Source: a virus
Lineage: Duplodnaviria; Caudoviricetes
DNA: 61,923 nucleotides
IMG/VR virus record: IMGVR_UViG_3300028284_000458
Span: 1 to 61,923 of that record
Direction: 5' to 3' (one strand)
The notes under the pieces were generated by a model that made no database searches, was not told where the DNA came from, and saw only the letters and a program-made list of their open reading frames with translations. Made by a program: the position numbers and the translations under genes. This document shows positions 1 through 61,923 of this stretch, one piece after another; position 1 is the stretch's first letter, and every line of letters begins with the position of its first letter.

Positions 1-171
1 ACCTACATACACATTATCTTTACCAAACTTTTTTACAAGGTGCTGGTAAGTTCCATAGTGTCCTTTATGCATAGGTTGAAACCTACCCACATAGATAACT
101 ACTGTTTTTTTAATAGGATTTTCATCCTCAAGTAGTATTTGCTCTACCAAGTATTTTGAAAGTTCACTCAT
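1..171 (-). CDS. Cytidyltransferase-like (HxGH nucleotidyltransferase) protein, N-terminal part; runs off the window
   Basis: Manual translation from ATG 171: MSELSKYLVEQILLEDENPIKKTVVIYVGRFQPMHKGHYGTYQHLVKKFGKDNVYVG. GRFQPxHxGH is the nucleotidyltransferase signature. Not in the ORF track. Confidence 0.8.
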   Translation of the reverse strand, partial: MSELSKYLVEQILLEDENPIKKTVVIYVGRFQPMHKGHYGTYQHLVKKFGKDNVYVG

Positions 172-192
172 ATGAATTACACACTATTAGTA

Positions 193-201
193 TATAAATA
201 T
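193..201 (-). promoter_or_regulatory. ATATTTATA candidate late promoter
   Basis: Recurrent intergenic motif, 21 nt upstream of ATG 171. Confidence 0.55.
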
Positions 202-215
202 AAAGTATTGGATAA

Positions 216-332
216 TTAGTGATTTTTATAAGTAAAGGGATCTCTTTTTCGCAGTTCTTCTAATTTTTTTTTGTATACCTTATCCAATTTACGTTTCTTA
301 AGATACATTTTAATAATTTTTACTATATTCAT
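216..332 (-). CDS. Small basic hypothetical protein (38 aa)
   Basis: Manual translation MNIVKIIKMYLKKRKLDKVYKKKLEELRKRDPFTYKNH*; fills the gap in the operon. Confidence 0.6.
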   Translation of the reverse strand: MNIVKIIKMYLKKRKLDKVYKKKLEELRKRDPFTYKNH

Positions 333-344
333 AATTTTGTATTT

Positions 345-938
345 TTATTTACAATCATCTATTTTTGAAAGTATTGGATTTTTACAAGGCCATTCCATAT
401 TAAACTTAGTATCATCCCATCTTAATCTATTCTGATTATCTACACTATTAAATTCACCAGAGTATGCTAGTTTGTAATTCATAATGCTATCATCCTCCAT
501 TACATAATGTCCACTTGCAAACATTGGTGGAACTAATACTTGAGTAGCCGTTTCTGGTGATAGGATAAAAGATTCTGATTTACCATATTGTGGATTAGTA
601 TTTAAATTACCTCCCCTTAAATCTAATATTACTAAATAAATTTTTCCATGAGTACATGATATCAGTTTCCAAGTTTTGTTATCATAATACATTCCTCTCA
701 AAACTCCTTCTTTTGATTTAACATATCCATCATGTTTAAATTTTAATCCTGAATTTCTATCAACTGCAGGTAATATTCTATCATAATAATCAGTATGATA
801 TGTTGTTGAGGCAGAACCTCTTAATTCATACTGAGTTGATGGTTGTATAATCTTTACCTGATTTAGTATACTTCCATGGTAGAAGTGAAAATCATTCCAA
901 TCTCTTTCTTTATAAAATATACTACGCCCTTGTGCCAT
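345..938 (-). CDS. rmlC: dTDP-4-dehydrorhamnose 3,5-epimerase family (RmlC-like cupin)
   Basis: Motifs SKxGVLRGM, LISCxxGxIYxVxxDLR, VPPMFAxGH, xWDDxxxxxEWP, LSxxD. Start moved to MAQGRS (938) to remove a long overlap. The usual RG[LM]H His appears as Tyr. Confidence 0.8.
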   Translation of the reverse strand: MAQGRSIFYKERDWNDFHFYHGSILNQVKIIQPSTQYELRGSASTTYHTDYYDRILPAVDRNSGLKFKHDGYVKSKEGVLRGMYYDNKTWKLISCTHGKIYLVILDLRGGNLNTNPQYGKSESFILSPETATQVLVPPMFASGHYVMEDDSIMNYKLAYSGEFNSVDNQNRLRWDDTKFNMEWPCKNPILSKIDDCK

Positions 939-1635
939 AACTTTGCTTTTGTTTTTTAATAAAGGAATCCCAATCTTCTTGTGTTCCCCAATCAATGAAA
1001 TCTCGTGTACTTCTGCTAAAAAATGTTTTTCCATTTAATAACATTTTAAAAATTACATGTGATATGTAGATTTCTCCTTCTTGTTTTATGGATTCATATG
1101 TATCTACAAATTCCCTTGCATCTGAAAATGTATACAAGCCACAACAAAAATCCGATGAAATTACATTCTTCTCTACAATCGTTAAAACTTCTCCGCTATC
1201 ATTCTTTTTTATATATGATTTATTTCCAGGTGTTATGTTTGTACAATTATTCAAAGAATATGTACAAACTTCGTTTTTCTCAATCGTATCTATTTTAAAA
1301 TAATCATCTGCATCCTTAATAAATATAGAACCTGTTATATTCTTTTTATCAATTGTCTGTGAAACTGTATCCGATGCACTATGTGTATCATTTTCAAGTA
1401 ATAATAATTCGAAATTTGAAACATCTTTAAATTGTAAATTTACCAATTCAATGAGTTCATTTGTTAAATGTCTTTTTAATGCAACTATAATAATACGGTC
1501 AAATGTACTTAATGGTAATCCCTGAATTGATTCAAATACCATCAAATTTCCACTTGGATGTTCAAGTAACCATTTTGGTAGTTTAGTAGTAAATCTACTG
1601 CTTTTACCTGCACATGGAATTATAAGATTTCGCAT
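922..1635 (-). CDS. Sugar-phosphate nucleotidyltransferase (NTP_transferase/GT-A fold)
   Basis: N-terminal IIPCAGKSSRF..PK motif; C-terminal DWGT. Confidence 0.8.
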   Translation of the reverse strand: MRNLIIPCAGKSSRFTTKLPKWLLEHPSGNLMVFESIQGLPLSTFDRIIIVALKRHLTNELIELVNLQFKDVSNFELLLLENDTHSASDTVSQTIDKKNITGSIFIKDADDYFKIDTIEKNEVCTYSLNNCTNITPGNKSYIKKNDSGEVLTIVEKNVISSDFCCGLYTFSDAREFVDTYESIKQEGEIYISHVIFKMLLNGKTFFSRSTRDFIDWGTQEDWDSFIKKQKQSYGTRA

Positions 1636-2369
1636 AACTTATTAATATTAGTTTCTAAATATTTTTTTATTTTAACATTATTCGTATATGGATAAATACG
1701 TTGTAAATTAATTATTTGTAATAACTCATATTTTTCTATTGGATAATTTTCCACCAACCAATCATCAATATATGATAATCCAAGTTTTATTTTAGATAAA
1801 TCGGTTACACTACTTATCATATTTAAAGACCAGTGTAGATGTGTATCTTGTCTTAACTTTACCAAATCCATAGTTGGTGATTCAATATATGAATCTAAAA
1901 AATCTATTAAATATATCTCATCCGTGAATATCATGTTTGAAAGAGTCATATCTCCATGAGCCAATCCTACCTTTATTCGTATATCAAGTTCATTATCTAG
2001 TAGTGGTAACAAAGCATCACCATTTGGTAATGATTTTAATTTATTTTTTAGTATCTGTACAGGTATCGTGGTTTCTCCAATAATACGCTCTTTAAAGTAT
2101 CCATCTATTTTACGTATCAACCCATCTAAATCTCGTTTAGTTGCTAAAGTAAAAAATTGGGAAAACGATTCTCCTTGAATATATTCCATTGAGAAGGAAT
2201 CATTATTTATTTCAATTACAGCAGGTGATTTAAAGTGATTGGATTTAAATTCTTTTTGTTTTAGTGCAGACTTTACTAACCTAATATCATCAATATCTGA
2301 TGATTTTGACACAACATTTTCATGTAGTTTTAAATTATAGTTACTATGTCCTTTTACTTTAAAATCCAA
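1620..2369 (-). CDS. APH/choline-kinase-like small-molecule phosphotransferase
   Basis: GHS Gly-loop, MEYIxG, HGDMTLSN Brenner motif, LIDF. Confidence 0.8.
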   Translation of the reverse strand: MDFKVKGHSNYNLKLHENVVSKSSDIDDIRLVKSALKQKEFKSNHFKSPAVIEINNDSFSMEYIQGESFSQFFTLATKRDLDGLIRKIDGYFKERIIGETTIPVQILKNKLKSLPNGDALLPLLDNELDIRIKVGLAHGDMTLSNMIFTDEIYLIDFLDSYIESPTMDLVKLRQDTHLHWSLNMISSVTDLSKIKLGLSYIDDWLVENYPIEKYELLQIINLQRIYPYTNNVKIKKYLETNINKLCEIL

Positions 2370-3349
2370 TCGTAATCTTTTATGTTATCAGTAATCTGTA
2401 ATCTTACCCAGTCTGTTCCTCTTTCTGGTATTACACAATTTTTTCTAAATTCCACATCTCGTTCCATGTGTTTTAATAATGGCAAATCACGTTCTCTTAT
2501 GTGAAACCAATTACATACAGATGGTATAAACTTAATTCCTCTATCATATAATTTAATTAATAATTCACTACGAGTTTTTTTTACATTTAATATGTATTCA
2601 TCTGCGAAATCTTTATTTTTACATATTGTTTGTATCCATTTTAAAGTTTGACCAGATACTTCGTACATATCTCTATATTGAATCATAGAATCTATGTTTT
2701 GTTTCTGAGAAAATATTACTCCAAATCTAGCACCTGCAGAACCATATGCTTTTGAAAATGTTCGAGTAACATATAGATTGGGGTATTTATCTATTAACTC
2801 AATACAACTTCTTTCATTTGAAAATTCTATATATGCCTCATCTATTAAAGTAGGTACTCCCTTATCGAGTATTCTAAGTATGTCATAATATGAAATTGCA
2901 TCTCCTATTGGTGAAGATGGATTTGATATAATTACAATAGAGTTTTTAGTAATAGATTTTAAAAAAGATTCAATTGGAAACTTTATTATATTATATGGTA
3001 TGGAGTGTATTTTTAAATCATACATTTGTCCATATACTCCAAACATAGGAAATGTAGGTTCTGAAATTATTAATTTTTTTCTTCCCCTTAACCAATGTTT
3101 TTTTGAATTAGACTGTACAAAGTACTTTATACATCTATCAGAACCAAATCCCATTAAAAAGTTATCATTTCCATAAAAATCAGATAATGGTTCTTTGAGT
3201 TCTTCCGTGTTTGGATAAAACCTTAAATCATCTTCTGTGAGTGAATCTTTATAATCTTTAAATACGTTTGCCCAAGATGTATTTCTTTCTGCAGAATGCA
3301 ATCTTAGTTTTTTGTGAGATATCGATGGGTTAAATTTTCTTTGTATCAT
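2354..3349 (-). CDS. PLP-dependent class I/II aminotransferase or decarboxylase (HisC/CobD-like)
   Basis: NPSSPIG, IDEAYIEF, RTFSKAYGxAGxRFG (PLP Lys). Confidence 0.85.
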   Translation of the reverse strand: MIQRKFNPSISHKKLRLHSAERNTSWANVFKDYKDSLTEDDLRFYPNTEELKEPLSDFYGNDNFLMGFGSDRCIKYFVQSNSKKHWLRGRKKLIISEPTFPMFGVYGQMYDLKIHSIPYNIIKFPIESFLKSITKNSIVIISNPSSPIGDAISYYDILRILDKGVPTLIDEAYIEFSNERSCIELIDKYPNLYVTRTFSKAYGSAGARFGVIFSQKQNIDSMIQYRDMYEVSGQTLKWIQTICKNKDFADEYILNVKKTRSELLIKLYDRGIKFIPSVCNWFHIRERDLPLLKHMERDVEFRKNCVIPERGTDWVRLQITDNIKDYDWILK

Positions 3350-4179
3350 ACAAATCTTCCTCTATAATAATCGTGATTGTGTTCTTGTTGTTTATTGAAT
3401 TTATTGATTTCTATATATTGTTCCCTTTGTGGAAGTTTTGAAAATCTTTTTAATTCTGATAACATTGATGGTGTCATAGATACTTTACCATCCCTAGTTT
3501 CATCTATTTCTAATATTGTAAAATGTCTTTCTAATACATCAATACCTTGAAATATTGCTAATTTTGTTGTAAGTAAATTATCTTCATGTGGATTGGAATG
3601 ATCACTATAACCTACTTTATCTAAACCAAAATAAAATCTATAAAAATCTATATTTTGTAGATTTGCCTTTTCTAAAGGAGTTGGATAAACACAAGTACAT
3701 CCAAGTAGGCAAAAGTCTATATTCATTTCTTTAAGATTGGTTACAGTTTTACTTATTTCATCTAAAGTTAAACTTGATGCAGAAAAGTATAATGTTTTGA
3801 ACTTTATATCTTTTAATAATTTACCATATCCAAACGCAGGTATTGAGTATCCAGATAGTTTCAAATTATCATAACCCAATGAATTAAAATATTCTGTGTG
3901 TCTTGGTGTGAATAATGTAGTCATAGATTCTACATCATGTTCCTTACATTTATCTATAAAGAATTTTTCATCTTCCCATGATAATTCAATACCCTTTAAT
4001 CTTTGGTACTCTTCCTTATATGGTCTAAACTCTTCATACTCTTCTCTCTCAGTAAACGTATCTGCTTTAATGGATTGTATTTTTAATATATCACTATCCA
4101 CAGCTGCAAACTCTATCATAGATTCTAGAATAGCTCTATCACCATTATGATTTTGACATAACTCTGAGATTATTTTCAT
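3346..4179 (-). CDS. neuB: NeuB-family nonulosonic acid synthase (lacks the C-terminal SAF/AFP-like domain)
   Basis: IISELCQNHNGD, CxxxYPTP, GYSDHS, ERHFT motifs. Confidence 0.85.
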   Translation of the reverse strand: MKIISELCQNHNGDRAILESMIEFAAVDSDILKIQSIKADTFTEREEYEEFRPYKEEYQRLKGIELSWEDEKFFIDKCKEHDVESMTTLFTPRHTEYFNSLGYDNLKLSGYSIPAFGYGKLLKDIKFKTLYFSASSLTLDEISKTVTNLKEMNIDFCLLGCTCVYPTPLEKANLQNIDFYRFYFGLDKVGYSDHSNPHEDNLLTTKLAIFQGIDVLERHFTILEIDETRDGKVSMTPSMLSELKRFSKLPQREQYIEINKFNKQQEHNHDYYRGRFV

Positions 4180-4181
4180 AA

Positions 4182-5006
4182 CTAATTTATTTTTTCGATT
4201 ACTCTATTATATGCTTTTTCTTGAGATTCCAATGCAGTACCCCCAACATGTGGTGTTATTATAATTTTATTATTTTTTATTGATAATAAAATAGAATTTT
4301 TAACACTATGTTCATTTTGGATAACATCAGTTGCATATCCTTTTATTTTATCTTCATTTATTAGAGTTAAAATATCCAATTCATTGATAATCTCTCCTCT
4401 ACTTGTATTTACTATATATATTTGTTTTTGAAATTTTGATATATATTCCGAATCTATCATACCAATATTTTCATCACGCAAATCTACATTTATACTTAAG
4501 AAATCAGTTTCATTAAAAAATTGACTATCTGTATAATTTATATCTGATGTGTATACATTTTTAAATATTGGTTTACAGATATGTTCAATCATTTTTCCTA
4601 ATCTACCATATCCAAGAATACCAAGAGTTTTTTCATGTAACTCTACAATATTTTTTGTATTTCTTGGTAGTGATAACATTAAATATAAATTGTGTTCGGC
4701 AGTTGACCATATGTTTTCCAAAACCTTGTCATTTTTAATTGAAATAACAGGTATTGATACATCTATATGATTTGTTCCAGTTGATGGAGATACTACCATA
4801 GATATTTTTGTATTTTTTATAAAATCATCTGTTATTTGAAACTTTTGGTAATTTGGTGCAGAAAACAAATAATCACTAGTTTGTATACTATACTTTTGTT
4901 CCAATTCTGTTAAGTCTGATAAATCTAAACATTTGTATTTAGATTCAACATTTTTTTTAAAATTTGGTAAGTGCTTGTATGGTGTTAAAAATGCAATTCG
5001 TTTCAT
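4182..5006 (-). CDS. D-isomer-specific 2-hydroxyacid dehydrogenase (SerA-like)
   Basis: TGTNHID, TAEH, GILGYGRLG, NTSRG, TPHVGG. Start at MKRIAF gives an ATGA overlap with the upstream gene. Confidence 0.85.
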   Translation of the reverse strand: MKRIAFLTPYKHLPNFKKNVESKYKCLDLSDLTELEQKYSIQTSDYLFSAPNYQKFQITDDFIKNTKISMVVSPSTGTNHIDVSIPVISIKNDKVLENIWSTAEHNLYLMLSLPRNTKNIVELHEKTLGILGYGRLGKMIEHICKPIFKNVYTSDINYTDSQFFNETDFLSINVDLRDENIGMIDSEYISKFQKQIYIVNTSRGEIINELDILTLINEDKIKGYATDVIQNEHSVKNSILLSIKNNKIIITPHVGGTALESQEKAYNRVIEKIN

Positions 5007-6466
5007 GGTGTGTAAAATGTTTCTGGTAATATCCATTCTTTATAGTTTTTACCAGTTTTCCAATATTCATGCTCACAATTTATTATTGCAACTTTATTAT
5101 CATTACTTCGTGTCATAGATACTTCGGAATTTATACAAAATAAAAATTCATGTATATCTCTATCATTTATTCCAATTACACGTTCTTCTATGTACATACA
5201 AATTCCACTAAAATTATTTTTTGTTACTAGCTCTTTCCAGTTATCAGCGGAAGGTGTAACAAAACATTCATCAAGAGATACGTAATTTGGTTGAAACGCA
5301 AACGTTTTAGAATTTGAAAATACATCTTTCAACAATTCCTTATTTTCTTGTAAAAAATTGTAATATTTTTTTAGTAATTCAGTTTCATTATCTGAAAACA
5401 TCCCATCTTCGTTAGGAATCATAGTATCCCACGGCATATCATTATTGAAAACCATAGCCCCATAGCTATCATATGATTCTGATATACTGTTTCCATATTT
5501 TATTCGAGGCGGATATCCCCCTTTATGTTTACTATAGATATAGTATAAATGATGTTGGTTTATATTGTTTTTATTATCCGACCTTAGCGCGTTACTCGTA
5601 TATATGTAAAATTTGTTATTTGATAATAATTTATAAAAGTAATTAATAGATTTTAGTGATTTATACGTATACAAAGTAGATGAGTGGTAACTACGTTTAA
5701 GTCCTCCTAATAAAGTGTTAGGTTCTTTAATATCAAAACACTTTAGTATAGTAATATCATGTTCTTTGTGTGTTTTGAATCCTCTATCATAGTCAGTACC
5801 TGTAACATTTGGTGTTGAGAAACTAATTACTTTATTATTTTTATCTACCTTAGAATTTGGTCTATAAACTTTAAGTAACTGCTCAATTGATTCAATCTTT
5901 GTAATATAGTTACTCGAATTCATTTTAACATCAACATTATGTTTTTTATTTACATAAATTAATACATTTTTTAAATTGGTTCGTGTAAAAACACTAGCCT
6001 GTGCTCTTGTTTGACCTGGATGAATTATGAAACTATAATTATTTATTGAATCATCATTAAGATTTAGTGTTGTATTATCATACGATTCATCATTAGAAGA
6101 TTGGGGAAAAACTCTAACTTCCTTATATAAAGCTTTTGCATATGGTTTAAAACTTACATGTAGTGGTAAATTTGAATCAAAATCACAATCAAGTAATTCA
6201 TTTACTATATTAATACGTTGTCTTAATGTAACGGGACAATCACCATGCTCAAAATACTCATCTATAAGTTTGAATGTATTTGAGTAATCATCAAGTGATT
6301 TAAATAATCCTGAGTTATCATACATCCACCTATTTCTTAATGAAAAAGATGCATCATTTCCACAATCTCTAGCTGCAACTATCCATGGTAATGACGTAAC
6401 ATGATATATATCTTGTTTTGATAAAATTTCATTTATCATAGATTTATCATACTCTGATATAGTCAT
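5003..6466 (-). CDS. Hypothetical protein (possible ParB/Srx-like segment)
   Basis: 487-aa ORF in the operon; IIHPGQTR weakly resembles the ParB-like GxxR motif. Confidence 0.6.
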   Translation of the reverse strand: MTISEYDKSMINEILSKQDIYHVTSLPWIVAARDCGNDASFSLRNRWMYDNSGLFKSLDDYSNTFKLIDEYFEHGDCPVTLRQRINIVNELLDCDFDSNLPLHVSFKPYAKALYKEVRVFPQSSNDESYDNTTLNLNDDSINNYSFIIHPGQTRAQASVFTRTNLKNVLIYVNKKHNVDVKMNSSNYITKIESIEQLLKVYRPNSKVDKNNKVISFSTPNVTGTDYDRGFKTHKEHDITILKCFDIKEPNTLLGGLKRSYHSSTLYTYKSLKSINYFYKLLSNNKFYIYTSNALRSDNKNNINQHHLYYIYSKHKGGYPPRIKYGNSISESYDSYGAMVFNNDMPWDTMIPNEDGMFSDNETELLKKYYNFLQENKELLKDVFSNSKTFAFQPNYVSLDECFVTPSADNWKELVTKNNFSGICMYIEERVIGINDRDIHEFLFCINSEVSMTRSNDNKVAIINCEHEYWKTGKNYKEWILPETFYTP

Positions 6467-6475
6467 AATTTATAT

Positions 6476-7402
6476 TTAGTTACTAGTTTTTATATTTTCT
6501 AGCATTGGTACAAGTTCTTTATATGAACAATTTTTACAATGAGATGTTGGATTGTTTGTATTACATCCATTTTGTACATTTTGAAAATCTTCTGAACTTC
6601 GTATATCATCTAAACTTTCTTCAAATAGATTTCCGAATGGTTCAGCTGCGGTATTTAAACAACACATCTTTACATTACCCTCTACGGTTGTATATAATCC
6701 TTCATTAACCCAATAACAATCTTCATAATCCCATTTAGATTTTCCTTTTACATTATCACCCCAAGATTTTAAATACTGTAGTTGTTCATTAGTATATCCA
6801 CCAGGCATACTCTTATCTTCACTCCAATCTTGTGCAATATTTAAACGAAGTTCTTCTAAACCATATCCATCTACGATTTCATCACTTACTCTCTGTATAT
6901 CACTTACGTTTTGAGGGTTTACAACATAATTACAAGTTACTCTACAACCACGTCTATCCATTTCTTTGAAATCTTTTAGAAACGTTAATAATCTACTCCA
7001 CTTTGCAGGGGAACGGTCTCTTTCATAACTTTTATCATACCCATCAATTGAAAAGTATAGTAAATCAATATATTGTAATGCATCTTGAAATCGTTCCCTT
7101 AGAGGCCTTCCTTCACCAATATTATATTGACAATTGGTAGCAACTATTAAGAAAGCATCTGGAAAATATTCTTTAAATATTTTACATACTTCATTAAATT
7201 TTGGATGTAACATTGGCTCACCCATTCCCATTAGTTTAGCTTCAGTTATTGGGTGATGTTTTATACTTTCCATTAAAGTTCTAAACTTTTCGATGGGCAT
7301 GTGATTCAATGCACCAATTACTTCATCTCTATTACAAAATGAACAAGCAAGATTACAATAGTTTGTAGTTTCTAAGTAAACATATGTGATTGGTTTATTC
7401 AT
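6476..7402 (-). CDS. Radical SAM protein with C-terminal SPASM/twitch domain
   Basis: CNLACSFC (CxxxCxxC), GMGEP, SIDG, C-terminal C..CC..CxxC. Confidence 0.9.
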   Translation of the reverse strand: MNKPITYVYLETTNYCNLACSFCNRDEVIGALNHMPIEKFRTLMESIKHHPITEAKLMGMGEPMLHPKFNEVCKIFKEYFPDAFLIVATNCQYNIGEGRPLRERFQDALQYIDLLYFSIDGYDKSYERDRSPAKWSRLLTFLKDFKEMDRRGCRVTCNYVVNPQNVSDIQRVSDEIVDGYGLEELRLNIAQDWSEDKSMPGGYTNEQLQYLKSWGDNVKGKSKWDYEDCYWVNEGLYTTVEGNVKMCCLNTAAEPFGNLFEESLDDIRSSEDFQNVQNGCNTNNPTSHCKNCSYKELVPMLENIKTSN

Positions 7403-8051
7403 TATATATAAGTTTTGCTAATTTAAAATCTAATTCAGTATCTACATCAATTAGTTCATTTTCACTCCAATCTGTTACAAGTGGAAATGGATTATCTTTT
7501 GTGTTTGGAAACAATTCCCATTCAGATAACATATAATTTTTTTCATAAAACACTAAAGAGTGTGTGGCTAAATAAACCCAAGGTCCTGCAGTTGTAGATA
7601 ATCTATCATTTGGTTTAAAATTTATTGGATTTTTTGTTTTATCCCAAAAAAAGTTTCTTTCTTTCTGAACCGTTATTGCACTCTTACAATCCGATTGTTT
7701 AAACCAATCTATTAATTTCTGCAGCTCCTCTACTTTAACAAACGGTTGACACGGATTATAGTTTACTATAAACTCTGATTTTACATTTTCTAAATGTCTA
7801 TACATTATCGAGTGATGACAATTACCTGGTGCAACCGAATCATAATCTCTATTTAGTATTTGTACCCCATCAATAACTTTATCTTTTAGTTCTTGGTCAT
7901 ACACTGCAAGATACTTTTCATCCACATCCAACTTACTTAAATTATCTAAGGCAATATCAATCAATGTTGTATTACCAAAAGGTCTTAAATGTTTATTAGG
8001 ACATCTAGTACTTGTTTTTCTTGCATGTGCAATTGCTGCAATTGTTTTCAT
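7395..8051 (-). CDS. Acylneuraminate (CMP-nonulosonate) cytidylyltransferase family, NeuA-like
   Basis: ARKxSxRxxNKxxRxF, CQPF, IDVDTExDF motifs. Confidence 0.8.
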   Translation of the reverse strand: MKTIAAIAHARKTSTRCPNKHLRPFGNTTLIDIALDNLSKLDVDEKYLAVYDQELKDKVIDGVQILNRDYDSVAPGNCHHSIMYRHLENVKSEFIVNYNPCQPFVKVEELQKLIDWFKQSDCKSAITVQKERNFFWDKTKNPINFKPNDRLSTTAGPWVYLATHSLVFYEKNYMLSEWELFPNTKDNPFPLVTDWSENELIDVDTELDFKLAKLIYNE

Positions 8052-8785
8052 AATATTTTTTCTATTTTAATAATATCATCAGGCGTATCTACTGAAACTC
8101 CATCGTATTCTACATTTATACATTTTATACAAATCCCATGTTCAATAAATCGTAACATTTCAACATCTTCTATATTTTCTAATGTTGATTTTCTATACAT
8201 GCCTAATCTATAAAATTCATCCAAATCCTTTTTTAAAAACCCATAAATTGGTACATGTTTATATGCGTTTATAAAATTTTTGTTTTTTGTAGTTGGGATT
8301 GGTGATCTAGATGCAAATAGTAAACTACTATCATCTCCCGTTACTACTTTTACAATATTTGGATTTCTAAATTCATCTTCTTCATATATTTTTGTCTTAC
8401 ATGTTATAGTATATTTATTTAACTTACTATATTCATATAAATTAGATATCACACTTTCTGTAATCATCGGCTCATCACCCTGTACGTTTATTATGTATGT
8501 ATCATCACTAAACTTTTTGGATGCTTCTGCAACTCTATCAGTTCCAGTTAAACAATCACTAGAGGTAAGTATAACATTGTAACCATACTCCATACACATC
8601 TTTTCAATCCGTATATCATCAGTTGCAACATAAACAGATTCTTTACCAAATGAAGATTCACAAGACATACATGTTCTGATTATCATTGGAATTCCGTTTA
8701 ATTTAATTAACGGTTTTCCAGGCAATCTACTTGATTCAAATCTTGCAGGTATAATGATTACCGTATTCATATTTTCCCTACCCAT
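8048..8785 (-). CDS. kdsB: 3-deoxy-manno-octulosonate cytidylyltransferase (CMP-Kdo synthetase)
   Basis: IPARFESSRLPGKPL, TGTDRVAE, NVQGDEP, LExxEDVEMLR, SVDTPDD. Confidence 0.9.
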   Translation of the reverse strand: MGRENMNTVIIIPARFESSRLPGKPLIKLNGIPMIIRTCMSCESSFGKESVYVATDDIRIEKMCMEYGYNVILTSSDCLTGTDRVAEASKKFSDDTYIINVQGDEPMITESVISNLYEYSKLNKYTITCKTKIYEEDEFRNPNIVKVVTGDDSSLLFASRSPIPTTKNKNFINAYKHVPIYGFLKKDLDEFYRLGMYRKSTLENIEDVEMLRFIEHGICIKCINVEYDGVSVDTPDDIIKIEKIL

Positions 8786-9644
8786 ACGTTTCCACTAATT
8801 TATCACTAATATAAAATTGTAATTTTTTATTTTTTTTATCTATAATCATTTTTGTTCTATATTCACCAAAATAATCACCCAATTTCATTTCCCATTGTTT
8901 GTTTGATAAATCATCAATAGTAACATAGTTACTCAATTTCTTATATGGAGATTGTACAAATATTGGAACTGCACTACCCAATGATGATAAGAATAACATT
9001 CGGTGAGTACCCCTATCTAACATATAACTTGTACTATTATAACAAATTGGATATATTATTCCATTTTTTTTCATATTAACATATTGCCTTTCATCCAAAT
9101 CAATTCTCCATGCAAATTCTTCATACGTTCTAAAGAAGTTTGTTATTGAAATTTTAGTAGGATATTTTATATCAAAAAGTGCAGATACTTCATCTATCGA
9201 TTCTTTACTTAAATCCGTTTTATCAATCTCTTTCATAAACTCCCTATATATTTCTATATTTGGATTTGAATGTACTGCTTTCTGATATTTATCAAAGAAT
9301 ATACTTGGAATTTCTAAATACATGAAAGAATCCCATGTTTTGTTTAACCCAGTCATATCCATTGATACCACATCTGATTTGGTTACAGTTTCCGTATTAT
9401 CATCATTTCGTATCCAATGGCATTTCGGAGGATATCCCCACCAAAATCCATCATCATCCTTTTCATCAACATCAGAATTAAATGGAACTGTATTAGTTCC
9501 ATCATTTGCTTCTGATTCTAAATTACTTTGTATTCTAAGTTCTGTTTCATTATACAAATCGATAACCTCTTGATATGGTATAATATCAAATGGCTTAAGG
9601 TGTTGAAATACATCAAATAAATATTTTACTTTACTTTTCTTCAT
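8778..9644 (-). CDS. Hypothetical protein with ParB/Srx-like motif
   Basis: NGIIYPI...LDRGTHR resembles the ParB-like DGxHR motif. Confidence 0.55.
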   Translation of the reverse strand: MKKSKVKYLFDVFQHLKPFDIIPYQEVIDLYNETELRIQSNLESEANDGTNTVPFNSDVDEKDDDGFWWGYPPKCHWIRNDDNTETVTKSDVVSMDMTGLNKTWDSFMYLEIPSIFFDKYQKAVHSNPNIEIYREFMKEIDKTDLSKESIDEVSALFDIKYPTKISITNFFRTYEEFAWRIDLDERQYVNMKKNGIIYPICYNSTSYMLDRGTHRMLFLSSLGSAVPIFVQSPYKKLSNYVTIDDLSNKQWEMKLGDYFGEYRTKMIIDKKNKKLQFYISDKLVETYG

Positions 9645-10425
9645 TTATATATCTATACAATTCATTTGCAAACAATACATGTCCATCTCTACTTGGATGT
9701 GCAGGTGTATTTTTATTTGATTTCCATTCATCTTTTTCAAATAATGATTTATCATTAAATTCATGTAAAAATGATGAAATATTTTTTGAATCAAACTCCC
9801 AATATTTGGTTTTATCTATTAAATCAATTTTATCATATTCTTTAGAATATACCATAGATTCAAATGCATCAATCATTATATAATTTATATTATTATGTTT
9901 TAAATATTTTTGAAGTATCATTATAATATTTTGATTGTACATTGAATAATAATAATCATCATACATATCTGTTATGTAAAACTTTGTATATTCACTCATG
10001 AAAGATTGGATATCGTTATTTTCTGGATCATCTAATTCATCTTTTAAACTTTCTTTGATTTCGATTCTACTATCTGCGATACCGTTTATTCTATCTCTTT
10101 TCTTAAAATTAGAGGGAAAGAACGATGGAGTATCTCGTAACGAAGAAGTAAATGATATTAATACAAAATCATCAGAAGTTATTGATTCGCTGAATACCTT
10201 ATTAAGTATATCAATATTAGAACAACCATTTTCTCCTAAATTTAGATAATCACAATTAAACTTATCTGCTAGAAATTTTGTGAAAGAATTATTTATTCTA
10301 AATTTTCTCTGATGTTTTCTAGATTCTGCTTTATCCTCATGATTATCAAATATTTGTTGTTCGTGTTCTCTATCAGTTCCCAATCCTGCTGTAAAACTAT
10401 CTCCAAATGATACTATTCTTTTCAT
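9631..10425 (-). CDS. SGNH/GDSL-like hydrolase or acyltransferase
   Basis: FGDSFTAG, NLGxxGxSN, C-terminal HPSxxGH. Confidence 0.75.
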   Translation of the reverse strand: MKRIVSFGDSFTAGLGTDREHEQQIFDNHEDKAESRKHQRKFRINNSFTKFLADKFNCDYLNLGENGCSNIDILNKVFSESITSDDFVLISFTSSLRDTPSFFPSNFKKRDRINGIADSRIEIKESLKDELDDPENNDIQSFMSEYTKFYITDMYDDYYYSMYNQNIIMILQKYLKHNNINYIMIDAFESMVYSKEYDKIDLIDKTKYWEFDSKNISSFLHEFNDKSLFEKDEWKSNKNTPAHPSRDGHVLFANELYRYINEEK

Positions 10426-11270
10426 ATTTCTAAATATTTTACAAAATTATCAAAATCTAATAAATTATAATTAGACCAATCAGCTGAATCATACACTCCA
10501 TCTAAATCAGATAATTTAAACACGTTCCAATCATCTACTAGTACTATAGGAAATAATTTAGCAAAATGCTCAGTAACTACGTTTCTATGACATATTGGAA
10601 TTATTTTAAGATATAAACACTCCCACATCCTATGACAATCTATTCCGTTTCCTTCTGGACTTAAACAGAATTTGTATCTAGCTAAATCTTTAACGTACTC
10701 TTTAAACTTTAACCTTTTACTTTCAGTTAAATTTAACCTAACTCCTGCAGCATAACATAATGGTCTCCAGTATTTTCTCTGTCCTCCTATAATTTCAAAG
10801 TTAAAATACACCAATTCTGTTTTAGGTATATCGTTACCAATTACTGAATTGAAGTAATCCAAATCTCCCCACTCCCATCTACTATTAGCTAATCCTATAG
10901 GAATAGGAATTAATCTCTCATGAGTAGTATTTACATTTTGACTATATATTTTTTTAATATTGGGTATATCAAAAAGGATTTTATGAGCTTCATTAAAAGA
11001 ATCATCAGACTGATGAAGTATTAAATCAAAAGGGTTTTTGAATTTTTTAAGTTTATCAATGAACTCACTTTCAAGCAATTTAGGTTTAAATCTATTCAAA
11101 AGAGAACTATTTGCGTATACTAAAGAAGGGTTATTATAATTCTCAAAATCAAATTCATCGATATCCAACCATAAACTATCTACATTACTACTTTCGAAAG
11201 TTGTATGTTCTTTTTTACTAATCCCTACATGACAAATATCTTGCCATTTTTCTCCTGATATTATATTCAT
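10422..11270 (-). CDS. Exostosin-like (GT47) glycosyltransferase
   Basis: YKFCLSPEGNGIDCHRMWECLYLxxIPI motif. Confidence 0.75.
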   Translation of the reverse strand: MNIISGEKWQDICHVGISKKEHTTFESSNVDSLWLDIDEFDFENYNNPSLVYANSSLLNRFKPKLLESEFIDKLKKFKNPFDLILHQSDDSFNEAHKILFDIPNIKKIYSQNVNTTHERLIPIPIGLANSRWEWGDLDYFNSVIGNDIPKTELVYFNFEIIGGQRKYWRPLCYAAGVRLNLTESKRLKFKEYVKDLARYKFCLSPEGNGIDCHRMWECLYLKIIPICHRNVVTEHFAKLFPIVLVDDWNVFKLSDLDGVYDSADWSNYNLLDFDNFVKYLEI

Positions 11271-12040
11271 TTTTGAATTCTTTTATTTTCATCTATAATA
11301 AACTTAAAAATATTTAGATTCAATTTTTCTTTTTCTACAAATGATGATAGGGCGGATACATCCTTTGGTAAACACGAACCACCAAATCCCTTAAACTCTT
11401 TACTATAACCCAAATATTCATCTTCACCTACGTTTTCTAATAAAAATGCATTTAGTACTTGATTATAATCTACACCTAAATGGTTACTAAGTTCTCCATA
11501 TGTAGTTGAAAAGATAGTTCTTAAAGCTTTATAAGAATTAGAATAATATTTAGCGAGTTCTGATTCTGATGGTTTTACTTGTGTAACTGTTTTAGGATAA
11601 TGTCCATGAGAATTAACTACATCTAAATATGCTGATTTATGAGTAGTTCCTACGATAAGTACATTGTGGTTTTCTGTAAAATCCTCATACCCACATCGTT
11701 CTCTTAAAAATTCAGGTACATGGGCTAACTTTAAATCACTATACTCATCTTGTAGTTTTGCAGTAGTACCTGGTTGTGTTGTAGATTTAATGGCTACTGT
11801 TCCTTTATATTCATACTCTGATAATTTCCTTACTATTTGTTCTACTATTGAAACATCACACGAACCATCTTTATTTTGTTTTGTAGGAACACATATATAA
11901 ATTATATCACTACTTAGAGTACCCTCTAATGAAGATTCAGTTATTTTAATATCATAAACATATACCGAATGATTTAGTTTCTTAAATGCTTTTGTAATTG
12001 CAGTACCAACCATTCCATAACCTATAACCCCTACATTCAT
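11267..12040 (-). CDS. ugd: UDP-glucose/GDP-mannose 6-dehydrogenase (short form)
   Basis: GVIGYGMVG, CVPT, KST, PEFLRE, ExxKYxxN, GFGGSCLPKD. Confidence 0.9.
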   Translation of the reverse strand: MNVGVIGYGMVGTAITKAFKKLNHSVYVYDIKITESSLEGTLSSDIIYICVPTKQNKDGSCDVSIVEQIVRKLSEYEYKGTVAIKSTTQPGTTAKLQDEYSDLKLAHVPEFLRERCGYEDFTENHNVLIVGTTHKSAYLDVVNSHGHYPKTVTQVKPSESELAKYYSNSYKALRTIFSTTYGELSNHLGVDYNQVLNAFLLENVGEDEYLGYSKEFKGFGGSCLPKDVSALSSFVEKEKLNLNIFKFIIDENKRIQK

Positions 12041-12987
12041 ATAACCTTTTTTAAGTAATCAGATATTTTTTCATACGCATTGAATTCGTATGTTTTTCTT
12101 TTATATAAATATATATCTACCAAATTTTGAATATTTTTTAATGAGAATTCATCACTAATATCATGTGAGATCCCAAGTCCCATTTTTTCTATTAACTTTG
12201 CAGTTTCTATTATCTCAGATGAATCTGATTTATCATAAACACAGATTGGAAATGTGCCATTTTCTATACAATGAGTTAACATTCCAATTCCAGGTCTGAT
12301 TACAAATATTGAATCGTTATCACTATCACGTAAATCATTGGAAATCAGATAGTTATCTTTATATTTTTTAGAAATTTTATTAAAAAAGTTTGTATAGTTG
12401 TCCAAGTATGATAAACTTGGTTTTACAATTACAATTTTTTTAAAATTATTAGTTGGTTTTATTATCTTATATTCACACCCCCATCCAAATTGTATTTTAT
12501 TTGAATGTTTTCGTAATGTACCAGTTTCTACATACTTGTTGGTAATTATTCTTGGTGTGTTTTCTTGAATTAAATTAGAATCAAACGTACTTAATTCATT
12601 TGTACCGAATTTATTGAAATACACATCATGCCATAAAAAAGAACCCATTAAAATTATATCTTTTCTATGAAGTAAAAGCCCTGCTACATTATCACTCACA
12701 ACAACATCATAATCAAACAAATGAGTTTTGTTTTCATTTATCCAATCCATGTATTGTTTAAAATAAATTTTATTATTTTCAAGTACTTTATCCCATCTTA
12801 TATTTTCAATATTATAAAATTTAAAACTTATAGGAAGTTCGGATATTTCTTTATTAAATTTATCGTATTGATATTTTTCACAGAATATAGTTACATGAAA
12901 GTCTTCTAATAAATTCTTAGAAACTTCTACAACTCTTTTTAAGTGACCGTATCCATTTGAACATGTAAAAAATGCTATTGTTTTCAT
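12037..12987 (-). CDS. GT-B fold glycosyltransferase or nucleotide-sugar hydrolase (PseG/SpsG/GT28-like)
   Basis: N-terminal SNGYGHLKR, VVSD, RPGxG motifs. Confidence 0.65.
   Translation of the reverse strand: MKTIAFFTCSNGYGHLKRVVEVSKNLLEDFHVTIFCEKYQYDKFNKEISELPISFKFYNIENIRWDKVLENNKIYFKQYMDWINENKTHLFDYDVVVSDNVAGLLLHRKDIILMGSFLWHDVYFNKFGTNELSTFDSNLIQENTPRIITNKYVETGTLRKHSNKIQFGWGCEYKIIKPTNNFKKIVIVKPSLSYLDNYTNFFNKISKKYKDNYLISNDLRDSDNDSIFVIRPGIGMLTHCIENGTFPICVYDKSDSSEIIETAKLIEKMGLGISHDISDEFSLKNIQNLVDIYLYKRKTYEFNAYEKISDYLKKVI
12104..12112 (-). promoter_or_regulatory. ATATTTATA candidate late promoter (intragenic, upstream of ugd)
   Basis: Motif match 63 nt before ATG 12040. Confidence 0.3.
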
Positions 12988-13763
12988 TATAGTTTATCAA
13001 TATTCCAAACCTTCATCATTTCACCAACAACTGGCTCATAATAATCAACATAGTTTTTAGAATGATATCTAGTCTTTACTATTGTTTTGATAAGTTTATC
13101 AATCAAATTAGAATCAGATGAGTCTTTAAAATATTTATCTTTAAACTGAATCATTTTTTCTTTAGATTCAAATTCTTCATAATAAACATGTGTTAGCTGA
13201 TGTTCCTTTTGTATGGTGTGTATCATCTGTATTTCATATGTAAAGATACGTAATATGGTGTTCATCCATTCAATTGAAGGAGATACTTCTATAGGTAAAT
13301 GTGTTCCTAAGTATATATGTTCTGCTTCTATCTTATTTAACATCTTATCGTGGAATATTTTCATATTTTCAGGCGTCTGTGATTCCACATCTACAAACAA
13401 TCCCTCGTTTATTAAATGTTGCCACAATGGAAGTGATAATAAAACATTTTCTTTATTTTTACGTTCTAACATTATGATATTATATTCTTTTTTTAATTTT
13501 TCAAACCGATTGGTAGAGTATAAAAATGATATAACAACAGGATTGTTTAATAAAATAATATCGTAAATTCCATCCTCGTGTAATACTTGTGATTCAAATT
13601 GTTCTATTAAATTATTTTGTGTTTCATCAAAATTAATTTCTCCAATATAGTTATGTGGAAATTCCTCACCAATTGCACTTAATATAATACTTTTTAATTG
13701 TGTACCACCGGATCTATAATGTGATAGTATTATAGTTCCTTTTTTGCTTTTATCTATTATCAT
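12987..13763 (-). CDS. Sulfotransferase-like protein (Stf0/P-loop PAPS-binding)
   Basis: SHYRSGGTQL 5'-PSB-like loop; LxRxNxxxxxxS; late YYE motif. Confidence 0.55.
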   Translation of the reverse strand: MIIDKSKKGTIILSHYRSGGTQLKSIILSAIGEEFPHNYIGEINFDETQNNLIEQFESQVLHEDGIYDIILLNNPVVISFLYSTNRFEKLKKEYNIIMLERKNKENVLLSLPLWQHLINEGLFVDVESQTPENMKIFHDKMLNKIEAEHIYLGTHLPIEVSPSIEWMNTILRIFTYEIQMIHTIQKEHQLTHVYYEEFESKEKMIQFKDKYFKDSSDSNLIDKLIKTIVKTRYHSKNYVDYYEPVVGEMMKVWNIDKL

Positions 13764-13766
13764 AAT

Positions 13767-14597
13767 TTAAATTAATTTTGGTTGATACCATTCTCTAAAA
13801 TATTTATCCATAGCTCTGTATCCCTTTGGCGTTAGTAAATCTAAATCAGTAGGACATCCATCTTTTATTAATGTTTCAAGATAATCAACTCCAACTTCAG
13901 TTGTTATTCCATAATCACGACAATACTCACCTATCAGAACACCTGGTCCCATGATATCATAATTTTTATAATTTGGTATTTTTTTATTTATTTTTTGTTG
14001 TCTATAAAAATACATGTTTATCATTAAATCCATGGTATATGAGTTTGATAAAAATACACAATCGTTTATATTAAACATATCAAATTCATGAGGCATATGA
14101 CCACCATGTGTAGTGAATAGTTTATTATTAGAATATATTTCTTTAAAATATTGGTATGATGCAGAATTAGTTTTTTCTTGTTCTATCACAGGCCATGATG
14201 GTCCATTATGAGGATTAAAAATAACATCAGGTCTAGATTTGATAACTATATCATATTCAAAACCATTTTCTAGTTCATATTCACGTTTTAATAATATAGA
14301 TTGTGAAAATCCATAAAACAAGGAGCTCCAATGGTCGTTTCCATTAAAAAAATGTTGTTTTTTAGAATCTAATATTGATTTTTTAGGTTTGTAAGTTTGA
14401 ATAAATCTATCATATTCTTCTCTATTTATATCTCTATTTACATAATCAGCGCTGATATGTGTTCTATCACCACTATAATCCCATGTGTGTGTGAAGTAAT
14501 CTATTTCATGTCCACCATACGACCAATGATTTATTTGATTGGAGTAGGCGAGTTCCCAGTTACGTAACTGGCCACTTAAACAAACTGCTATTCTCAT
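13767..14597 (-). CDS. Putative glycosyltransferase (IAVCLSGQLR family)
   Basis: MRIAVCLSGQLR, HTW, YDIVIKSRPD motifs typical of GT-like proteins in viral and bacterial glycan loci. Confidence 0.65.
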   Translation of the reverse strand: MRIAVCLSGQLRNWELAYSNQINHWSYGGHEIDYFTHTWDYSGDRTHISADYVNRDINREEYDRFIQTYKPKKSILDSKKQHFFNGNDHWSSLFYGFSQSILLKREYELENGFEYDIVIKSRPDVIFNPHNGPSWPVIEQEKTNSASYQYFKEIYSNNKLFTTHGGHMPHEFDMFNINDCVFLSNSYTMDLMINMYFYRQQKINKKIPNYKNYDIMGPGVLIGEYCRDYGITTEVGVDYLETLIKDGCPTDLDLLTPKGYRAMDKYFREWYQPKLI

Positions 14598-15021
14598 TGT
14601 TAAAAGTTTTTAATTCAATTCTATGACTGATACAATCACCATAGATATTATTATTAGTTCTACTAGAATTTGCAGCTATTGCAAATACAAATGAATTACA
14701 ATACATAATATCTTCATTAAGATAACATTCACTACTGTGGCCACTATGGTTTATTTCTTGAGTAAATAGTACATTGTAGGTTACATCGATATTATTAAAA
14801 TATTTTGTGAATATCAACTCTTTTAAATTTTTAAACAATGATATATTGTTTAATATTAAGTGACCTGTGTAAAATTCATCATTATCTAATTCATGTTTTT
14901 TAATTTTAGTATAACATTCTTCAATTGTACCAACGTATAAATCAACATGAGGTGGAAACGAATAATTTAGTTCTTCTGAAATTATTAATGATATTTTTCC
15001 GTTGTAAAAATTAGTGTTCAT
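14560..15021 (-). CDS. Hypothetical protein
   Basis: 153-aa ORF packed in the operon. Confidence 0.5.
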   Translation of the reverse strand: MNTNFYNGKISLIISEELNYSFPPHVDLYVGTIEECYTKIKKHELDNDEFYTGHLILNNISLFKNLKELIFTKYFNNIDVTYNVLFTQEINHSGHSSECYLNEDIMYCNSFVFAIAANSSRTNNNIYGDCISHRIELKTFNNENSSLFKWPVT

Positions 15022-16300
15022 TAAGTATTTTTTTAATTAAATTATCCTTTATATTATAATTATTAATTAAATCAGAATTATGTTGTAATACCTCTTTCAT
15101 ATCTACAATCATATTAAACACGTTTTCAATAGGCATTTTTGAAATCTTAGTTGATATATCCATTACCATTTTAAGTCTTTTATATCCATTTATTTCATTA
15201 TCATATGATTCATCCCACCATTTTGAAAATGTTTTAAACCCATTTTTCTTCATTTGTTTTAAATGTTGATATGGTCCAAATTGAATTACAGGATGTCCAC
15301 AAAACATTGGATTATATGTAGAACTATGTAAATGACATGCATTTTCTTGAAATGGAAATGCACACATTACCAAACTTATAAGAGAGTTCTTATAATGTAT
15401 TGGGTCAAATGGTAAATCTGCATTAAACATACCTACTTCATGACCAGGATCACCAACATTTGTTTCATCTGTAACATCTATGTGAAATGGTGTCTTTGAA
15501 CGTAGTGAGTTTATATTATCGGTTGTTGTTAAATTCTCAAAAATACTAGCGGCTACTGTGTGTTCACCCATATCTTGGAATTGTGGAAAACTTACTAAAC
15601 TATTTTCTAATATATTGTTCTTATTCATGTGTAACATAAATAAATTACGTTCCCATCTATCGGTTCTGTTAACCTTTAAAAAATGTTTTATATTATGTAA
15701 GTTATCCTTTTTATATTTTAATTCATCTTCCATGATTATACTATCAGGTAAACATGGTATTTTTTTTAATCGTTGAATATCATGGACATTGTACATAAAT
15801 GAAAATAGGTTTATATATTTTCTAATATTATTACTACTCTTCCATTTTTCATGAGTTGATTCTGCTAATAAATTGTTAGTTACAAAATATAATTTATCTG
15901 CTGGTAGATTTAACTCATCAATTGATTTATATATTATATTTAAAAACTGATTATATGGTGCACCTTCCATTGTATCATCAAACACTAATTTACCATATCC
16001 ATTACGAACATTATCTAATATGATTTTTGGAATTTTATTTATATGCTTAGCCCATAAATTTGTATTATGATGAACACATACAAAATATATAAATGGTTCT
16101 TTAAAATCAAATTCTTTCACATGTACTGCATCTGTACCGAATGTATTAGGCAAACTTGAATGTGAAAACAATGGTCTATTTATCAAAATTCCCCTATTAT
16201 CAAGTTCTTTAATTTCACTCACATCATCATATAACTTTAAAATAGATTCAGAGGCATCATGCATACTACATTGATTAAATGCATCAATTACGTGTTTCAT
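15011..16300 (-). CDS. Putative glycosyltransferase-like phage protein (GT-B/GT10-like C-terminus)
   Basis: NRxxRxxR and P...G....L..MK..GFKTFSKWWDESYD motifs. Confidence 0.55.
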   Translation of the reverse strand: MKHVIDAFNQCSMHDASESILKLYDDVSEIKELDNRGILINRPLFSHSSLPNTFGTDAVHVKEFDFKEPFIYFVCVHHNTNLWAKHINKIPKIILDNVRNGYGKLVFDDTMEGAPYNQFLNIIYKSIDELNLPADKLYFVTNNLLAESTHEKWKSSNNIRKYINLFSFMYNVHDIQRLKKIPCLPDSIIMEDELKYKKDNLHNIKHFLKVNRTDRWERNLFMLHMNKNNILENSLVSFPQFQDMGEHTVAASIFENLTTTDNINSLRSKTPFHIDVTDETNVGDPGHEVGMFNADLPFDPIHYKNSLISLVMCAFPFQENACHLHSSTYNPMFCGHPVIQFGPYQHLKQMKKNGFKTFSKWWDESYDNEINGYKRLKMVMDISTKISKMPIENVFNMIVDMKEVLQHNSDLINNYNIKDNLIKKILNEH

Positions 16301-17034
16301 AGTAGTTTATGTATTTTATTTGCAATTAATTTACATTGTTCTATGTTCGGATGACTTGTATAATCAATTTCATCCTCTGGAATAAAAATCTCTATAATAT
16401 TAGAATAATCAATTTTATTTATTAATCCTTCTAAATCATTAAAATATGTTTTACTCTGTATTGTACCTTTCCAAACTATGAATTTATAATCAAATCCTTC
16501 AGTTTTTAGAAATGATTGTAAAGATATAATATTTACTAAATGATTAATCATTTGATCCTTTTCTAAGTTTTTATCTAATTTTATTAAAGATTCATAATAT
16601 TTAGAATAATGATAAAGTGGTAGTTGGTATTCCTCTTTTTTATATAATTCATCTATTTGAATACGTGATAACTTATCTAGGTGGTTGTATGGTGATTTGG
16701 CTCTTCTCCATGAACCAATTTTAGAATTAAATTCACCCATTTTTCTACCGATATCAGCAGGTGTGATGTTAACTGTCATTCCATCAATTAGAAAACCATA
16801 ACGTGGTGGCCATGTTAATCCAATAATTACCAAAGTAGATGATGCATCAAACTTAGATAAATGACTTATACTATTTAATTTTATATTATCTAATGATTGC
16901 CCGTTTGCTGCTAAACTATTCATAGGTACTCCAAGTAAATTCGATAACAATACTGGCCAAGTATTTTCATCTAATAGTTCATGCCCTGCCGTATAACTAC
17001 ATCCGTTTACATATATGTTTTTATATTCTTTCAT
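16297..17034 (-). CDS. SGNH/GDSL-like protein
   Basis: NGCSYTAG, GxS, C-terminal SHP; start at MKEYK (ATGA overlap). Confidence 0.7.
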   Translation of the reverse strand: MKEYKNIYVNGCSYTAGHELLDENTWPVLLSNLLGVPMNSLAANGQSLDNIKLNSISHLSKFDASSTLVIIGLTWPPRYGFLIDGMTVNITPADIGRKMGEFNSKIGSWRRAKSPYNHLDKLSRIQIDELYKKEEYQLPLYHYSKYYESLIKLDKNLEKDQMINHLVNIISLQSFLKTEGFDYKFIVWKGTIQSKTYFNDLEGLINKIDYSNIIEIFIPEDEIDYTSHPNIEQCKLIANKIHKLL

Positions 17035-17855
17035 ATATGTAATTTTAAATAATTTGCCCACTTCTGATGTGATAGCTCAGTTGGGTGATGATTATCAAAT
17101 AAATCAACTTGCTTATGTTCTTTTAGTGTTGTGAGTATAAATTCTTTAAATGTTATATCTAGAAAATTACTCTCACGTAACTTTATGTATTGTTTTTTTA
17201 TTTGAAGATTTTCTGATGAAAATGGTATTCTTTTAATAGCTTTTATTAAATTAACACTATCCAATATACCATGTTTCGATGGGTCATTTGTTGCTTCAAA
17301 TGTTTCATAGAATGCATCAAAAAATATATGTTTTATATTATGTGAATTTAAATAAGTATGTATATTGATATTTTGAATTAAGTATCTCATAATATACTCT
17401 TCTTGATTCCAAAAATAAGTAGTATATAATTTGGTAAATTCTTCAAATCCATTAGATGGTGTATGGATAGCAGGTGATGCTGGATATATAGTTTCCCACC
17501 TACCTGAATCAGATTCATTCATTATATCTCTATAATAGAAATCCTTTCTTTCAGGAGAAGTCCATCCTACTATTACAAAAATTTCATCTGCATTATATTT
17601 TTCTAATAAATTTCCAACTTGTGATATTACTCTTTTTTCTATACCATCATTAGATGAACCTGCATGTGAAGTATTACGTACCTCAATGTTAGTTAGTTTT
17701 GATAACTTATCTGGCCATACTTTTGGTAATCGGTATGCATCATTATCTCTGTGGTCAATATTTGTGATACCACGTGCTTCTAATTTAGGATCTATTATAT
17801 CACCAGCTGTCCAACTATCTCCCTCGGTTAGTATTATCTTTATATTATTATTCAT
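17031..17855 (-). CDS. SGNH/GDSL-like protein
   Basis: GDSWTAG, GSSN, GWTSPER, HHPTELSH; start at MNNNIK. Confidence 0.7.
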   Translation of the reverse strand: MNNNIKIILTEGDSWTAGDIIDPKLEARGITNIDHRDNDAYRLPKVWPDKLSKLTNIEVRNTSHAGSSNDGIEKRVISQVGNLLEKYNADEIFVIVGWTSPERKDFYYRDIMNESDSGRWETIYPASPAIHTPSNGFEEFTKLYTTYFWNQEEYIMRYLIQNINIHTYLNSHNIKHIFFDAFYETFEATNDPSKHGILDSVNLIKAIKRIPFSSENLQIKKQYIKLRESNFLDITFKEFILTTLKEHKQVDLFDNHHPTELSHQKWANYLKLHI

Positions 17856-18618
17856 TATCAACCCATTCGTTTTTGAATAAAACAGGGTGGAATCCATTAC
17901 CAGACATATCCATTAATTTATAATACGTTCGTTTTGAAAAATCAGTAGAAAATACATTTCTTAAACCACTAGTACCATACTCATATGCCTTTTTTAACCA
18001 AGAATTATAATCAGTAAAAAACTCAGTCCAACTCAACTCATCTGCCGTACTAAGTTGAATACTTATTTTTGAAATATCTCCACAGAATATTGATTGATGG
18101 GTTTCTGCTATTAATGTTGCACAACCTATCCATGTGTAAGAATCTGAATAATCAATTATATTATCATAGTTCATTTTTTCAGAAAGCTCAGATTTAGTTT
18201 CTATTAATGTAAATTCTTTCCTATTAAGGTTGTGATTTAAAACAATATCATAATATCTATCTTCTTCAATCTCCCCATTATTGAAATCCCAATTTAAATC
18301 GAACTCCATACGTTTTTCCACATCCGTTCCTGTTTCGATATCATGTGACCAAAAAACCCATCCTATTTTTTTATAAATCAAACCATTATCTCCTCTATAT
18401 CCGTTATGAAATATTCCAGCATGTTTACCATTCTTTGCAATTACTGCTCCATTGTATACACCTGTTTCTTCTATAATTTTATTTATTTTTTTTGTATCTG
18501 GTTTAAATCTACAATATATAGAAAAATCTCCCTTAAGTAAATCTTGCATATTATAGTTAACTAAATTGTATTTATCTCCGTTTGCAAAGAAAAATATATT
18601 ATTTTTATCTATTATCAT
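17848..18618 (-). CDS. Stand-alone LamG/ConA-like lectin-fold protein
   Basis: FSIYCRFKP, WIGC...FxGDI, DMSGNGFH; resembles the inserts in the two GT7 genes. Confidence 0.6.
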   Translation of the reverse strand: MIIDKNNIFFFANGDKYNLVNYNMQDLLKGDFSIYCRFKPDTKKINKIIEETGVYNGAVIAKNGKHAGIFHNGYRGDNGLIYKKIGWVFWSHDIETGTDVEKRMEFDLNWDFNNGEIEEDRYYDIVLNHNLNRKEFTLIETKSELSEKMNYDNIIDYSDSYTWIGCATLIAETHQSIFCGDISKISIQLSTADELSWTEFFTDYNSWLKKAYEYGTSGLRNVFSTDFSKRTYYKLMDMSGNGFHPVLFKNEWVDNE

Positions 18619-20048
18619 AATTTTATAGTTTGTGTATGTTCGTAAAAATCTGCTAGTTCTGGATAAACTTCTTTAAAATTAGTTTCTCTACGTCTATCAT
18701 GTTCTTTAAAGAACACCCCAAAATCACGTCTTTGTTTTAACAGCTCCTCTTCGTTTCTATCGGTAAGCATCCAATCATATGTTCTTTTTACTTTTTGTAT
18801 CTCAACATCAGAATATCCCACATGTACATGTTCAAATTTTGGAATACCAAGGTAATCCATGTGTCTTGCAGCATCTTTTATTTTTATAGCCCATTCTTCT
18901 GGTAAAACTTTTACAGTTTGGTGTTTAGGATATCGTAAATAAGATGTATCTAAAAATACTGCAGAGTTCCAATATCTATCACTCGAAGTATATTTCATCT
19001 TTAAATCATAAATATAATCTATTAATTCTTTATAACTTGGTACTGATAGTGCATTAAAGGTTGACATTACCGTGATGCTAACTCGCTTACAACTTGCAAG
19101 AATTTTATTTACATTTTTATCAAATTGTTCCCAATTCAATCCGTTTCTAATGTACTCTGCTTGTGCACCAAATCCATCAACAGATGTAAATATAATAAAT
19201 TCTTCTACAAGTTCCCTATCTTCAATTGCTTGAATTTTTTCTATTAATCTATCAACCAATTTATCAGGAATTCCTAAATTAGAATTTATTGCTAATCTTA
19301 ATTTTTTGTTTGGATTGGGTTCGTTTATAATATAATCCAATACTCCCCACGTATCCTTACTCATAAGTGGTTCTCCACCTGTAATTCTGAATGTATGTAA
19401 ATCTCTATATAAATCTGGCCACCATTTCCAAAATGCTTCTACATATGGATTGTGTTCTGTATGTAATATAGGAACTTTTCCTTCTCCAATCAATCCATCC
19501 AAATCATTAAATTTATCAAGTGTTGGATATGCTCCTTCTGCTTTTACTTCTTGCATCCATGCTGATGAAAAAGAAGGTCCACAATATGAACATTTAAAGT
19601 TACAAGCGTTTGAGAATGCAACTTCTACGTATTTAGGATTGTAATCTCCCCTCCAACCCAAATCTTTAATTTCTTGCATGTGTGGAAGTGACCAAGATTC
19701 TGCTGATTTAAATACCCTATCTGAAAACTGAGGTGATGCATCTTCAACATCCCAACAATAATGACATTCTTCAGGCCTTCCACCTTCTAACATTTCTTTA
19801 CGAATACGTTTTTTATAACGTGTATTATGTAATGCAGAAGGGTTTCGTTTTATCTCACTTTCATTTATCTTATGTGTTGTTGGGTGATGACAAGAATGAG
19901 TATGTCCCATTTGTAAGTGAATTGTAACTTGTGTCCACTTAGCTAAACAGAATCCACATCCTTGTGCATCAAGTTCTTTCTTAGTATTAAGATAGATTGG
20001 ATTGTTAGCAAAAGCTAAAGAAGGATCCTTTTTTGGTGTTTCACTCAT
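18615..20048 (-). CDS. Radical SAM protein with N-terminal twitch domain
   Basis: N-terminal CLAKW..SCHH..CHYCW, then CNFKCSYC, TGGEPL, SVDG. Confidence 0.85.
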   Translation of the reverse strand: MSETPKKDPSLAFANNPIYLNTKKELDAQGCGFCLAKWTQVTIHLQMGHTHSCHHPTTHKINESEIKRNPSALHNTRYKKRIRKEMLEGGRPEECHYCWDVEDASPQFSDRVFKSAESWSLPHMQEIKDLGWRGDYNPKYVEVAFSNACNFKCSYCGPSFSSAWMQEVKAEGAYPTLDKFNDLDGLIGEGKVPILHTEHNPYVEAFWKWWPDLYRDLHTFRITGGEPLMSKDTWGVLDYIINEPNPNKKLRLAINSNLGIPDKLVDRLIEKIQAIEDRELVEEFIIFTSVDGFGAQAEYIRNGLNWEQFDKNVNKILASCKRVSITVMSTFNALSVPSYKELIDYIYDLKMKYTSSDRYWNSAVFLDTSYLRYPKHQTVKVLPEEWAIKIKDAARHMDYLGIPKFEHVHVGYSDVEIQKVKRTYDWMLTDRNEEELLKQRRDFGVFFKEHDRRRETNFKEVYPELADFYEHTQTIKL

Positions 20049-21520
20049 AATTTTACGTTTATTAATTTTGCTTTTGGTGTTATCTCTTCAATTTCAAGTA
20101 ATTCATATTCCAACTGTTCAATACCATCGGATTTATAATCCCACGTTCCTTGTTGCATCTCGTGAATGTACCTTTTCTCATTTCGAGCAGTAGTTTTTCC
20201 CTTTGCCCAAACATCATTTCCATTTGAATCCTTAACCATACCTTCATCCTTATGTGGCAAACAATTCATTTTTCCATCTTTACGATGTGGTATAACGGTA
20301 TGTGGAATTTTAATTTCTTCTTTATTAAACATCCCTCTTGTTATTTTACCATCTATACCATTACCACTCAAATCAATAGCTATTCTTGTTGAATCAATTT
20401 GTTCTTTGTTGTTAAAATCATAGTGTAACACAAGTTTATCGGTTGGTATTTCTTTATGTATGTTTGAAATCTCATCTGAATCTAAACATCGATTCCACAT
20501 CATTACTTTAGCTATATCACCCTTAAACCATTTATTGGGTTCTGTTTTAGAAGTTGAAGTGGTTGTTCCTAAATAATAATCATCTAATCCATATGATTTT
20601 AATCTATCTTGATATTTAAGTGGTGATTGTGTACCATGTCCATGTCTTGCATCTGATTCTTTACCATTTAAATAAAAGTGTATATTTTGTTTAGATGTAT
20701 CAACACTCAAGGTAATCCATGCCCATTGGTTTTCATATCGTTTTATCCATTGATACAAATGATTCTGAGTACTATCCCACAATTGAGCAGTATATGCTCT
20801 AGAGTTATTATAACTCAATCCATAATCATATCCTGGTCTTCTTAATATTGGATATTCACAGAACCTTCTATCATCATCACCTATTAACCAAATTGGAACT
20901 TTTTCTTCTTGTTGATTTGCTCTTACTAATACTGATATAGTGTGGGAACGAGAGGTTAATGATTTTAATTTCTTATGTCTTGGTATTTTTACAAAACTAT
21001 TTTTACCGTTAAATGATAGGTAGTTATCTAATTTACTTGAATAATCAAGATACGTATCATTTGCATATCCTTCTAAAGCACATCTCCAAAACAAATCATC
21101 ATCTTCCATTCCCCAATCCCAATAATCATTTGAATAACCATTGGTTCTTTCAACTTGTTCTTTTGAGAATATAACAGCTCCTCCAAAATACTCTTCATAT
21201 TTTAGATTATAATCCATTTGGGATATTGAAGTTGCAATATGTATTGGAGTTGTATTAGGAAAAGAATAATCTGCTCCACCATCTTCTTCAGGTATCATAT
21301 CAATATCATGCCAAACTATATAATCACACCCATCTTCAAATGCGTGTTTTGCAGCAACGTTTTTCATTGCTCCTCTATTAAATAATTTATCATCACATTG
21401 ATGACCAAAATACATACAATAATCAATACCCATCTTATCAAGATATTCACCAACCTCTGGTACAAATCTTTTTAAATGAGCTTCCCTATTTCTATATGGT
21501 ACACAAACTCCTAGTTTCAT
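20045..21520 (-). CDS. GT7 (beta-1,4-galactosyltransferase-like) with internal LamG domain
   Basis: VPYRNR..HL, FNRG, HDID, YFGG, NGYSNxYWxWGxEDDD; ~250-aa LamG insert; GT7 C-terminus resumes (H...N..R...DG..L.Y...I.V.L). Confidence 0.85.
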   Translation of the reverse strand: MKLGVCVPYRNREAHLKRFVPEVGEYLDKMGIDYCMYFGHQCDDKLFNRGAMKNVAAKHAFEDGCDYIVWHDIDMIPEEDGGADYSFPNTTPIHIATSISQMDYNLKYEEYFGGAVIFSKEQVERTNGYSNDYWDWGMEDDDLFWRCALEGYANDTYLDYSSKLDNYLSFNGKNSFVKIPRHKKLKSLTSRSHTISVLVRANQQEEKVPIWLIGDDDRRFCEYPILRRPGYDYGLSYNNSRAYTAQLWDSTQNHLYQWIKRYENQWAWITLSVDTSKQNIHFYLNGKESDARHGHGTQSPLKYQDRLKSYGLDDYYLGTTTSTSKTEPNKWFKGDIAKVMMWNRCLDSDEISNIHKEIPTDKLVLHYDFNNKEQIDSTRIAIDLSGNGIDGKITRGMFNKEEIKIPHTVIPHRKDGKMNCLPHKDEGMVKDSNGNDVWAKGKTTARNEKRYIHEMQQGTWDYKSDGIEQLEYELLEIEEITPKAKLINVKL

Positions 21521-21930
21521 AATGTATTTGAAATTTCTTCTTTAAATTTTGTCGTACTCCAACCATGAGAACGATCTATCCAATGAATAAGTATGCCCAA
21601 ATCATCTCCTGTATATTTTTTATCTACATAATCATCTCCTAAAAATCTTACATCAGGATTAATTGATTTTAATAAAAAATACAATTCTTTCTCGGTATTA
21701 TAAGTTAAAAAAGTAGGTTGGGTAAAAAAATACTTTAACATACTCTTACGTTCTTCTGTATTGAGTATTGGTTTTAGCTTTTCAGGTCGTTCTATTTGTG
21801 GATTATCGTGTAACAAAACATATTGATTAGTACACTTTTTATTCATCTCTTCAAATAGTTTAATATAACCTGGATGTACTACATCAAAGTTTCCACATAT
21901 TACTCCTATTTCTAATTTACTTACTTCCAT
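21517..21930 (-). CDS. Cytidylyltransferase (TagD/RfaE-II-like)
   Basis: GNFDVVHPGY, KPI...ER, GDDY, RSHGWSTT. Confidence 0.85.
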   Translation of the reverse strand: MEVSKLEIGVICGNFDVVHPGYIKLFEEMNKKCTNQYVLLHDNPQIERPEKLKPILNTEERKSMLKYFFTQPTFLTYNTEKELYFLLKSINPDVRFLGDDYVDKKYTGDDLGILIHWIDRSHGWSTTKFKEEISNTL

Positions 21931-23360
21931 AGTTCTACTGATAAAAAATAATAATTTTCCATTTTTGTATCTGATAATAATTTAAATCTAACATTATCAA
22001 TACCATCTCTTTTATAATCGGATTTTCCTTTTAATACTTTATTATAAAAGTGTAATTGGTTTTTTCGTGTATCTGTCCAAGTCCATTTATTTTCATAGAA
22101 ACCATTTTCTTTATGATACAACAATTCAAATGTAGAATCTCTTCTCCAAGGAATTGGTATTGACATAAAATCACTAGCTTGTTGAATTGGTACTTTATCA
22201 CAATCTATAACTTCAGCATTTCTACCCTTTCGGTTTCCACTTAAATCAGGAATATTAGAATAAGTTGCAGTTTTCATATCATAACATACTTCAAGAGTAT
22301 GTGGTGCAATATAATTACCATAAGCCTCAGTAAGTCCCATTGATTTGTTTGTAGATATTTCCTTAACTTGAGCTTCTTCTAGTGAATGATTAAATATTGC
22401 AAAATAATCAATAGTTCCACCAAACGGTCTTCTATTATTAAATTCCAATGAAGGAGAATCACCCAAGTACATCTTCTTTTCAGAAGCATAGTTTATTAAA
22501 TTACCAGGAAATTCAATTAAATCTACTAACTCTCCATCTTGATAAAATTTAATAATATTATCATCTTGATTTACAGTAACACATAGTGTAGTTTGCTTAG
22601 GAGGAGATATATTTGATTTTAAACTTATACAATCTTTATCGGTATTGAATACTTCAAATTTATATCTTTTATATGAATTATACGAAAAACTTAAATCATA
22701 TCCAGGAATACAGAAAATATTATACTCATCTGATGCATATCCTTCATTACATTCGATTTCATTTGGCTCAAACGAACAAAATATAGTATAGTTTTTTAAC
22801 CTAAAAGGTTTAGGTATAGTAACCTTACTAGTATATCCATTTAGTTTTAATGCGGCTGAAGAGTGTGAATTTAATGGTAGTTCTTTTTTGTTAAAATCAG
22901 TAAAGTTTTCCTTACATCTCCAAAGTAAATCATCATCCTCATAACCCCATCCCCAATATTTGTTAGAATAACCATTTATATGGTAATAATCATTTATTGG
23001 AAACATAGTAACACCACCAAAATATTCATCAAAAACAATACGTTTCTGTTTTTTGTAGTGATTTGATATAAAATTAGTAGCTAAATGAGTAGGTCTATCA
23101 ACTATAGAATAATCGACAGCCGTACTTGGTATCATATCAACATCATGTAGTACTATGTAGTTACACCCAAGTTCCTTAGCTTTATTCACACCTATGTTTA
23201 ATAGAGAACCTCGATTGAACGGAAGTTCATCGGATTGTTCTACTATAATCAATTCATAATCTATCTTAGATTTATTGAAATGATTTTTTATAGATGTTGT
23301 AAAGTGATTTAGGTGCGTTCTACGATTCCTATATGGTACAATGATACCAAGTTTATTCAT
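21921..23360 (-). CDS. GT7 (beta-1,4-galactosyltransferase-like) with internal LamG domain, paralog
   Basis: VPYRNR..HL, EQ...FNRG, HDVD, YFGGV, NGYSNKYWGWGYEDDD; LamG insert; DGI..V.F C-terminus. Confidence 0.85.
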   Translation of the reverse strand: MNKLGIIVPYRNRRTHLNHFTTSIKNHFNKSKIDYELIIVEQSDELPFNRGSLLNIGVNKAKELGCNYIVLHDVDMIPSTAVDYSIVDRPTHLATNFISNHYKKQKRIVFDEYFGGVTMFPINDYYHINGYSNKYWGWGYEDDDLLWRCKENFTDFNKKELPLNSHSSAALKLNGYTSKVTIPKPFRLKNYTIFCSFEPNEIECNEGYASDEYNIFCIPGYDLSFSYNSYKRYKFEVFNTDKDCISLKSNISPPKQTTLCVTVNQDDNIIKFYQDGELVDLIEFPGNLINYASEKKMYLGDSPSLEFNNRRPFGGTIDYFAIFNHSLEEAQVKEISTNKSMGLTEAYGNYIAPHTLEVCYDMKTATYSNIPDLSGNRKGRNAEVIDCDKVPIQQASDFMSIPIPWRRDSTFELLYHKENGFYENKWTWTDTRKNQLHFYNKVLKGKSDYKRDGIDNVRFKLLSDTKMENYYFLSVELWK

Positions 23361-23370
23361 CGATACTTAT

Positions 23371-23556
23371 TTATTTTTTTAGAGGTTTGATTGTATTCTC
23401 ATACCACTCAGACATGTACCACTCTAATCTGGGACCCCATGCTTCTTTATCAATCTCCTCTACCCACAATGTAAGTGCATCTAAGGAATTACCGATTTTT
23501 TCAAGTGCTTTTACTTTTCTTTCTTCTAGAATTTGTGAAGTTTCATCTTTTGCCAT
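23371..23556 (-). CDS. Small hypothetical protein (61 aa)
   Basis: ORF with its own upstream ATATTTATA motif. Confidence 0.7.
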   Translation of the reverse strand: MAKDETSQILEERKVKALEKIGNSLDALTLWVEEIDKEAWGPRLEWYMSEWYENTIKPLKK

Positions 23557-23596
23557 AACGTAAATTTATTAATTGTTTTTGTTTTTGTTTGTTGTA

Positions 23597-23605
23597 TATA
23601 AATAT
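23597..23605 (-). promoter_or_regulatory. ATATTTATA candidate late promoter
   Basis: Intergenic motif 40 nt upstream of ATG 23556. Confidence 0.55.
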
Positions 23606-23614
23606 ATAAAATTA

Positions 23615-24463
23615 TTAAATACTAATAATTTTTCTTGTTAATCTATTCCATTTTGAATAATCAAAATGAAACTTATTTTCTGTTTTTTCTATCATAAATT
23701 CTGGATTGTTGATATCTATTTTCCAATCATTAATTTCGATTGCTTTATACATCTTTTTATATTCTTTCCAGAATGAATAATCTTCAAGTGTTTCAGATAC
23801 TTCTTTTAAACGTTCTAAAACAGTTGAATCCCATTTAAAATGATGAACTTGTACAAATCCCTCACCTCTTCCAATTGGGTATCTGAGAGGGTGTTTAAAT
23901 CCTTCCATACCCCATACATGAGATTCGTTTATTATTGCATAGTGTTGACCAGGCGTTACATCCACCGAACCTTTCATTATACAAACTTTATTTGGACAAG
24001 CTCCACTCATTGGATATCTAAAATACCCCACAAGTGGAAACTTACTCCATATATCAGTTTCGTTTGTTACCAAAGGAAACTCTCCGTTCTCTCCTATCCT
24101 ATCGAGAAAACCTCCTGTTATGAATTTCCATCCATTCTCCTCACATTCAGAAATCATCTCTCTGATTGGTTTTGGGTAAACATGGAATTCATCATCATCC
24201 GAAACCACCCACCATTCCTGAGGCTTTGTTCGTTTAACTTCGTTATATAATTGGGTTACTCTTTCCCAATTAAATTTTTCTTCTGTTACTATTTTATGTG
24301 GGGTTATTCCAAGAGATTTTATTTCATCTAAAATCCCATCGTTTTCATGTTGTCTATAAACAACAACATAAATTTCATCAACAATGTTTTTATAGTGTTC
24401 CATCATATGTGGAAGCATTGTAATGTTATGACCAACAACTGTAACTAAATTTATTTTTTGCAT
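23615..24463 (-). CDS. GT2-like glycosyltransferase
   Basis: LPHMMEHY, WWVVSDDDEF (DxD), GQH, HHFKW. Confidence 0.7.
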   Translation of the reverse strand: MQKINLVTVVGHNITMLPHMMEHYKNIVDEIYVVVYRQHENDGILDEIKSLGITPHKIVTEEKFNWERVTQLYNEVKRTKPQEWWVVSDDDEFHVYPKPIREMISECEENGWKFITGGFLDRIGENGEFPLVTNETDIWSKFPLVGYFRYPMSGACPNKVCIMKGSVDVTPGQHYAIINESHVWGMEGFKHPLRYPIGRGEGFVQVHHFKWDSTVLERLKEVSETLEDYSFWKEYKKMYKAIEINDWKIDINNPEFMIEKTENKFHFDYSKWNRLTRKIISI

Positions 24464-25230
24464 CTTTGTAGAAATGTTAATCCAGTTGAAGATGGTCTAC
24501 TTTTAAGTATACCATTGTTAAAAAAATTGAAAATTTCCCACTCTTTATTTTCCTTTAATTCTGCTATAAGCTTAGAAGGTCCAGCTGCGTACTCATGGTG
24601 AAACTCATCAAGAATATCATCTGAAATGATATGTTCCTTCTCATATGATGAATCGGTATCGTGAATTGTTATGATACCATGTGGTGAGAGTATTTTTGAA
24701 TATAACTCAAAATCATTTTTAACATCCTCATAGGTATGACCTGCATCTATGTGTAGATAATCTATCTTAATACCCTCCTTTACAAAAAAGTTATAGTAAG
24801 CATTTTCTGTTGTATCTAGTATGAATCTACACGGAAACGTTTTTCTAAAATATGAATCTTTATTGTTCCAATCCGTATATCCACCAACTCCATTTGAAGC
24901 ATCAACTAATATGGTTGTACCACTATCACCCCATTCCATTGCTTTATCACCATCAAATATTTCTTGCTCATGTAAATCAATTCTTGCTTGGGACATTATT
25001 CTTGGAATAAATCCACCACCACTTCCTAAACATACACAAGTTTTTGCTCTCATGTATTGTATTGTACTATAGATTAACATACCATCTCCCAAATGTTTAT
25101 CGGTAGCCCCATGAGTCCATCGATACTTAACAGGTGTTAATTCATCATATGCAATACCATTGACATCGATACATTCTTTCCTATTATTAGTAAAGTAATC
25201 TTTTATAAGATTGAAATTTATAATACTCAT
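24451..25230 (-). CDS. Class I SAM-dependent methyltransferase (Methyltransf_24-like)
   Basis: CLGSGGG, IDYLHIDAGHTYEDVxxDF, GIITIHD. Confidence 0.85.
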   Translation of the reverse strand: MSIINFNLIKDYFTNNRKECIDVNGIAYDELTPVKYRWTHGATDKHLGDGMLIYSTIQYMRAKTCVCLGSGGGFIPRIMSQARIDLHEQEIFDGDKAMEWGDSGTTILVDASNGVGGYTDWNNKDSYFRKTFPCRFILDTTENAYYNFFVKEGIKIDYLHIDAGHTYEDVKNDFELYSKILSPHGIITIHDTDSSYEKEHIISDDILDEFHHEYAAGPSKLIAELKENKEWEIFNFFNNGILKSRPSSTGLTFLQRCKK

Positions 25231-25405
25231 TTGTGATTATTGAAAGTAAAATTTTTGATAAAAGGGGGAAACCTCTAGTGATCTACTATATTAGTGTCTT
25301 AGTTATTAGTATTTCTTTTTTCTTTATATTCTCAGTTATTACCTACTCTTAGCGCTGTCCCCCAAACCCCCATGTTTATAAGTATTAAGTTTTTCACCAA
25401 ACGTA

Positions 25406-25424
25406 TATAAATATATATAAATAT
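25406..25424 (-). promoter_or_regulatory. Tandem pair of ATATTTATA motifs (candidate promoter of the glycan island)
   Basis: tataaatat at 25406-25414 and 25416-25424 on the + strand. Confidence 0.55.
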
Positions 25425-25433
25425 ATTAAATAA

Positions 25434-26627
25434 TTATGAAATATGTGAATTTATATTTTCTACCCACGATTTTCTATTATCAAAAGACATCATATAAGTT
25501 TTTAATTTTGCAAACTCTGCAAATCTATCATTATGTGTATCTCTACGTATTTGCTTAATACATTTATCAAATTCATTCTTTGTAGATGCTCTGTATTTGT
25601 AATCAACTCCCTTTGCCCAATTAGTATGTATTATTGGCAACTTACCATAATCAACAGCTTGAAAGATTGAGTATCCGAATGGTTCTTTAAAATATGCTCC
25701 ATGGAATATTCCAAAATCTTTTCTCATAAAAGAATCAAGAATCTCTGGCATCCATTGATAAAATTTAATATTAGGAAACGTGTAATTGGTACTATCTTTT
25801 AAATTTTGAAAATCATACTTGCTTGATAAAATAAATCCAGAACTACCATGCATCCAATGCATACACTTTCTTGTTTCTGCTCTTGATGCAAACCCCACAT
25901 TTTCAAAATTAAGACTATCGGTAAACGGAATATTATGTTTAAATTCATAATAATTAGGAATAGAATATGTGTAATTTGGAAAATCATCAACAAGTTGTGT
26001 TGGATTGTTTCCTATCCAAATTCTTTTATCAAATGATTGTACAAATTCTTTATAGAAAGCAGAATCAACTTTCGTATTAAATTGTAATCTTTTTAATTCT
26101 GGCATATGTGTTAGAACTTCTTCCATTTCACTTGGATATGCATGAACAAATATTAATTTAAATTTATTTTCATATTTCCAAATGTGTTCTCTTTTGTGAT
26201 AATGAGAATGTAAATAGTATATCTCCGAACATTCTTCTAACAAATCAGTTGTTATTTCATTATCATCTCCATGAAAGTGCCAATCTAAATCACTTGGTAG
26301 TGAATCCGGATTAAAGTCAACAGGTTTTTTAGAATCAATTAATAACTTCCAATTTTTTCTAAATTTAATTCCCTTCCAAATATTTTCTATAAAATTATTT
26401 GTCCAAATATCAGCACCACCTTCAATTGTATTACCACAACCGGTAGTAATCATTAATTTTTTACCCATTTTTTTACCATCGGTGGGATTTCTAAACTTTT
26501 CATCAAAAGATAATTGATTGTTTATTTTAGAAACTAATACATCGGTATCAATATATTCATCTGAATTTATTAGGTAATTTACTAACGAAGATGTTAGTTC
26601 TTTTTTTTCTTTTTTGTATAACTTCAT
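25434..26627 (-). CDS. GT-B (GT4-like) glycosyltransferase
   Basis: GGADIW near the N-terminus; EPFGYSIFQAVDYGKLPI (ExFG-type motif). Confidence 0.7.
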   Translation of the reverse strand: MKLYKKEKKELTSSLVNYLINSDEYIDTDVLVSKINNQLSFDEKFRNPTDGKKMGKKLMITTGCGNTIEGGADIWTNNFIENIWKGIKFRKNWKLLIDSKKPVDFNPDSLPSDLDWHFHGDDNEITTDLLEECSEIYYLHSHYHKREHIWKYENKFKLIFVHAYPSEMEEVLTHMPELKRLQFNTKVDSAFYKEFVQSFDKRIWIGNNPTQLVDDFPNYTYSIPNYYEFKHNIPFTDSLNFENVGFASRAETRKCMHWMHGSSGFILSSKYDFQNLKDSTNYTFPNIKFYQWMPEILDSFMRKDFGIFHGAYFKEPFGYSIFQAVDYGKLPIIHTNWAKGVDYKYRASTKNEFDKCIKQIRRDTHNDRFAEFAKLKTYMMSFDNRKSWVENINSHIS

Positions 26628-26638
26628 TAATTTTATTT

Positions 26639-29600
26639 TTAACCACAGTAGAGGTAACCATATACATCTTCCATTCTACCATTTGAATCCCATGAAGATG
26701 ATTCCATGGCTTTTGCTACTGTATACGAACATTGTGTTTGTCTTTCTTCGTAAATTGGAGTTGTATCACCATTAAAGCCAGTTACAACCCACTCTGATGG
26801 TTGTTTCATTAAATAACCTGGTGTATCCGAAGAACAAAGTAAATCACCAGGTACAACATCACCACCTTGATTACACATTTTGAATCCTGTCACAGTATAA
26901 TAAGAGCCAGATTGATTATAGTCTCTACTATCCCCAACAGAAGCTACCTTCCAAATTTCTTTAGAACCAGTCTCACTCGTAGGAATAAAATTACAAAAAG
27001 AATCCATAAACGAACCAGATGTAAAATAATCAGGTGGATTATTATTTTTAGAACCAGTTGATTCTCCAATAATCGATAACCCAGACGAATTATATTCTAA
27101 CTCAAGTTTCTCCCATAAAATCCCAACAACAGAAGTATCTTTTGCCGTTGAAACTTTTTGAAGTTCGTTATTTGAATCTAACTTTACTAAATCACCTGAT
27201 GAGATTGATACTGTTTTATCTTTTTTATATCGGTGTCCTAATGTTACAAGTTCTGCTAATTTTGCATTCACATTATGTGAAAGTATTCCATCTGAAATAT
27301 AATTATGAACTATATCTAATTCATAATTCCAAACTTGAACTTCTTCATCAAAAGTTTCTATACTTTTTATTTTATCAATAATCAATTTTTTATCTTCATA
27401 AACATACAACTCACCACCAACTCCAAGTTCATCTATTGCAATCGCAGAGTTTGGATAATCAGGATGATATAGTAAATGTGAGTTAGAACATTTTAATTTT
27501 TTACCTAATTCTGTTTCGATTTTACTCCATCCTTGTACTTTATTGGTAATAATTTCATCAATTGATGACCATCCCCATTCTTTAGTTTCAAAGTTAAATA
27601 TTTTGATTACATCATCTTCTTTTGTATCTTCTACATTTATCTCACCTCGTTTAGAAATAATTTTAGTACCAGGCAATACACAACTATATCCAGTTAAATT
27701 ACTTGAAATACTCGATAATTCAGTATCAATATCCGCTTGCAAGCCTGAGAATGATGAACTACCAAATCTAGTACTAGAATTAAATTTAAAACCACTATTA
27801 TCAATTGAAAAGATACTACTAAATGCAGCTGTTCTAGTACCATCAAGTACTTTCGCTTCTTTTCTAATTCTCAGGTCTGTACCAGATGGGTCAAATACAC
27901 TACTAAAAGGTGCACCACCAACTTTAGCAGTAGTACCAAATGATGCAACACCTGAAGAACTTATATTAAAATCTGGTGCTGATATGAATCCACCTGAATT
28001 TATAATCATACCACTAGTCGTATTAGTTCCATCACCCCCACCACTTACAGTTCCACCTTGTAATTGAGTTGAGGTAAGTGCCCATCCACCAATAGTTCCT
28101 GATGTTGCCGTTATTGCTCCAGATACATTTACACCGGTTGCCGTTAAAACTCCTGCAGAATCTACTGAGAATGCTGGTGAAGAAGAACCTCCAAACCTCA
28201 TATTTCCACCAGCAATATTAATCTGACCACCTGCAGTTGTAGTCCAATTCGCGGATTCTATTGTTCCTGTGGTGATTTTAGAACCATCAATGGTTGTTAC
28301 ATTTGCCATATCACTAGTAGCAAAACCTCCAGCATTAATTAAATTTTGAGCCGCAGTTGCTGCAGCTGTTGCAGTAGTTGGAGTTACACTAGTCGTACCA
28401 TCTGTTAATCCGGCTCCTGAGAATGTTACCAATCCACTAAATCCTATTGCTTGTGTTACAGTACCAAATGTTACAGTACTTGCGTATCCAGGTCTATCAC
28501 TATCCTCTGTTGCGGTGTAGTTTGAATACCAATATTTGTTAGAGTTACCAGATGCATAAGTTGGTGTTGCCGTACTCCAATTTGTTGTAAGTGATGTGAA
28601 TGTATCTGGAAATGTTAATCTAGTTGCAGTAGGTAAAGCAGGTGCGGTTGCAGCTACATTTGCAAAGTTTACTCTACCTGTTACTGTTCTCAATCCATCA
28701 GCACCACCAGGACCTGTACCTCCATCAACTGCAAAGTTAGCAAATTGTGTTGCTCCTGAGAATGAACCAAATGATCCATTTACTGAAGTTCTTTGACTAA
28801 CCCACACATATTTGTTAGAAGCCGTTGGTGTACCAGGAGTAGTTGTCCAACTATCTGTACCGGCTGCAGTTGGTGTAGTTGGAGGCGTTGATGTATTATT
28901 TAATAAGTATATAAATTGAACACCACCTCCTTCTGCACCACTAAACGATTTAGTTATTGTTTGTGTTTTAGTGAATGGACCAAATGCAGTTCCGTTTAAA
29001 GTTTTACCACTAATAGCGTATGATATGGTTACCGAATTAGCTGAATCTGACATTGCTGAGTGGTCTGCAACAAGTGCATTATTTGATGAATCTGTTATAC
29101 CCCCAACCGTAATTCCTGTTGTAGTGGCTGCAACTGTCCAATGACCTGCAGTTGTACCAGCATTATCATAATCTAATTGAGTTGCTCCCTCATAGACACT
29201 TATTGTAGTTCCACTACCACCATGTGAAGAAACCACACCGGCATTACTTGCTGGTACTACGTGAGCCTCATTTGATAATATACCTTGTACATTTCCACTT
29301 CCTACATCTAATTGTTTTAAAGTAAATGTATCCGAAACACTACCATCAGCAGCTGCTGCGGTATAAGTTACAACCATTCCATCTACAAAGTTTGCACTTG
29401 TAACAGTTGTAGAACCACCACTTGTAGATACTGAGGTTGATGTTAATGTTCCAGCTGATGTGGTGAAAGCTCCATTTGCAGTTAAGTTTTGTCCATTTGC
29501 AGTTAATACAATTGAGGTAGGGGTTATATCACCATTTTGTGCTTTTGTAAATATATTAGATGTTCCACCAAGTACTACTGTTTTAGCATTATCCCCAGCA

Positions 29601-32600
29601 ATTCCTTCTTTTGCTTTACTTATTGCCTGAGTTTTATTGAAACTAAAATCAGTTCCGTTTAAAGTTTTACCACTAATAGCATATGTTATTACAACTGAAT
29701 CTGTTGAATCTGACATTGCTGAGTGTTGTGCAACAACGGCAAAATTCGTATCATCTGATATAGTACCGATTGTGAGTGTTGAACTTGGAGATTGAGTAGT
29801 AGTAACTGTCCAATGACCTGCAGTTGTACCATCATTATCATAATCCAATGCAGTTGCTCCTTCGAATACACTTATTGTAGTTCCACTGCCACCATAAGAT
29901 GTAACCGAACCATCCACATCTGCTGGTAGTACATGTGCTTCGTTTGATAATATTGCAGTTACATTACCACTTCCTTCATCTAATTGATTGAATGTTACAG
30001 TATCTGCTATTGAATCATCATTACTATGTGCAGTATAAGTTACAGTCATACCATCTACAAAATCTGAAGCTAGAAGAGTTGCAGTTCCACCATTTACACT
30101 TTCTGTTACCGAATCTAGAGTTACAGAATCCGTTGCTGTAAATGAACCTGCTTGAGTTAAGTTTTGTCCATTTGCAGTTATTACTATTGATGTTGGACTT
30201 AAAACACCAGCTCTACTTTTTCTGAATATTGGTGATGCTGAAGTTAAGGTTACCGTTTTAGCATTTGTACCAACTACTCCCTCTTTTGCTTTTGAAAAAC
30301 TTTGAGTTGTTGTACGTGAAAAATCATCTCCTCCAAGTCTTTTTCCTGATATAGTATAAGTTAAAACAACAGAATCAACACTCATTGCACTTGGTGCTGC
30401 TATGGTTGCCTTTTGTGTTCCATTACCAGTAACTGCTCCTTCTGTTAATCCACCAACATCTTCTACACTAATACTAAATTCACCATCTGTAGGTGTTCCT
30501 GATGTAAATGTTAAAATATCCGCACCTTCATAAACTTCTATTGTAGTACCACCACCTGTGAAATCCGATACTGAACCTTCTGCAGTTGCAGGAAATGTAT
30601 GAGATGAATTAGAATTAGATATTTGTATTGCATCTTTTCCTGCTCTACCTTTAGTAATACTTTGTTGAAATGAACCACTAAATAATTCTCCATTCAGTTT
30701 TCTACCGATATATGGATATGCAATATTAACCACATCAGTATCTATATCCATTGCAGTATGGTCTGCAACCACTGCGTATTTCCCACCATCAGTTATACCA
30801 CCTATTGTTAATTTATTAGCTGGTGTTACAATAGATGTAGTTAATTTCCAATGTCCTTGATATGGACTTGTTGGATTTAAGGGATTGAATTCTAGTAGAG
30901 TTGCTCCCTCATATATACTTAATTGTGTACCACTATTAGAAAAATCTAAAATAGAACCAGTCGCATCTGCTGGAAACATATGAGCTTGATTTGTATTTAA
31001 AATAGTCAAACCATCCGTTCCAGTATCTACTCTAATAATTGAAACGGAATCTTCAAACACAACCCCATCCTCAGAACCTGATACAGTAACTACCGTAGAA
31101 GTTTCTGAACCAGAAATTTCCTCTTTTGCAATTGTTCTTGTTAAACCAGAACCTACCAATGCAATTCCGTTTGTTGAACTAAAATTGAGTGATCCTGAGA
31201 TGTTCTCTTTAGTTGCAGTAAGTGTTATTGAAGATGGAGTAATTGTACCATCTTTTGCTTTTATAAAAACTTGTCCTGATGATTGTAATGAAACTGTTTT
31301 TGCACTAATCCCATCTGCCCCATCAGAAATAATATACCAAGTTTCATTAATTGTATTTTTTTGTCCAGTTCCTGGATCCGTAAATACTGCAGTAACATTT
31401 ATATCTTTAGATGCATATGCAGTATCAAATGCTATGTTGGTTTCATCACCATCAGCTGCTGTCATTACTATATGACCTGTTCCACTTTGTCCAGAAGTAG
31501 GAGTTGCAATTGTCCATTCATCTAAAGGATCACCAAAACTAGGTGTTATTCTTGTAGATAATCTATATTCACTACCTGTTGTATCAAAAAATACTGCAGT
31601 TGCCTTTAAGTATGATGGGTCATATGATGAACTTCCTACCAACCTTCTTGAAACTTTACCTTTAGATGCCACAAACGAACCACCACCAAGACCATCGGTA
31701 ACATCTACCAATGCTATAGTATCAAGCAATGTTCCATCATTTTTTCGTAAATGATATGTTGCTTGTCCATTTATTGCACTACTATCAAGAACTGGATTAT
31801 AAGTTACCCCATTTCCACCATCACTTGTTCCTAATAATGAAGTAGTAAGAAGAGTACTTCCACTATAAATTTGAGCATCTCCTTGAGAAGAACCACTTAC
31901 ATCAAATGAACCTGTTCCATCAATACCTTGTACTTGTAATTCTAAGGTAGCCGTAGGTATATATGCTCCCAACGTGGGTTTAGATGTTCTTCCTGCATTC
32001 TTTATTTGAGTACCTCTCAATGGTCTAATAAAAAATGTTGGTTTTACATCCTCACCAGGTTTTACAAATATAATACTTTCGGTATCTGCAAATAATTCTG
32101 TTGTAGAATCAGTAGCTTCTGAAACACCAACTCTGAATGAAAGTGGTGTACTTATAAAAGTAGAAGGTGGTGTAAATGTTGTAGTTTTACTATTAGCAGT
32201 ATCTCCATCAGTAAACGATGTTTCATCAGTAAAATGAACTCCTCCACCTGTAAATTTGAATTGTGCATCTCTAAAATTAAGAGAATTTGCGGTCAGAGTT
32301 ACAGAAGATGGAACAGGATTTGTTCCATCTGCATCATACATAATAGAATTATCACTAAATGATAAACCTACTTTTTTTGATGGTGAACCCTCTGCAGAAA
32401 CTCCAACTATAAAATTAATTGTTTTACCTGTAAGTTCACTTCCTTCTGAATTTGTTAAAGATACTGTGATAACTCCAGTTACTGCCGTTCCATCTGTTGG
32501 TGTATTTGGAGTGATTGTTCCATCATTATTATTTGTTCCATTTGTTACACCAGTAATTTTAAATTTATTAGCAGTTACAGTTCCTGTTGTATATGTAAAA

Positions 32601-35600
32601 TCAGTAGAACCTTGGTTTACACTAACACTTATATCTGATGGTGTACTAAATGTAAGAAAGTCATATTCTGAATTTACGGTTTGAGTTTGTGGATTCGCTA
32701 TTATTGTTGTAATGGGTTTTGCTTCTCTAATACGAGATATACTTGCAACAATATTTTTAGTATCAGAAGTTCCTTCACCATCTGTAAAGTTTACTGGAAT
32801 AGTAAGAGTTTCTGTATCAGATAACATATCATCCGCAGTATCACTAAATGTAATAGTATTTGATGATACTGTTCCACTCAATCCACCACTATATACCACA
32901 GTTCCTATTGAATCAAATCTATTCTCACCACCTTCTGTTGCTTTTACTTCAATAGTTTTAGGTGATTCAGAACCACTTCCTACTGAATTTGCATTTATTC
33001 CTTGTGATTGTAAGTTTACACTTACCTCTACATTTGGAACTGCTTTTTTAGATTTTGTATAAGATACAATTTTTTGAAATGATTGAGATGTTGAGTTATC
33101 ACCTGCAAGATATTCTATATTTAAACTTAATGAACCACTATCGTGTTGATTTGGAAATGCAGATATACCATACTCAGATGTTGTTGGTGATGTTGATATT
33201 GCAGTTACATTTGTTTCTGTTATCGAAGTAATATCAAATGTGTTTTTATTTCTTCCCCCACCAATATCATCATGTTCTATTTGAGTTCCTCCAATGAACA
33301 TTTGAACATTTCCTTTACTTGAACCAAATCCACCAGGTACATCTCCTGTTGATTTTGCTGGAAATGAAGTTGATTCATTTGAAAGTACAAGTGAAACTGC
33401 ATCAAAGTTTATAACTGGTGATATTGTTATCTCATCTGAAAATGGTAAATCAAATTGGTCAGAACCAGTAAATGAATAAGTTGTTTCTGGAAATGATCCA
33501 CCAGCAAATGATGAAGAATATTGTAAAGCTGATATTGTGTATGTATCAATACCTGTTCCATTATCAGTTACAGGTCCAACCAATGGTGGAGCTCCACTTC
33601 CTGAGTTTACTTCTATTGGGGTTGTTAATGAAAATAAGTTTTTACGTTGGGCTCTTATAGTTGCACTTTGCCCACCTGGTTTTGGTGAAAGAGTTGTTGG
33701 TTCGTATATAAATTGATTTACATTTGAAGTTACAATAAGTTGTGGTGCATTATCACCATCTTCTAATCTATATACAGTTTCAAATTCTTCAAGTTCTTCT
33801 ATTGAAGCAGTATAAACAATAGAACCAACTGTAATAGAATCATCACTACCACTAAAATCAGCTATTTTTATAATTGCACCTGCTGATGTTACATTTGAAA
33901 GAGTTCCAGGATAAGTACCACTATATGATGATGGATTTATATATGCTCCATTTACATCAAAAGCGGATGATGCGTAAGTTACAGAACCTGTTAAGTTATT
34001 TGTACGAGTTTTAAATTGTATTTGTTGAAATGGTGGATTCCCTATTGAACCACTTGTAAATCTAAATGCATTTCTATCCGATTCAAATGTTAATAATTTA
34101 TCACTTGAAGGGAAATCGTTACCACCTGTAAATGCTTTTGTTGAAGTTACATCAACAGGTATGTAATTATTATTTATATCATAAAACTCAAATTTGAAAT
34201 CAAATGTTTCTATCGCAAGTTTTCTTGGTATATCTTGTATTAACGTAAACTCATCTGGTGAGAATGATGTATCTTGTGCATTCTTAAGAGATACATTAGA
34301 GATATACCAATCACCACCATCTATATCAAATTTTAAATATGTATCCGTAGCTGTATCGGTTGCTAATATATTTTGAGATACCGTTTGTCTTGTGTTGTAT
34401 ATATCAGAATTATCTATTGTTAAGAAATTCTGTTCATAATTAGAACCACTAAAATATGCACGTATTGATGGAGTACCCACCGAACCACTTTTTAAAGTTC
34501 TGAAATTAAGAGTATATTCAACTCCACTTGATATTTCAAAACTACCACTTGTAGATAATGTTTGAATACCACCTTCGGATTCATCATAATCTATTTTAAC
34601 AGATGCGTTTAATATATCCGAATTGATTGTAACAGGATGGTCATCAGATGATGTTACCCAATAGTTACTTAAATTATTTTCATCGAATCTACCATAAGAT
34701 AATTCAGTATCAGTTGTAGTTGTTATATCTTTTAATAATTCTGATGATTCTAGTTTTGATTCTTGCACAAATTGAAAATCTCCAATTGTGTTTCTTGATT
34801 TCCTAAATACCTTAACTCTGGCAACATCCCCAACAAAGGTTTTTAGATTATTAAAGTTTATTTTTGCAAAAGAACCTGTTAATGCAGAATCTGTTATTGT
34901 TTGTCCTTCTACGAATTCAAAGGTTGTTGTGTATGGAGCTGGAAAGAAATCACCAACCGAAGCATCACTTGAAGTAAATGGAGTATCAACCATCACTTCC
35001 TTATTACTCAATACTTCAATTACATTTGCAGAATAGTTTAATGATGGAACTGAAATTGTATTATCATCTACTGAAGATGTCCAATTACTAATACCATCCT
35101 CTATTTTTAATTTATAATTTACACCAGCTCTCCATTTAGATAAATCAGTTCCACTTGGTGGATTTTGTGATATACCTGATAAACTACCTGTTTGTGTAAT
35201 TTGGGGAATATTTTTTGTAAATATGGGTTTTACGAGTTCATCTATTTTTACGGTAGGTCTTTTGTAAAATCTAACAATAGTTTCATTAGAAACGTTTTTA
35301 TTTATCTGTATATTCTTTTCCCACTTTACATTATAAACTCCCTTCCACTCATTAGGTATATCCAATACCTCATCAAGATCACTTAAATATGTTTTTAATT
35401 CACCAAGAATAGTAATTTTACCAATACCAATAGATACATCATCATAAACATGTATTGCTATTAATTTAGAATTTCCTTCATAATATTCAGGAACTCCATC
35501 ACCAGGTTCAAAATATATTGGATTACCATCCACATCAAGAATCTCTATTTTGATTTCAGTAGATTCTTTTAAGTGTTCAGAACCTTCAATTAAGAATCCA

Positions 35601-35731
35601 TTTTTACCACCTGTTAAAGTTTCGTTTAATTCTGTAATTCTGAAGTATTCCGAGTTTGGTTGCTCATCATTTTCAAATACTTGAAAATTTGATAAGTTCA
35701 AAAAAGGAGCGTATGATTTAATTATTGCCAT
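26639..35731 (-). CDS. Giant tail fibre/adhesin (~3030 aa) with tandem beta-rich repeats, a Hint (BIL-type) domain and a C-terminal intramolecular-chaperone-like domain
   Basis: S/T/G-rich beta repeats; CVLPGT...ILSHN Hint domain; C-terminal GDLLCSSDTPGYLMKQ...YTVAKA...YCG. Start taken at MAIIKS (35731), just downstream of the promoter motif. Confidence 0.8.
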   Translation of the reverse strand: MAIIKSYAPFLNLSNFQVFENDEQPNSEYFRITELNETLTGGKNGFLIEGSEHLKESTEIKIEILDVDGNPIYFEPGDGVPEYYEGNSKLIAIHVYDDVSIGIGKITILGELKTYLSDLDEVLDIPNEWKGVYNVKWEKNIQINKNVSNETIVRFYKRPTVKIDELVKPIFTKNIPQITQTGSLSGISQNPPSGTDLSKWRAGVNYKLKIEDGISNWTSSVDDNTISVPSLNYSANVIEVLSNKEVMVDTPFTSSDASVGDFFPAPYTTTFEFVEGQTITDSALTGSFAKINFNNLKTFVGDVARVKVFRKSRNTIGDFQFVQESKLESSELLKDITTTTDTELSYGRFDENNLSNYWVTSSDDHPVTINSDILNASVKIDYDESEGGIQTLSTSGSFEISSGVEYTLNFRTLKSGSVGTPSIRAYFSGSNYEQNFLTIDNSDIYNTRQTVSQNILATDTATDTYLKFDIDGGDWYISNVSLKNAQDTSFSPDEFTLIQDIPRKLAIETFDFKFEFYDINNNYIPVDVTSTKAFTGGNDFPSSDKLLTFESDRNAFRFTSGSIGNPPFQQIQFKTRTNNLTGSVTYASSAFDVNGAYINPSSYSGTYPGTLSNVTSAGAIIKIADFSGSDDSITVGSIVYTASIEELEEFETVYRLEDGDNAPQLIVTSNVNQFIYEPTTLSPKPGGQSATIRAQRKNLFSLTTPIEVNSGSGAPPLVGPVTDNGTGIDTYTISALQYSSSFAGGSFPETTYSFTGSDQFDLPFSDEITISPVINFDAVSLVLSNESTSFPAKSTGDVPGGFGSSKGNVQMFIGGTQIEHDDIGGGRNKNTFDITSITETNVTAISTSPTTSEYGISAFPNQHDSGSLSLNIEYLAGDNSTSQSFQKIVSYTKSKKAVPNVEVSVNLQSQGINANSVGSGSESPKTIEVKATEGGENRFDSIGTVVYSGGLSGTVSSNTITFSDTADDMLSDTETLTIPVNFTDGEGTSDTKNIVASISRIREAKPITTIIANPQTQTVNSEYDFLTFSTPSDISVSVNQGSTDFTYTTGTVTANKFKITGVTNGTNNNDGTITPNTPTDGTAVTGVITVSLTNSEGSELTGKTINFIVGVSAEGSPSKKVGLSFSDNSIMYDADGTNPVPSSVTLTANSLNFRDAQFKFTGGGVHFTDETSFTDGDTANSKTTTFTPPSTFISTPLSFRVGVSEATDSTTELFADTESIIFVKPGEDVKPTFFIRPLRGTQIKNAGRTSKPTLGAYIPTATLELQVQGIDGTGSFDVSGSSQGDAQIYSGSTLLTTSLLGTSDGGNGVTYNPVLDSSAINGQATYHLRKNDGTLLDTIALVDVTDGLGGGSFVASKGKVSRRLVGSSSYDPSYLKATAVFFDTTGSEYRLSTRITPSFGDPLDEWTIATPTSGQSGTGHIVMTAADGDETNIAFDTAYASKDINVTAVFTDPGTGQKNTINETWYIISDGADGISAKTVSLQSSGQVFIKAKDGTITPSSITLTATKENISGSLNFSSTNGIALVGSGLTRTIAKEEISGSETSTVVTVSGSEDGVVFEDSVSIIRVDTGTDGLTILNTNQAHMFPADATGSILDFSNSGTQLSIYEGATLLEFNPLNPTSPYQGHWKLTTSIVTPANKLTIGGITDGGKYAVVADHTAMDIDTDVVNIAYPYIGRKLNGELFSGSFQQSITKGRAGKDAIQISNSNSSHTFPATAEGSVSDFTGGGTTIEVYEGADILTFTSGTPTDGEFSISVEDVGGLTEGAVTGNGTQKATIAAPSAMSVDSVVLTYTISGKRLGGDDFSRTTTQSFSKAKEGVVGTNAKTVTLTSASPIFRKSRAGVLSPTSIVITANGQNLTQAGSFTATDSVTLDSVTESVNGGTATLLASDFVDGMTVTYTAHSNDDSIADTVTFNQLDEGSGNVTAILSNEAHVLPADVDGSVTSYGGSGTTISVFEGATALDYDNDGTTAGHWTVTTTQSPSSTLTIGTISDDTNFAVVAQHSAMSDSTDSVVITYAISGKTLNGTDFSFNKTQAISKAKEGIAGDNAKTVVLGGTSNIFTKAQNGDITPTSIVLTANGQNLTANGAFTTSAGTLTSTSVSTSGGSTTVTSANFVDGMVVTYTAAAADGSVSDTFTLKQLDVGSGNVQGILSNEAHVVPASNAGVVSSHGGSGTTISVYEGATQLDYDNAGTTAGHWTVAATTTGITVGGITDSSNNALVADHSAMSDSANSVTISYAISGKTLNGTAFGPFTKTQTITKSFSGAEGGGVQFIYLLNNTSTPPTTPTAAGTDSWTTTPGTPTASNKYVWVSQRTSVNGSFGSFSGATQFANFAVDGGTGPGGADGLRTVTGRVNFANVAATAPALPTATRLTFPDTFTSLTTNWSTATPTYASGNSNKYWYSNYTATEDSDRPGYASTVTFGTVTQAIGFSGLVTFSGAGLTDGTTSVTPTTATAAATAAQNLINAGGFATSDMANVTTIDGSKITTGTIESANWTTTAGGQINIAGGNMRFGGSSSPAFSVDSAGVLTATGVNVSGAITATSGTIGGWALTSTQLQGGTVSGGGDGTNTTSGMIINSGGFISAPDFNISSSGVASFGTTAKVGGAPFSSVFDPSGTDLRIRKEAKVLDGTRTAAFSSIFSIDNSGFKFNSSTRFGSSSFSGLQADIDTELSSISSNLTGYSCVLPGTKIISKRGEINVEDTKEDDVIKIFNFETKEWGWSSIDEIITNKVQGWSKIETELGKKLKCSNSHLLYHPDYPNSAIAIDELGVGGELYVYEDKKLIIDKIKSIETFDEEVQVWNYELDIVHNYISDGILSHNVNAKLAELVTLGHRYKKDKTVSISSGDLVKLDSNNELQKVSTAKDTSVVGILWEKLELEYNSSGLSIIGESTGSKNNNPPDYFTSGSFMDSFCNFIPTSETGSKEIWKVASVGDSRDYNQSGSYYTVTGFKMCNQGGDVVPGDLLCSSDTPGYLMKQPSEWVVTGFNGDTTPIYEERQTQCSYTVAKAMESSSWDSNGRMEDVYGYLYCG
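27272..27682 (-). other. Hint domain (137 aa; mini-intein/BIL-like) within the giant fibre gene
   Basis: Starts C-V-L-P-G-T; block B CSNSH; block F/G VWNYE..HNYIxxGILSHN; +1 residue is Val. Confidence 0.85.
28930..31320 (-). repeat. Intragenic tandem repeats (~110-aa modules; ~660-675-nt higher-order unit)
   Basis: Recurring NEAHxxPAxxxGxV...GSGTTISVYEGATxL..GHWTV..HSAM..YAISGKTLNGT and AKTVxL..F.K...G.ITP.SI.LTA blocks. cagttccgtttaaagttttaccactaatagc occurs at 28987 and 29650. Confidence 0.85.
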
Positions 35732-35749
35732 AGAAATGTATCTTTCCAA

Positions 35750-35758
35750 TATAAATAT
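35750..35758 (-). promoter_or_regulatory. ATATTTATA candidate late promoter of the giant fibre gene
   Basis: 18 nt upstream of ATG 35731. Confidence 0.6.
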
Positions 35759-35782
35759 TTAGAAAAAATATTTACTCATATA

Positions 35783-35804
35783 TATCTATAGAAATCTATA
35801 GATA
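35783..35804. promoter_or_regulatory. Inverted repeat TATCTATAGA-AA-TCTATAGATA, candidate RHH operator
   Basis: Perfect 10-bp arms with a 2-nt spacer, abutting ATG 35805. Confidence 0.55.
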
Positions 35805-35966
35805 ATGGGAAAATATACTACAATACAAATAAAGAAAGAGTTGTACTCCGAATTGAAAACTTATTGTTCTGATAATGGTTGTACTAAAAGTGGGTTAATT
35901 GAACAATTAATAAGACAAAAAATTGGCCAACCTAAGTTGACCAATATATTAAGGGTATCTGATTAA
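35805..35966 (+). CDS. Ribbon-helix-helix (CopG/Arc-like) DNA-binding protein, 53 aa
   Basis: Manual translation MGKYTTIQIKKELYSELKTYCSDNGCTKSGLIEQLIRQKIGQPKLTNILRVSD*; beta-strand TTIQI then helix-G-x-T/S-K-S-helix. Not in the ORF track. Confidence 0.75.
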   Translation: MGKYTTIQIKKELYSELKTYCSDNGCTKSGLIEQLIRQKIGQPKLTNILRVSD

Positions 35967-35979
35967 TTGCGTAATATAT

Positions 35980-38900
35980 TTAATATTTTACGTTAGAGAA
36001 TCCTTTTTCTTTTTTGATTGTCATCAAGTCATCTACTACATCTCTCATAGAATCTATGTGTGAGATAATCATTACGAAATCAAATTGAGTTTTAAGGTAT
36101 GTAAACAACATAAATAAAGATTGTAAGTTCTCACTATCCAAAGTACCAAATCCTTCATCTATCACGAGGAAATTAGGTCTAGGAAGGTTACATACATTTA
36201 TAAGTGCAACTCGAATTGCCAATCCACTAATGAATCTTTCCATTCCACTACACATTTCTAAACTCCATCTCTGGTCTCCATACACAAGGTAAGCATTAAT
36301 GTTCTTACCATCAATTTCCAATTGCATTCCGAAATCAACGATTTGACCTAATATATTGTTTACTTCTCCTTCAATCATCGGAAGTGATTTTTCAATCAAC
36401 TCATATGATACTCCATCCTTTCCAAGAGCATTTAAATAATAATCAAATAATTTAGATTGAGATTCTAACTCTTTAACTTCTGATACTCTATCTTCAATTG
36501 TTTCCTTTTGGTTCTGTAATGCTGATATTTTACCATTTAATGAAAGAATTTCTGAATTGGAGTTTCTAATCTGTTGTTTGATTTTTTCCCAATCACTTCT
36601 AACATCTACAATCTCATCTCGTATTTCTCTATTCTTGTTAATTTGAGTTTCATTCTTATAATACTCTTCAATAAGTTGCTCTTGTTGAGCCAATTGAGTA
36701 GAATTACGATATTCTTCGGTTTCCGTTGTTGATAACTTGTTAATAAGTCCTGATATTTCTCTATCAATTTTATCTTCTTTGGATTTTGCTTCTTGAAAAT
36801 TAGCCCATTCTTTTTCATATGGAACTAAAGAATCAATTGATAATGTTATTTCAAGGTGTTGTTGATTAAAGTCATGTAAGTAAGATTCACCATCTTTTAT
36901 GTTGGAATCTACCTTTGCCTTCTGTTCTCTAATTGTTTGAGAGTTCTCCATACAAACATCACACTCCTCATCATACTTGTGAGAATCTAAGTGTTCTTTC
37001 CTCTCGTACAAGGAATCTAATTTAATTTTAGTCTTTTCAATATCAGATTGTAAAGTTCGTTGACTTACCTTATTTTCCTTTAATTTAGTAATACCCTCTT
37101 CCAAATCCTCTTCATCGAACTTATCAAGAATTTCATCAAGAGTAATTTGTAACTCCTCCCTATGTGTAATTCTCTCTTGAATTGAATTTTTAGATTCCTT
37201 TAACTCATCTTGTTTATTAGAAAGTATCTTTCTTCTTTTTTCCAATTCTTCAATAGAAACACCACTATCTGCATTTAACTTAACAATTTTCTCATTTAAT
37301 TTGATTATTTCTTTGTTAAGTGATTCTTCTTTTGTCTTGGCAGAATCTTGCTGAATATCTAAAAGTTTGTATTCTGATTTCTTTTCTTTTAATTCAACTA
37401 CAATATCTGCTAATTTCTGAGTGAAATCATCTTGTTTAAATTTTCTAATTAATGAAGCATTATCTCTATTTTCATCACTTGCTTGTTGATATAGTTTATC
37501 AAAAATATCAACACCAATAAATTGTGATAGAACTTCTTTTCGTTCACTTTGAGATTTATCAATAAATAATGCATTGTTTCCTTGTAAAGAAAGTGTAGTT
37601 AAAACAAAATCTTCAAACTTACCTAAATATCTTTCTATCTCTTTATTTGTATCTTTTCGTTGTTCTCCGTTTAATGATTGGATAACCCCACCATCTTCTT
37701 TCCAAAAGTTTACATCCACCTTAACAGATGTTCCTTTCCTAACATATTTGGCAATACGTTCAATATAATAATCAACCCCATCTATCTCGAAGTTAAACTT
37801 ACAATAAAACTTATCCTTACGGTTGTTTAAGATGTTCTTAGAAACGTTTGTACGAGAAGTCTTATCATATATACAAAACGATAATGCATCGAACAGAGAG
37901 GATTTACCAGAGGCATTAGGAGCGAAGATACCAACGATACCACGAGCTCTATCAAATCTGATTAAATTATCTTCTCCATATGAAAACATATTAGAAAACT
38001 TAAAATCCTTTGGTGTCCATAGAATATTCTCTGCTATCTTAGAATCATCTATTAAACCATTCATTTGTTTATTTATATCTGTTATCTGATTTAATTCATC
38101 ATCCTCTAACAAATATCTTCTTTCTAAATAATCTCGTATTAATTGGTTCTGAAATGTTTCTTCTTTAACATTACCAACTATGTTTTTATTTAGTTTACTA
38201 TCCTGTTTAAGTTGACCCATTGTATCAGTTCGTGTAACTGTTACCTCTGCAACTTTAAATATTTTCTTTAATTCTGTAATACGAAGTTTCATTTCTGCTC
38301 CTCCTGTATTTGTAAATCGTAATCTTAATCTTGGATTCTTTGGAAGTTTAGTATTAACCTCATCATATACCCATTGTGGTATTTTTCCATCAACCACATC
38401 AACCGTTATAAAACCATAGTCATTATGAATATGATGTTCGGTAAATGTTCTTGTAGGAATATCCCATAATAGATATCCATGATTCTCTAACATCTCACCA
38501 TGATTCTGTTGAACCATAGAACCTGCATATGCAACATGCTCATACCCTTTACCAAATGTTTGTCTTTTGTGGATATCCCCCAACATAGCCATATCGAATC
38601 CATCAAACATTTCCACTTGGAAGGAATTTGAAGAAACAACATATCCAATATCTGTTTGTGCTTTGTTTACCGGTCCATGAAAAAGACAAATTGTATTTTC
38701 ACCTTCAACATCTTTTCCCTTTGGCCAATTCTCTTTCTCATCTAATATAGAATATACACAAAATGTAAGGTTATGAATGTTATACACTCCAGTATCTCTT
38801 AAATAATGAATACGTGGGTTATTTAGATTATCTACAATTGGAGTAAGTACATCTAATCTATAATTGTTATTTAAGTTACAATCATGATTACCCGTAATTA

Positions 38901-39138
38901 ATATTGTTTCTCGTAGTTTAGCACACTCTGTTAGAAACCATGATATTTCTTGAAGTAACTCAGGACTCATTTCTGTTTTAGCATGAGCAATATCACCGGC
39001 GAGATAGATAACCGAATCTTGGATATCATCTTCTATTACTTGTTTTAAGAATTTGTTGAATACCAATCTGTATTCTTTGTGCCTTTGTAGATTTCTAATG
39101 TGTAAATCTGCAAGGTGGTAGACCTTATTTATTATCAT
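35980..39138 (-). CDS. Fused Mre11/SbcD nuclease - Rad50/SbcC ATPase (gp47-gp46-like)
   Basis: DLH, GD, GNHD, GDIH metallophosphoesterase motifs; Walker A NASGKS; zinc hook CDVC in a coiled coil; CSGME signature; IDEGFG Walker B; ISH. Confidence 0.92.
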   Translation of the reverse strand: MIINKVYHLADLHIRNLQRHKEYRLVFNKFLKQVIEDDIQDSVIYLAGDIAHAKTEMSPELLQEISWFLTECAKLRETILITGNHDCNLNNNYRLDVLTPIVDNLNNPRIHYLRDTGVYNIHNLTFCVYSILDEKENWPKGKDVEGENTICLFHGPVNKAQTDIGYVVSSNSFQVEMFDGFDMAMLGDIHKRQTFGKGYEHVAYAGSMVQQNHGEMLENHGYLLWDIPTRTFTEHHIHNDYGFITVDVVDGKIPQWVYDEVNTKLPKNPRLRLRFTNTGGAEMKLRITELKKIFKVAEVTVTRTDTMGQLKQDSKLNKNIVGNVKEETFQNQLIRDYLERRYLLEDDELNQITDINKQMNGLIDDSKIAENILWTPKDFKFSNMFSYGEDNLIRFDRARGIVGIFAPNASGKSSLFDALSFCIYDKTSRTNVSKNILNNRKDKFYCKFNFEIDGVDYYIERIAKYVRKGTSVKVDVNFWKEDGGVIQSLNGEQRKDTNKEIERYLGKFEDFVLTTLSLQGNNALFIDKSQSERKEVLSQFIGVDIFDKLYQQASDENRDNASLIRKFKQDDFTQKLADIVVELKEKKSEYKLLDIQQDSAKTKEESLNKEIIKLNEKIVKLNADSGVSIEELEKRRKILSNKQDELKESKNSIQERITHREELQITLDEILDKFDEEDLEEGITKLKENKVSQRTLQSDIEKTKIKLDSLYERKEHLDSHKYDEECDVCMENSQTIREQKAKVDSNIKDGESYLHDFNQQHLEITLSIDSLVPYEKEWANFQEAKSKEDKIDREISGLINKLSTTETEEYRNSTQLAQQEQLIEEYYKNETQINKNREIRDEIVDVRSDWEKIKQQIRNSNSEILSLNGKISALQNQKETIEDRVSEVKELESQSKLFDYYLNALGKDGVSYELIEKSLPMIEGEVNNILGQIVDFGMQLEIDGKNINAYLVYGDQRWSLEMCSGMERFISGLAIRVALINVCNLPRPNFLVIDEGFGTLDSENLQSLFMLFTYLKTQFDFVMIISHIDSMRDVVDDLMTIKKEKGFSNVKY

Positions 39139-40076
39139 AAACCTTTTAATTTTTGTGATATAATATCACTAAATCCTGTTTGTTTGGATTCTTTTAATTT
39201 ACTATTGACTTCTGAGAATCCCATATCAGATGCATCTTTACCTGTTGGGATAATGTTTTTTGTTTTAATACCTTGATTGGTAAATTGCATTGTATAATGT
39301 AATGCCTGTCCTTGGGCATCTTCATCTAGAAATATATTTATAGATTTTACTCCTTTTTTATATATATTTTCATTTAGTTTTTTTGGTATAAACTTACCAA
39401 GTATAGGAATTGCATTACGTTTAACTGCCATCGCATCAAATACCCCTTCTACTAAGGTTATAGGCTCATCCCAATTGATTTGGTTTTCAAACATTATAAC
39501 ATTCTTAGAAACAGGTGGATTTTTATATTTAAATGATTCATCAGGAAATACCGAACGTGCAATAAAGTAATTAATCCTATTATCAGAATCATACGATGGT
39601 ATGATAATACGACCTGCATAGTGTCCCCCATCACAATAACCAATGTTATATCTTCTAATATCTTCTGTGGTAAGATTACGTTGTTTTGCGTATTCAACTA
39701 CCCTCTTAAATGTAGGATTAAATCCATCTGGTACTTTTAGTAGTGATTTAAATTCACTAGGTAACCTAAGTTCTACCTTTTCTTCTTCGGATTCTTTAGA
39801 GTAAACTACATAATCATCTCCATAGATTTCATATATTTTCTTTAACTTATGTGTATTTACATTAAGTCTTTTTAATAATCTTTGTATTCGTTTTCCTTTT
39901 GCATCACATACCCAACAATGCCATTGTTGTGTCTTTAAGTTAATTTGTAATTTTTTCTTATGATGATGACAAAATGGACAATGATGAGCTTGTTCATCGT
40001 TTTTCATAGATGTACCAATCCCCAAAGTATCATTTAATATATTAATAACCTCTTGTCTTTCGTGGTGTGAAAGCAT
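39135..40076 (-). CDS. DNA primase (Zn-finger + TOPRIM)
   Basis: CPFC...HCWVC, GRIIIP, KYKNP, EGVFDA, LDED. Confidence 0.88.
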   Translation of the reverse strand: MLSHHERQEVINILNDTLGIGTSMKNDEQAHHCPFCHHHKKKLQINLKTQQWHCWVCDAKGKRIQRLLKRLNVNTHKLKKIYEIYGDDYVVYSKESEEEKVELRLPSEFKSLLKVPDGFNPTFKRVVEYAKQRNLTTEDIRRYNIGYCDGGHYAGRIIIPSYDSDNRINYFIARSVFPDESFKYKNPPVSKNVIMFENQINWDEPITLVEGVFDAMAVKRNAIPILGKFIPKKLNENIYKKGVKSINIFLDEDAQGQALHYTMQFTNQGIKTKNIIPTGKDASDMGFSEVNSKLKESKQTGFSDIISQKLKGL

Positions 40077-40096
40077 ATTTACACTTTTTATTAAAA

Positions 40097-40135
40097 CAAA
40101 TATACGAAATTAAATCCACATATCCAAGTCTTTTC
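40097..40135 (-). promoter_or_regulatory. Bacteroidota-type sigma-70 promoter (-33 TTG / -7 TATATTTG) upstream of primase; copy 1 of a ~39-bp direct repeat
   Basis: Minus strand reads GAAAAGAC-TTG-gatatgtggatttaatttcg-TATATTTG (20-nt spacer). Confidence 0.7.
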
Positions 40136-40145
40136 TTGATTATTT

Positions 40146-40313
40146 TTACATCCAAACTGGCATATTATGATTATCACAAATCCATACGCTATCTTTACCC
40201 CATAAAGGAATTTGTTTATCTACACTTTTCTGTGCTACTGAATAATCATCAGTATCCGTTATATGGATGTATGTACCACTTTTAGGTGTTACTACTTTTA
40301 CTGTGTATCGCAT
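40146..40313 (-). CDS. Small hypothetical protein (55 aa) between the two promoter repeats
   Basis: Manual translation MRYTVKVVTPKSGTYIHITDTDDYSVAQKSVDKQIPLWGKDSVWICDNHNMPVWM*. Confidence 0.6.
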   Translation of the reverse strand: MRYTVKVVTPKSGTYIHITDTDDYSVAQKSVDKQIPLWGKDSVWICDNHNMPVWM

Positions 40314-40341
40314 AATTTTACGTTTTAAGTTATTTACATAG

Positions 40342-40380
40342 TAAATATACGAAATTAATTTGATATATCCAAGTCTTTTC
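40342..40380 (-). promoter_or_regulatory. Copy 2 of the promoter repeat (-33 TTG / -7 TATATTTA)
   Basis: Minus strand reads GAAAAGAC-TTG-gatatatcaaattaatttcg-TATATTTA. Confidence 0.65.
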
Positions 40381-40819
40381 TGAAAAACTTTCCTAATAGG
40401 TTATCGTTTAGTGATAATTCATCAGCTAATACATTATGTGAAAACTGTTCTTGTAACTCATAATAAGTTAAAGATTTCTTATTTGAACAAAATTTAAGTA
40501 TTTTTAATTCAAGTCTATCATTAGAAGTTGGATTCGGTCTTCCACCTTTATCAAACCAACCACTAACGGTTTTGTTTGAAGAACGATAATCTACCCAATT
40601 GGATTCTTTAGTAACCATTTCATAACGCTTCATTCTTTTATCAGTTAATGCAGCAGTTTCCTTTTTACCAAACTTTCTCTTACGAGTAGATTGTACTTGT
40701 TTTTTACCGATGTAATATTCACCAGTTAATCCATTTGTTATTTTGTATATAAACCCATGCGTACCTTCTGGCATATCATGTAGTTCATTTATTACTCTAC
40801 CTTGGTAAGTCCATGTCAT
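40355..40819 (-). CDS. GIY-YIG-like endonuclease
   Basis: GFIYKITN...YYIGKK, ESNW.xY.SS, C-terminal NDNLLGKF; start at MTWTY. Confidence 0.7.
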   Translation of the reverse strand: MTWTYQGRVINELHDMPEGTHGFIYKITNGLTGEYYIGKKQVQSTRKRKFGKKETAALTDKRMKRYEMVTKESNWVDYRSSNKTVSGWFDKGGRPNPTSNDRLELKILKFCSNKKSLTYYELQEQFSHNVLADELSLNDNLLGKFFRKDLDISN

Positions 40820-41375
40820 AGTTAAAAATTTTGAAATCATCTAGATACCTTTCTTTTACCCAATCAATCATCCACTCTTCTGTAAAGAAATTATTGTAAT
40901 ATTTTTCTTGATTTAAAGTAGGATGAGTATCGTAAATTGGATTACGGTTAAGATGCGGAATAGTTGAAGTACAATTTATTTTATTTAATATTTGTGTTAC
41001 ATCGTTCCCATAATTTTCATAATAGGCTACGTATGATATTTTTCTGTTTTTCGTCTTTCCTGCATTAATATAGTAACTTTGGGGAAGTATCCATTGATGG
41101 AATGGATTAGAATTTTTTAAAAACTCACCGAATGTATAGTTGTGTGTTTTTTTTCTAAGTTCATGGTTATATGCCGATGCAATTCGTGTGTATGGATTTC
41201 TTACAATTGTAAAAATGTAATAATCAGATACATCATCAACCCATCTAATAGAATCGTGACCTGTGATTTGATTCGTACCACCTATGTTTCGTATGATAGA
41301 AGATAATGATGTTCCACCAGTTTTAGGTATATGAATAAATGCCCATTTTTCAGAACTATTTATCAGTAAACTCAA
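40797..41375 (-). CDS. Sulfotransferase family 2 protein
   Basis: FIHIPKTGGTS (5'-PSB), VRNPYxRxxSAY (3'-PB), Y..DF..F.Y tail. Confidence 0.85.
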   Translation of the reverse strand: MSLLINSSEKWAFIHIPKTGGTSLSSIIRNIGGTNQITGHDSIRWVDDVSDYYIFTIVRNPYTRIASAYNHELRKKTHNYTFGEFLKNSNPFHQWILPQSYYINAGKTKNRKISYVAYYENYGNDVTQILNKINCTSTIPHLNRNPIYDTHPTLNQEKYYNNFFTEEWMIDWVKERYLDDFKIFNYDMDLPR

Positions 41376-41384
41376 GTTGTTGGT

Positions 41385-41567
41385 TTATCGTTCTACTGAG
41401 TCAGAATATCTTGTTTGGTTTAATTTACCACCACGAGCCGTTGCTAACGCTTTATCGTCTTTATGTAGTTTATTAACCATATCAGCTGAAGTTGGAGTTT
41501 TATCCGCCTTCGAACCATTCAATTTTGCAAATTCTGATTTGCTGTACAAGTCTTGTATTGATGCCAT
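41385..41567 (-). CDS. Small hypothetical protein (60 aa)
   Basis: ORF with upstream ATATTTATA at 41614-41622. Confidence 0.65.
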   Translation of the reverse strand: MASIQDLYSKSEFAKLNGSKADKTPTSADMVNKLHKDDKALATARGGKLNQTRYSDSVER

Positions 41568-41613
41568 AATATTATTTTTCTTTTTATTTTTAAGATATAT
41601 TAAAACCTTCCCA

Positions 41614-41622
41614 TATAAATAT
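41614..41622 (-). promoter_or_regulatory. ATATTTATA candidate late promoter
   Basis: Intergenic motif. Confidence 0.55.
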
Positions 41623-41656
41623 GGTGAATTAATAAAAACGTTTTTGTATTTAATTA

Positions 41657-42811
41657 TTAAGTATCTAGTCTAACTAAGAAATTGATATCATAATCAGGTA
41701 GATTCTTTATTGGTTGTGGTAACTTTGCTACTGCAATCATATCACCATCTTGATCATAAATACCAATGGTTGATATAAAAGGTGCTAAATATGAACCTGT
41801 TGGGTCGTATGATGCAGATGCATCGTAATCATCCCATGAGCCACTTATTGATGGATTATATGAACCACTAATATATTGGGATTTGTAGATATCATCAATT
41901 ACTGTTATTTTCTGTGATCCTGAAACTATTCCGGTATCTGGTGTTATTTCAGTTTCGTATGAACCACTAATTTCCATAGTTACTGCCGATGGAGATTGTG
42001 AAACGTTAAACTCCCCTGCTTTGGCTGAAAGTAATATTTCTAATTCACTAATAGTTTTAGTTGATTTAAAATCTAATGTATAACTACTCATTTGTGTTGC
42101 AGTATCGTTGAGTATAACCAATCCTTCGGAGTATATCACATTACCAAATCGTAATTGATCAATATCTTGTCCATCAAACTCTAGTGCAACTTCAAATTGA
42201 ATAGTACCCTCTTCAAAATCTATATTCATTACATAGATAGTATCAGTATCACTACCAAATGTCATCTTTACAAGTCCTGATTCCATATCCATTGCCGATA
42301 CACCAGGTGATGAAAATAATGTTCCTGTAAATATTTCTCCTTCCGAATCTACTATAGTAATTTCATTAGTTTCAAAATCAATATTTGTTAATACATATTT
42401 TGCATATCTAGAAGTTAGGTTTCCAAAACCATCATCTGTATAATCAGTTTCATTTGTTAAATCCTTTAAAATAATAGATTTTGGTTTTATACCTTCTCCA
42501 TATTTTTTCTGAGGTATTGTAATTACATATCCTGTTGTACCAATTACTCTTTCTTGGCGTTCACCAATATTTTCCATAACACCATGTAACAATAATGGAT
42601 TGGATATCTCATCATAGTATTTAGATTTTATAGATTTAAATAAAGGATATGTATATAATCCATTCTGTTGAATAGCGGTTTTTTTATCGAACGCTCCTTC
42701 AGTAGTGAATGAACCCGATATTATGGGATATTCATCACTCGAAACTGTCCAAGCTTTATTAACTTGAAATGCCCGTTTGGAAATACTTGATTTTGGTATT
42801 GTCTTTAACAT
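41657..42811 (-). CDS. Virion structural protein (tail-collar/baseplate-associated)
   Basis: C-terminal ISTIGIYDQDGDMIAVAKLPQPIK..INFLVRLD, shared with the neighbouring gene and similar to tail-collar fibre C-terminal motifs. Confidence 0.65.
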   Translation of the reverse strand: MLKTIPKSSISKRAFQVNKAWTVSSDEYPIISGSFTTEGAFDKKTAIQQNGLYTYPLFKSIKSKYYDEISNPLLLHGVMENIGERQERVIGTTGYVITIPQKKYGEGIKPKSIILKDLTNETDYTDDGFGNLTSRYAKYVLTNIDFETNEITIVDSEGEIFTGTLFSSPGVSAMDMESGLVKMTFGSDTDTIYVMNIDFEEGTIQFEVALEFDGQDIDQLRFGNVIYSEGLVILNDTATQMSSYTLDFKSTKTISELEILLSAKAGEFNVSQSPSAVTMEISGSYETEITPDTGIVSGSQKITVIDDIYKSQYISGSYNPSISGSWDDYDASASYDPTGSYLAPFISTIGIYDQDGDMIAVAKLPQPIKNLPDYDINFLVRLDT

Positions 42812-42829
42812 ATGGTTTTAACTCCTCTA

Positions 42830-42838
42830 TATAAATAT
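42830..42838 (-). promoter_or_regulatory. ATATTTATA candidate late promoter followed by a GAGGAG RBS
   Basis: Minus strand reads ATATTTATATAGAGGAGTTAAAACCATATG. Confidence 0.6.
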
Positions 42839-42846
42839 ACTAAAAC

Positions 42847-42880
42847 AAAAAACCTCACTTTGTGGGGTGAGGCTTTTCTT
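42847..42880 (-). terminator. Rho-independent terminator
   Basis: CCTCAC...GTGAGG stem followed by a U-tract on the minus strand, downstream of the 42902 stop. Confidence 0.75.
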
Positions 42881-42901
42881 TGATTAGGGGGTTACTAGTT
42901 T

Positions 42902-44125
42902 TTAGAAATCTAATTTAACTTTTATCAATACTTCTTTATCATATGATTTAGGAATCGGTTGTGATGTTTTAGCCACCGCAATTATTTCATTTGCATCATT
43001 CATCAATCCAATTGTTGTAATAAACGTTCTTGGGTCTTTTTCAAATGTTGGTTCAACAAATGAATTATCAGAACCAGTTACGAATGTAGGATTGTTTGAG
43101 AAGTTAAATTCTCTGTTTGTTGCTCTTACAAAGTAATGTGATGTAGAAACGTTTTCTGTTCTTCTTGCTTGGAAATCATTTCCACCTTTAATAGCGTTGT
43201 GTAATAAGAAGTGATTTTGTCCTTCATATGCAGTTCCTGCGTAAAGACCAGCTCCACTATTTGAACCACTATCTATTGATGTTCCAATTAAGGAATGTAC
43301 AGCAGATGGGTTAAGTAGTACTAATCCTTGGTCTGGATAAAATCTACCCAATCCAGCTCCATTTGAAGCAGTTATAGAGTTAATTGTTGCTTCGTTTTCA
43401 GTTCCTAAATTAAGTGAACCACTTGCTACATTAAATACTCTACCTGATTTTCCAACATCATCTGAAAATTTCTTACCACTATCATCAATTAAAGTGTGTG
43501 TTCCTGTAGAACCACTTAAAATTAGTGACCAGTTTCCTGCATCCATTTTCTCTTTGTAACGGGCACGAGCTACATTAAGTACATAGATATCATTTGTGTT
43601 TGTTTCAGCACCAAGACTATCTGTGAATGTGAAAAACTCTTCACCTGCATCTAGTAATATAGATTTATATTGTGCGTAAGTTGCTTTACTTGCTAACGTT
43701 GATGAATCGGAAGTTGTTAAATCAACCGAACCACTTGCGTATTTATGTCCATATGCAATCGCATATTGTACAGCTGCTCCTGCATCAGTTGCCGGATCCT
43801 TATCATATACATTAACATAGTAGTTTTTACTTGCCTCTGTTTGTGTAGATGATGTATGGAAAGATTCTAAACTTCCTGTATCTCCACTCCAAAGACCAGT
43901 TGTTACAACTTCTATCTTTCCGTTTACTTGATCAAATTCACCAAATCTTTTATAGATACCATTGGAGATAGAACCTCCAGTTGCACCTAATTTATCTCCA
44001 CCCGAAAGGTATTGATTGGTGATTTTCATTATTTGCTCAGAGGTCAAATTACCTTGATTAGCATCTAGATAGTTTGCTAATTCCTGTGATAAATTTGTTC
44101 CAGCTTGTCCGTTTATTTGTGCCAT
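42902..44125 (-). CDS. Virion structural protein (tail/baseplate-associated)
   Basis: S/G/T-rich; C-terminal ITTIGLMNDANEIIAVAKTSQPIPK..IKVKLDF; lies in the baseplate module. Confidence 0.7.
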   Translation of the reverse strand: MAQINGQAGTNLSQELANYLDANQGNLTSEQIMKITNQYLSGGDKLGATGGSISNGIYKRFGEFDQVNGKIEVVTTGLWSGDTGSLESFHTSSTQTEASKNYYVNVYDKDPATDAGAAVQYAIAYGHKYASGSVDLTTSDSSTLASKATYAQYKSILLDAGEEFFTFTDSLGAETNTNDIYVLNVARARYKEKMDAGNWSLILSGSTGTHTLIDDSGKKFSDDVGKSGRVFNVASGSLNLGTENEATINSITASNGAGLGRFYPDQGLVLLNPSAVHSLIGTSIDSGSNSGAGLYAGTAYEGQNHFLLHNAIKGGNDFQARRTENVSTSHYFVRATNREFNFSNNPTFVTGSDNSFVEPTFEKDPRTFITTIGLMNDANEIIAVAKTSQPIPKSYDKEVLIKVKLDF

Positions 44126-44159
44126 GTTTCTTTTTTCTCTCTATTAGTTTATTTTACTA

Positions 44160-44816
44160 TTAACTACCAAGGTTAGCTTCATTTCTTATAAAACGTTTCT
44201 TTTGGATTACTTGTACTGGTATAGTTTGTGAACCACCCGTTTCGTTTCCATAGATAGTAATGGTTGTCTTGATGCTTTGTGTTAAGTTTGGATTTGGGAT
44301 AAAAACAAAATTTAATCCTGTTTCAATAGCTGCGGTTGCAGTTAGTTCATCACCCAAAAATGTTGGTGTTGTTCCTTCTCCAGCTGCTAATCCTTGTCCA
44401 ACTATAGAACCTGCGTTCTTGTTAGCTAATATCATAGTATACCCAGCTTGTGTATTTCCACTAGGTGAGGTTGTTGGAGAAAGTGCTACTTTACCAGAAT
44501 CAGGAGAAACTCTTAAACTCGGAATTCCAAATTCTACTTTTGGAATCTTAACTGTTCCTTTTGGTAATGTTACTAATTTATATTTTAATACCTGTGTTTC
44601 ATCAGGTGATGCTTCTGTAATTGGAATTGCTTTGATAGCTGCATCATAATAAGCACTACCCTTTGGATGTGCTGGTTCATATAATGTGTAATCTATCTCA
44701 TCATCACCCAAGGCGAATTTTGAGATACTAAGTCCTTCACCAGCCGCTAGCTTTTCTCTACCTTTTTTGGTTAAGATAGCATCTACTGTTATTTCTGCGT
44801 TATTTAAATAAGCCAT
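44160..44816 (-). CDS. Virion structural protein with tail-collar-fibre-like N-terminus
   Basis: AILTKKGREKLAAG...ISKFALGD resembles the P2 gpH/tail-collar N-terminal motif. Confidence 0.65.
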   Translation of the reverse strand: MAYLNNAEITVDAILTKKGREKLAAGEGLSISKFALGDDEIDYTLYEPAHPKGSAYYDAAIKAIPITEASPDETQVLKYKLVTLPKGTVKIPKVEFGIPSLRVSPDSGKVALSPTTSPSGNTQAGYTMILANKNAGSIVGQGLAAGEGTTPTFLGDELTATAAIETGLNFVFIPNPNLTQSIKTTITIYGNETGGSQTIPVQVIQKKRFIRNEANLGS

Positions 44817-44844
44817 AATGTAATTTTCCCTTTGTTATTCAATA

Positions 44845-44853
44845 TATAAATAT
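44845..44853 (-). promoter_or_regulatory. ATATTTATA candidate late promoter
   Basis: 28 nt upstream of ATG 44816. Confidence 0.6.
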
Positions 44854-44897
44854 AAGGATTTAATAAAATACCATAATTTATAAATTATTTTTTGTTA

Positions 44898-47800
44898 TTA
44901 ATCAACTTCTAATATTGGTTCACCACTTCCTCTACCACTATCAGATACTCTTAATGTATTTGGATTAGTTGTAAACGTTTGTACAGGAGAACCACCATCT
45001 AAAGTAGTTTTACTTGTTTGTTTAGAACCATTTGAGAATGAATTTTCCAATCCACTTGTTAAATCTCCAACGTTTCTGTAGTGATATGGTACGTAACCAT
45101 TTAATGGTACAACACTAACGATGTTATCACCTGTAATTGAACCTGAATCTGAAAAGTTTCTAAAACTTATCTTTTTTCTTTCGAATGTTTGTGTTACGAA
45201 ATGTCTTCCCATCGATGAATCTGATGAATTTATATTTTCTGGAACTTCTACTGTATAGCTTTCTGTTACAACATCAACCCTTTTTCTTACTTTGTAGAAA
45301 TTATTATCGTTATCTATTTTAGTAATAATAGCATGTCCATTTTGTCCATACAATCCAAATCCAGCTACTGTTAATGAATCTGGTTCCATACCAATTTGAT
45401 TGAATACATCCCCATCATACTCACCTTGAACAGAACCAGTAACTGCTGCATCTACTATAAATGAAATACCTCCCATATCAGAACCACTATTTATTGTAAC
45501 AAATCCTTGTTCGTTTGTTAAGTTGTTTATATTCAATGTAGCATTTATAACTTTATTCGAACCTACTAACTTAGTTGAATCTGTTGAATCTATGAATCCA
45601 TTAAAATCGGTTTTATCACCTTTCAGTTTGGTATCATCTTGTGCAGATAATTTACCTGATATAACATTATCCGCAGATGTAATAGTGTGTTCTACCTTCA
45701 CCTCTCCTGCGTGGTTGTTGGGTGATGCCGTTGCAGGTCTTTGTTCTATCTTACTTCTTTCAAGAATGTGAGGTGAAATTAATATACCAGTTGCAACCTT
45801 TGCTCTTGCTGGTACTAAAGATTCCAACACATCAAATAAAGATTTATCTATATATCTAACCAATTGGATATATTCACCAATATTTAAGTTATATCTTTCA
45901 AAATAATAATTTCTTAATTTAGATAATTCACCATACTCTTGCTTAAACGCATCACCAGGATCTCCAATGTAATTATCTATTTCAAAACCACCAAGGGATT
46001 TCATAATATCTAAATTAATTTCTTTGGTAGGTGAGAAAAATAATCCTAATTTATCAGAATCAAGTGGTGCTTGGTCTAATGATTTTTTAGTAGCTCTACT
46101 TCTGTATGATAAATCTGTTATTTTAGTTTGGGTTTCAAATCTTACTTTGTTACCAGGTGCAAATCCACTAGATGGTACTTCTGCCGTTACATTTCTATCA
46201 TACACAACATATTGATGTGGATAATCTGTAATTGATGTAAAGTTAGAAGCAGTTGCAAATGAACTATATGTTGTATCTATTGAAACATTCTTAATAGATG
46301 TATCTCCACTCGAACTTCTATCCTTTGGGTATTCAAAATCTAATCTAAACAACAAATCGTCAGTAGATGATGATATGTGATTTCCATTAATAGATTCTGG
46401 TAATAATGTATGGTTTTTAATTACAGATTCACTCAAAGGAGCTGACCATAATCTAAATTCATCAATAGAACCTGTTAAAGTAGAACCACCAATTGTTAAT
46501 ACATTTCCAGATTCCCATCCGTTACTTGCAGTTGGAACTGTAAATGTACTAAAAGTACTATTTCTTATTCGTCCATCCAACCCTTCTTTTAAATAAACAG
46601 TATAGGTATCATCTACACTTCCAATACTTCCTGTTATTCTATTGATTGCTATTTGTGTATATTCATCATTAAAGAATGAAACTTGTTCCGTTGAAGATGA
46701 TACATAAGTACCATTACTTAATATGTTAAAGGTTAATTTAGCAAGTGAACCAGATTCTGGATAATCTATATTAAGATTCCATCCTGTTGCAGTTACTAAT
46801 CTTTGGTCTTTTTTCTGGTCTGTGTTTATTCTAAACTCTATACAATCAGGATATTTTTCTTTATGAGATTTCCATGGTACTATTATAGAATCACTTCCTG
46901 TAATATTAATTGCAGATGTTCTATCCTCGTATGTAAATGTACTCGTTCCATTTCCAGGCTGTGGTCCACCAAACTCCATCACAGTCAACATCGATTGTGG
47001 TATTCCGTAACAACTTAATGCCGCGGATATTGCTCTTCGTGTACCTTTGTTTTTATGTAAATATGGTAAGTTATTAAGTAATCTTCTCCAAATTTCATTT
47101 TGTCTTTCCTTACCACTCATTGCGGTTGCAGTAGAACCATCTGAATTCTTACCAAATGCATATTCCCAAAGTGTTTGAGATTGTGCACCCATATCAGCAT
47201 CCCATCCTAGGGATTCTAACATGTGATAAATTAACTTATCATTAATTCCGTTTTCAAACTTATGTTCTAATTGTTTTGTTTGAGATATTCCCTTTATATG
47301 TAACCACAACACATCAAAGTGTTGTCCTACCATATCAAAGAATAATGGGAAAGTAGATCCTTCTGGATCATTTTTTATATGTAGTGGTAGATTATTAACT
47401 AACCTAGAACTATTATCTGCATCGAAATTAGAAGCACTTGTAATTGTATCTTCGTACCATTTTAACACACTTTGATGTGATGATGCTGATAATTCATTTT
47501 GTCCTGCTCCTGGATATGTAATATTGCTTATCGATGAACTTGTGAATAAGAATTTTTCAAAAGAATCAAATCCTTTCTTCACATCATTTATCTTACCAAG
47601 TGTTCGTTGTGCTTCATTCCTTACTGCAACTGAACTAGTAACCCCTCCTATAAGATTACCCGTTGTTCCTCCAAAGTTAATAGAACTTCCTGATACCAAT
47701 CCATCATATCTTTCCTCATATGATTGAATTAGTTTAACTTTATAAACAAAATTTTCTACCCTTTCTTCAGCAGATGAATATTTTACAAAGTTTTTAAAAT

Positions 47801-50273
47801 CGATTGACCTACTAGGATGTTCTAATGAATACGTTCCTGTTGTTCCCTCACCCTCTATTAATTGTAACTCAGATGTAACAAAGTTTATATTTAAATTTTC
47901 TAGTGAGAATTCAGAAGATGATACAAATTGATTAACAACATCAGTTGATGTTTGTTGACCAGTTGCAATTAAATCATCCAAAACTTGATAACCAATTACA
48001 TCATTTGTTTCTAATGCAAAATTAGGAGTTAATGGTGTACAGTTTTTTGAAATATCATCAACTATTGTAATTTGGTCAATTATAGGTACTGCTTGTAATT
48101 TTGATATCCAAAGAGAATCATTTAAACTAACACTAGGAGGAAGTGGTTCATATAGTTTTAAAACTAATGATTTTTGTACCTCACCTATTAATTCTTTTTT
48201 GTTATTTTCTGGATTAATTCTAAAATCTGAAAATGTTGTATCATCTATTCCCCACGTTGCTACTAACTTGTTATTACCTTCACCTAAATGTAGATAATGA
48301 GTTAAGAAGGGAGATATTGAATCCTCAAATATAGAAGGATCGAAACGATTTACAAATGCAGATTTGATATCAGAAATAACATCACCTCTTCGTAAATTTA
48401 AATCTCCTTTTTCAAAAGAAATACTAACCTTTTCAGTCTTACCTTCAGTTAAAGAATCACCTTCTGTATTAAATGGAACTAAAAGTAAATCAAATTGTAT
48501 TACTCCCTTAACCTCTATTGGTTTAATATTTACAGAATTTAACTTTTGTAAAACATCCTTAATGTTAAATGAAGCTACACCAGATTCTGATAATCTACCT
48601 AATGATGCCTTAGAGTTTTTACTACCGGCATAAATGTAAATATAATTCGTATTAATAGATTGCCAGCTTATATCAAATGGAACATTGTTTCCTTTAAAAT
48701 CTGCTCCAACAATATTTTGTGGATAGTTAATGTGTGTAATATCAGGACCAGGTATAAAAGCTCTACTTTCAACCGTTACTGATATCTTTTCATTTTGACT
48801 ACTACCTCCCTTATTGGATACTGCTTGTAAGTAAATTGTATAATTACCAACTCCATTATAAAAATCGGAGTTTTTTAATGATAAACTACCATTTTTCTCA
48901 ATTTCTCTTCTCGTTGTACCAAGAGTATAATATACTTTATCTGCATTAACACTTCTATATGGTATATTTACTGATGTGTTAGCTGCTAAGTTAAGTTTAA
49001 CTCGATTGATATCAACAGCAATAGTTGGTTGAATTGGAGATGGCTCTACTGCAACTTTAGTAGCATTAACTACAACATTGGTTTGACCTGGAACTAAATC
49101 AATAGTAAGTTCTTTTGTCTTATTAGTTTGATTAGTTCGATTCTCAGGTGTGTTGTATGTAAACGTTACAGTATGTGTAAAGTCAGAAATACCAACAGAA
49201 GAGAATGTTACAGATGGTGGTATTTTACTATTTTCTGGAAGATATTCTAAATCAACATCCCCATCGTTTATTAAAAATCCACTCTTTCCCCATGATGTTT
49301 TATACTGAATTATATTATCAGCTGAAACAAAACTTTCTATACTTAATTCAACTGGAGTATTAACAATAGGATCTTCCTTTGGGTCTTCCTTTACAATAAC
49401 TTTTGTTAAATCAAAATCTAAATTAGCAAATTGAGCTTTGTTAATAGTATCGGTTATTTTATTTATTTGATTTAAAAGTGGAATTTCTTTTCCGTTCTTT
49501 TGTAATCTAAACTCATAATAATCAAATTCTATTAGACTAACTGGTCTGGGTTTTTTTGGAATTCTATTTCTAGTAGGAGTAGAGTATCCCAAATCTCTAC
49601 TACGTGTTCCACGAATATTTGAATCGTTGAATTGAAAATCATCATTTAATCCTGATCCATATAATCCAAATCCTCTATCATTGAACTGATTCCCACTTCC
49701 TCTAATGGGGATGAGTTCCCTTTCATCGTAATCAATAAAATCATCAAATTGATCTACCGTAGCTGTTACTAATGGTACTACAGTTTTAGTAAATTTTCTT
49801 TTTACAGAAAATAGTTTATATTCATCTTCTGAAAGATAACCTGCTCTGGCTATTTTGAAATACTTTGGTGTTAGTAGTTGTTTTCCAGTATAGGTATATA
49901 TCTTAGCTGGAGTTGATAATGTATCCTTACCATCTACTACAATAGTACCACCATTAGTAGAAGTAACATTAACTTGTATAGTTCTACTTTGTGATAATAC
50001 TGCTGGTGGTTTTGATGGATATTTACAACTACCATCACTAATAGTAGCTGATGGGTTATAGTTTGTTGCAGTTCTATCAATACATCCACGTATAACAGTT
50101 ATATTACCTCTACCACCACCACCGCTACCACGGCCGCCACCTCCACCGAAGTTTCGTGTAAAGTCAACGCCTTCACCACCACCATTGAGGTTTCCTCCAC
50201 CACCAAAGTCATCATTTTGGTTACGGTTGTATCCACTTCCTTCATCTAGGAATTCGTTTTGTCTAACTGCCAT
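44898..50273 (-). CDS. Large baseplate wedge protein (P2 gpI/T4 gp7-like motif, LamG domain, Gly-rich N-terminus)
   Basis: LPYLHKNKGTRRAISAALSCYG (gpI-like HxxKGT), GSIDEFRLWS LamG motif, PARAK. Confidence 0.75.
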   Translation of the reverse strand: MAVRQNEFLDEGSGYNRNQNDDFGGGGNLNGGGEGVDFTRNFGGGGGRGSGGGGRGNITVIRGCIDRTATNYNPSATISDGSCKYPSKPPAVLSQSRTIQVNVTSTNGGTIVVDGKDTLSTPAKIYTYTGKQLLTPKYFKIARAGYLSEDEYKLFSVKRKFTKTVVPLVTATVDQFDDFIDYDERELIPIRGSGNQFNDRGFGLYGSGLNDDFQFNDSNIRGTRSRDLGYSTPTRNRIPKKPRPVSLIEFDYYEFRLQKNGKEIPLLNQINKITDTINKAQFANLDFDLTKVIVKEDPKEDPIVNTPVELSIESFVSADNIIQYKTSWGKSGFLINDGDVDLEYLPENSKIPPSVTFSSVGISDFTHTVTFTYNTPENRTNQTNKTKELTIDLVPGQTNVVVNATKVAVEPSPIQPTIAVDINRVKLNLAANTSVNIPYRSVNADKVYYTLGTTRREIEKNGSLSLKNSDFYNGVGNYTIYLQAVSNKGGSSQNEKISVTVESRAFIPGPDITHINYPQNIVGADFKGNNVPFDISWQSINTNYIYIYAGSKNSKASLGRLSESGVASFNIKDVLQKLNSVNIKPIEVKGVIQFDLLLVPFNTEGDSLTEGKTEKVSISFEKGDLNLRRGDVISDIKSAFVNRFDPSIFEDSISPFLTHYLHLGEGNNKLVATWGIDDTTFSDFRINPENNKKELIGEVQKSLVLKLYEPLPPSVSLNDSLWISKLQAVPIIDQITIVDDISKNCTPLTPNFALETNDVIGYQVLDDLIATGQQTSTDVVNQFVSSSEFSLENLNINFVTSELQLIEGEGTTGTYSLEHPSRSIDFKNFVKYSSAEERVENFVYKVKLIQSYEERYDGLVSGSSINFGGTTGNLIGGVTSSVAVRNEAQRTLGKINDVKKGFDSFEKFLFTSSSISNITYPGAGQNELSASSHQSVLKWYEDTITSASNFDADNSSRLVNNLPLHIKNDPEGSTFPLFFDMVGQHFDVLWLHIKGISQTKQLEHKFENGINDKLIYHMLESLGWDADMGAQSQTLWEYAFGKNSDGSTATAMSGKERQNEIWRRLLNNLPYLHKNKGTRRAISAALSCYGIPQSMLTVMEFGGPQPGNGTSTFTYEDRTSAINITGSDSIIVPWKSHKEKYPDCIEFRINTDQKKDQRLVTATGWNLNIDYPESGSLAKLTFNILSNGTYVSSSTEQVSFFNDEYTQIAINRITGSIGSVDDTYTVYLKEGLDGRIRNSTFSTFTVPTASNGWESGNVLTIGGSTLTGSIDEFRLWSAPLSESVIKNHTLLPESINGNHISSSTDDLLFRLDFEYPKDRSSSGDTSIKNVSIDTTYSSFATASNFTSITDYPHQYVVYDRNVTAEVPSSGFAPGNKVRFETQTKITDLSYRSRATKKSLDQAPLDSDKLGLFFSPTKEINLDIMKSLGGFEIDNYIGDPGDAFKQEYGELSKLRNYYFERYNLNIGEYIQLVRYIDKSLFDVLESLVPARAKVATGILISPHILERSKIEQRPATASPNNHAGEVKVEHTITSADNVISGKLSAQDDTKLKGDKTDFNGFIDSTDSTKLVGSNKVINATLNINNLTNEQGFVTINSGSDMGGISFIVDAAVTGSVQGEYDGDVFNQIGMEPDSLTVAGFGLYGQNGHAIITKIDNDNNFYKVRKRVDVVTESYTVEVPENINSSDSSMGRHFVTQTFERKKISFRNFSDSGSITGDNIVSVVPLNGYVPYHYRNVGDLTSGLENSFSNGSKQTSKTTLDGGSPVQTFTTNPNTLRVSDSGRGSGEPILEVD

Positions 50274-50276
50274 GTA

Positions 50277-50285
50277 TATAAATAT
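50277..50285 (-). promoter_or_regulatory. ATATTTATA motif only 3 nt before the ATG
   Basis: ATATTTATATAC-ATG. Confidence 0.55.
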
Positions 50286-50300
50286 GGTTATTTATTATTG

Positions 50301-52301
50301 TTATAACATCCTTGGATTACGTCCTCTTCTGAGAACAATTTCTCTTCCATTACCATTATTCCTTCCCATTCCTCTATCATTGAAATAATTACGGTCTAAA
50401 TCCTCTCCACCAATATATCCACCTGATCCTGAACCGGATCCTCCTCTATTAATCTGAATTGGTTTTGGTGTTGGTTTTGGTGGTGCTGGTCTTGGTATAG
50501 GTTTTGGTTTAGGTCTTGGTGGTACAGGTTTTATAACAACAACCGGTGGTTTTGGTTTTGGTTGTTGTGTAACACAAGGTCCTAACTCAATACATACAAT
50601 ACCAGGTCCTTTTGATATAGAACCCCTTTGTGCACATATAGTTGTTGTATCACCTGGAAGTAAATTAGTAGATGATTTAGTATTACCTACTGCATCTTTA
50701 TATGTTACCGATAATGGTACTTGAATTACATCACGTGTGTATGGTTGGTAGAACTTATTTTGTTCAAACCCACCTATTCCATAATTACCTCTGTTTTGGT
50801 TGTATGAAATATTGCCACTTCCAGGTCCGTATCTTTCTCTGTAATCGTTATGTATTAAACCCATAGGAGATAAAGTTTGTTGCTTATTGTTAGTATTTCT
50901 AACACTATACATACGTGTTGTTGCTGTTTTGGTTGGTTTAGGTACTTCCCTAACATCTCCTACAAATTTGAAACTATTTACATCATGTGTAATCTGAAAT
51001 GAATCATATTCAACCCCTTTAATAGTTTTTATATTTCCATTTTGCTTATATTTGATATTAGCAGTTGCAGACCATACATAATAGTTTTTTCCAACTGTAT
51101 CAATTCTATCTTTATACTTACAAGTACCATTATCTTCAGTTGCATTTCTATTGTAATTAAGTGCAGATGAATCCATACAACCTTTTATTGTTGGTGGTAC
51201 TTCTTCTTCTACTTCTACTTCCTTATATATACAACTACCATCATTATCTTGAGCTAATGGATTATAATTATCAGCCTTTGGGTCTGTACAACCTCGTACT
51301 CGTGCATTAACTTTATCTGGAACAGTTGAAGTATATGATGAATTTGATGTAACAGATTTTAATATCTGAGAAACCTTATCCATTGTTATTTGTTCTTCCT
51401 TACTTAATATATTATCTTTTTGTATATCTCGTTTTGGTAGATAAAAGTCTATACAATTAATTAAAGATTGTTGTGCATCTTGTTGTAATTGTGAAATTGA
51501 TAAATCAATACAATCCGCTTTATCTCCCAATGCATTACCATAATTTACATCATTAATACTCCAATTTCTATTTGAAGCATAATAATTCATTGATTCAATA
51601 AATTTTGTTTTAACTCTGTTTATTAATATTTCAAAACTAGGTATGTTAAATTCTGTTTTAATTAAATTTATATATTCAACACCCTCGGATTCATTTCCCT
51701 TTGACATCAAGAAATCTTGTAATATTTTTTCTAAATCTAAATTTTCAATAAAAACATTTACATAATAAATTACATCATCTCTAAATGTACCATTATCAAG
51801 AAATACAGATAATCTTTTTTCTAAATCTTTGTTTTTTCTTTTAGCTCTATTCGGCAATAATCTAATCTCAGTTCTTGATGGTGAAATTTCATGTACCCAT
51901 AAATTATTATCATCATCGTTTGCATCAGTTCCAACTCTTCTATTCAAAAGAGTTACCTGTGTTTTAAATATTCCATTAGAGTATCCTGCCTCTCTAATTA
52001 GTTTTTCAATATCTACTATAAATTCAGGAGTTCCATTTTTCTTTTTAGTAAATTGATTATCTGATATTATAAAGTAATCGTTAATGTTTACATCATCTAG
52101 GTAAATATAACGTACCATCTTACCATCATCACCTTGTGGTAATTGATTTTCACTTGAATCAAATAAGATAAATTCGATCATATCAGAACACCCAAGTCCA
52201 AAGTTAGATTTAGATATTTCTCTTTCAAATACCTTTCTATCCTCAGGATTAACTTTATATCCCTTTCTATCGATAATCTCTTTAAATCCTTCTATTGCCA
52301 T
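50301..52301 (-). CDS. Structural/hypothetical protein with two GCxDxxAxNYxxxAxxDxGxC repeats and a Pro/Gly-rich tail
   Basis: EISPSRTEIRL motif; Cys repeats at 51231-51293 and 51120-51182. Confidence 0.65.
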   Translation of the reverse strand: MAIEGFKEIIDRKGYKVNPEDRKVFEREISKSNFGLGCSDMIEFILFDSSENQLPQGDDGKMVRYIYLDDVNINDYFIISDNQFTKKKNGTPEFIVDIEKLIREAGYSNGIFKTQVTLLNRRVGTDANDDDNNLWVHEISPSRTEIRLLPNRAKRKNKDLEKRLSVFLDNGTFRDDVIYYVNVFIENLDLEKILQDFLMSKGNESEGVEYINLIKTEFNIPSFEILINRVKTKFIESMNYYASNRNWSINDVNYGNALGDKADCIDLSISQLQQDAQQSLINCIDFYLPKRDIQKDNILSKEEQITMDKVSQILKSVTSNSSYTSTVPDKVNARVRGCTDPKADNYNPLAQDNDGSCIYKEVEVEEEVPPTIKGCMDSSALNYNRNATEDNGTCKYKDRIDTVGKNYYVWSATANIKYKQNGNIKTIKGVEYDSFQITHDVNSFKFVGDVREVPKPTKTATTRMYSVRNTNNKQQTLSPMGLIHNDYRERYGPGSGNISYNQNRGNYGIGGFEQNKFYQPYTRDVIQVPLSVTYKDAVGNTKSSTNLLPGDTTTICAQRGSISKGPGIVCIELGPCVTQQPKPKPPVVVIKPVPPRPKPKPIPRPAPPKPTPKPIQINRGGSGSGSGGYIGGEDLDRNYFNDRGMGRNNGNGREIVLRRGRNPRML

Positions 52302-53641
52302 TATCCTTTTTTATTTTTTCTAACCTTCCAAGTAAGATTTTCTACTTTTACATTACCATTTCCATCTTCAAATTCAATTTCTATTTTAAATTTACCAGCA
52401 TAATCTCTGGCTTTGTTACCGTAGTTTTTTGGTTTTGGACTATTCTTTCCACCAATTGATTTTCTAAAGTAAAATGGTTCTGAATATTCTTGTCCTTGTT
52501 CAATATTTACATTTACTGATTGTTTCATTCCACTACTATCATTACCAAGACCTATTACTTTTCCTGAAATACCTCCACCAGATGTTTGTATTAATTTAAT
52601 CTTAGTTATTTTCTTCCCATCATCTCTAAGATTCTTTACCTTTATTACACCAGCCTTACCACTAGAGTTTGCAGATTTCCTTGCAGTTGTCCATTTTGCA
52701 CCGTTTTCTTCACCACTATCCTGGTCACTTACAACTGCAAAATAAACTTCATTACCAGCAGTTGGTGTTAATCCACTTGCTGCGGCCGCACTTTCTGCAG
52801 CTGCTCCTGATACTTGACTTGTAAGTTGAGCAACAATATCTTTTTGTACTTCTAGTAACGATTTTAACGTAGCTTTTTGTGCTTGTAATCCTTGAACTTG
52901 TGCAGTAAGAGATACTCTCTCTATACCTTCCTTAGTACCCTTAATAATAGCTTGTTGAAAATCTGATAATAATTTTGTAAACCTATCATTAGCAACTTCA
53001 GTTTCATCTTCAGCGGCGGCTCTTTGTAGTAATGCCGAATCTTCTGATACTTCAAGTTGTGATACAATACTTCTCAATTCTTCACTAATTGAAATCTCGT
53101 TATTTAACTGAACTCTTAAATCTTCAAGTTCACTCACCTTATCATCAAATCTAGCTTGAAGTTTAAGGTATTTACTTTTAAGTATGTAAGGAGCTTTTTC
53201 TGGCTTGGTTTTTTTTATTAACTCATCAACCTTTACATCAAGAGATTTTTTTAGTTCCTCTTCGTTATATTTTGGTTTTTCTATATAACCTGATGTTTCT
53301 CCACTAAATTTTTCTTGTTGTTCTGATATAATATCAAATTCATCAGTATCCATCCAATCGGATTTATACTTTATAGAATTTGGATTTTTTAAATCTCTTA
53401 TTGGTTGTAACCCATACTTAACAAATGGTTTTTCTTTTTTTAACCAACTAATAGATTTACCTCGTTTTTTAAATTTAACAAATGTCTTTGCATCATCTCT
53501 AGATAATCCAATTGGAATTTGTCTACCTCCCATTTTGCGCACCATGATTGAACCAGTTTTTTTATCTCTGGTTTTATCTATTGCCTTAGAACCTTTTGAT
53601 AAAAGTTCACTAACTCTAAAATCTTCTGGTTTAGCTGCCAT
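52301..53641 (-). CDS. Coiled-coil hypothetical (likely structural) protein
   Basis: Long heptad-like central region; lies in the baseplate module. Confidence 0.6.
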   Translation of the reverse strand: MAAKPEDFRVSELLSKGSKAIDKTRDKKTGSIMVRKMGGRQIPIGLSRDDAKTFVKFKKRGKSISWLKKEKPFVKYGLQPIRDLKNPNSIKYKSDWMDTDEFDIISEQQEKFSGETSGYIEKPKYNEEELKKSLDVKVDELIKKTKPEKAPYILKSKYLKLQARFDDKVSELEDLRVQLNNEISISEELRSIVSQLEVSEDSALLQRAAAEDETEVANDRFTKLLSDFQQAIIKGTKEGIERVSLTAQVQGLQAQKATLKSLLEVQKDIVAQLTSQVSGAAAESAAAASGLTPTAGNEVYFAVVSDQDSGEENGAKWTTARKSANSSGKAGVIKVKNLRDDGKKITKIKLIQTSGGGISGKVIGLGNDSSGMKQSVNVNIEQGQEYSEPFYFRKSIGGKNSPKPKNYGNKARDYAGKFKIEIEFEDGNGNVKVENLTWKVRKNKKG

Positions 53642-53642
53642 C

Positions 53643-54704
53643 TTATAATTCTACGGTGAATGTTAAATCTTTATCTTCGAAATATTCAATCACGCCGTTT
53701 CTATTTATCTTTATTTCAATATAATAATCTCTATTGATTTCCCAATTTGTCAAATTTAATTTAAAGAAGTGTCCATTTGCATCACAACTAACCTTAGTAT
53801 AGTTATCATCGAATGGAACAACCACTTCACCAGTTACTATATCTTTAATTTGATAATAAGTGGTTGTTGGTAAATATTTTACATCAGTATAAGAATATGT
53901 GTTAGTATAAGTTTTAAGAGGATATTTCTCTCTTGCAAAAACTCTGATTGTAGGTTTACTTCCTCTCTTATATGAAGTTTTTAATCTCTTGAAAGTTACA
54001 TGTATATCATCTGATGTAAGTTCTGTAAGAGATCCTGTTGTATACGTAGAATCATCCCAACCAATTCTTAGTTTAGGTTGGTAAATTGTATTTGTTTCTT
54101 TAGAAAAGAATTTTAATTGTCCATAATCCTCAGTATCGTTTTCTAATTCCGAATCATGTTTTAATATCAATCCATTATTTGGAATCGAACCAGATATCCA
54201 TGCTTGTATTGGGGTTAGTACATCCATTGTTATATCAGCCGATTGATATGAAAATGTTTGAGATGCGGATGATCCTGTTAGCCACATTCCTCCCTTACCA
54301 TTGTGTGAACCGGAACTCTCCAATGAAGCAGAACCAATTAACCAATTAGAAGAAGATGTTCTTTTATTCCAAGTTGAACCATCGGTTGATATTTTATCAA
54401 ATCTAGTACCAAGTCCAGCATCCCATGATTGAGAGATTGGATAAGCATATATTGTATAATCAGTTGGAATTTCTACGGATTCACATTCTCTAAGTATTAA
54501 TTCTGCCGAGTGAATTTCTATTTCACCACTTGCATTTGAAGCAGATATATTATTTGTATTAAATTGAATTAATGAATGTGAAACATCCTTTAAATTACCA
54601 TAATACGTTTTTGATATTTCCAATATCTCATCTCTACCAGTATTTTGAGATGGTTGTTGTAAATAAATTGTTGAATCTTTTGATGCTGTTACGAAATAGT
54701 ACAT
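53643..54704 (-). CDS. DNRLRE-like domain structural protein
   Basis: A.KD.TIY...P..N.G.D..L, SLIQF, W..G.G, W..GS..NNGL.LK, FFS.ET...PKL. Confidence 0.6.
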   Translation of the reverse strand: MYYFVTASKDSTIYLQQPSQNTGRDEILEISKTYYGNLKDVSHSLIQFNTNNISASNASGEIEIHSAELILRECESVEIPTDYTIYAYPISQSWDAGLGTRFDKISTDGSTWNKRTSSSNWLIGSASLESSGSHNGKGGMWLTGSSASQTFSYQSADITMDVLTPIQAWISGSIPNNGLILKHDSELENDTEDYGQLKFFSKETNTIYQPKLRIGWDDSTYTTGSLTELTSDDIHVTFKRLKTSYKRGSKPTIRVFAREKYPLKTYTNTYSYTDVKYLPTTTYYQIKDIVTGEVVVPFDDNYTKVSCDANGHFFKLNLTNWEINRDYYIEIKINRNGVIEYFEDKDLTFTVEL

Positions 54705-56719
54705 TATACAACCCTCCCTTTTATATCTTTGTTAGGAAACTTAACTTCAAATACCGATGGATCTAAAGATGGATAAACCATTTTACCTTTAGTTGCATCT
54801 GATATATTATATGAGTGAGATGAGTAACTTCCTAAACATTTATTTACTATCTCACACTTTGGTACGGATTGAACTCCCTCAACACCTGCAATTAATAATT
54901 CTATTTCAGAAATATTAATAGCCATATTAAATGTCCAATTATCTATATTAAAATATTTTGCTAATGCTTGTTGTACCTTAACTAATACTTCTCTCTTATT
55001 ATATCCACCATAAACTCTTATTTCAAAATCACATCCAATGTTTATAACGTAACCATCAATTAAATTAATACCATCGGTTAACATTCTATATTCACTAATA
55101 TATGTTTTTAAGTTTTCTTTAACTGCTTGGTTTAGTGTTGATAAACTTTTATTACCATCATATCCAAGTATGTATAAGTTAATTGCAAATGGATTGTTCT
55201 TCTCAGTTGCATTACCTTTTTTACCACCTAAGAATTTAGTTACTTCGGATTTTATTTCATCATCTGTTTTACTAGAACCTCCAAGTGATTGAACCAATCC
55301 TGTAAACTCTTCAAGTGAATTTGGATTACTCAGTATAGAAGCTGGTGAGTTATTATCCAACTCCCCATCTGGTGCACAATATGCTTTTGCAATACCACCA
55401 TATTTTGCTGGTAGTGATAACGCTCTTACTTGATAATCTTTTCTTGTTACTGCTCTATTCTGTGAACCAAAGTTTGCCAACGAGTTTTCTCTAATTTCGT
55501 CAATAGTATCAGCTCCTCTACCACCTGTTCCCGGTTCCTCGTTATCACAAGCTACTGAGGCTTTAGATGCTTGATATAATCTTAGTTCTGCTGGTAGAAA
55601 TGATGTACCATCATCATCAAATTGAATTGTTTCAATATTATTTAATTCACCAACACCACAATTTGACTTAACTCCACCACCAGTTAAATAAGATACGGTA
55701 AATACACCTTTTGGAGCTTGTCCATATGATTTTGTTTTTAAAAAGTTTGAAGGATCAAATGATGCTCCCATTTTATCAATAGAAGAATTAAGACCTAATC
55801 CTACATTTTTAAAAGTAGGAACTAATGTTGAATCATCATCTGCCGAATTACCTGCACCGAATACAAGAGTTGTTGTATTAGTTGGATTTATTTTTGTTGT
55901 AAATCTTCTTGATGTTTTTAAAACTTTAAGAACATTTGGTACAGATTCTTTGAATTGAGCCAAATCTTTATCGTTTTGTTCTGAATTTGCATAATCAACA
56001 TAAACCATTTCTTGTGCTAAATAAGGAACTTCATACCACTTATTACCATTAGAATCTCTTACATCATAAATATCGATTACATTAGTATCACCAATATCTA
56101 TTTTAGAAAATTGTGATGGTGATGATCCGAAATCATATACAATGGTTTTTAATTCTGCAGATTGTGCATTTATATATTTTTTTAATAAATATGTTGTAGG
56201 TGCTCCATCATTACTTTGATATATTGAAATCTCTCTATCATCTTCTACTGAAAAATCTAATAACTCCGTTGTTCTAAACCGAGTACCACTTGAATTTGCT
56301 ACAACAACCATTCCTTCTTTAATTCTCAAACAATATTCTAAATCAGGCCTTACATCTTCTCCTACTCCTATTGATGGTACTGTTTGGTATACTGCAAGTT
56401 TAACAATAGATGCTGCTGTTACTCTTGGCTTATAACCAAGGTACTCTGCTAGTGCAACTACATTTTGTTTATCTTCAGAATATAACATTAAAGACTCTTT
56501 CAATGAATCATCTGTGTAATAAGATAATACATCTCCAAGATATGATGCCATTTCTATGAACATCATTCCAGGAGAAGCTTCGTTAAAATCAGAATAAGTT
56601 TGTGGGAAATATGTTTTTGCGTAATCAATTAAGTTTTCTCTAAATTGTGAGAAATCTTTATTAAGGTACTTTATGTCCCTACCTGAATTTGATTTTTTTG
56701 TGGTTTGATTTAATGCCAT
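54704..56719 (-). CDS. gp6: Baseplate wedge subunit (T4 gp6/baseplate J-like)
   Basis: KDF..FR..L..YAKTYFP..YSDFN..SPG..FIE, LGYKP, GGRGADT..EIR, QNRAVT..DY. Confidence 0.85.
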   Translation of the reverse strand: MALNQTTKKSNSGRDIKYLNKDFSQFRENLIDYAKTYFPQTYSDFNEASPGMMFIEMASYLGDVLSYYTDDSLKESLMLYSEDKQNVVALAEYLGYKPRVTAASIVKLAVYQTVPSIGVGEDVRPDLEYCLRIKEGMVVVANSSGTRFRTTELLDFSVEDDREISIYQSNDGAPTTYLLKKYINAQSAELKTIVYDFGSSPSQFSKIDIGDTNVIDIYDVRDSNGNKWYEVPYLAQEMVYVDYANSEQNDKDLAQFKESVPNVLKVLKTSRRFTTKINPTNTTTLVFGAGNSADDDSTLVPTFKNVGLGLNSSIDKMGASFDPSNFLKTKSYGQAPKGVFTVSYLTGGGVKSNCGVGELNNIETIQFDDDGTSFLPAELRLYQASKASVACDNEEPGTGGRGADTIDEIRENSLANFGSQNRAVTRKDYQVRALSLPAKYGGIAKAYCAPDGELDNNSPASILSNPNSLEEFTGLVQSLGGSSKTDDEIKSEVTKFLGGKKGNATEKNNPFAINLYILGYDGNKSLSTLNQAVKENLKTYISEYRMLTDGINLIDGYVINIGCDFEIRVYGGYNKREVLVKVQQALAKYFNIDNWTFNMAINISEIELLIAGVEGVQSVPKCEIVNKCLGSYSSHSYNISDATKGKMVYPSLDPSVFEVKFPNKDIKGRVV

Positions 56720-56724
56720 TTCTT

Positions 56725-57159
56725 TTATGCCTCTATGTTGAATGTTAATTCTTGTGATTCAAATTGCCCACCAACTGAAAATAACAATTTTACTACTGCT
56801 CTATTTAAATCTTTCATCTCATCAGTCATTTGTACTTCTATTTCATCAATATCAATATATGGTAACCAATAATTAACACTAGTTGTTATTGCTGATTCAA
56901 GTTTTTCTTCTAGAACCCCCTCTACGAGTGGTTCAAACAATAAAGATGCAAGGCCAGTTCCAAAATTTGGCTGAAATGGTCTTTCTCCTTTATTTGTTAA
57001 TAGTAAATTTTTTAAATTGCTTTTAGCAGCTTCAAACGAGGAATATGATTGATTAAACATAGTACCTCCTCCTGATTGTATAGGCAAAGTAATTCCATAC
57101 GCGGAGTTCGAAAACTCTTCGGTATCTTTTACTATTTTCTTATCAAGAATGTAAGCCAT
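56725..57159 (-). CDS. gp25: Baseplate gp25/GPW family protein
   Basis: NLKNLLLTNKGERPFQPNFGTGL..LLFEP. Confidence 0.9.
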   Translation of the reverse strand: MAYILDKKIVKDTEEFSNSAYGITLPIQSGGGTMFNQSYSSFEAAKSNLKNLLLTNKGERPFQPNFGTGLASLLFEPLVEGVLEEKLESAITTSVNYWLPYIDIDEIEVQMTDEMKDLNRAVVKLLFSVGGQFESQELTFNIEA

Positions 57160-57174
57160 TTATTTATCCTTATT

Positions 57175-57822
57175 TTATCTCTTAAACTTTTTAACAAGTT
57201 CAGAGTTATCTCTATTTAATATTCTATCTAAACCAGGTAACCCAGTCTGAACTCCTAAACCTGTTTTATTTGGTTGAGTTCCTTTTGTTTGATATCCCAT
57301 TTTGTGAGCCATTTGTGCTCTTAATGCTTCCGTTCCACCTGCTCCTAAAGATGTTCCCATATTAACTGTTTGGTCAATATCTGGTTCTGCATCCATATAA
57401 GAAGGTATGTAAGTATTTTCTTGAACTGTTGGTTGTTGTGTTTGTTGTGGCAATCCATCTAATACAGATGCTCCACCACCTTGACCACTTCTCTGTGCTT
57501 TAGAAAAGGGAGTTGTTTGATTTAATACTTGATTTAATACTGGATTCTTTGAAAATGTTCTCTGTTGTGTTTGTACACTTTCTTGTATTGGAACAACTGT
57601 TTCTGATTGTTCTCTTCTAAGAACTTCATTTGCCATATCAAATGGATCCTGTACTTTCTTCTTTAATACCTTTTTAGGTGCGCTTGTAACTTCCAATAAT
57701 CTTTTACTAACTTCAGCTTCTAAGATTTTAGGAAATGTTTTAGACAAAAATAGAGTTTGCTTTTTAGCAACTTCTACTTCAACGAGTGCCTTTATTACTT
57801 TAATTAATTGTTTGTTATTCAT
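57175..57822 (-). CDS. Hypothetical protein
   Basis: 215-aa ORF with upstream ATATTTATA. Confidence 0.65.
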   Translation of the reverse strand: MNNKQLIKVIKALVEVEVAKKQTLFLSKTFPKILEAEVSKRLLEVTSAPKKVLKKKVQDPFDMANEVLRREQSETVVPIQESVQTQQRTFSKNPVLNQVLNQTTPFSKAQRSGQGGGASVLDGLPQQTQQPTVQENTYIPSYMDAEPDIDQTVNMGTSLGAGGTEALRAQMAHKMGYQTKGTQPNKTGLGVQTGLPGLDRILNRDNSELVKKFKR

Positions 57823-57843
57823 TTCTAATTCTTGTTATCTTAC

Positions 57844-57852
57844 TATAAATAT
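57844..57852 (-). promoter_or_regulatory. ATATTTATA candidate late promoter
   Basis: 21 nt upstream of ATG 57822. Confidence 0.6.
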
Positions 57853-57874
57853 ATCTTTGTTGATTTTATGGTTC

Positions 57875-59284
57875 TTATACACACGATGGAGGTACTACAA
57901 ATCCTAAATATCTCTTAGGAACTTTTTGAAATACACCACAACCGTTTCTACTAAAACCTCCCCCACCTGTATTTCCTTCTATTGTAATAACTCCTCCTGT
58001 TTCGGTTACACCAGCAACAATTCCGATATGATGTGCATCTGAAGGACTACCATATAATACTGCTGCTCCTATCTTGGGTTCGGATGACCAGTATCCTTTT
58101 GATTTTCCCCAACTCATCCAATTATCACAACTTGCTCCACCACTTGGAGTTTCCAATCCAGCTTCTTGCCACCAAGTAGCAACCGCGGCTGCACACCAAT
58201 AATATCCACTTCCACTCTTTTGTACTTTTGCTTGGTTATTTAATCCAACATTATCAAACATATCATCAATCCTACCTCGTTTGTTAAGTTGTTGTCCACC
58301 AGGAAAACCTCCATAGTTTAATCCAGGTGGTGTTCCATATTCTAATATACCAATATCTCTTCGTGCAATTGCAACTACCCTAGTTCCATCTTCACATTTA
58401 TATTTATCTGGTGTATTTTCTTCAATAGCTGCTAACTCTTCATCCGATAAATTAACAGGTGCTGCATTTATTTCACCAGATGATATTTCACTTGCTTTTA
58501 ATTTAGAATATTCTTTTGCACTCCCTCTACCATCAGCAGGTAATGATATATCATTAGCAACAGCATCAGCTTCTGCTTTTTCTAATTTTGCAGATTCTAT
58601 TTGTGCTGGTGACATTAATACGTTGGTAACTGCATTTACCACTACTGAAAGTATTCTACTAAGAAAACTACTCTCATTGGTTGATTCTCCTGGTTTTGAT
58701 GGTACTGCTACACCCGGTCCTGCAGGTGGAACTGTAAACCCAGTCCATGTTAATACACCCGGTGCAACAAATGGAGGTGCACCTGGATATAATGATACTG
58801 TCATATACAATCCTTGAATTGTTGGTATATGTGATACCATTGATGCAATAAGTTTATCTAAAAAGACACCACTATCATCAGTTGGGTTAAGTGGTCCTAC
58901 AGGTGTCCAAGTTCCTGGTGTAGTTACAAATGCTGCAGTTGATGATATATTTAACATAGAACCCGGAGCTGGAATAATTGGTGGAATTCCCACTACTAAT
59001 GTTGCACCTGTCCAATAACCCAATACACCCTTTCCTATATCATCAGCAAAAGTATGTTTTCCTTTTTGTTTTGCAAGTGCAGTTGTACATGCAAGTGTAA
59101 CTAAAGTTTGCATTAATGCAATATTTGGCGTTTGTATTGGAATGTTATTTACAGTTTGTAACCCTCTTCTAATACACATATCATATTCTGAAGTAATCTT
59201 CTGAGCGAATTCAGGAAATGCCTTTATACCATCCTGATTTTTCATGTAGCTCATCATATTTGATTTGAATATTGCGAAAGACAT
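57875..59284 (-). CDS. Baseplate-associated protein with C-terminal CHAP peptidoglycan hydrolase domain
   Basis: YWCAAAV (catalytic Cys), HIGIV (His), TIEGNT. Confidence 0.8.
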   Translation of the reverse strand: MSFAIFKSNMMSYMKNQDGIKAFPEFAQKITSEYDMCIRRGLQTVNNIPIQTPNIALMQTLVTLACTTALAKQKGKHTFADDIGKGVLGYWTGATLVVGIPPIIPAPGSMLNISSTAAFVTTPGTWTPVGPLNPTDDSGVFLDKLIASMVSHIPTIQGLYMTVSLYPGAPPFVAPGVLTWTGFTVPPAGPGVAVPSKPGESTNESSFLSRILSVVVNAVTNVLMSPAQIESAKLEKAEADAVANDISLPADGRGSAKEYSKLKASEISSGEINAAPVNLSDEELAAIEENTPDKYKCEDGTRVVAIARRDIGILEYGTPPGLNYGGFPGGQQLNKRGRIDDMFDNVGLNNQAKVQKSGSGYYWCAAAVATWWQEAGLETPSGGASCDNWMSWGKSKGYWSSEPKIGAAVLYGSPSDAHHIGIVAGVTETGGVITIEGNTGGGGFSRNGCGVFQKVPKRYLGFVVPPSCV

Positions 59285-59287
59285 GAG

Positions 59288-60517
59288 TTATTCTGTATAA
59301 TTAAGTGTGGATAGTATAGTATCTAATTTAGATTTAATCTTATTGAAATCCCCACGGTTGTTCGGTCCCATCATTGTAGGTCCACATGGAGTTGAAAATA
59401 TTTGAGCATTTATAGCATCACATAATTCTGCAAGAATATCAATAAGAGTTTGTCCTCTTGATAATGGTTCTGCAGTTGATTCGGTATTTAAATAGATTTC
59501 TCCACTTCCTCCTAAGAAATACATGTTGTTATCATTAGTAGTGGTTCTATATTCTCCATTTAAATCTATCTCAGCACCATCCAATCCATTGTCTATTGTA
59601 AGTTTACCATCTGATATAAATGAATAGTTTCCTTTAGAGTAAAATAACATTTCAGAATCCTTAGATGATAATATAATTCTACCACTATTAATAAGAACTT
59701 GGTCAGTTCCTTTTAATTCAGGTTCTTCTGCATATATTGGAGTAGTCTCCATTGGTGTATCAATCTGACCAGGAGTGAATTCTAATAAATGTTCTCCACT
59801 TGATAATACAATGATTGATCCATCATCAACAATATTCTCATATAAAGGTGTTCCAATTTTTAGTTCTTCTAATGATTTAGAACCTTGTCTGTTTCGTATT
59901 ACAATAGTTGGTGCTAAAACATTATCTGTATTATTATATCCACTAAATCTTATTGATTGTCCAAATCTAGATTGAATAACCTTATCTCCTTCGTAAAACT
60001 GTAATGGGTTTATTTGAGTTGGTTCAAAATATTCATTTTCTGGTTCATCAGATGATCCTCCTGAACTATTTGGTGTACCTGTTTGTGATGTTGTTGAATA
60101 ATCACCAGCTCCCCCATCACTAGCCTTTTCTTTATCAGGATTCATTATAGAATTTACATCCTCAATATAGTTACCAGTATTAAGAGTACTACTAGTAATT
60201 CTCCTATAAACAAGTTGTCCGTTTCCACGTTTAATTATTTCAACAGATTCACCAACTATAGGTAATTCTAAGTTTGCATAATCATGTGGTTCGTAAAATC
60301 TAAGCTGCTCTATTGGAGTCGTGTTATCATCCAACCTTCTAAGTTTTGCAAACCCTATTTCGTATGTATTTCTTGTATCATTTTTTCCAACTCCCAAATC
60401 TATTATAGATTCATGTTCTTCGTTGGTAATCACATCAAGCACAATACCCATAAGAGCAGGAGTCCTTGATTTCTGTGACCTACCACTAATAGCTGATGAT
60501 TGTGATAATCTACTCAT
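59288..60517 (-). CDS. Baseplate hub/spike (gp5-like) protein
   Basis: LPIVGESV OB-fold motif, EGD.VIQSRFGQSIRF, INSGRIIL, C-terminal TPCGPT; adjacent to gp25 and gp6. Confidence 0.65.
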   Translation of the reverse strand: MSRLSQSSAISGRSQKSRTPALMGIVLDVITNEEHESIIDLGVGKNDTRNTYEIGFAKLRRLDDNTTPIEQLRFYEPHDYANLELPIVGESVEIIKRGNGQLVYRRITSSTLNTGNYIEDVNSIMNPDKEKASDGGAGDYSTTSQTGTPNSSGGSSDEPENEYFEPTQINPLQFYEGDKVIQSRFGQSIRFSGYNNTDNVLAPTIVIRNRQGSKSLEELKIGTPLYENIVDDGSIIVLSSGEHLLEFTPGQIDTPMETTPIYAEEPELKGTDQVLINSGRIILSSKDSEMLFYSKGNYSFISDGKLTIDNGLDGAEIDLNGEYRTTTNDNNMYFLGGSGEIYLNTESTAEPLSRGQTLIDILAELCDAINAQIFSTPCGPTMMGPNNRGDFNKIKSKLDTILSTLNYTE

Positions 60518-60926
60518 TGTTTTTTACTTTTTGTTTTAATTCCTCTACTTCATTGGTAAGTTCATCAACTTTTATATCTTGTTCATCAGCCACCTGTGAA
60601 ATGGTTTCATCTAATTGTTTTAATAATTGTTCCTTTTCATCATCAGAAAGAAAACCAGTATCTCCATCTGAAGCTTGAGCTGCTCCTATAATCCTTTGTG
60701 CGATTGCAGCCATTTTTATAAGTGAATCATCATTCTTAACAGCCGAGTCAATTAAATCTCGTATAATCGGTCCCATTGCCATCATATCAGGTGCATGACG
60801 GACAAGTTTTCTCATCTCAGCAATTAATTCTGATATTCGTTGTTTCTTAACTTGTTGGTTATCGTAGATATCTTTAAACAGCCCACCTAAGTTCTTTCCT
60901 GGAAATAATTCAAATTCTGTACTCAT
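60510..60926 (-). CDS. Hypothetical helical protein
   Basis: 138-aa ORF with upstream promoter motif. Confidence 0.65.
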   Translation of the reverse strand: MSTEFELFPGKNLGGLFKDIYDNQQVKKQRISELIAEMRKLVRHAPDMMAMGPIIRDLIDSAVKNDDSLIKMAAIAQRIIGAAQASDGDTGFLSDDEKEQLLKQLDETISQVADEQDIKVDELTNEVEELKQKVKNNE

Positions 60927-60948
60927 AATTTTAACACATTATCTTGTA

Positions 60949-60957
60949 TATAAATAT
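60949..60957 (-). promoter_or_regulatory. ATATTTATA candidate late promoter
   Basis: 22 nt upstream of ATG 60926. Confidence 0.6.
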
Positions 60958-60964
60958 GATAAAC

Positions 60965-60999
60965 AAAAAAACCTCACTTTTTAAGGTGAGGTTTTCTTT
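60965..60999 (-). terminator. Rho-independent terminator
   Basis: AAAACCTCAC...GTGAGGTTTT stem with U-tract, downstream of the 61024 stop. Confidence 0.8.
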
Positions 61000-61023
61000 A
61001 ATGTACATAGGTAGGAAGGTGTA

Positions 61024-61260
61024 TTATGCCTTCTTTTTCATGATATGGTATATAACTCCAGCTCCTACTAAACCTAGTAAGCCTTCATTACTTAATGAAC
61101 CTAATATACCCATAATGTTATCCACTACTGATACTGCAGGCCAAAAAGGAATCGGTGCACCTTTAAATAATACTTCAAGTACTACCCCTAATGCGATGAT
61201 ACTAATACCAATTTCTGTTAGTGATTTTGCCCAATCACCCATTTTTTTTAGAAATTCCAT
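61024..61260 (-). CDS. Small membrane protein (78 aa, two hydrophobic segments)
   Basis: Hydrophobic IGISIIALGVVLEVLF and GLLGLVGAGVIY, basic C-terminus, AAGGAG RBS, own terminator. Confidence 0.75.
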   Translation of the reverse strand: MEFLKKMGDWAKSLTEIGISIIALGVVLEVLFKGAPIPFWPAVSVVDNIMGILGSLSNEGLLGLVGAGVIYHIMKKKA

Positions 61261-61594
61261 ATTGTTGTTCTCCTTTGTTTTTATGTTAGAATTGCATAAC
61301 CTCTTCCTTATTTAAAACATCGGACATGTCTAGAATAACTATGATATATATGAAGTAAAAAGTTGCAATATATATTTAATACCCAATTATAGAAGTGTAT
61401 GAAGGGTTTATATATTTATGTATAAAAAAACCCCACCGAAAGGAAGGGTATTTTGTACTAACCACTTTTTTATACGATTAGAGATTTTTGAGGGAATTTA
61501 TAACCTATTATTAGTATCCTCTATCTTACAATAAGTATAATTTAATTAATTTAAAATTTAATTTATTTGTTTTTTACTTATGTAGTATATATCT

Positions 61595-61923
61595 CTATTT
61601 TAGAGATTTCTCTATAGCCTTCTTAACTGCGGATGCAAATGATGTTTTATTAAATGGCAAGTTCTCATTTTGTAAATCGATAAATGTAGCCTTAACTGTA
61701 GATTTAGCCTTGCCTTCTACCTCAATTATCTTACCATCTATATAGACTAATAGAGTAACGATAGTCTTTTTACTGACTTTAGTCCATGGACCTATTGATA
61801 TTCCAGTTGTTGGTGCTTCTATTGAAGTTACTTTAACTTCAACTGGCTTACCATCTAAACATAAATCATACTTGTCTGAAATAACATCTTCCATCATTTG
61901 CTTAATACCAAATGTAATTCTTC
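61595..61923 (-). CDS. Hypothetical protein, C-terminal part (start lies beyond the window)
   Basis: Frame stays open upstream of 61897 (RITFGIKQMMEDV...). Confidence 0.65.
   Translation of the reverse strand, partial: RITFGIKQMMEDVISDKYDLCLDGKPVEVKVTSIEAPTTGISIGPWTKVSKKTIVTLLVYIDGKIIEVEGKAKSTVKATFIDLQNENLPFNKTSFASAVKKAIEKSLK

Follow-up and report, generated by a model that had tools for sequence, protein, structure and literature searches.

What could a bacteriophage do with two glycosyltransferases of the beta-1,4-galactosyltransferase family (GT7) whose catalytic domain is interrupted by a LamG-type domain? GT7 is among the best-understood glycosyltransferase families, and its members owe their choice of acceptor to a mobile lid and to partners such as alpha-lactalbumin. 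The question is raised by a DNA stretch of 61,923 nucleotides (IMG/VR record IMGVR_UViG_3300028284_000458), here called the window, which comes from an uncultured aquatic jumbo phage of the myophage type and covers about 24% of its genome. A first-pass annotation of the sequence had recognised two such enzymes, here GT7A and GT7B, together with a stand-alone LamG gene and a radical SAM gene. It had proposed that the inserted lectin selects or holds the acceptor, possibly within a multi-enzyme complex.

All four genes are present with the coordinates originally assigned to them, on the minus strand, but the set has to be extended by a fifth gene, a cytidylyltransferase-like ORF of 137 aa (21517..21930, minus strand) lying between the paralogues. 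The same strand carries a GT2_4-type glycosyltransferase of 282 aa (23615..24463; PF13704, 28.5 bits), a Methyltransf_24 methyltransferase of 259 aa (24451..25230; PF13578, 44.9 bits) and, at the head of the module, a conserved protein of 397 aa (25434..26627). Immediately upstream of the module, also on the minus strand, lies the gene of a giant fibre-like protein of 3036 aa (26639..35749), recognised by its composition (25% Ser+Thr) and carrying a Hint/intein-like domain at residues 2690-2826. Start and stop codons overlap between genes of the module; the first 4 nt of the free LamG gene, for instance, are shared with the end of the radical SAM gene.

Both paralogues belong to GT7. GT7A (491 aa; 20045-21520, minus strand) matches PF13733 (Glyco_transf_7N) at residues 2-80 with 57.9 bits (cut-off 27) and PF02709 (Glyco_transf_7C) at residues 94-153 with 69.3 bits (cut-off 23), the latter covering positions 2-61 of the 78 of the model. 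GT7B (479 aa; 21921..23360, minus strand) has the same nested architecture and scores 67.4 bits for 7N, 57.7 for 7C and 42.5 for Laminin_G_3, all above the gathering scores; a full-length comparison of the two proteins gives 30% identity (E 4e-54). The 7C match ends at model position 58-61 of 78 because the LamG insert interrupts it. The GT7 motif set reported for both paralogues is indeed there. In GT7A the N-terminal part contains VPYRNR, FNRG, H71-D72-I-D74, Y111-FGG and W136-G-M-E139-D140-D141-D142, and the C-terminal part contains P411, R413, H423 (at the metal-binding hinge position), N447 and D465-G466.

Among 166 distinct full-length relatives, D72, P411, N447 and G466 occur in all, D142 in 165, D74 in 163, Y111 in 161, D140 and H423 in 158, R413 in 156 and E139 in 150. 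In B4GalT1, DxD is the metal/donor motif, WGxEDDD contains the catalytic Asp and the hinge His position binds metal. With DxD, EDDD, the hinge His and the Tyr preceding FGG conserved to this extent, the two proteins look active, and they may well be catalytically intact, soluble glycosyltransferases with a GT-A fold. In B4GalT1 the Tyr before FGG disfavours N-acetylated donors, and its presence here is the sole hint on donor type.

The split of the catalytic domain is visible in the predicted structure of GT7A. Its GT-A core consists of an N-terminal part (aa 1-155; 21056..21520, minus strand), which carries the two Pfam GT7 matches, and a C-terminal part (aa 411-491; 20048..20290, minus strand), delimited by alignment to B4GalT1 and to P0224 and P0242, two relatives of about 220 aa that are devoid of the LamG segment. 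The latter align to GT7A residues 2-155 and then to 411-491, residues 148-206 of P0224 corresponding to 411-480 and residues 150-223 of P0242 to 411-491. The AlphaFold model (pLDDT 94.7, pTM 0.89) superposes with VIA-align on bovine B4GalT1 (1tvy_A) with Z 27.9 and rmsd 2.0 for 214 aligned residues, spanning both halves (model 1..491 on chain 180..398), and on B4GalT7 (4irq_D) with Z 26.9 and rmsd 1.9 for 207 residues; for the N-terminal part, Foldseek gives an rmsd of 1.2-1.4 over 151 columns. The profile of the GT7-LamG alignment (A1) matches B4GalT1 (2ae7_A) with E 1.8e-53, positions 3-154 corresponding to chain 65-218, and its positions 422-470 correspond to chain 235-281. These comparisons support the view that the two flanking segments together rebuild the GT-A core, in what is a predicted model and not a solved structure. 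The C-terminal segment thus completes the fold, and the intervening domain proves to be of LamG type; both points on which the first-pass annotation had staked its reading came out in its favour.

The insert of GT7A comprises about residues 156-410, i.e. 255 aa (20291..21055, minus strand), and begins 14 residues past EDDD (139-142); in GT7B it comprises about residues 158-403 (nt about 22152-22889). Residues 172-352 of GT7A match PF13385 (Laminin_G_3) with 43.2 bits (cut-off 27.6), and a trailing 'YDF...D-L-S-G-N-G' segment follows at aa 367-388. The annotated LamG/ConA-like domain of some 250 aa after EDDD therefore has a Pfam match and also forms a jelly-roll sandwich in the model: with VIA-align, model 163..410 matches the LamG-like domain of PAPP-A (8d8o_B) with Z 21.7, and the insert matches BACOVA_03559 (4dqa), a putative carbohydrate-binding protein, with Z 21.7 over 205 residues and pentraxins with Z 18-19; the A1 profile matches sialidase lectin modules (4yz1, E 6.9e-10). 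In the model a complete sandwich occupies the loop that leads from the helix after WGxEDDD to the conserved P-x-R...H segment, which we take to be the counterpart of the metal-binding hinge where the B4GalT1 lid begins.

The insert is less conserved than the core: 57% against 73% identity among 71 GT7A orthologues, 34% against 54% among 54 GT7B-type proteins, and 22% against 39% between GT7A and GT7B of the window. Among 72 GT7A-type sequences, one of which is the window copy, conservation reaches at least 97% at 44 positions of the insert, and many of these hold aromatic or polar residues (W248, Y256, W258, Y262, W266, W268, R227, R241, N238, N239). We infer that the insert may evolve as a recognition module, which diverges faster than the core while keeping its GT7A-type patch. 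Family-wide, it is nearly invariant only at G318, G334 and D383, so that it appears to have no binding site common to the whole family. The original proposal, in which the inserted lectin would select or hold the acceptor, is a plausible hypothesis. The insert would lie beside the acceptor site, judging only from its point of insertion in the sequence and from the B4GalT1 structure.

A homologue of the whole insert is encoded separately by the neighbouring ORF of 256 aa (17848..18618, minus strand). It has no match of its own in Pfam, NCBIfam or PHROG models, so its annotation as a stand-alone LamG holds through homology: the alignment of its family (A2) matches A1 with hhalign at 99.4% probability (E 6.4e-22, 215 columns), A2 2-237 corresponding to A1 172-387. 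Because of this profile-profile match, and because 5 of 27 family members (the window copy not among them) match Laminin_G_3, we consider the protein to be of LamG type; the best PDB match of the family profile (E 0.0099) is not convincing.

The gene preceding it encodes a radical SAM enzyme of 477 aa (18615..20048, minus strand), which matches NCBIfam NF033640 (N_Twi_rSAM) over the full length of the model (residues 33-469 on 4-398 of 398; E 2.3e-106, 356.3 bits, cut-off 170). Among 40 sequences the C149-x3-C153-x2-C156 cluster motif and the N-terminal C53, C95 and C98 are invariant, and C34 is present in at least 90%. The family name and the conserved N-terminal Cys agree with the earlier description as an N-terminal-twitch enzyme, but a twitch (truncated SPASM) fold with an auxiliary cluster is putative for this part: most structural matches of the model (pLDDT 92.9) span residues 113-431 and barely cover 30-110. 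Its PDB neighbours, SkfB (Z 14.5), DesII (13.8), BlsE (13.6) and anSME (13.4), are effectively tied and represent generic radical SAM cores only. A phrase search of the literature on N_Twi_rSAM retrieved no paper on the family and no assayed member.

The free LamG protein is probably the partner of this enzyme. Detectable in 61 of 80 related IMG/VR loci and not in the other 19, the free LamG ORF comes directly after a radical SAM ORF in 65 of 65 cases. In complex prediction the pair reaches an ipSAE of 0.64 (median of three runs), against 0.00 for the best control; this value is a model confidence obtained with unpaired input alignments, and scores as high were seen for 116 of 157 solved complexes and for 2 of 215 mismatched pairs. 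The three runs share at least 71% of contacts, with a partner pLDDT of at least 85, and bring radical SAM residues 391-421 together with LamG residues 16-20 and 231-252. The free protein is thus predicted to dock on the C-terminal region of the enzyme through its conserved C-terminal YK..D.S.NG motif. On the radical SAM side the interface is no better conserved in orthologues with a LamG partner (0.45) than in those without (0.40). Of the suggested multi-enzyme complex, only the radical SAM-LamG pair is supported, by prediction and by gene adjacency.

The module is conserved well beyond the window. All 80 related loci contain at least two GT7-LamG genes, the second or third being distinct, followed by a radical SAM gene; the number of copies is two or three for the former and one to six for the latter. 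GT2_4 is found in 77 of these loci, the methyltransferase in 73 and the 397-aa protein in 59. The 397-aa protein has no Pfam match. Its Atlas neighbours are viral hypothetical proteins, and in one cluster 10% of the members carry Glycos_transf_1, a weak lead. The 137-aa nucleotidyltransferase (PF01467, 38 bits; phrog_7878, E 5e-24), weakly similar to rfaE domain II and TagD, occurs in 16 of the 80 loci and is an accessory gene. Relatives amount to 1607 proteins matched at 90% clustering and 4817 representatives at 50% (insert-less forms included), and at least 628 viral-contig stretches encode one. The nested design is common in uncultured phages, and our literature search found no paper on it.

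Taken as a whole, we think the locus is best explained by phage GT7-LamG enzymes and a LamG-paired radical SAM enzyme working in a cytoplasmic line of glycan assembly and tailoring, a reading to which we give a probability of about one half. It starts from the observed architecture, fold, conservation of catalytic residues, homology between free protein and insert, and gene order. The enzymes would act in the cytoplasm of the infected cell as successive steps of the line, whose members would be the 397-aa protein, the methyltransferase, GT2_4, the GT7-LamG enzymes (two or three) and the radical SAM enzymes (one to six). Each LamG would serve as a paralogue-specific handle, recognising the growing glycan or its carrier and presenting it to the catalytic site. 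A cytoplasmic and probably protein-directed pathway is suggested because no hydrophobic 19-aa segment was found in coding-strand ORFs of at least 100 aa of the window, which accordingly appears to encode no membrane protein, and because the adjacent fibre gene product is 25% Ser+Thr. The most likely carrier would be a virion protein such as this fibre, which is no more than a candidate acceptor, as many Ser and Thr residues are normal in phage fibres and a neighbouring gene says little about a substrate. In a more far-reaching form, which we offer tentatively, one portable LamG handle would have spread over the whole enzyme set, in cis within the GT7s and in trans as a subunit of radical SAM enzymes present in up to six copies. 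It would direct every one of these enzymes to a single glycan growing on a virion protein, for example the giant fibre, in a self-contained system of cytoplasmic O-glycan assembly and radical tailoring.

What the LamG domain binds can be read otherwise. It could be a docking or scaffold domain, and no sugar binder, that keeps the enzymes attached to one another or to a protein substrate such as the fibre or a capsid decoration; the free copy would then be simply an adaptor subunit of the radical SAM enzyme. The closest structures include protein-binding LamG types (PAPP-A, pentraxins), the free protein is predicted to bind the radical SAM enzyme through its tail motif, and family-wide conserved sugar-site residues are not seen in the insert; the top matches, however, also include the putative carbohydrate binder 4dqa and the sialidase lectin modules, and the patch conserved among orthologues resembles sugar sites in its many Trp, Tyr, Asn and Arg residues. 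We regard this account as doubtful, and in any case it is compatible with sugar binding, not exclusive of it. The genes could also be decayed or structural, dead GT7 shells serving as lectin-bearing virion parts. Matches in BFVD show that phage fibres often contain LamG-type domains, and a 1791-aa ORF of the window (44898-50273) weakly matches Laminin_G_3, but catalytic residues so widely kept, in genes with overlapping stops and starts within an enzyme operon, make this hardly credible.

The target could be different as well. The module might remodel a host envelope glycan (LPS, capsule, S-layer glycan), for example to block superinfection, instead of decorating the virion; the window does contain a large sugar-nucleotide block of the kind usually tied to cell-surface sugars (NeuB, two CMP-transferase-like genes, an aminotransferase and a dTDP-sugar isomerase-like gene), and 21 of 24 genome loci with insert-less GT7-like genes are bacterial. 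We consider it unlikely, since that block does not accompany the module elsewhere (its genes occur mostly in 0 of 80 related loci), neither a membrane protein nor a flippase, a polymerase or an initiating phosphoglycosyltransferase is seen in the window, and the core module has the fibre gene as its neighbour in every locus whose flank extends that far, homologous pieces of the fibre lying upstream in 19 of 80 loci, a count limited by the 8-kb flank. As the window is about a quarter of the genome, membrane-bound glycan export genes could lie elsewhere, or those of the host be used. Phage glycosyltransferases that decorate 5hmC DNA are known (bioRxiv 10.1101/2023.12.21.572611), and glycosylation of hypermodified DNA bases may be considered for this reason; that text mentions neither GT7, laminin nor radical, the module contains no DNA methyltransferase, dioxygenase or hydroxymethylase, and its methyltransferase is of the Methyltransf_24 type, all of which renders such a function very improbable.

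If the cytoplasmic assembly line is correct, the phage GT7s have a whole recognition domain built in just before the lid, diverging between paralogues, and a radical SAM enzyme has received the same domain in the form of a separate protein, a natural case of modular substrate targeting of interest for glycoenzyme engineering. A widespread aquatic jumbo phage lineage would encode a self-contained cytoplasmic O-glycan system; as the module is abundant, it probably shapes the surface chemistry of this phage group. The locus would also provide a first functional context for the N_Twi_rSAM family.

With B4GalT1 and B4GalT7 (CAZy GT7; 1tvy, 1nf5, 2ae7, 4irq, 3lw6) the phage enzymes have in common the GT-A core, about 30% identity, and the DxD, Y-FGG, WGxEDDD, hinge His and C-terminal DG.L.Y motifs. 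They differ in the LamG domain of about 250 aa that separates the post-EDDD helix from the hinge, in the absence of signal anchor and stem, and in being phage-encoded and presumably cytoplasmic; residues 130-179 of the bovine B4GalT1 catalytic domain have no counterpart in GT7A, the alignment beginning at chain residue 180. The PDB matches agree with the earlier remark that the GT7 enzymes characterised so far come mainly from the animal Golgi and lack the insert, but bacteria and giant viruses also commonly encode GT7-like proteins of the insert-less kind (among them A0A5J6VLB6 of Megaviridae and A0A481YZG5 of Mimivirus LCMiAC01 in BFVD). These insert-less proteins have the compact, stem-free form of the phage GT7s, are 36-43% identical to the GT7A N-terminal core and run straight into the C-terminal segment, the LamG insert being absent; their profile aligns end to end with B4GalT1 (E 8.3e-59), and their invariant His falls on the M340H position of 2ae7. 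No N_Twi radical SAM gene was found near the insert-less genes in the 21 bacterial loci. The radical SAM enzyme of the window is a full-length member of NF033640, set apart from the family at large by its LamG partner and by tandem amplification in related phages. The functional analogy drawn originally was with the polypeptide GalNAc-transferases (GT27), in which a C-terminal ricin-type (beta-trefoil) lectin steers acceptor choice. There too a GT-A enzyme is joined to a lectin-type domain, but the family is another one and the lectin is appended after the catalytic domain, whereas in the phage GT7s the LamG domain is nested inside it.

Five minus-strand genes with overlapping stops and starts occupy positions 17848-23360 and are transcribed in the order GT7B (21921-23360), a 137-aa cytidylyltransferase-like gene (21517-21930), GT7A (20045-21520), a radical SAM gene (18615-20048) and a 256-aa ORF, the free LamG (17848-18618). 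The first-pass annotation had described GT7A and GT7B as beta-1,4-galactosyltransferase-type (GT7) paralogues carrying LamG domains beside a twitch radical SAM gene, and the family searches agree with it. In fact, both paralogues match Glyco_transf_7N, Glyco_transf_7C and Laminin_G_3 of Pfam above the gathering scores, and the radical SAM protein is a full-length member of NCBIfam NF033640 (N_Twi_rSAM), with 356 bits against a cut-off of 170. The Glyco_transf_7C match in GT7A and GT7B stops at model position 58-61 of 78, and the two proteins share 30% identity over their full length (E 4e-54).

Three independent lines, namely insert-less relatives, profile comparison with the PDB and predicted structure, indicate that the LamG domain of GT7A is a true insertion. 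Relatives of about 220 aa that have no insert, taken from a library clustered at 50%, align to GT7A in two places: for the relative P0224, residues 3-149 correspond to GT7A 2-155 and residues 148-206 to GT7A 411-480, and a second relative, P0242, gives the same two-part match. A profile of 15 insert-less proteins aligns end-to-end with human B4GalT1 (E 8.3e-59; 3-222 with chain 65-282). When the GT7-LamG family profile, built from 55 full-length proteins, is compared with the PDB, positions 3-154 match B4GalT1 (E 1.8e-53) and positions 422-470 match it again, weakly; the middle resembles the LamG-type domains of an S-layer protein, of sialidase lectin modules and of pentraxins. The AlphaFold model of GT7A, made on the same family alignment, has a mean pLDDT of 94.7 and a pTM of 0.89. 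Foldseek local alignments of this model cover the first 151 columns only (rmsd 1.2-1.4 to B4GalT1), and VIA-align spans the insert, pairing model residues 1..491 with residues 180..398 of bovine B4GalT1 (1tvy_A; Z 27.9, rmsd 2.0, 214 aligned) and giving Z 26.9 with B4GalT7 (4irq_D). Model residues 163..410 superpose on the PAPP-A LamG-like domain and on BACOVA_03559, a putative carbohydrate-binding protein (both Z 21.7, the latter with 205 residues aligned), as well as on pentraxins (Z 18-19). The split GT7 fold with an inserted beta-sandwich, which had been proposed from the sequence, is what these predicted-structure comparisons return.

The insert extends approximately over GT7A residues 156-410, starting 14 residues past E139-D-D-D142 and ending just before P411-x-R413...H423. 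In the relatives without an insert, an invariant His aligns with the M340H position of the B4GalT1 structure 2ae7, which is the metal-binding hinge where the long flexible lid of B4GalT1 begins. Among the best 50 matches to viral UniProt models in BFVD the whole nested architecture was absent, and these were separate LamG or GT7-like proteins only.

The 256-aa protein had been called a stand-alone LamG gene, a label that stands by way of its family and not by matches of the window copy itself, for which Pfam, NCBIfam and PHROGs gave none. BLASTP of this protein against GT7A is not significant (E 0.41), and its relation to the insert is visible by profiles only. Because an alignment of 27 free LamG relatives matches the insert region of the GT7-LamG family in hhalign with 99.4% probability (E 6.4e-22, 215 columns), and 5 of the 27 match Laminin_G_3, the protein is best read as a stand-alone copy of the entire insert module. 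The hhalign match takes in the trailing motif 'DF...YK..D.S.NGN', which is also the end of the GT7 insert; it lies at aa 227-245 of the free LamG, where it is a predicted radical SAM contact, and at aa 367-388 of GT7A. Since the motif trails the module, and a similar 'D.SGNGN.G' hairpin presumably stands ahead of the domain in LamG_3 proteins, the LamG module may be circularly permuted. A 1791-aa ORF of the structural region, 44898-50273(-), resembles Laminin_G_3 weakly over aa 1147-1285 (E 5.2e-4, under the gathering score), and LamG-type domains may be present in the virion itself.

In IMG/VR, at least 628 stretches code for a relative, and from these the 80 best loci were taken for comparison. 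By tblastn, the N_Twi radical SAM and GT7-LamG genes are present in 80/80 loci, with two distinct GT7-LamG genes in 52 and three in 28; a GT2_4 glycosyltransferase is found in 77 of the 80, a methyltransferase in 73, a 397-aa protein, on which Pfam gave nothing meaningful, in 59, and the cytidylyltransferase-like gene in 16. Profile HMMs place a free LamG ORF in 61 of the 80 loci, and the gene order of this module is fixed across the related loci. A scan of the genomes of 185,579 prokaryotic species, whose counts are lower bounds, found the full nested form in at least 3 of at least 24 confirmed loci, all three on MAG contigs and two of them sharing the viral module; the other 21 loci, among the matches listed, carry GT7-like genes that lack the insert and have no radical SAM gene in their vicinity. 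One of the contigs with the module, L084 (248 kb; C1 of genome G002, which bears a Flavobacteriaceae MAG label), encodes a homologue of the baseplate wedge protein at 96.5-98.4 kb, with the module at about 167-181 kb. Because of this homologue the contig is phage DNA, the genome of a jumbo phage that was either binned with a bacterial MAG or is integrated in it, and the Flavobacteriaceae label is a possible hint at the host. The module is present too in L083, a contig of 23 kb that belongs to a Pelagibacterales MAG.

The free LamG is closely tied to the radical SAM gene: profile HMMs on the 80 loci find all 65 free LamG ORFs directly after a radical SAM ORF. A single complex prediction of the two window proteins, on alignments made for this analysis, gave ipSAE values of 0.61, 0.66 and 0.64, with three controls all at 0.00; the same mark is attained by 116 of 157 solved complexes and by 2 of 215 mismatched pairs. 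The runs have at least 71% of contacts in common, with a partner pLDDT of at least 85. The predicted interface joins radical SAM residues 391-421 with LamG residues 16-20 and 231-252, the conserved tail motif, in which Y233, K234 and G242 are invariant among the 27 relatives. The prediction supports binding between the two proteins. Conservation of the radical SAM interface is not raised where a LamG partner is present: it is 0.45 for the 64 partnered orthologues and 0.40 for the 16 without a partner. Fused LamG-radical SAM forms were sought and none was seen among 156 radical SAM ORFs in the 80 loci; a search with the free LamG alignment for longer proteins, which is weak evidence, gave none at E <= 0.001 among 6589 candidates.

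The radical SAM model has a pLDDT of 92.9, and searching the PDB by sequence yielded no match with E under 0.1. Structural comparison of the model gives a tied set of generic best neighbours (SkfB, Z 14.5; DesII, 13.8; BlsE, 13.6; anSME, 13.4; PFL-AE, 13.1; viperin, 12.8; range 12.7-14.5), so that no function is assigned by fold. Across the 80 loci, profile HMMs find as many as six radical SAM ORFs in succession. Tandem amplification is seen, for example, in the IMG/VR loci L029, L051 and L053, and since the copies are just 21-39% identical to that of the window, they are old, diverged paralogues and not recent duplicates.

The window is an entire IMG/VR virus record of 61.9 kb, estimated to be 24% complete, with a G+C content of about 30% and every real-looking ORF of at least 100 aa on the minus strand. 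Among its products are a primase, an SbcC-like nuclease and a baseplate wedge protein, the last with relatives in Microcystis phage Mel-JY01 (41.5% identity) and Flavobacterium phage immuto (37.4%), and related contigs reach 130-276 kb. By this gene content, these baseplate relatives and the size of the related contigs, the window is one piece of the genome of an uncultured jumbo myophage of aquatic origin. Megablast and tblastn with the module region and GT7A against a phage sequence collection gave no match. A defence system was also considered; PADLOC returned a single weak match, of the radical SAM core to the viperin type (E 7.8e-06), and none otherwise, so there is no sign of one.

Adjoining the module is a 3036-aa fibre ORF (26639-35749), in which Ser and Thr make up 25% of residues against about 12% in the enzymes, and homologous pieces of this giant fibre lie upstream of the module, within an 8-kb flank, in 19 of the 80 loci. 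The C-terminal part of the fibre contains a Hint / bacterial-intein-like domain (27272-27682(-), aa 2690-2826) with PDB matches to the Spl DnaX mini-intein (7cfv_A, E 1.4e-5) and to a BIL domain (2lwy_A, E 1.2e-4). It begins with Cys and ends with His-Asn, and because the following residue is Val, an autoprocessing domain is more likely than a splicing intein.

On the other side, about 17 kb of minus-strand sequence (345-17061) hold sugar-nucleotide and unknown genes, including dTDP-sugar isomerase-like, kinase-like, aminotransferase, NeuB, 2-hydroxyacid dehydrogenase, two CMP-transferase-like (CTP_transf_3) and UDP-glucose dehydrogenase-like genes and a radical SAM/SPASM gene (6476-7402(-)); Pfam gave nothing meaningful on ORFs 15011-16300 and 13767-14597. 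Most of these genes have a counterpart in 0/80 related loci, so the block is variable cargo beside a conserved core. ORFs 17031-17897(-) and 16297-17061(-) adjoin; the first matches DUF6071 (E 7.3e-13), and both have an N-terminal G-D-S/C-S-Y-T-A-G stretch reminiscent of SGNH/GDSL hydrolases. Both may act as esterases or transferases of sugar O-acyl groups.

That the GT7 enzymes are dead is disfavoured by the key GT7 positions, which are kept in 150-166 of the 166 distinct GT7-LamG proteins of full length encoded by the window and the 80 loci: D72, N447 and G466 in all 166, D142 in 165, D74 in 163, the Tyr before FGG in 161, D140 and H423 in 158 each and E139 in 150. The insert diverges faster than the GT7 core, with identities of 57% and 73%, respectively, between the window copy and 71 GT7A orthologues, 34% and 54% in 54 GT7B-type proteins and 22% and 39% between the window paralogues. 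Family-wide, only G318, G334 and D383 are near-invariant in the insert. Within the 72 GT7A-type sequences, the window copy counted, 44 insert positions, many of them Trp, Tyr, Asn and Arg, are at least 97% conserved. Fast divergence, yet fixed positions within one type, suggests that the inserts are paralogue-specific recognition surfaces. A rival explanation is that LamG serves purely for protein docking, and the predicted contact of the free copy with the radical SAM protein is of that kind.

The GT7 cores are soluble and intact, with the nested LamG sandwich just before the hinge; the homologous free LamG is genetically locked to the radical SAM gene, and the operon is conserved. No hydrophobic segment (19-residue Kyte-Doolittle window, at least 1.7) was found in coding-strand ORFs of at least 100 aa of the window, where only two small coding-strand ORFs, 25799-25987 and 61024-61260, reach 1.7, and the window showed neither a flippase nor a polymerase nor an initiating transferase. 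For these reasons the module enzymes would work in the host cytoplasm. There, the GT7 enzymes would put successive sugars on a soluble carrier, the LamG modules would recognise the carrier or the growing glycan, and the radical SAM enzyme or enzymes, the methyltransferase and others would tailor the product. By adjacency and composition only, the fibre would be the most economical candidate carrier. Remodelling of the host envelope and glycosylation of DNA by the module enzymes are rivals to this carrier-based glycosylation. For an envelope-glycan locus, it is unusual that 26 kb of glycan genes include no membrane protein.

A literature search found no paper that deals with a GT7 with a nested LamG, with the function of N_Twi_rSAM or with the phage module described here, and in a few sources relatives bear the label 'beta-1,4-galactosyltransferase 1' or 'hypothetical protein'. 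The GT7 family and the LamG domain are themselves known; the nested GT7-LamG arrangement and the conserved system around it are undescribed.
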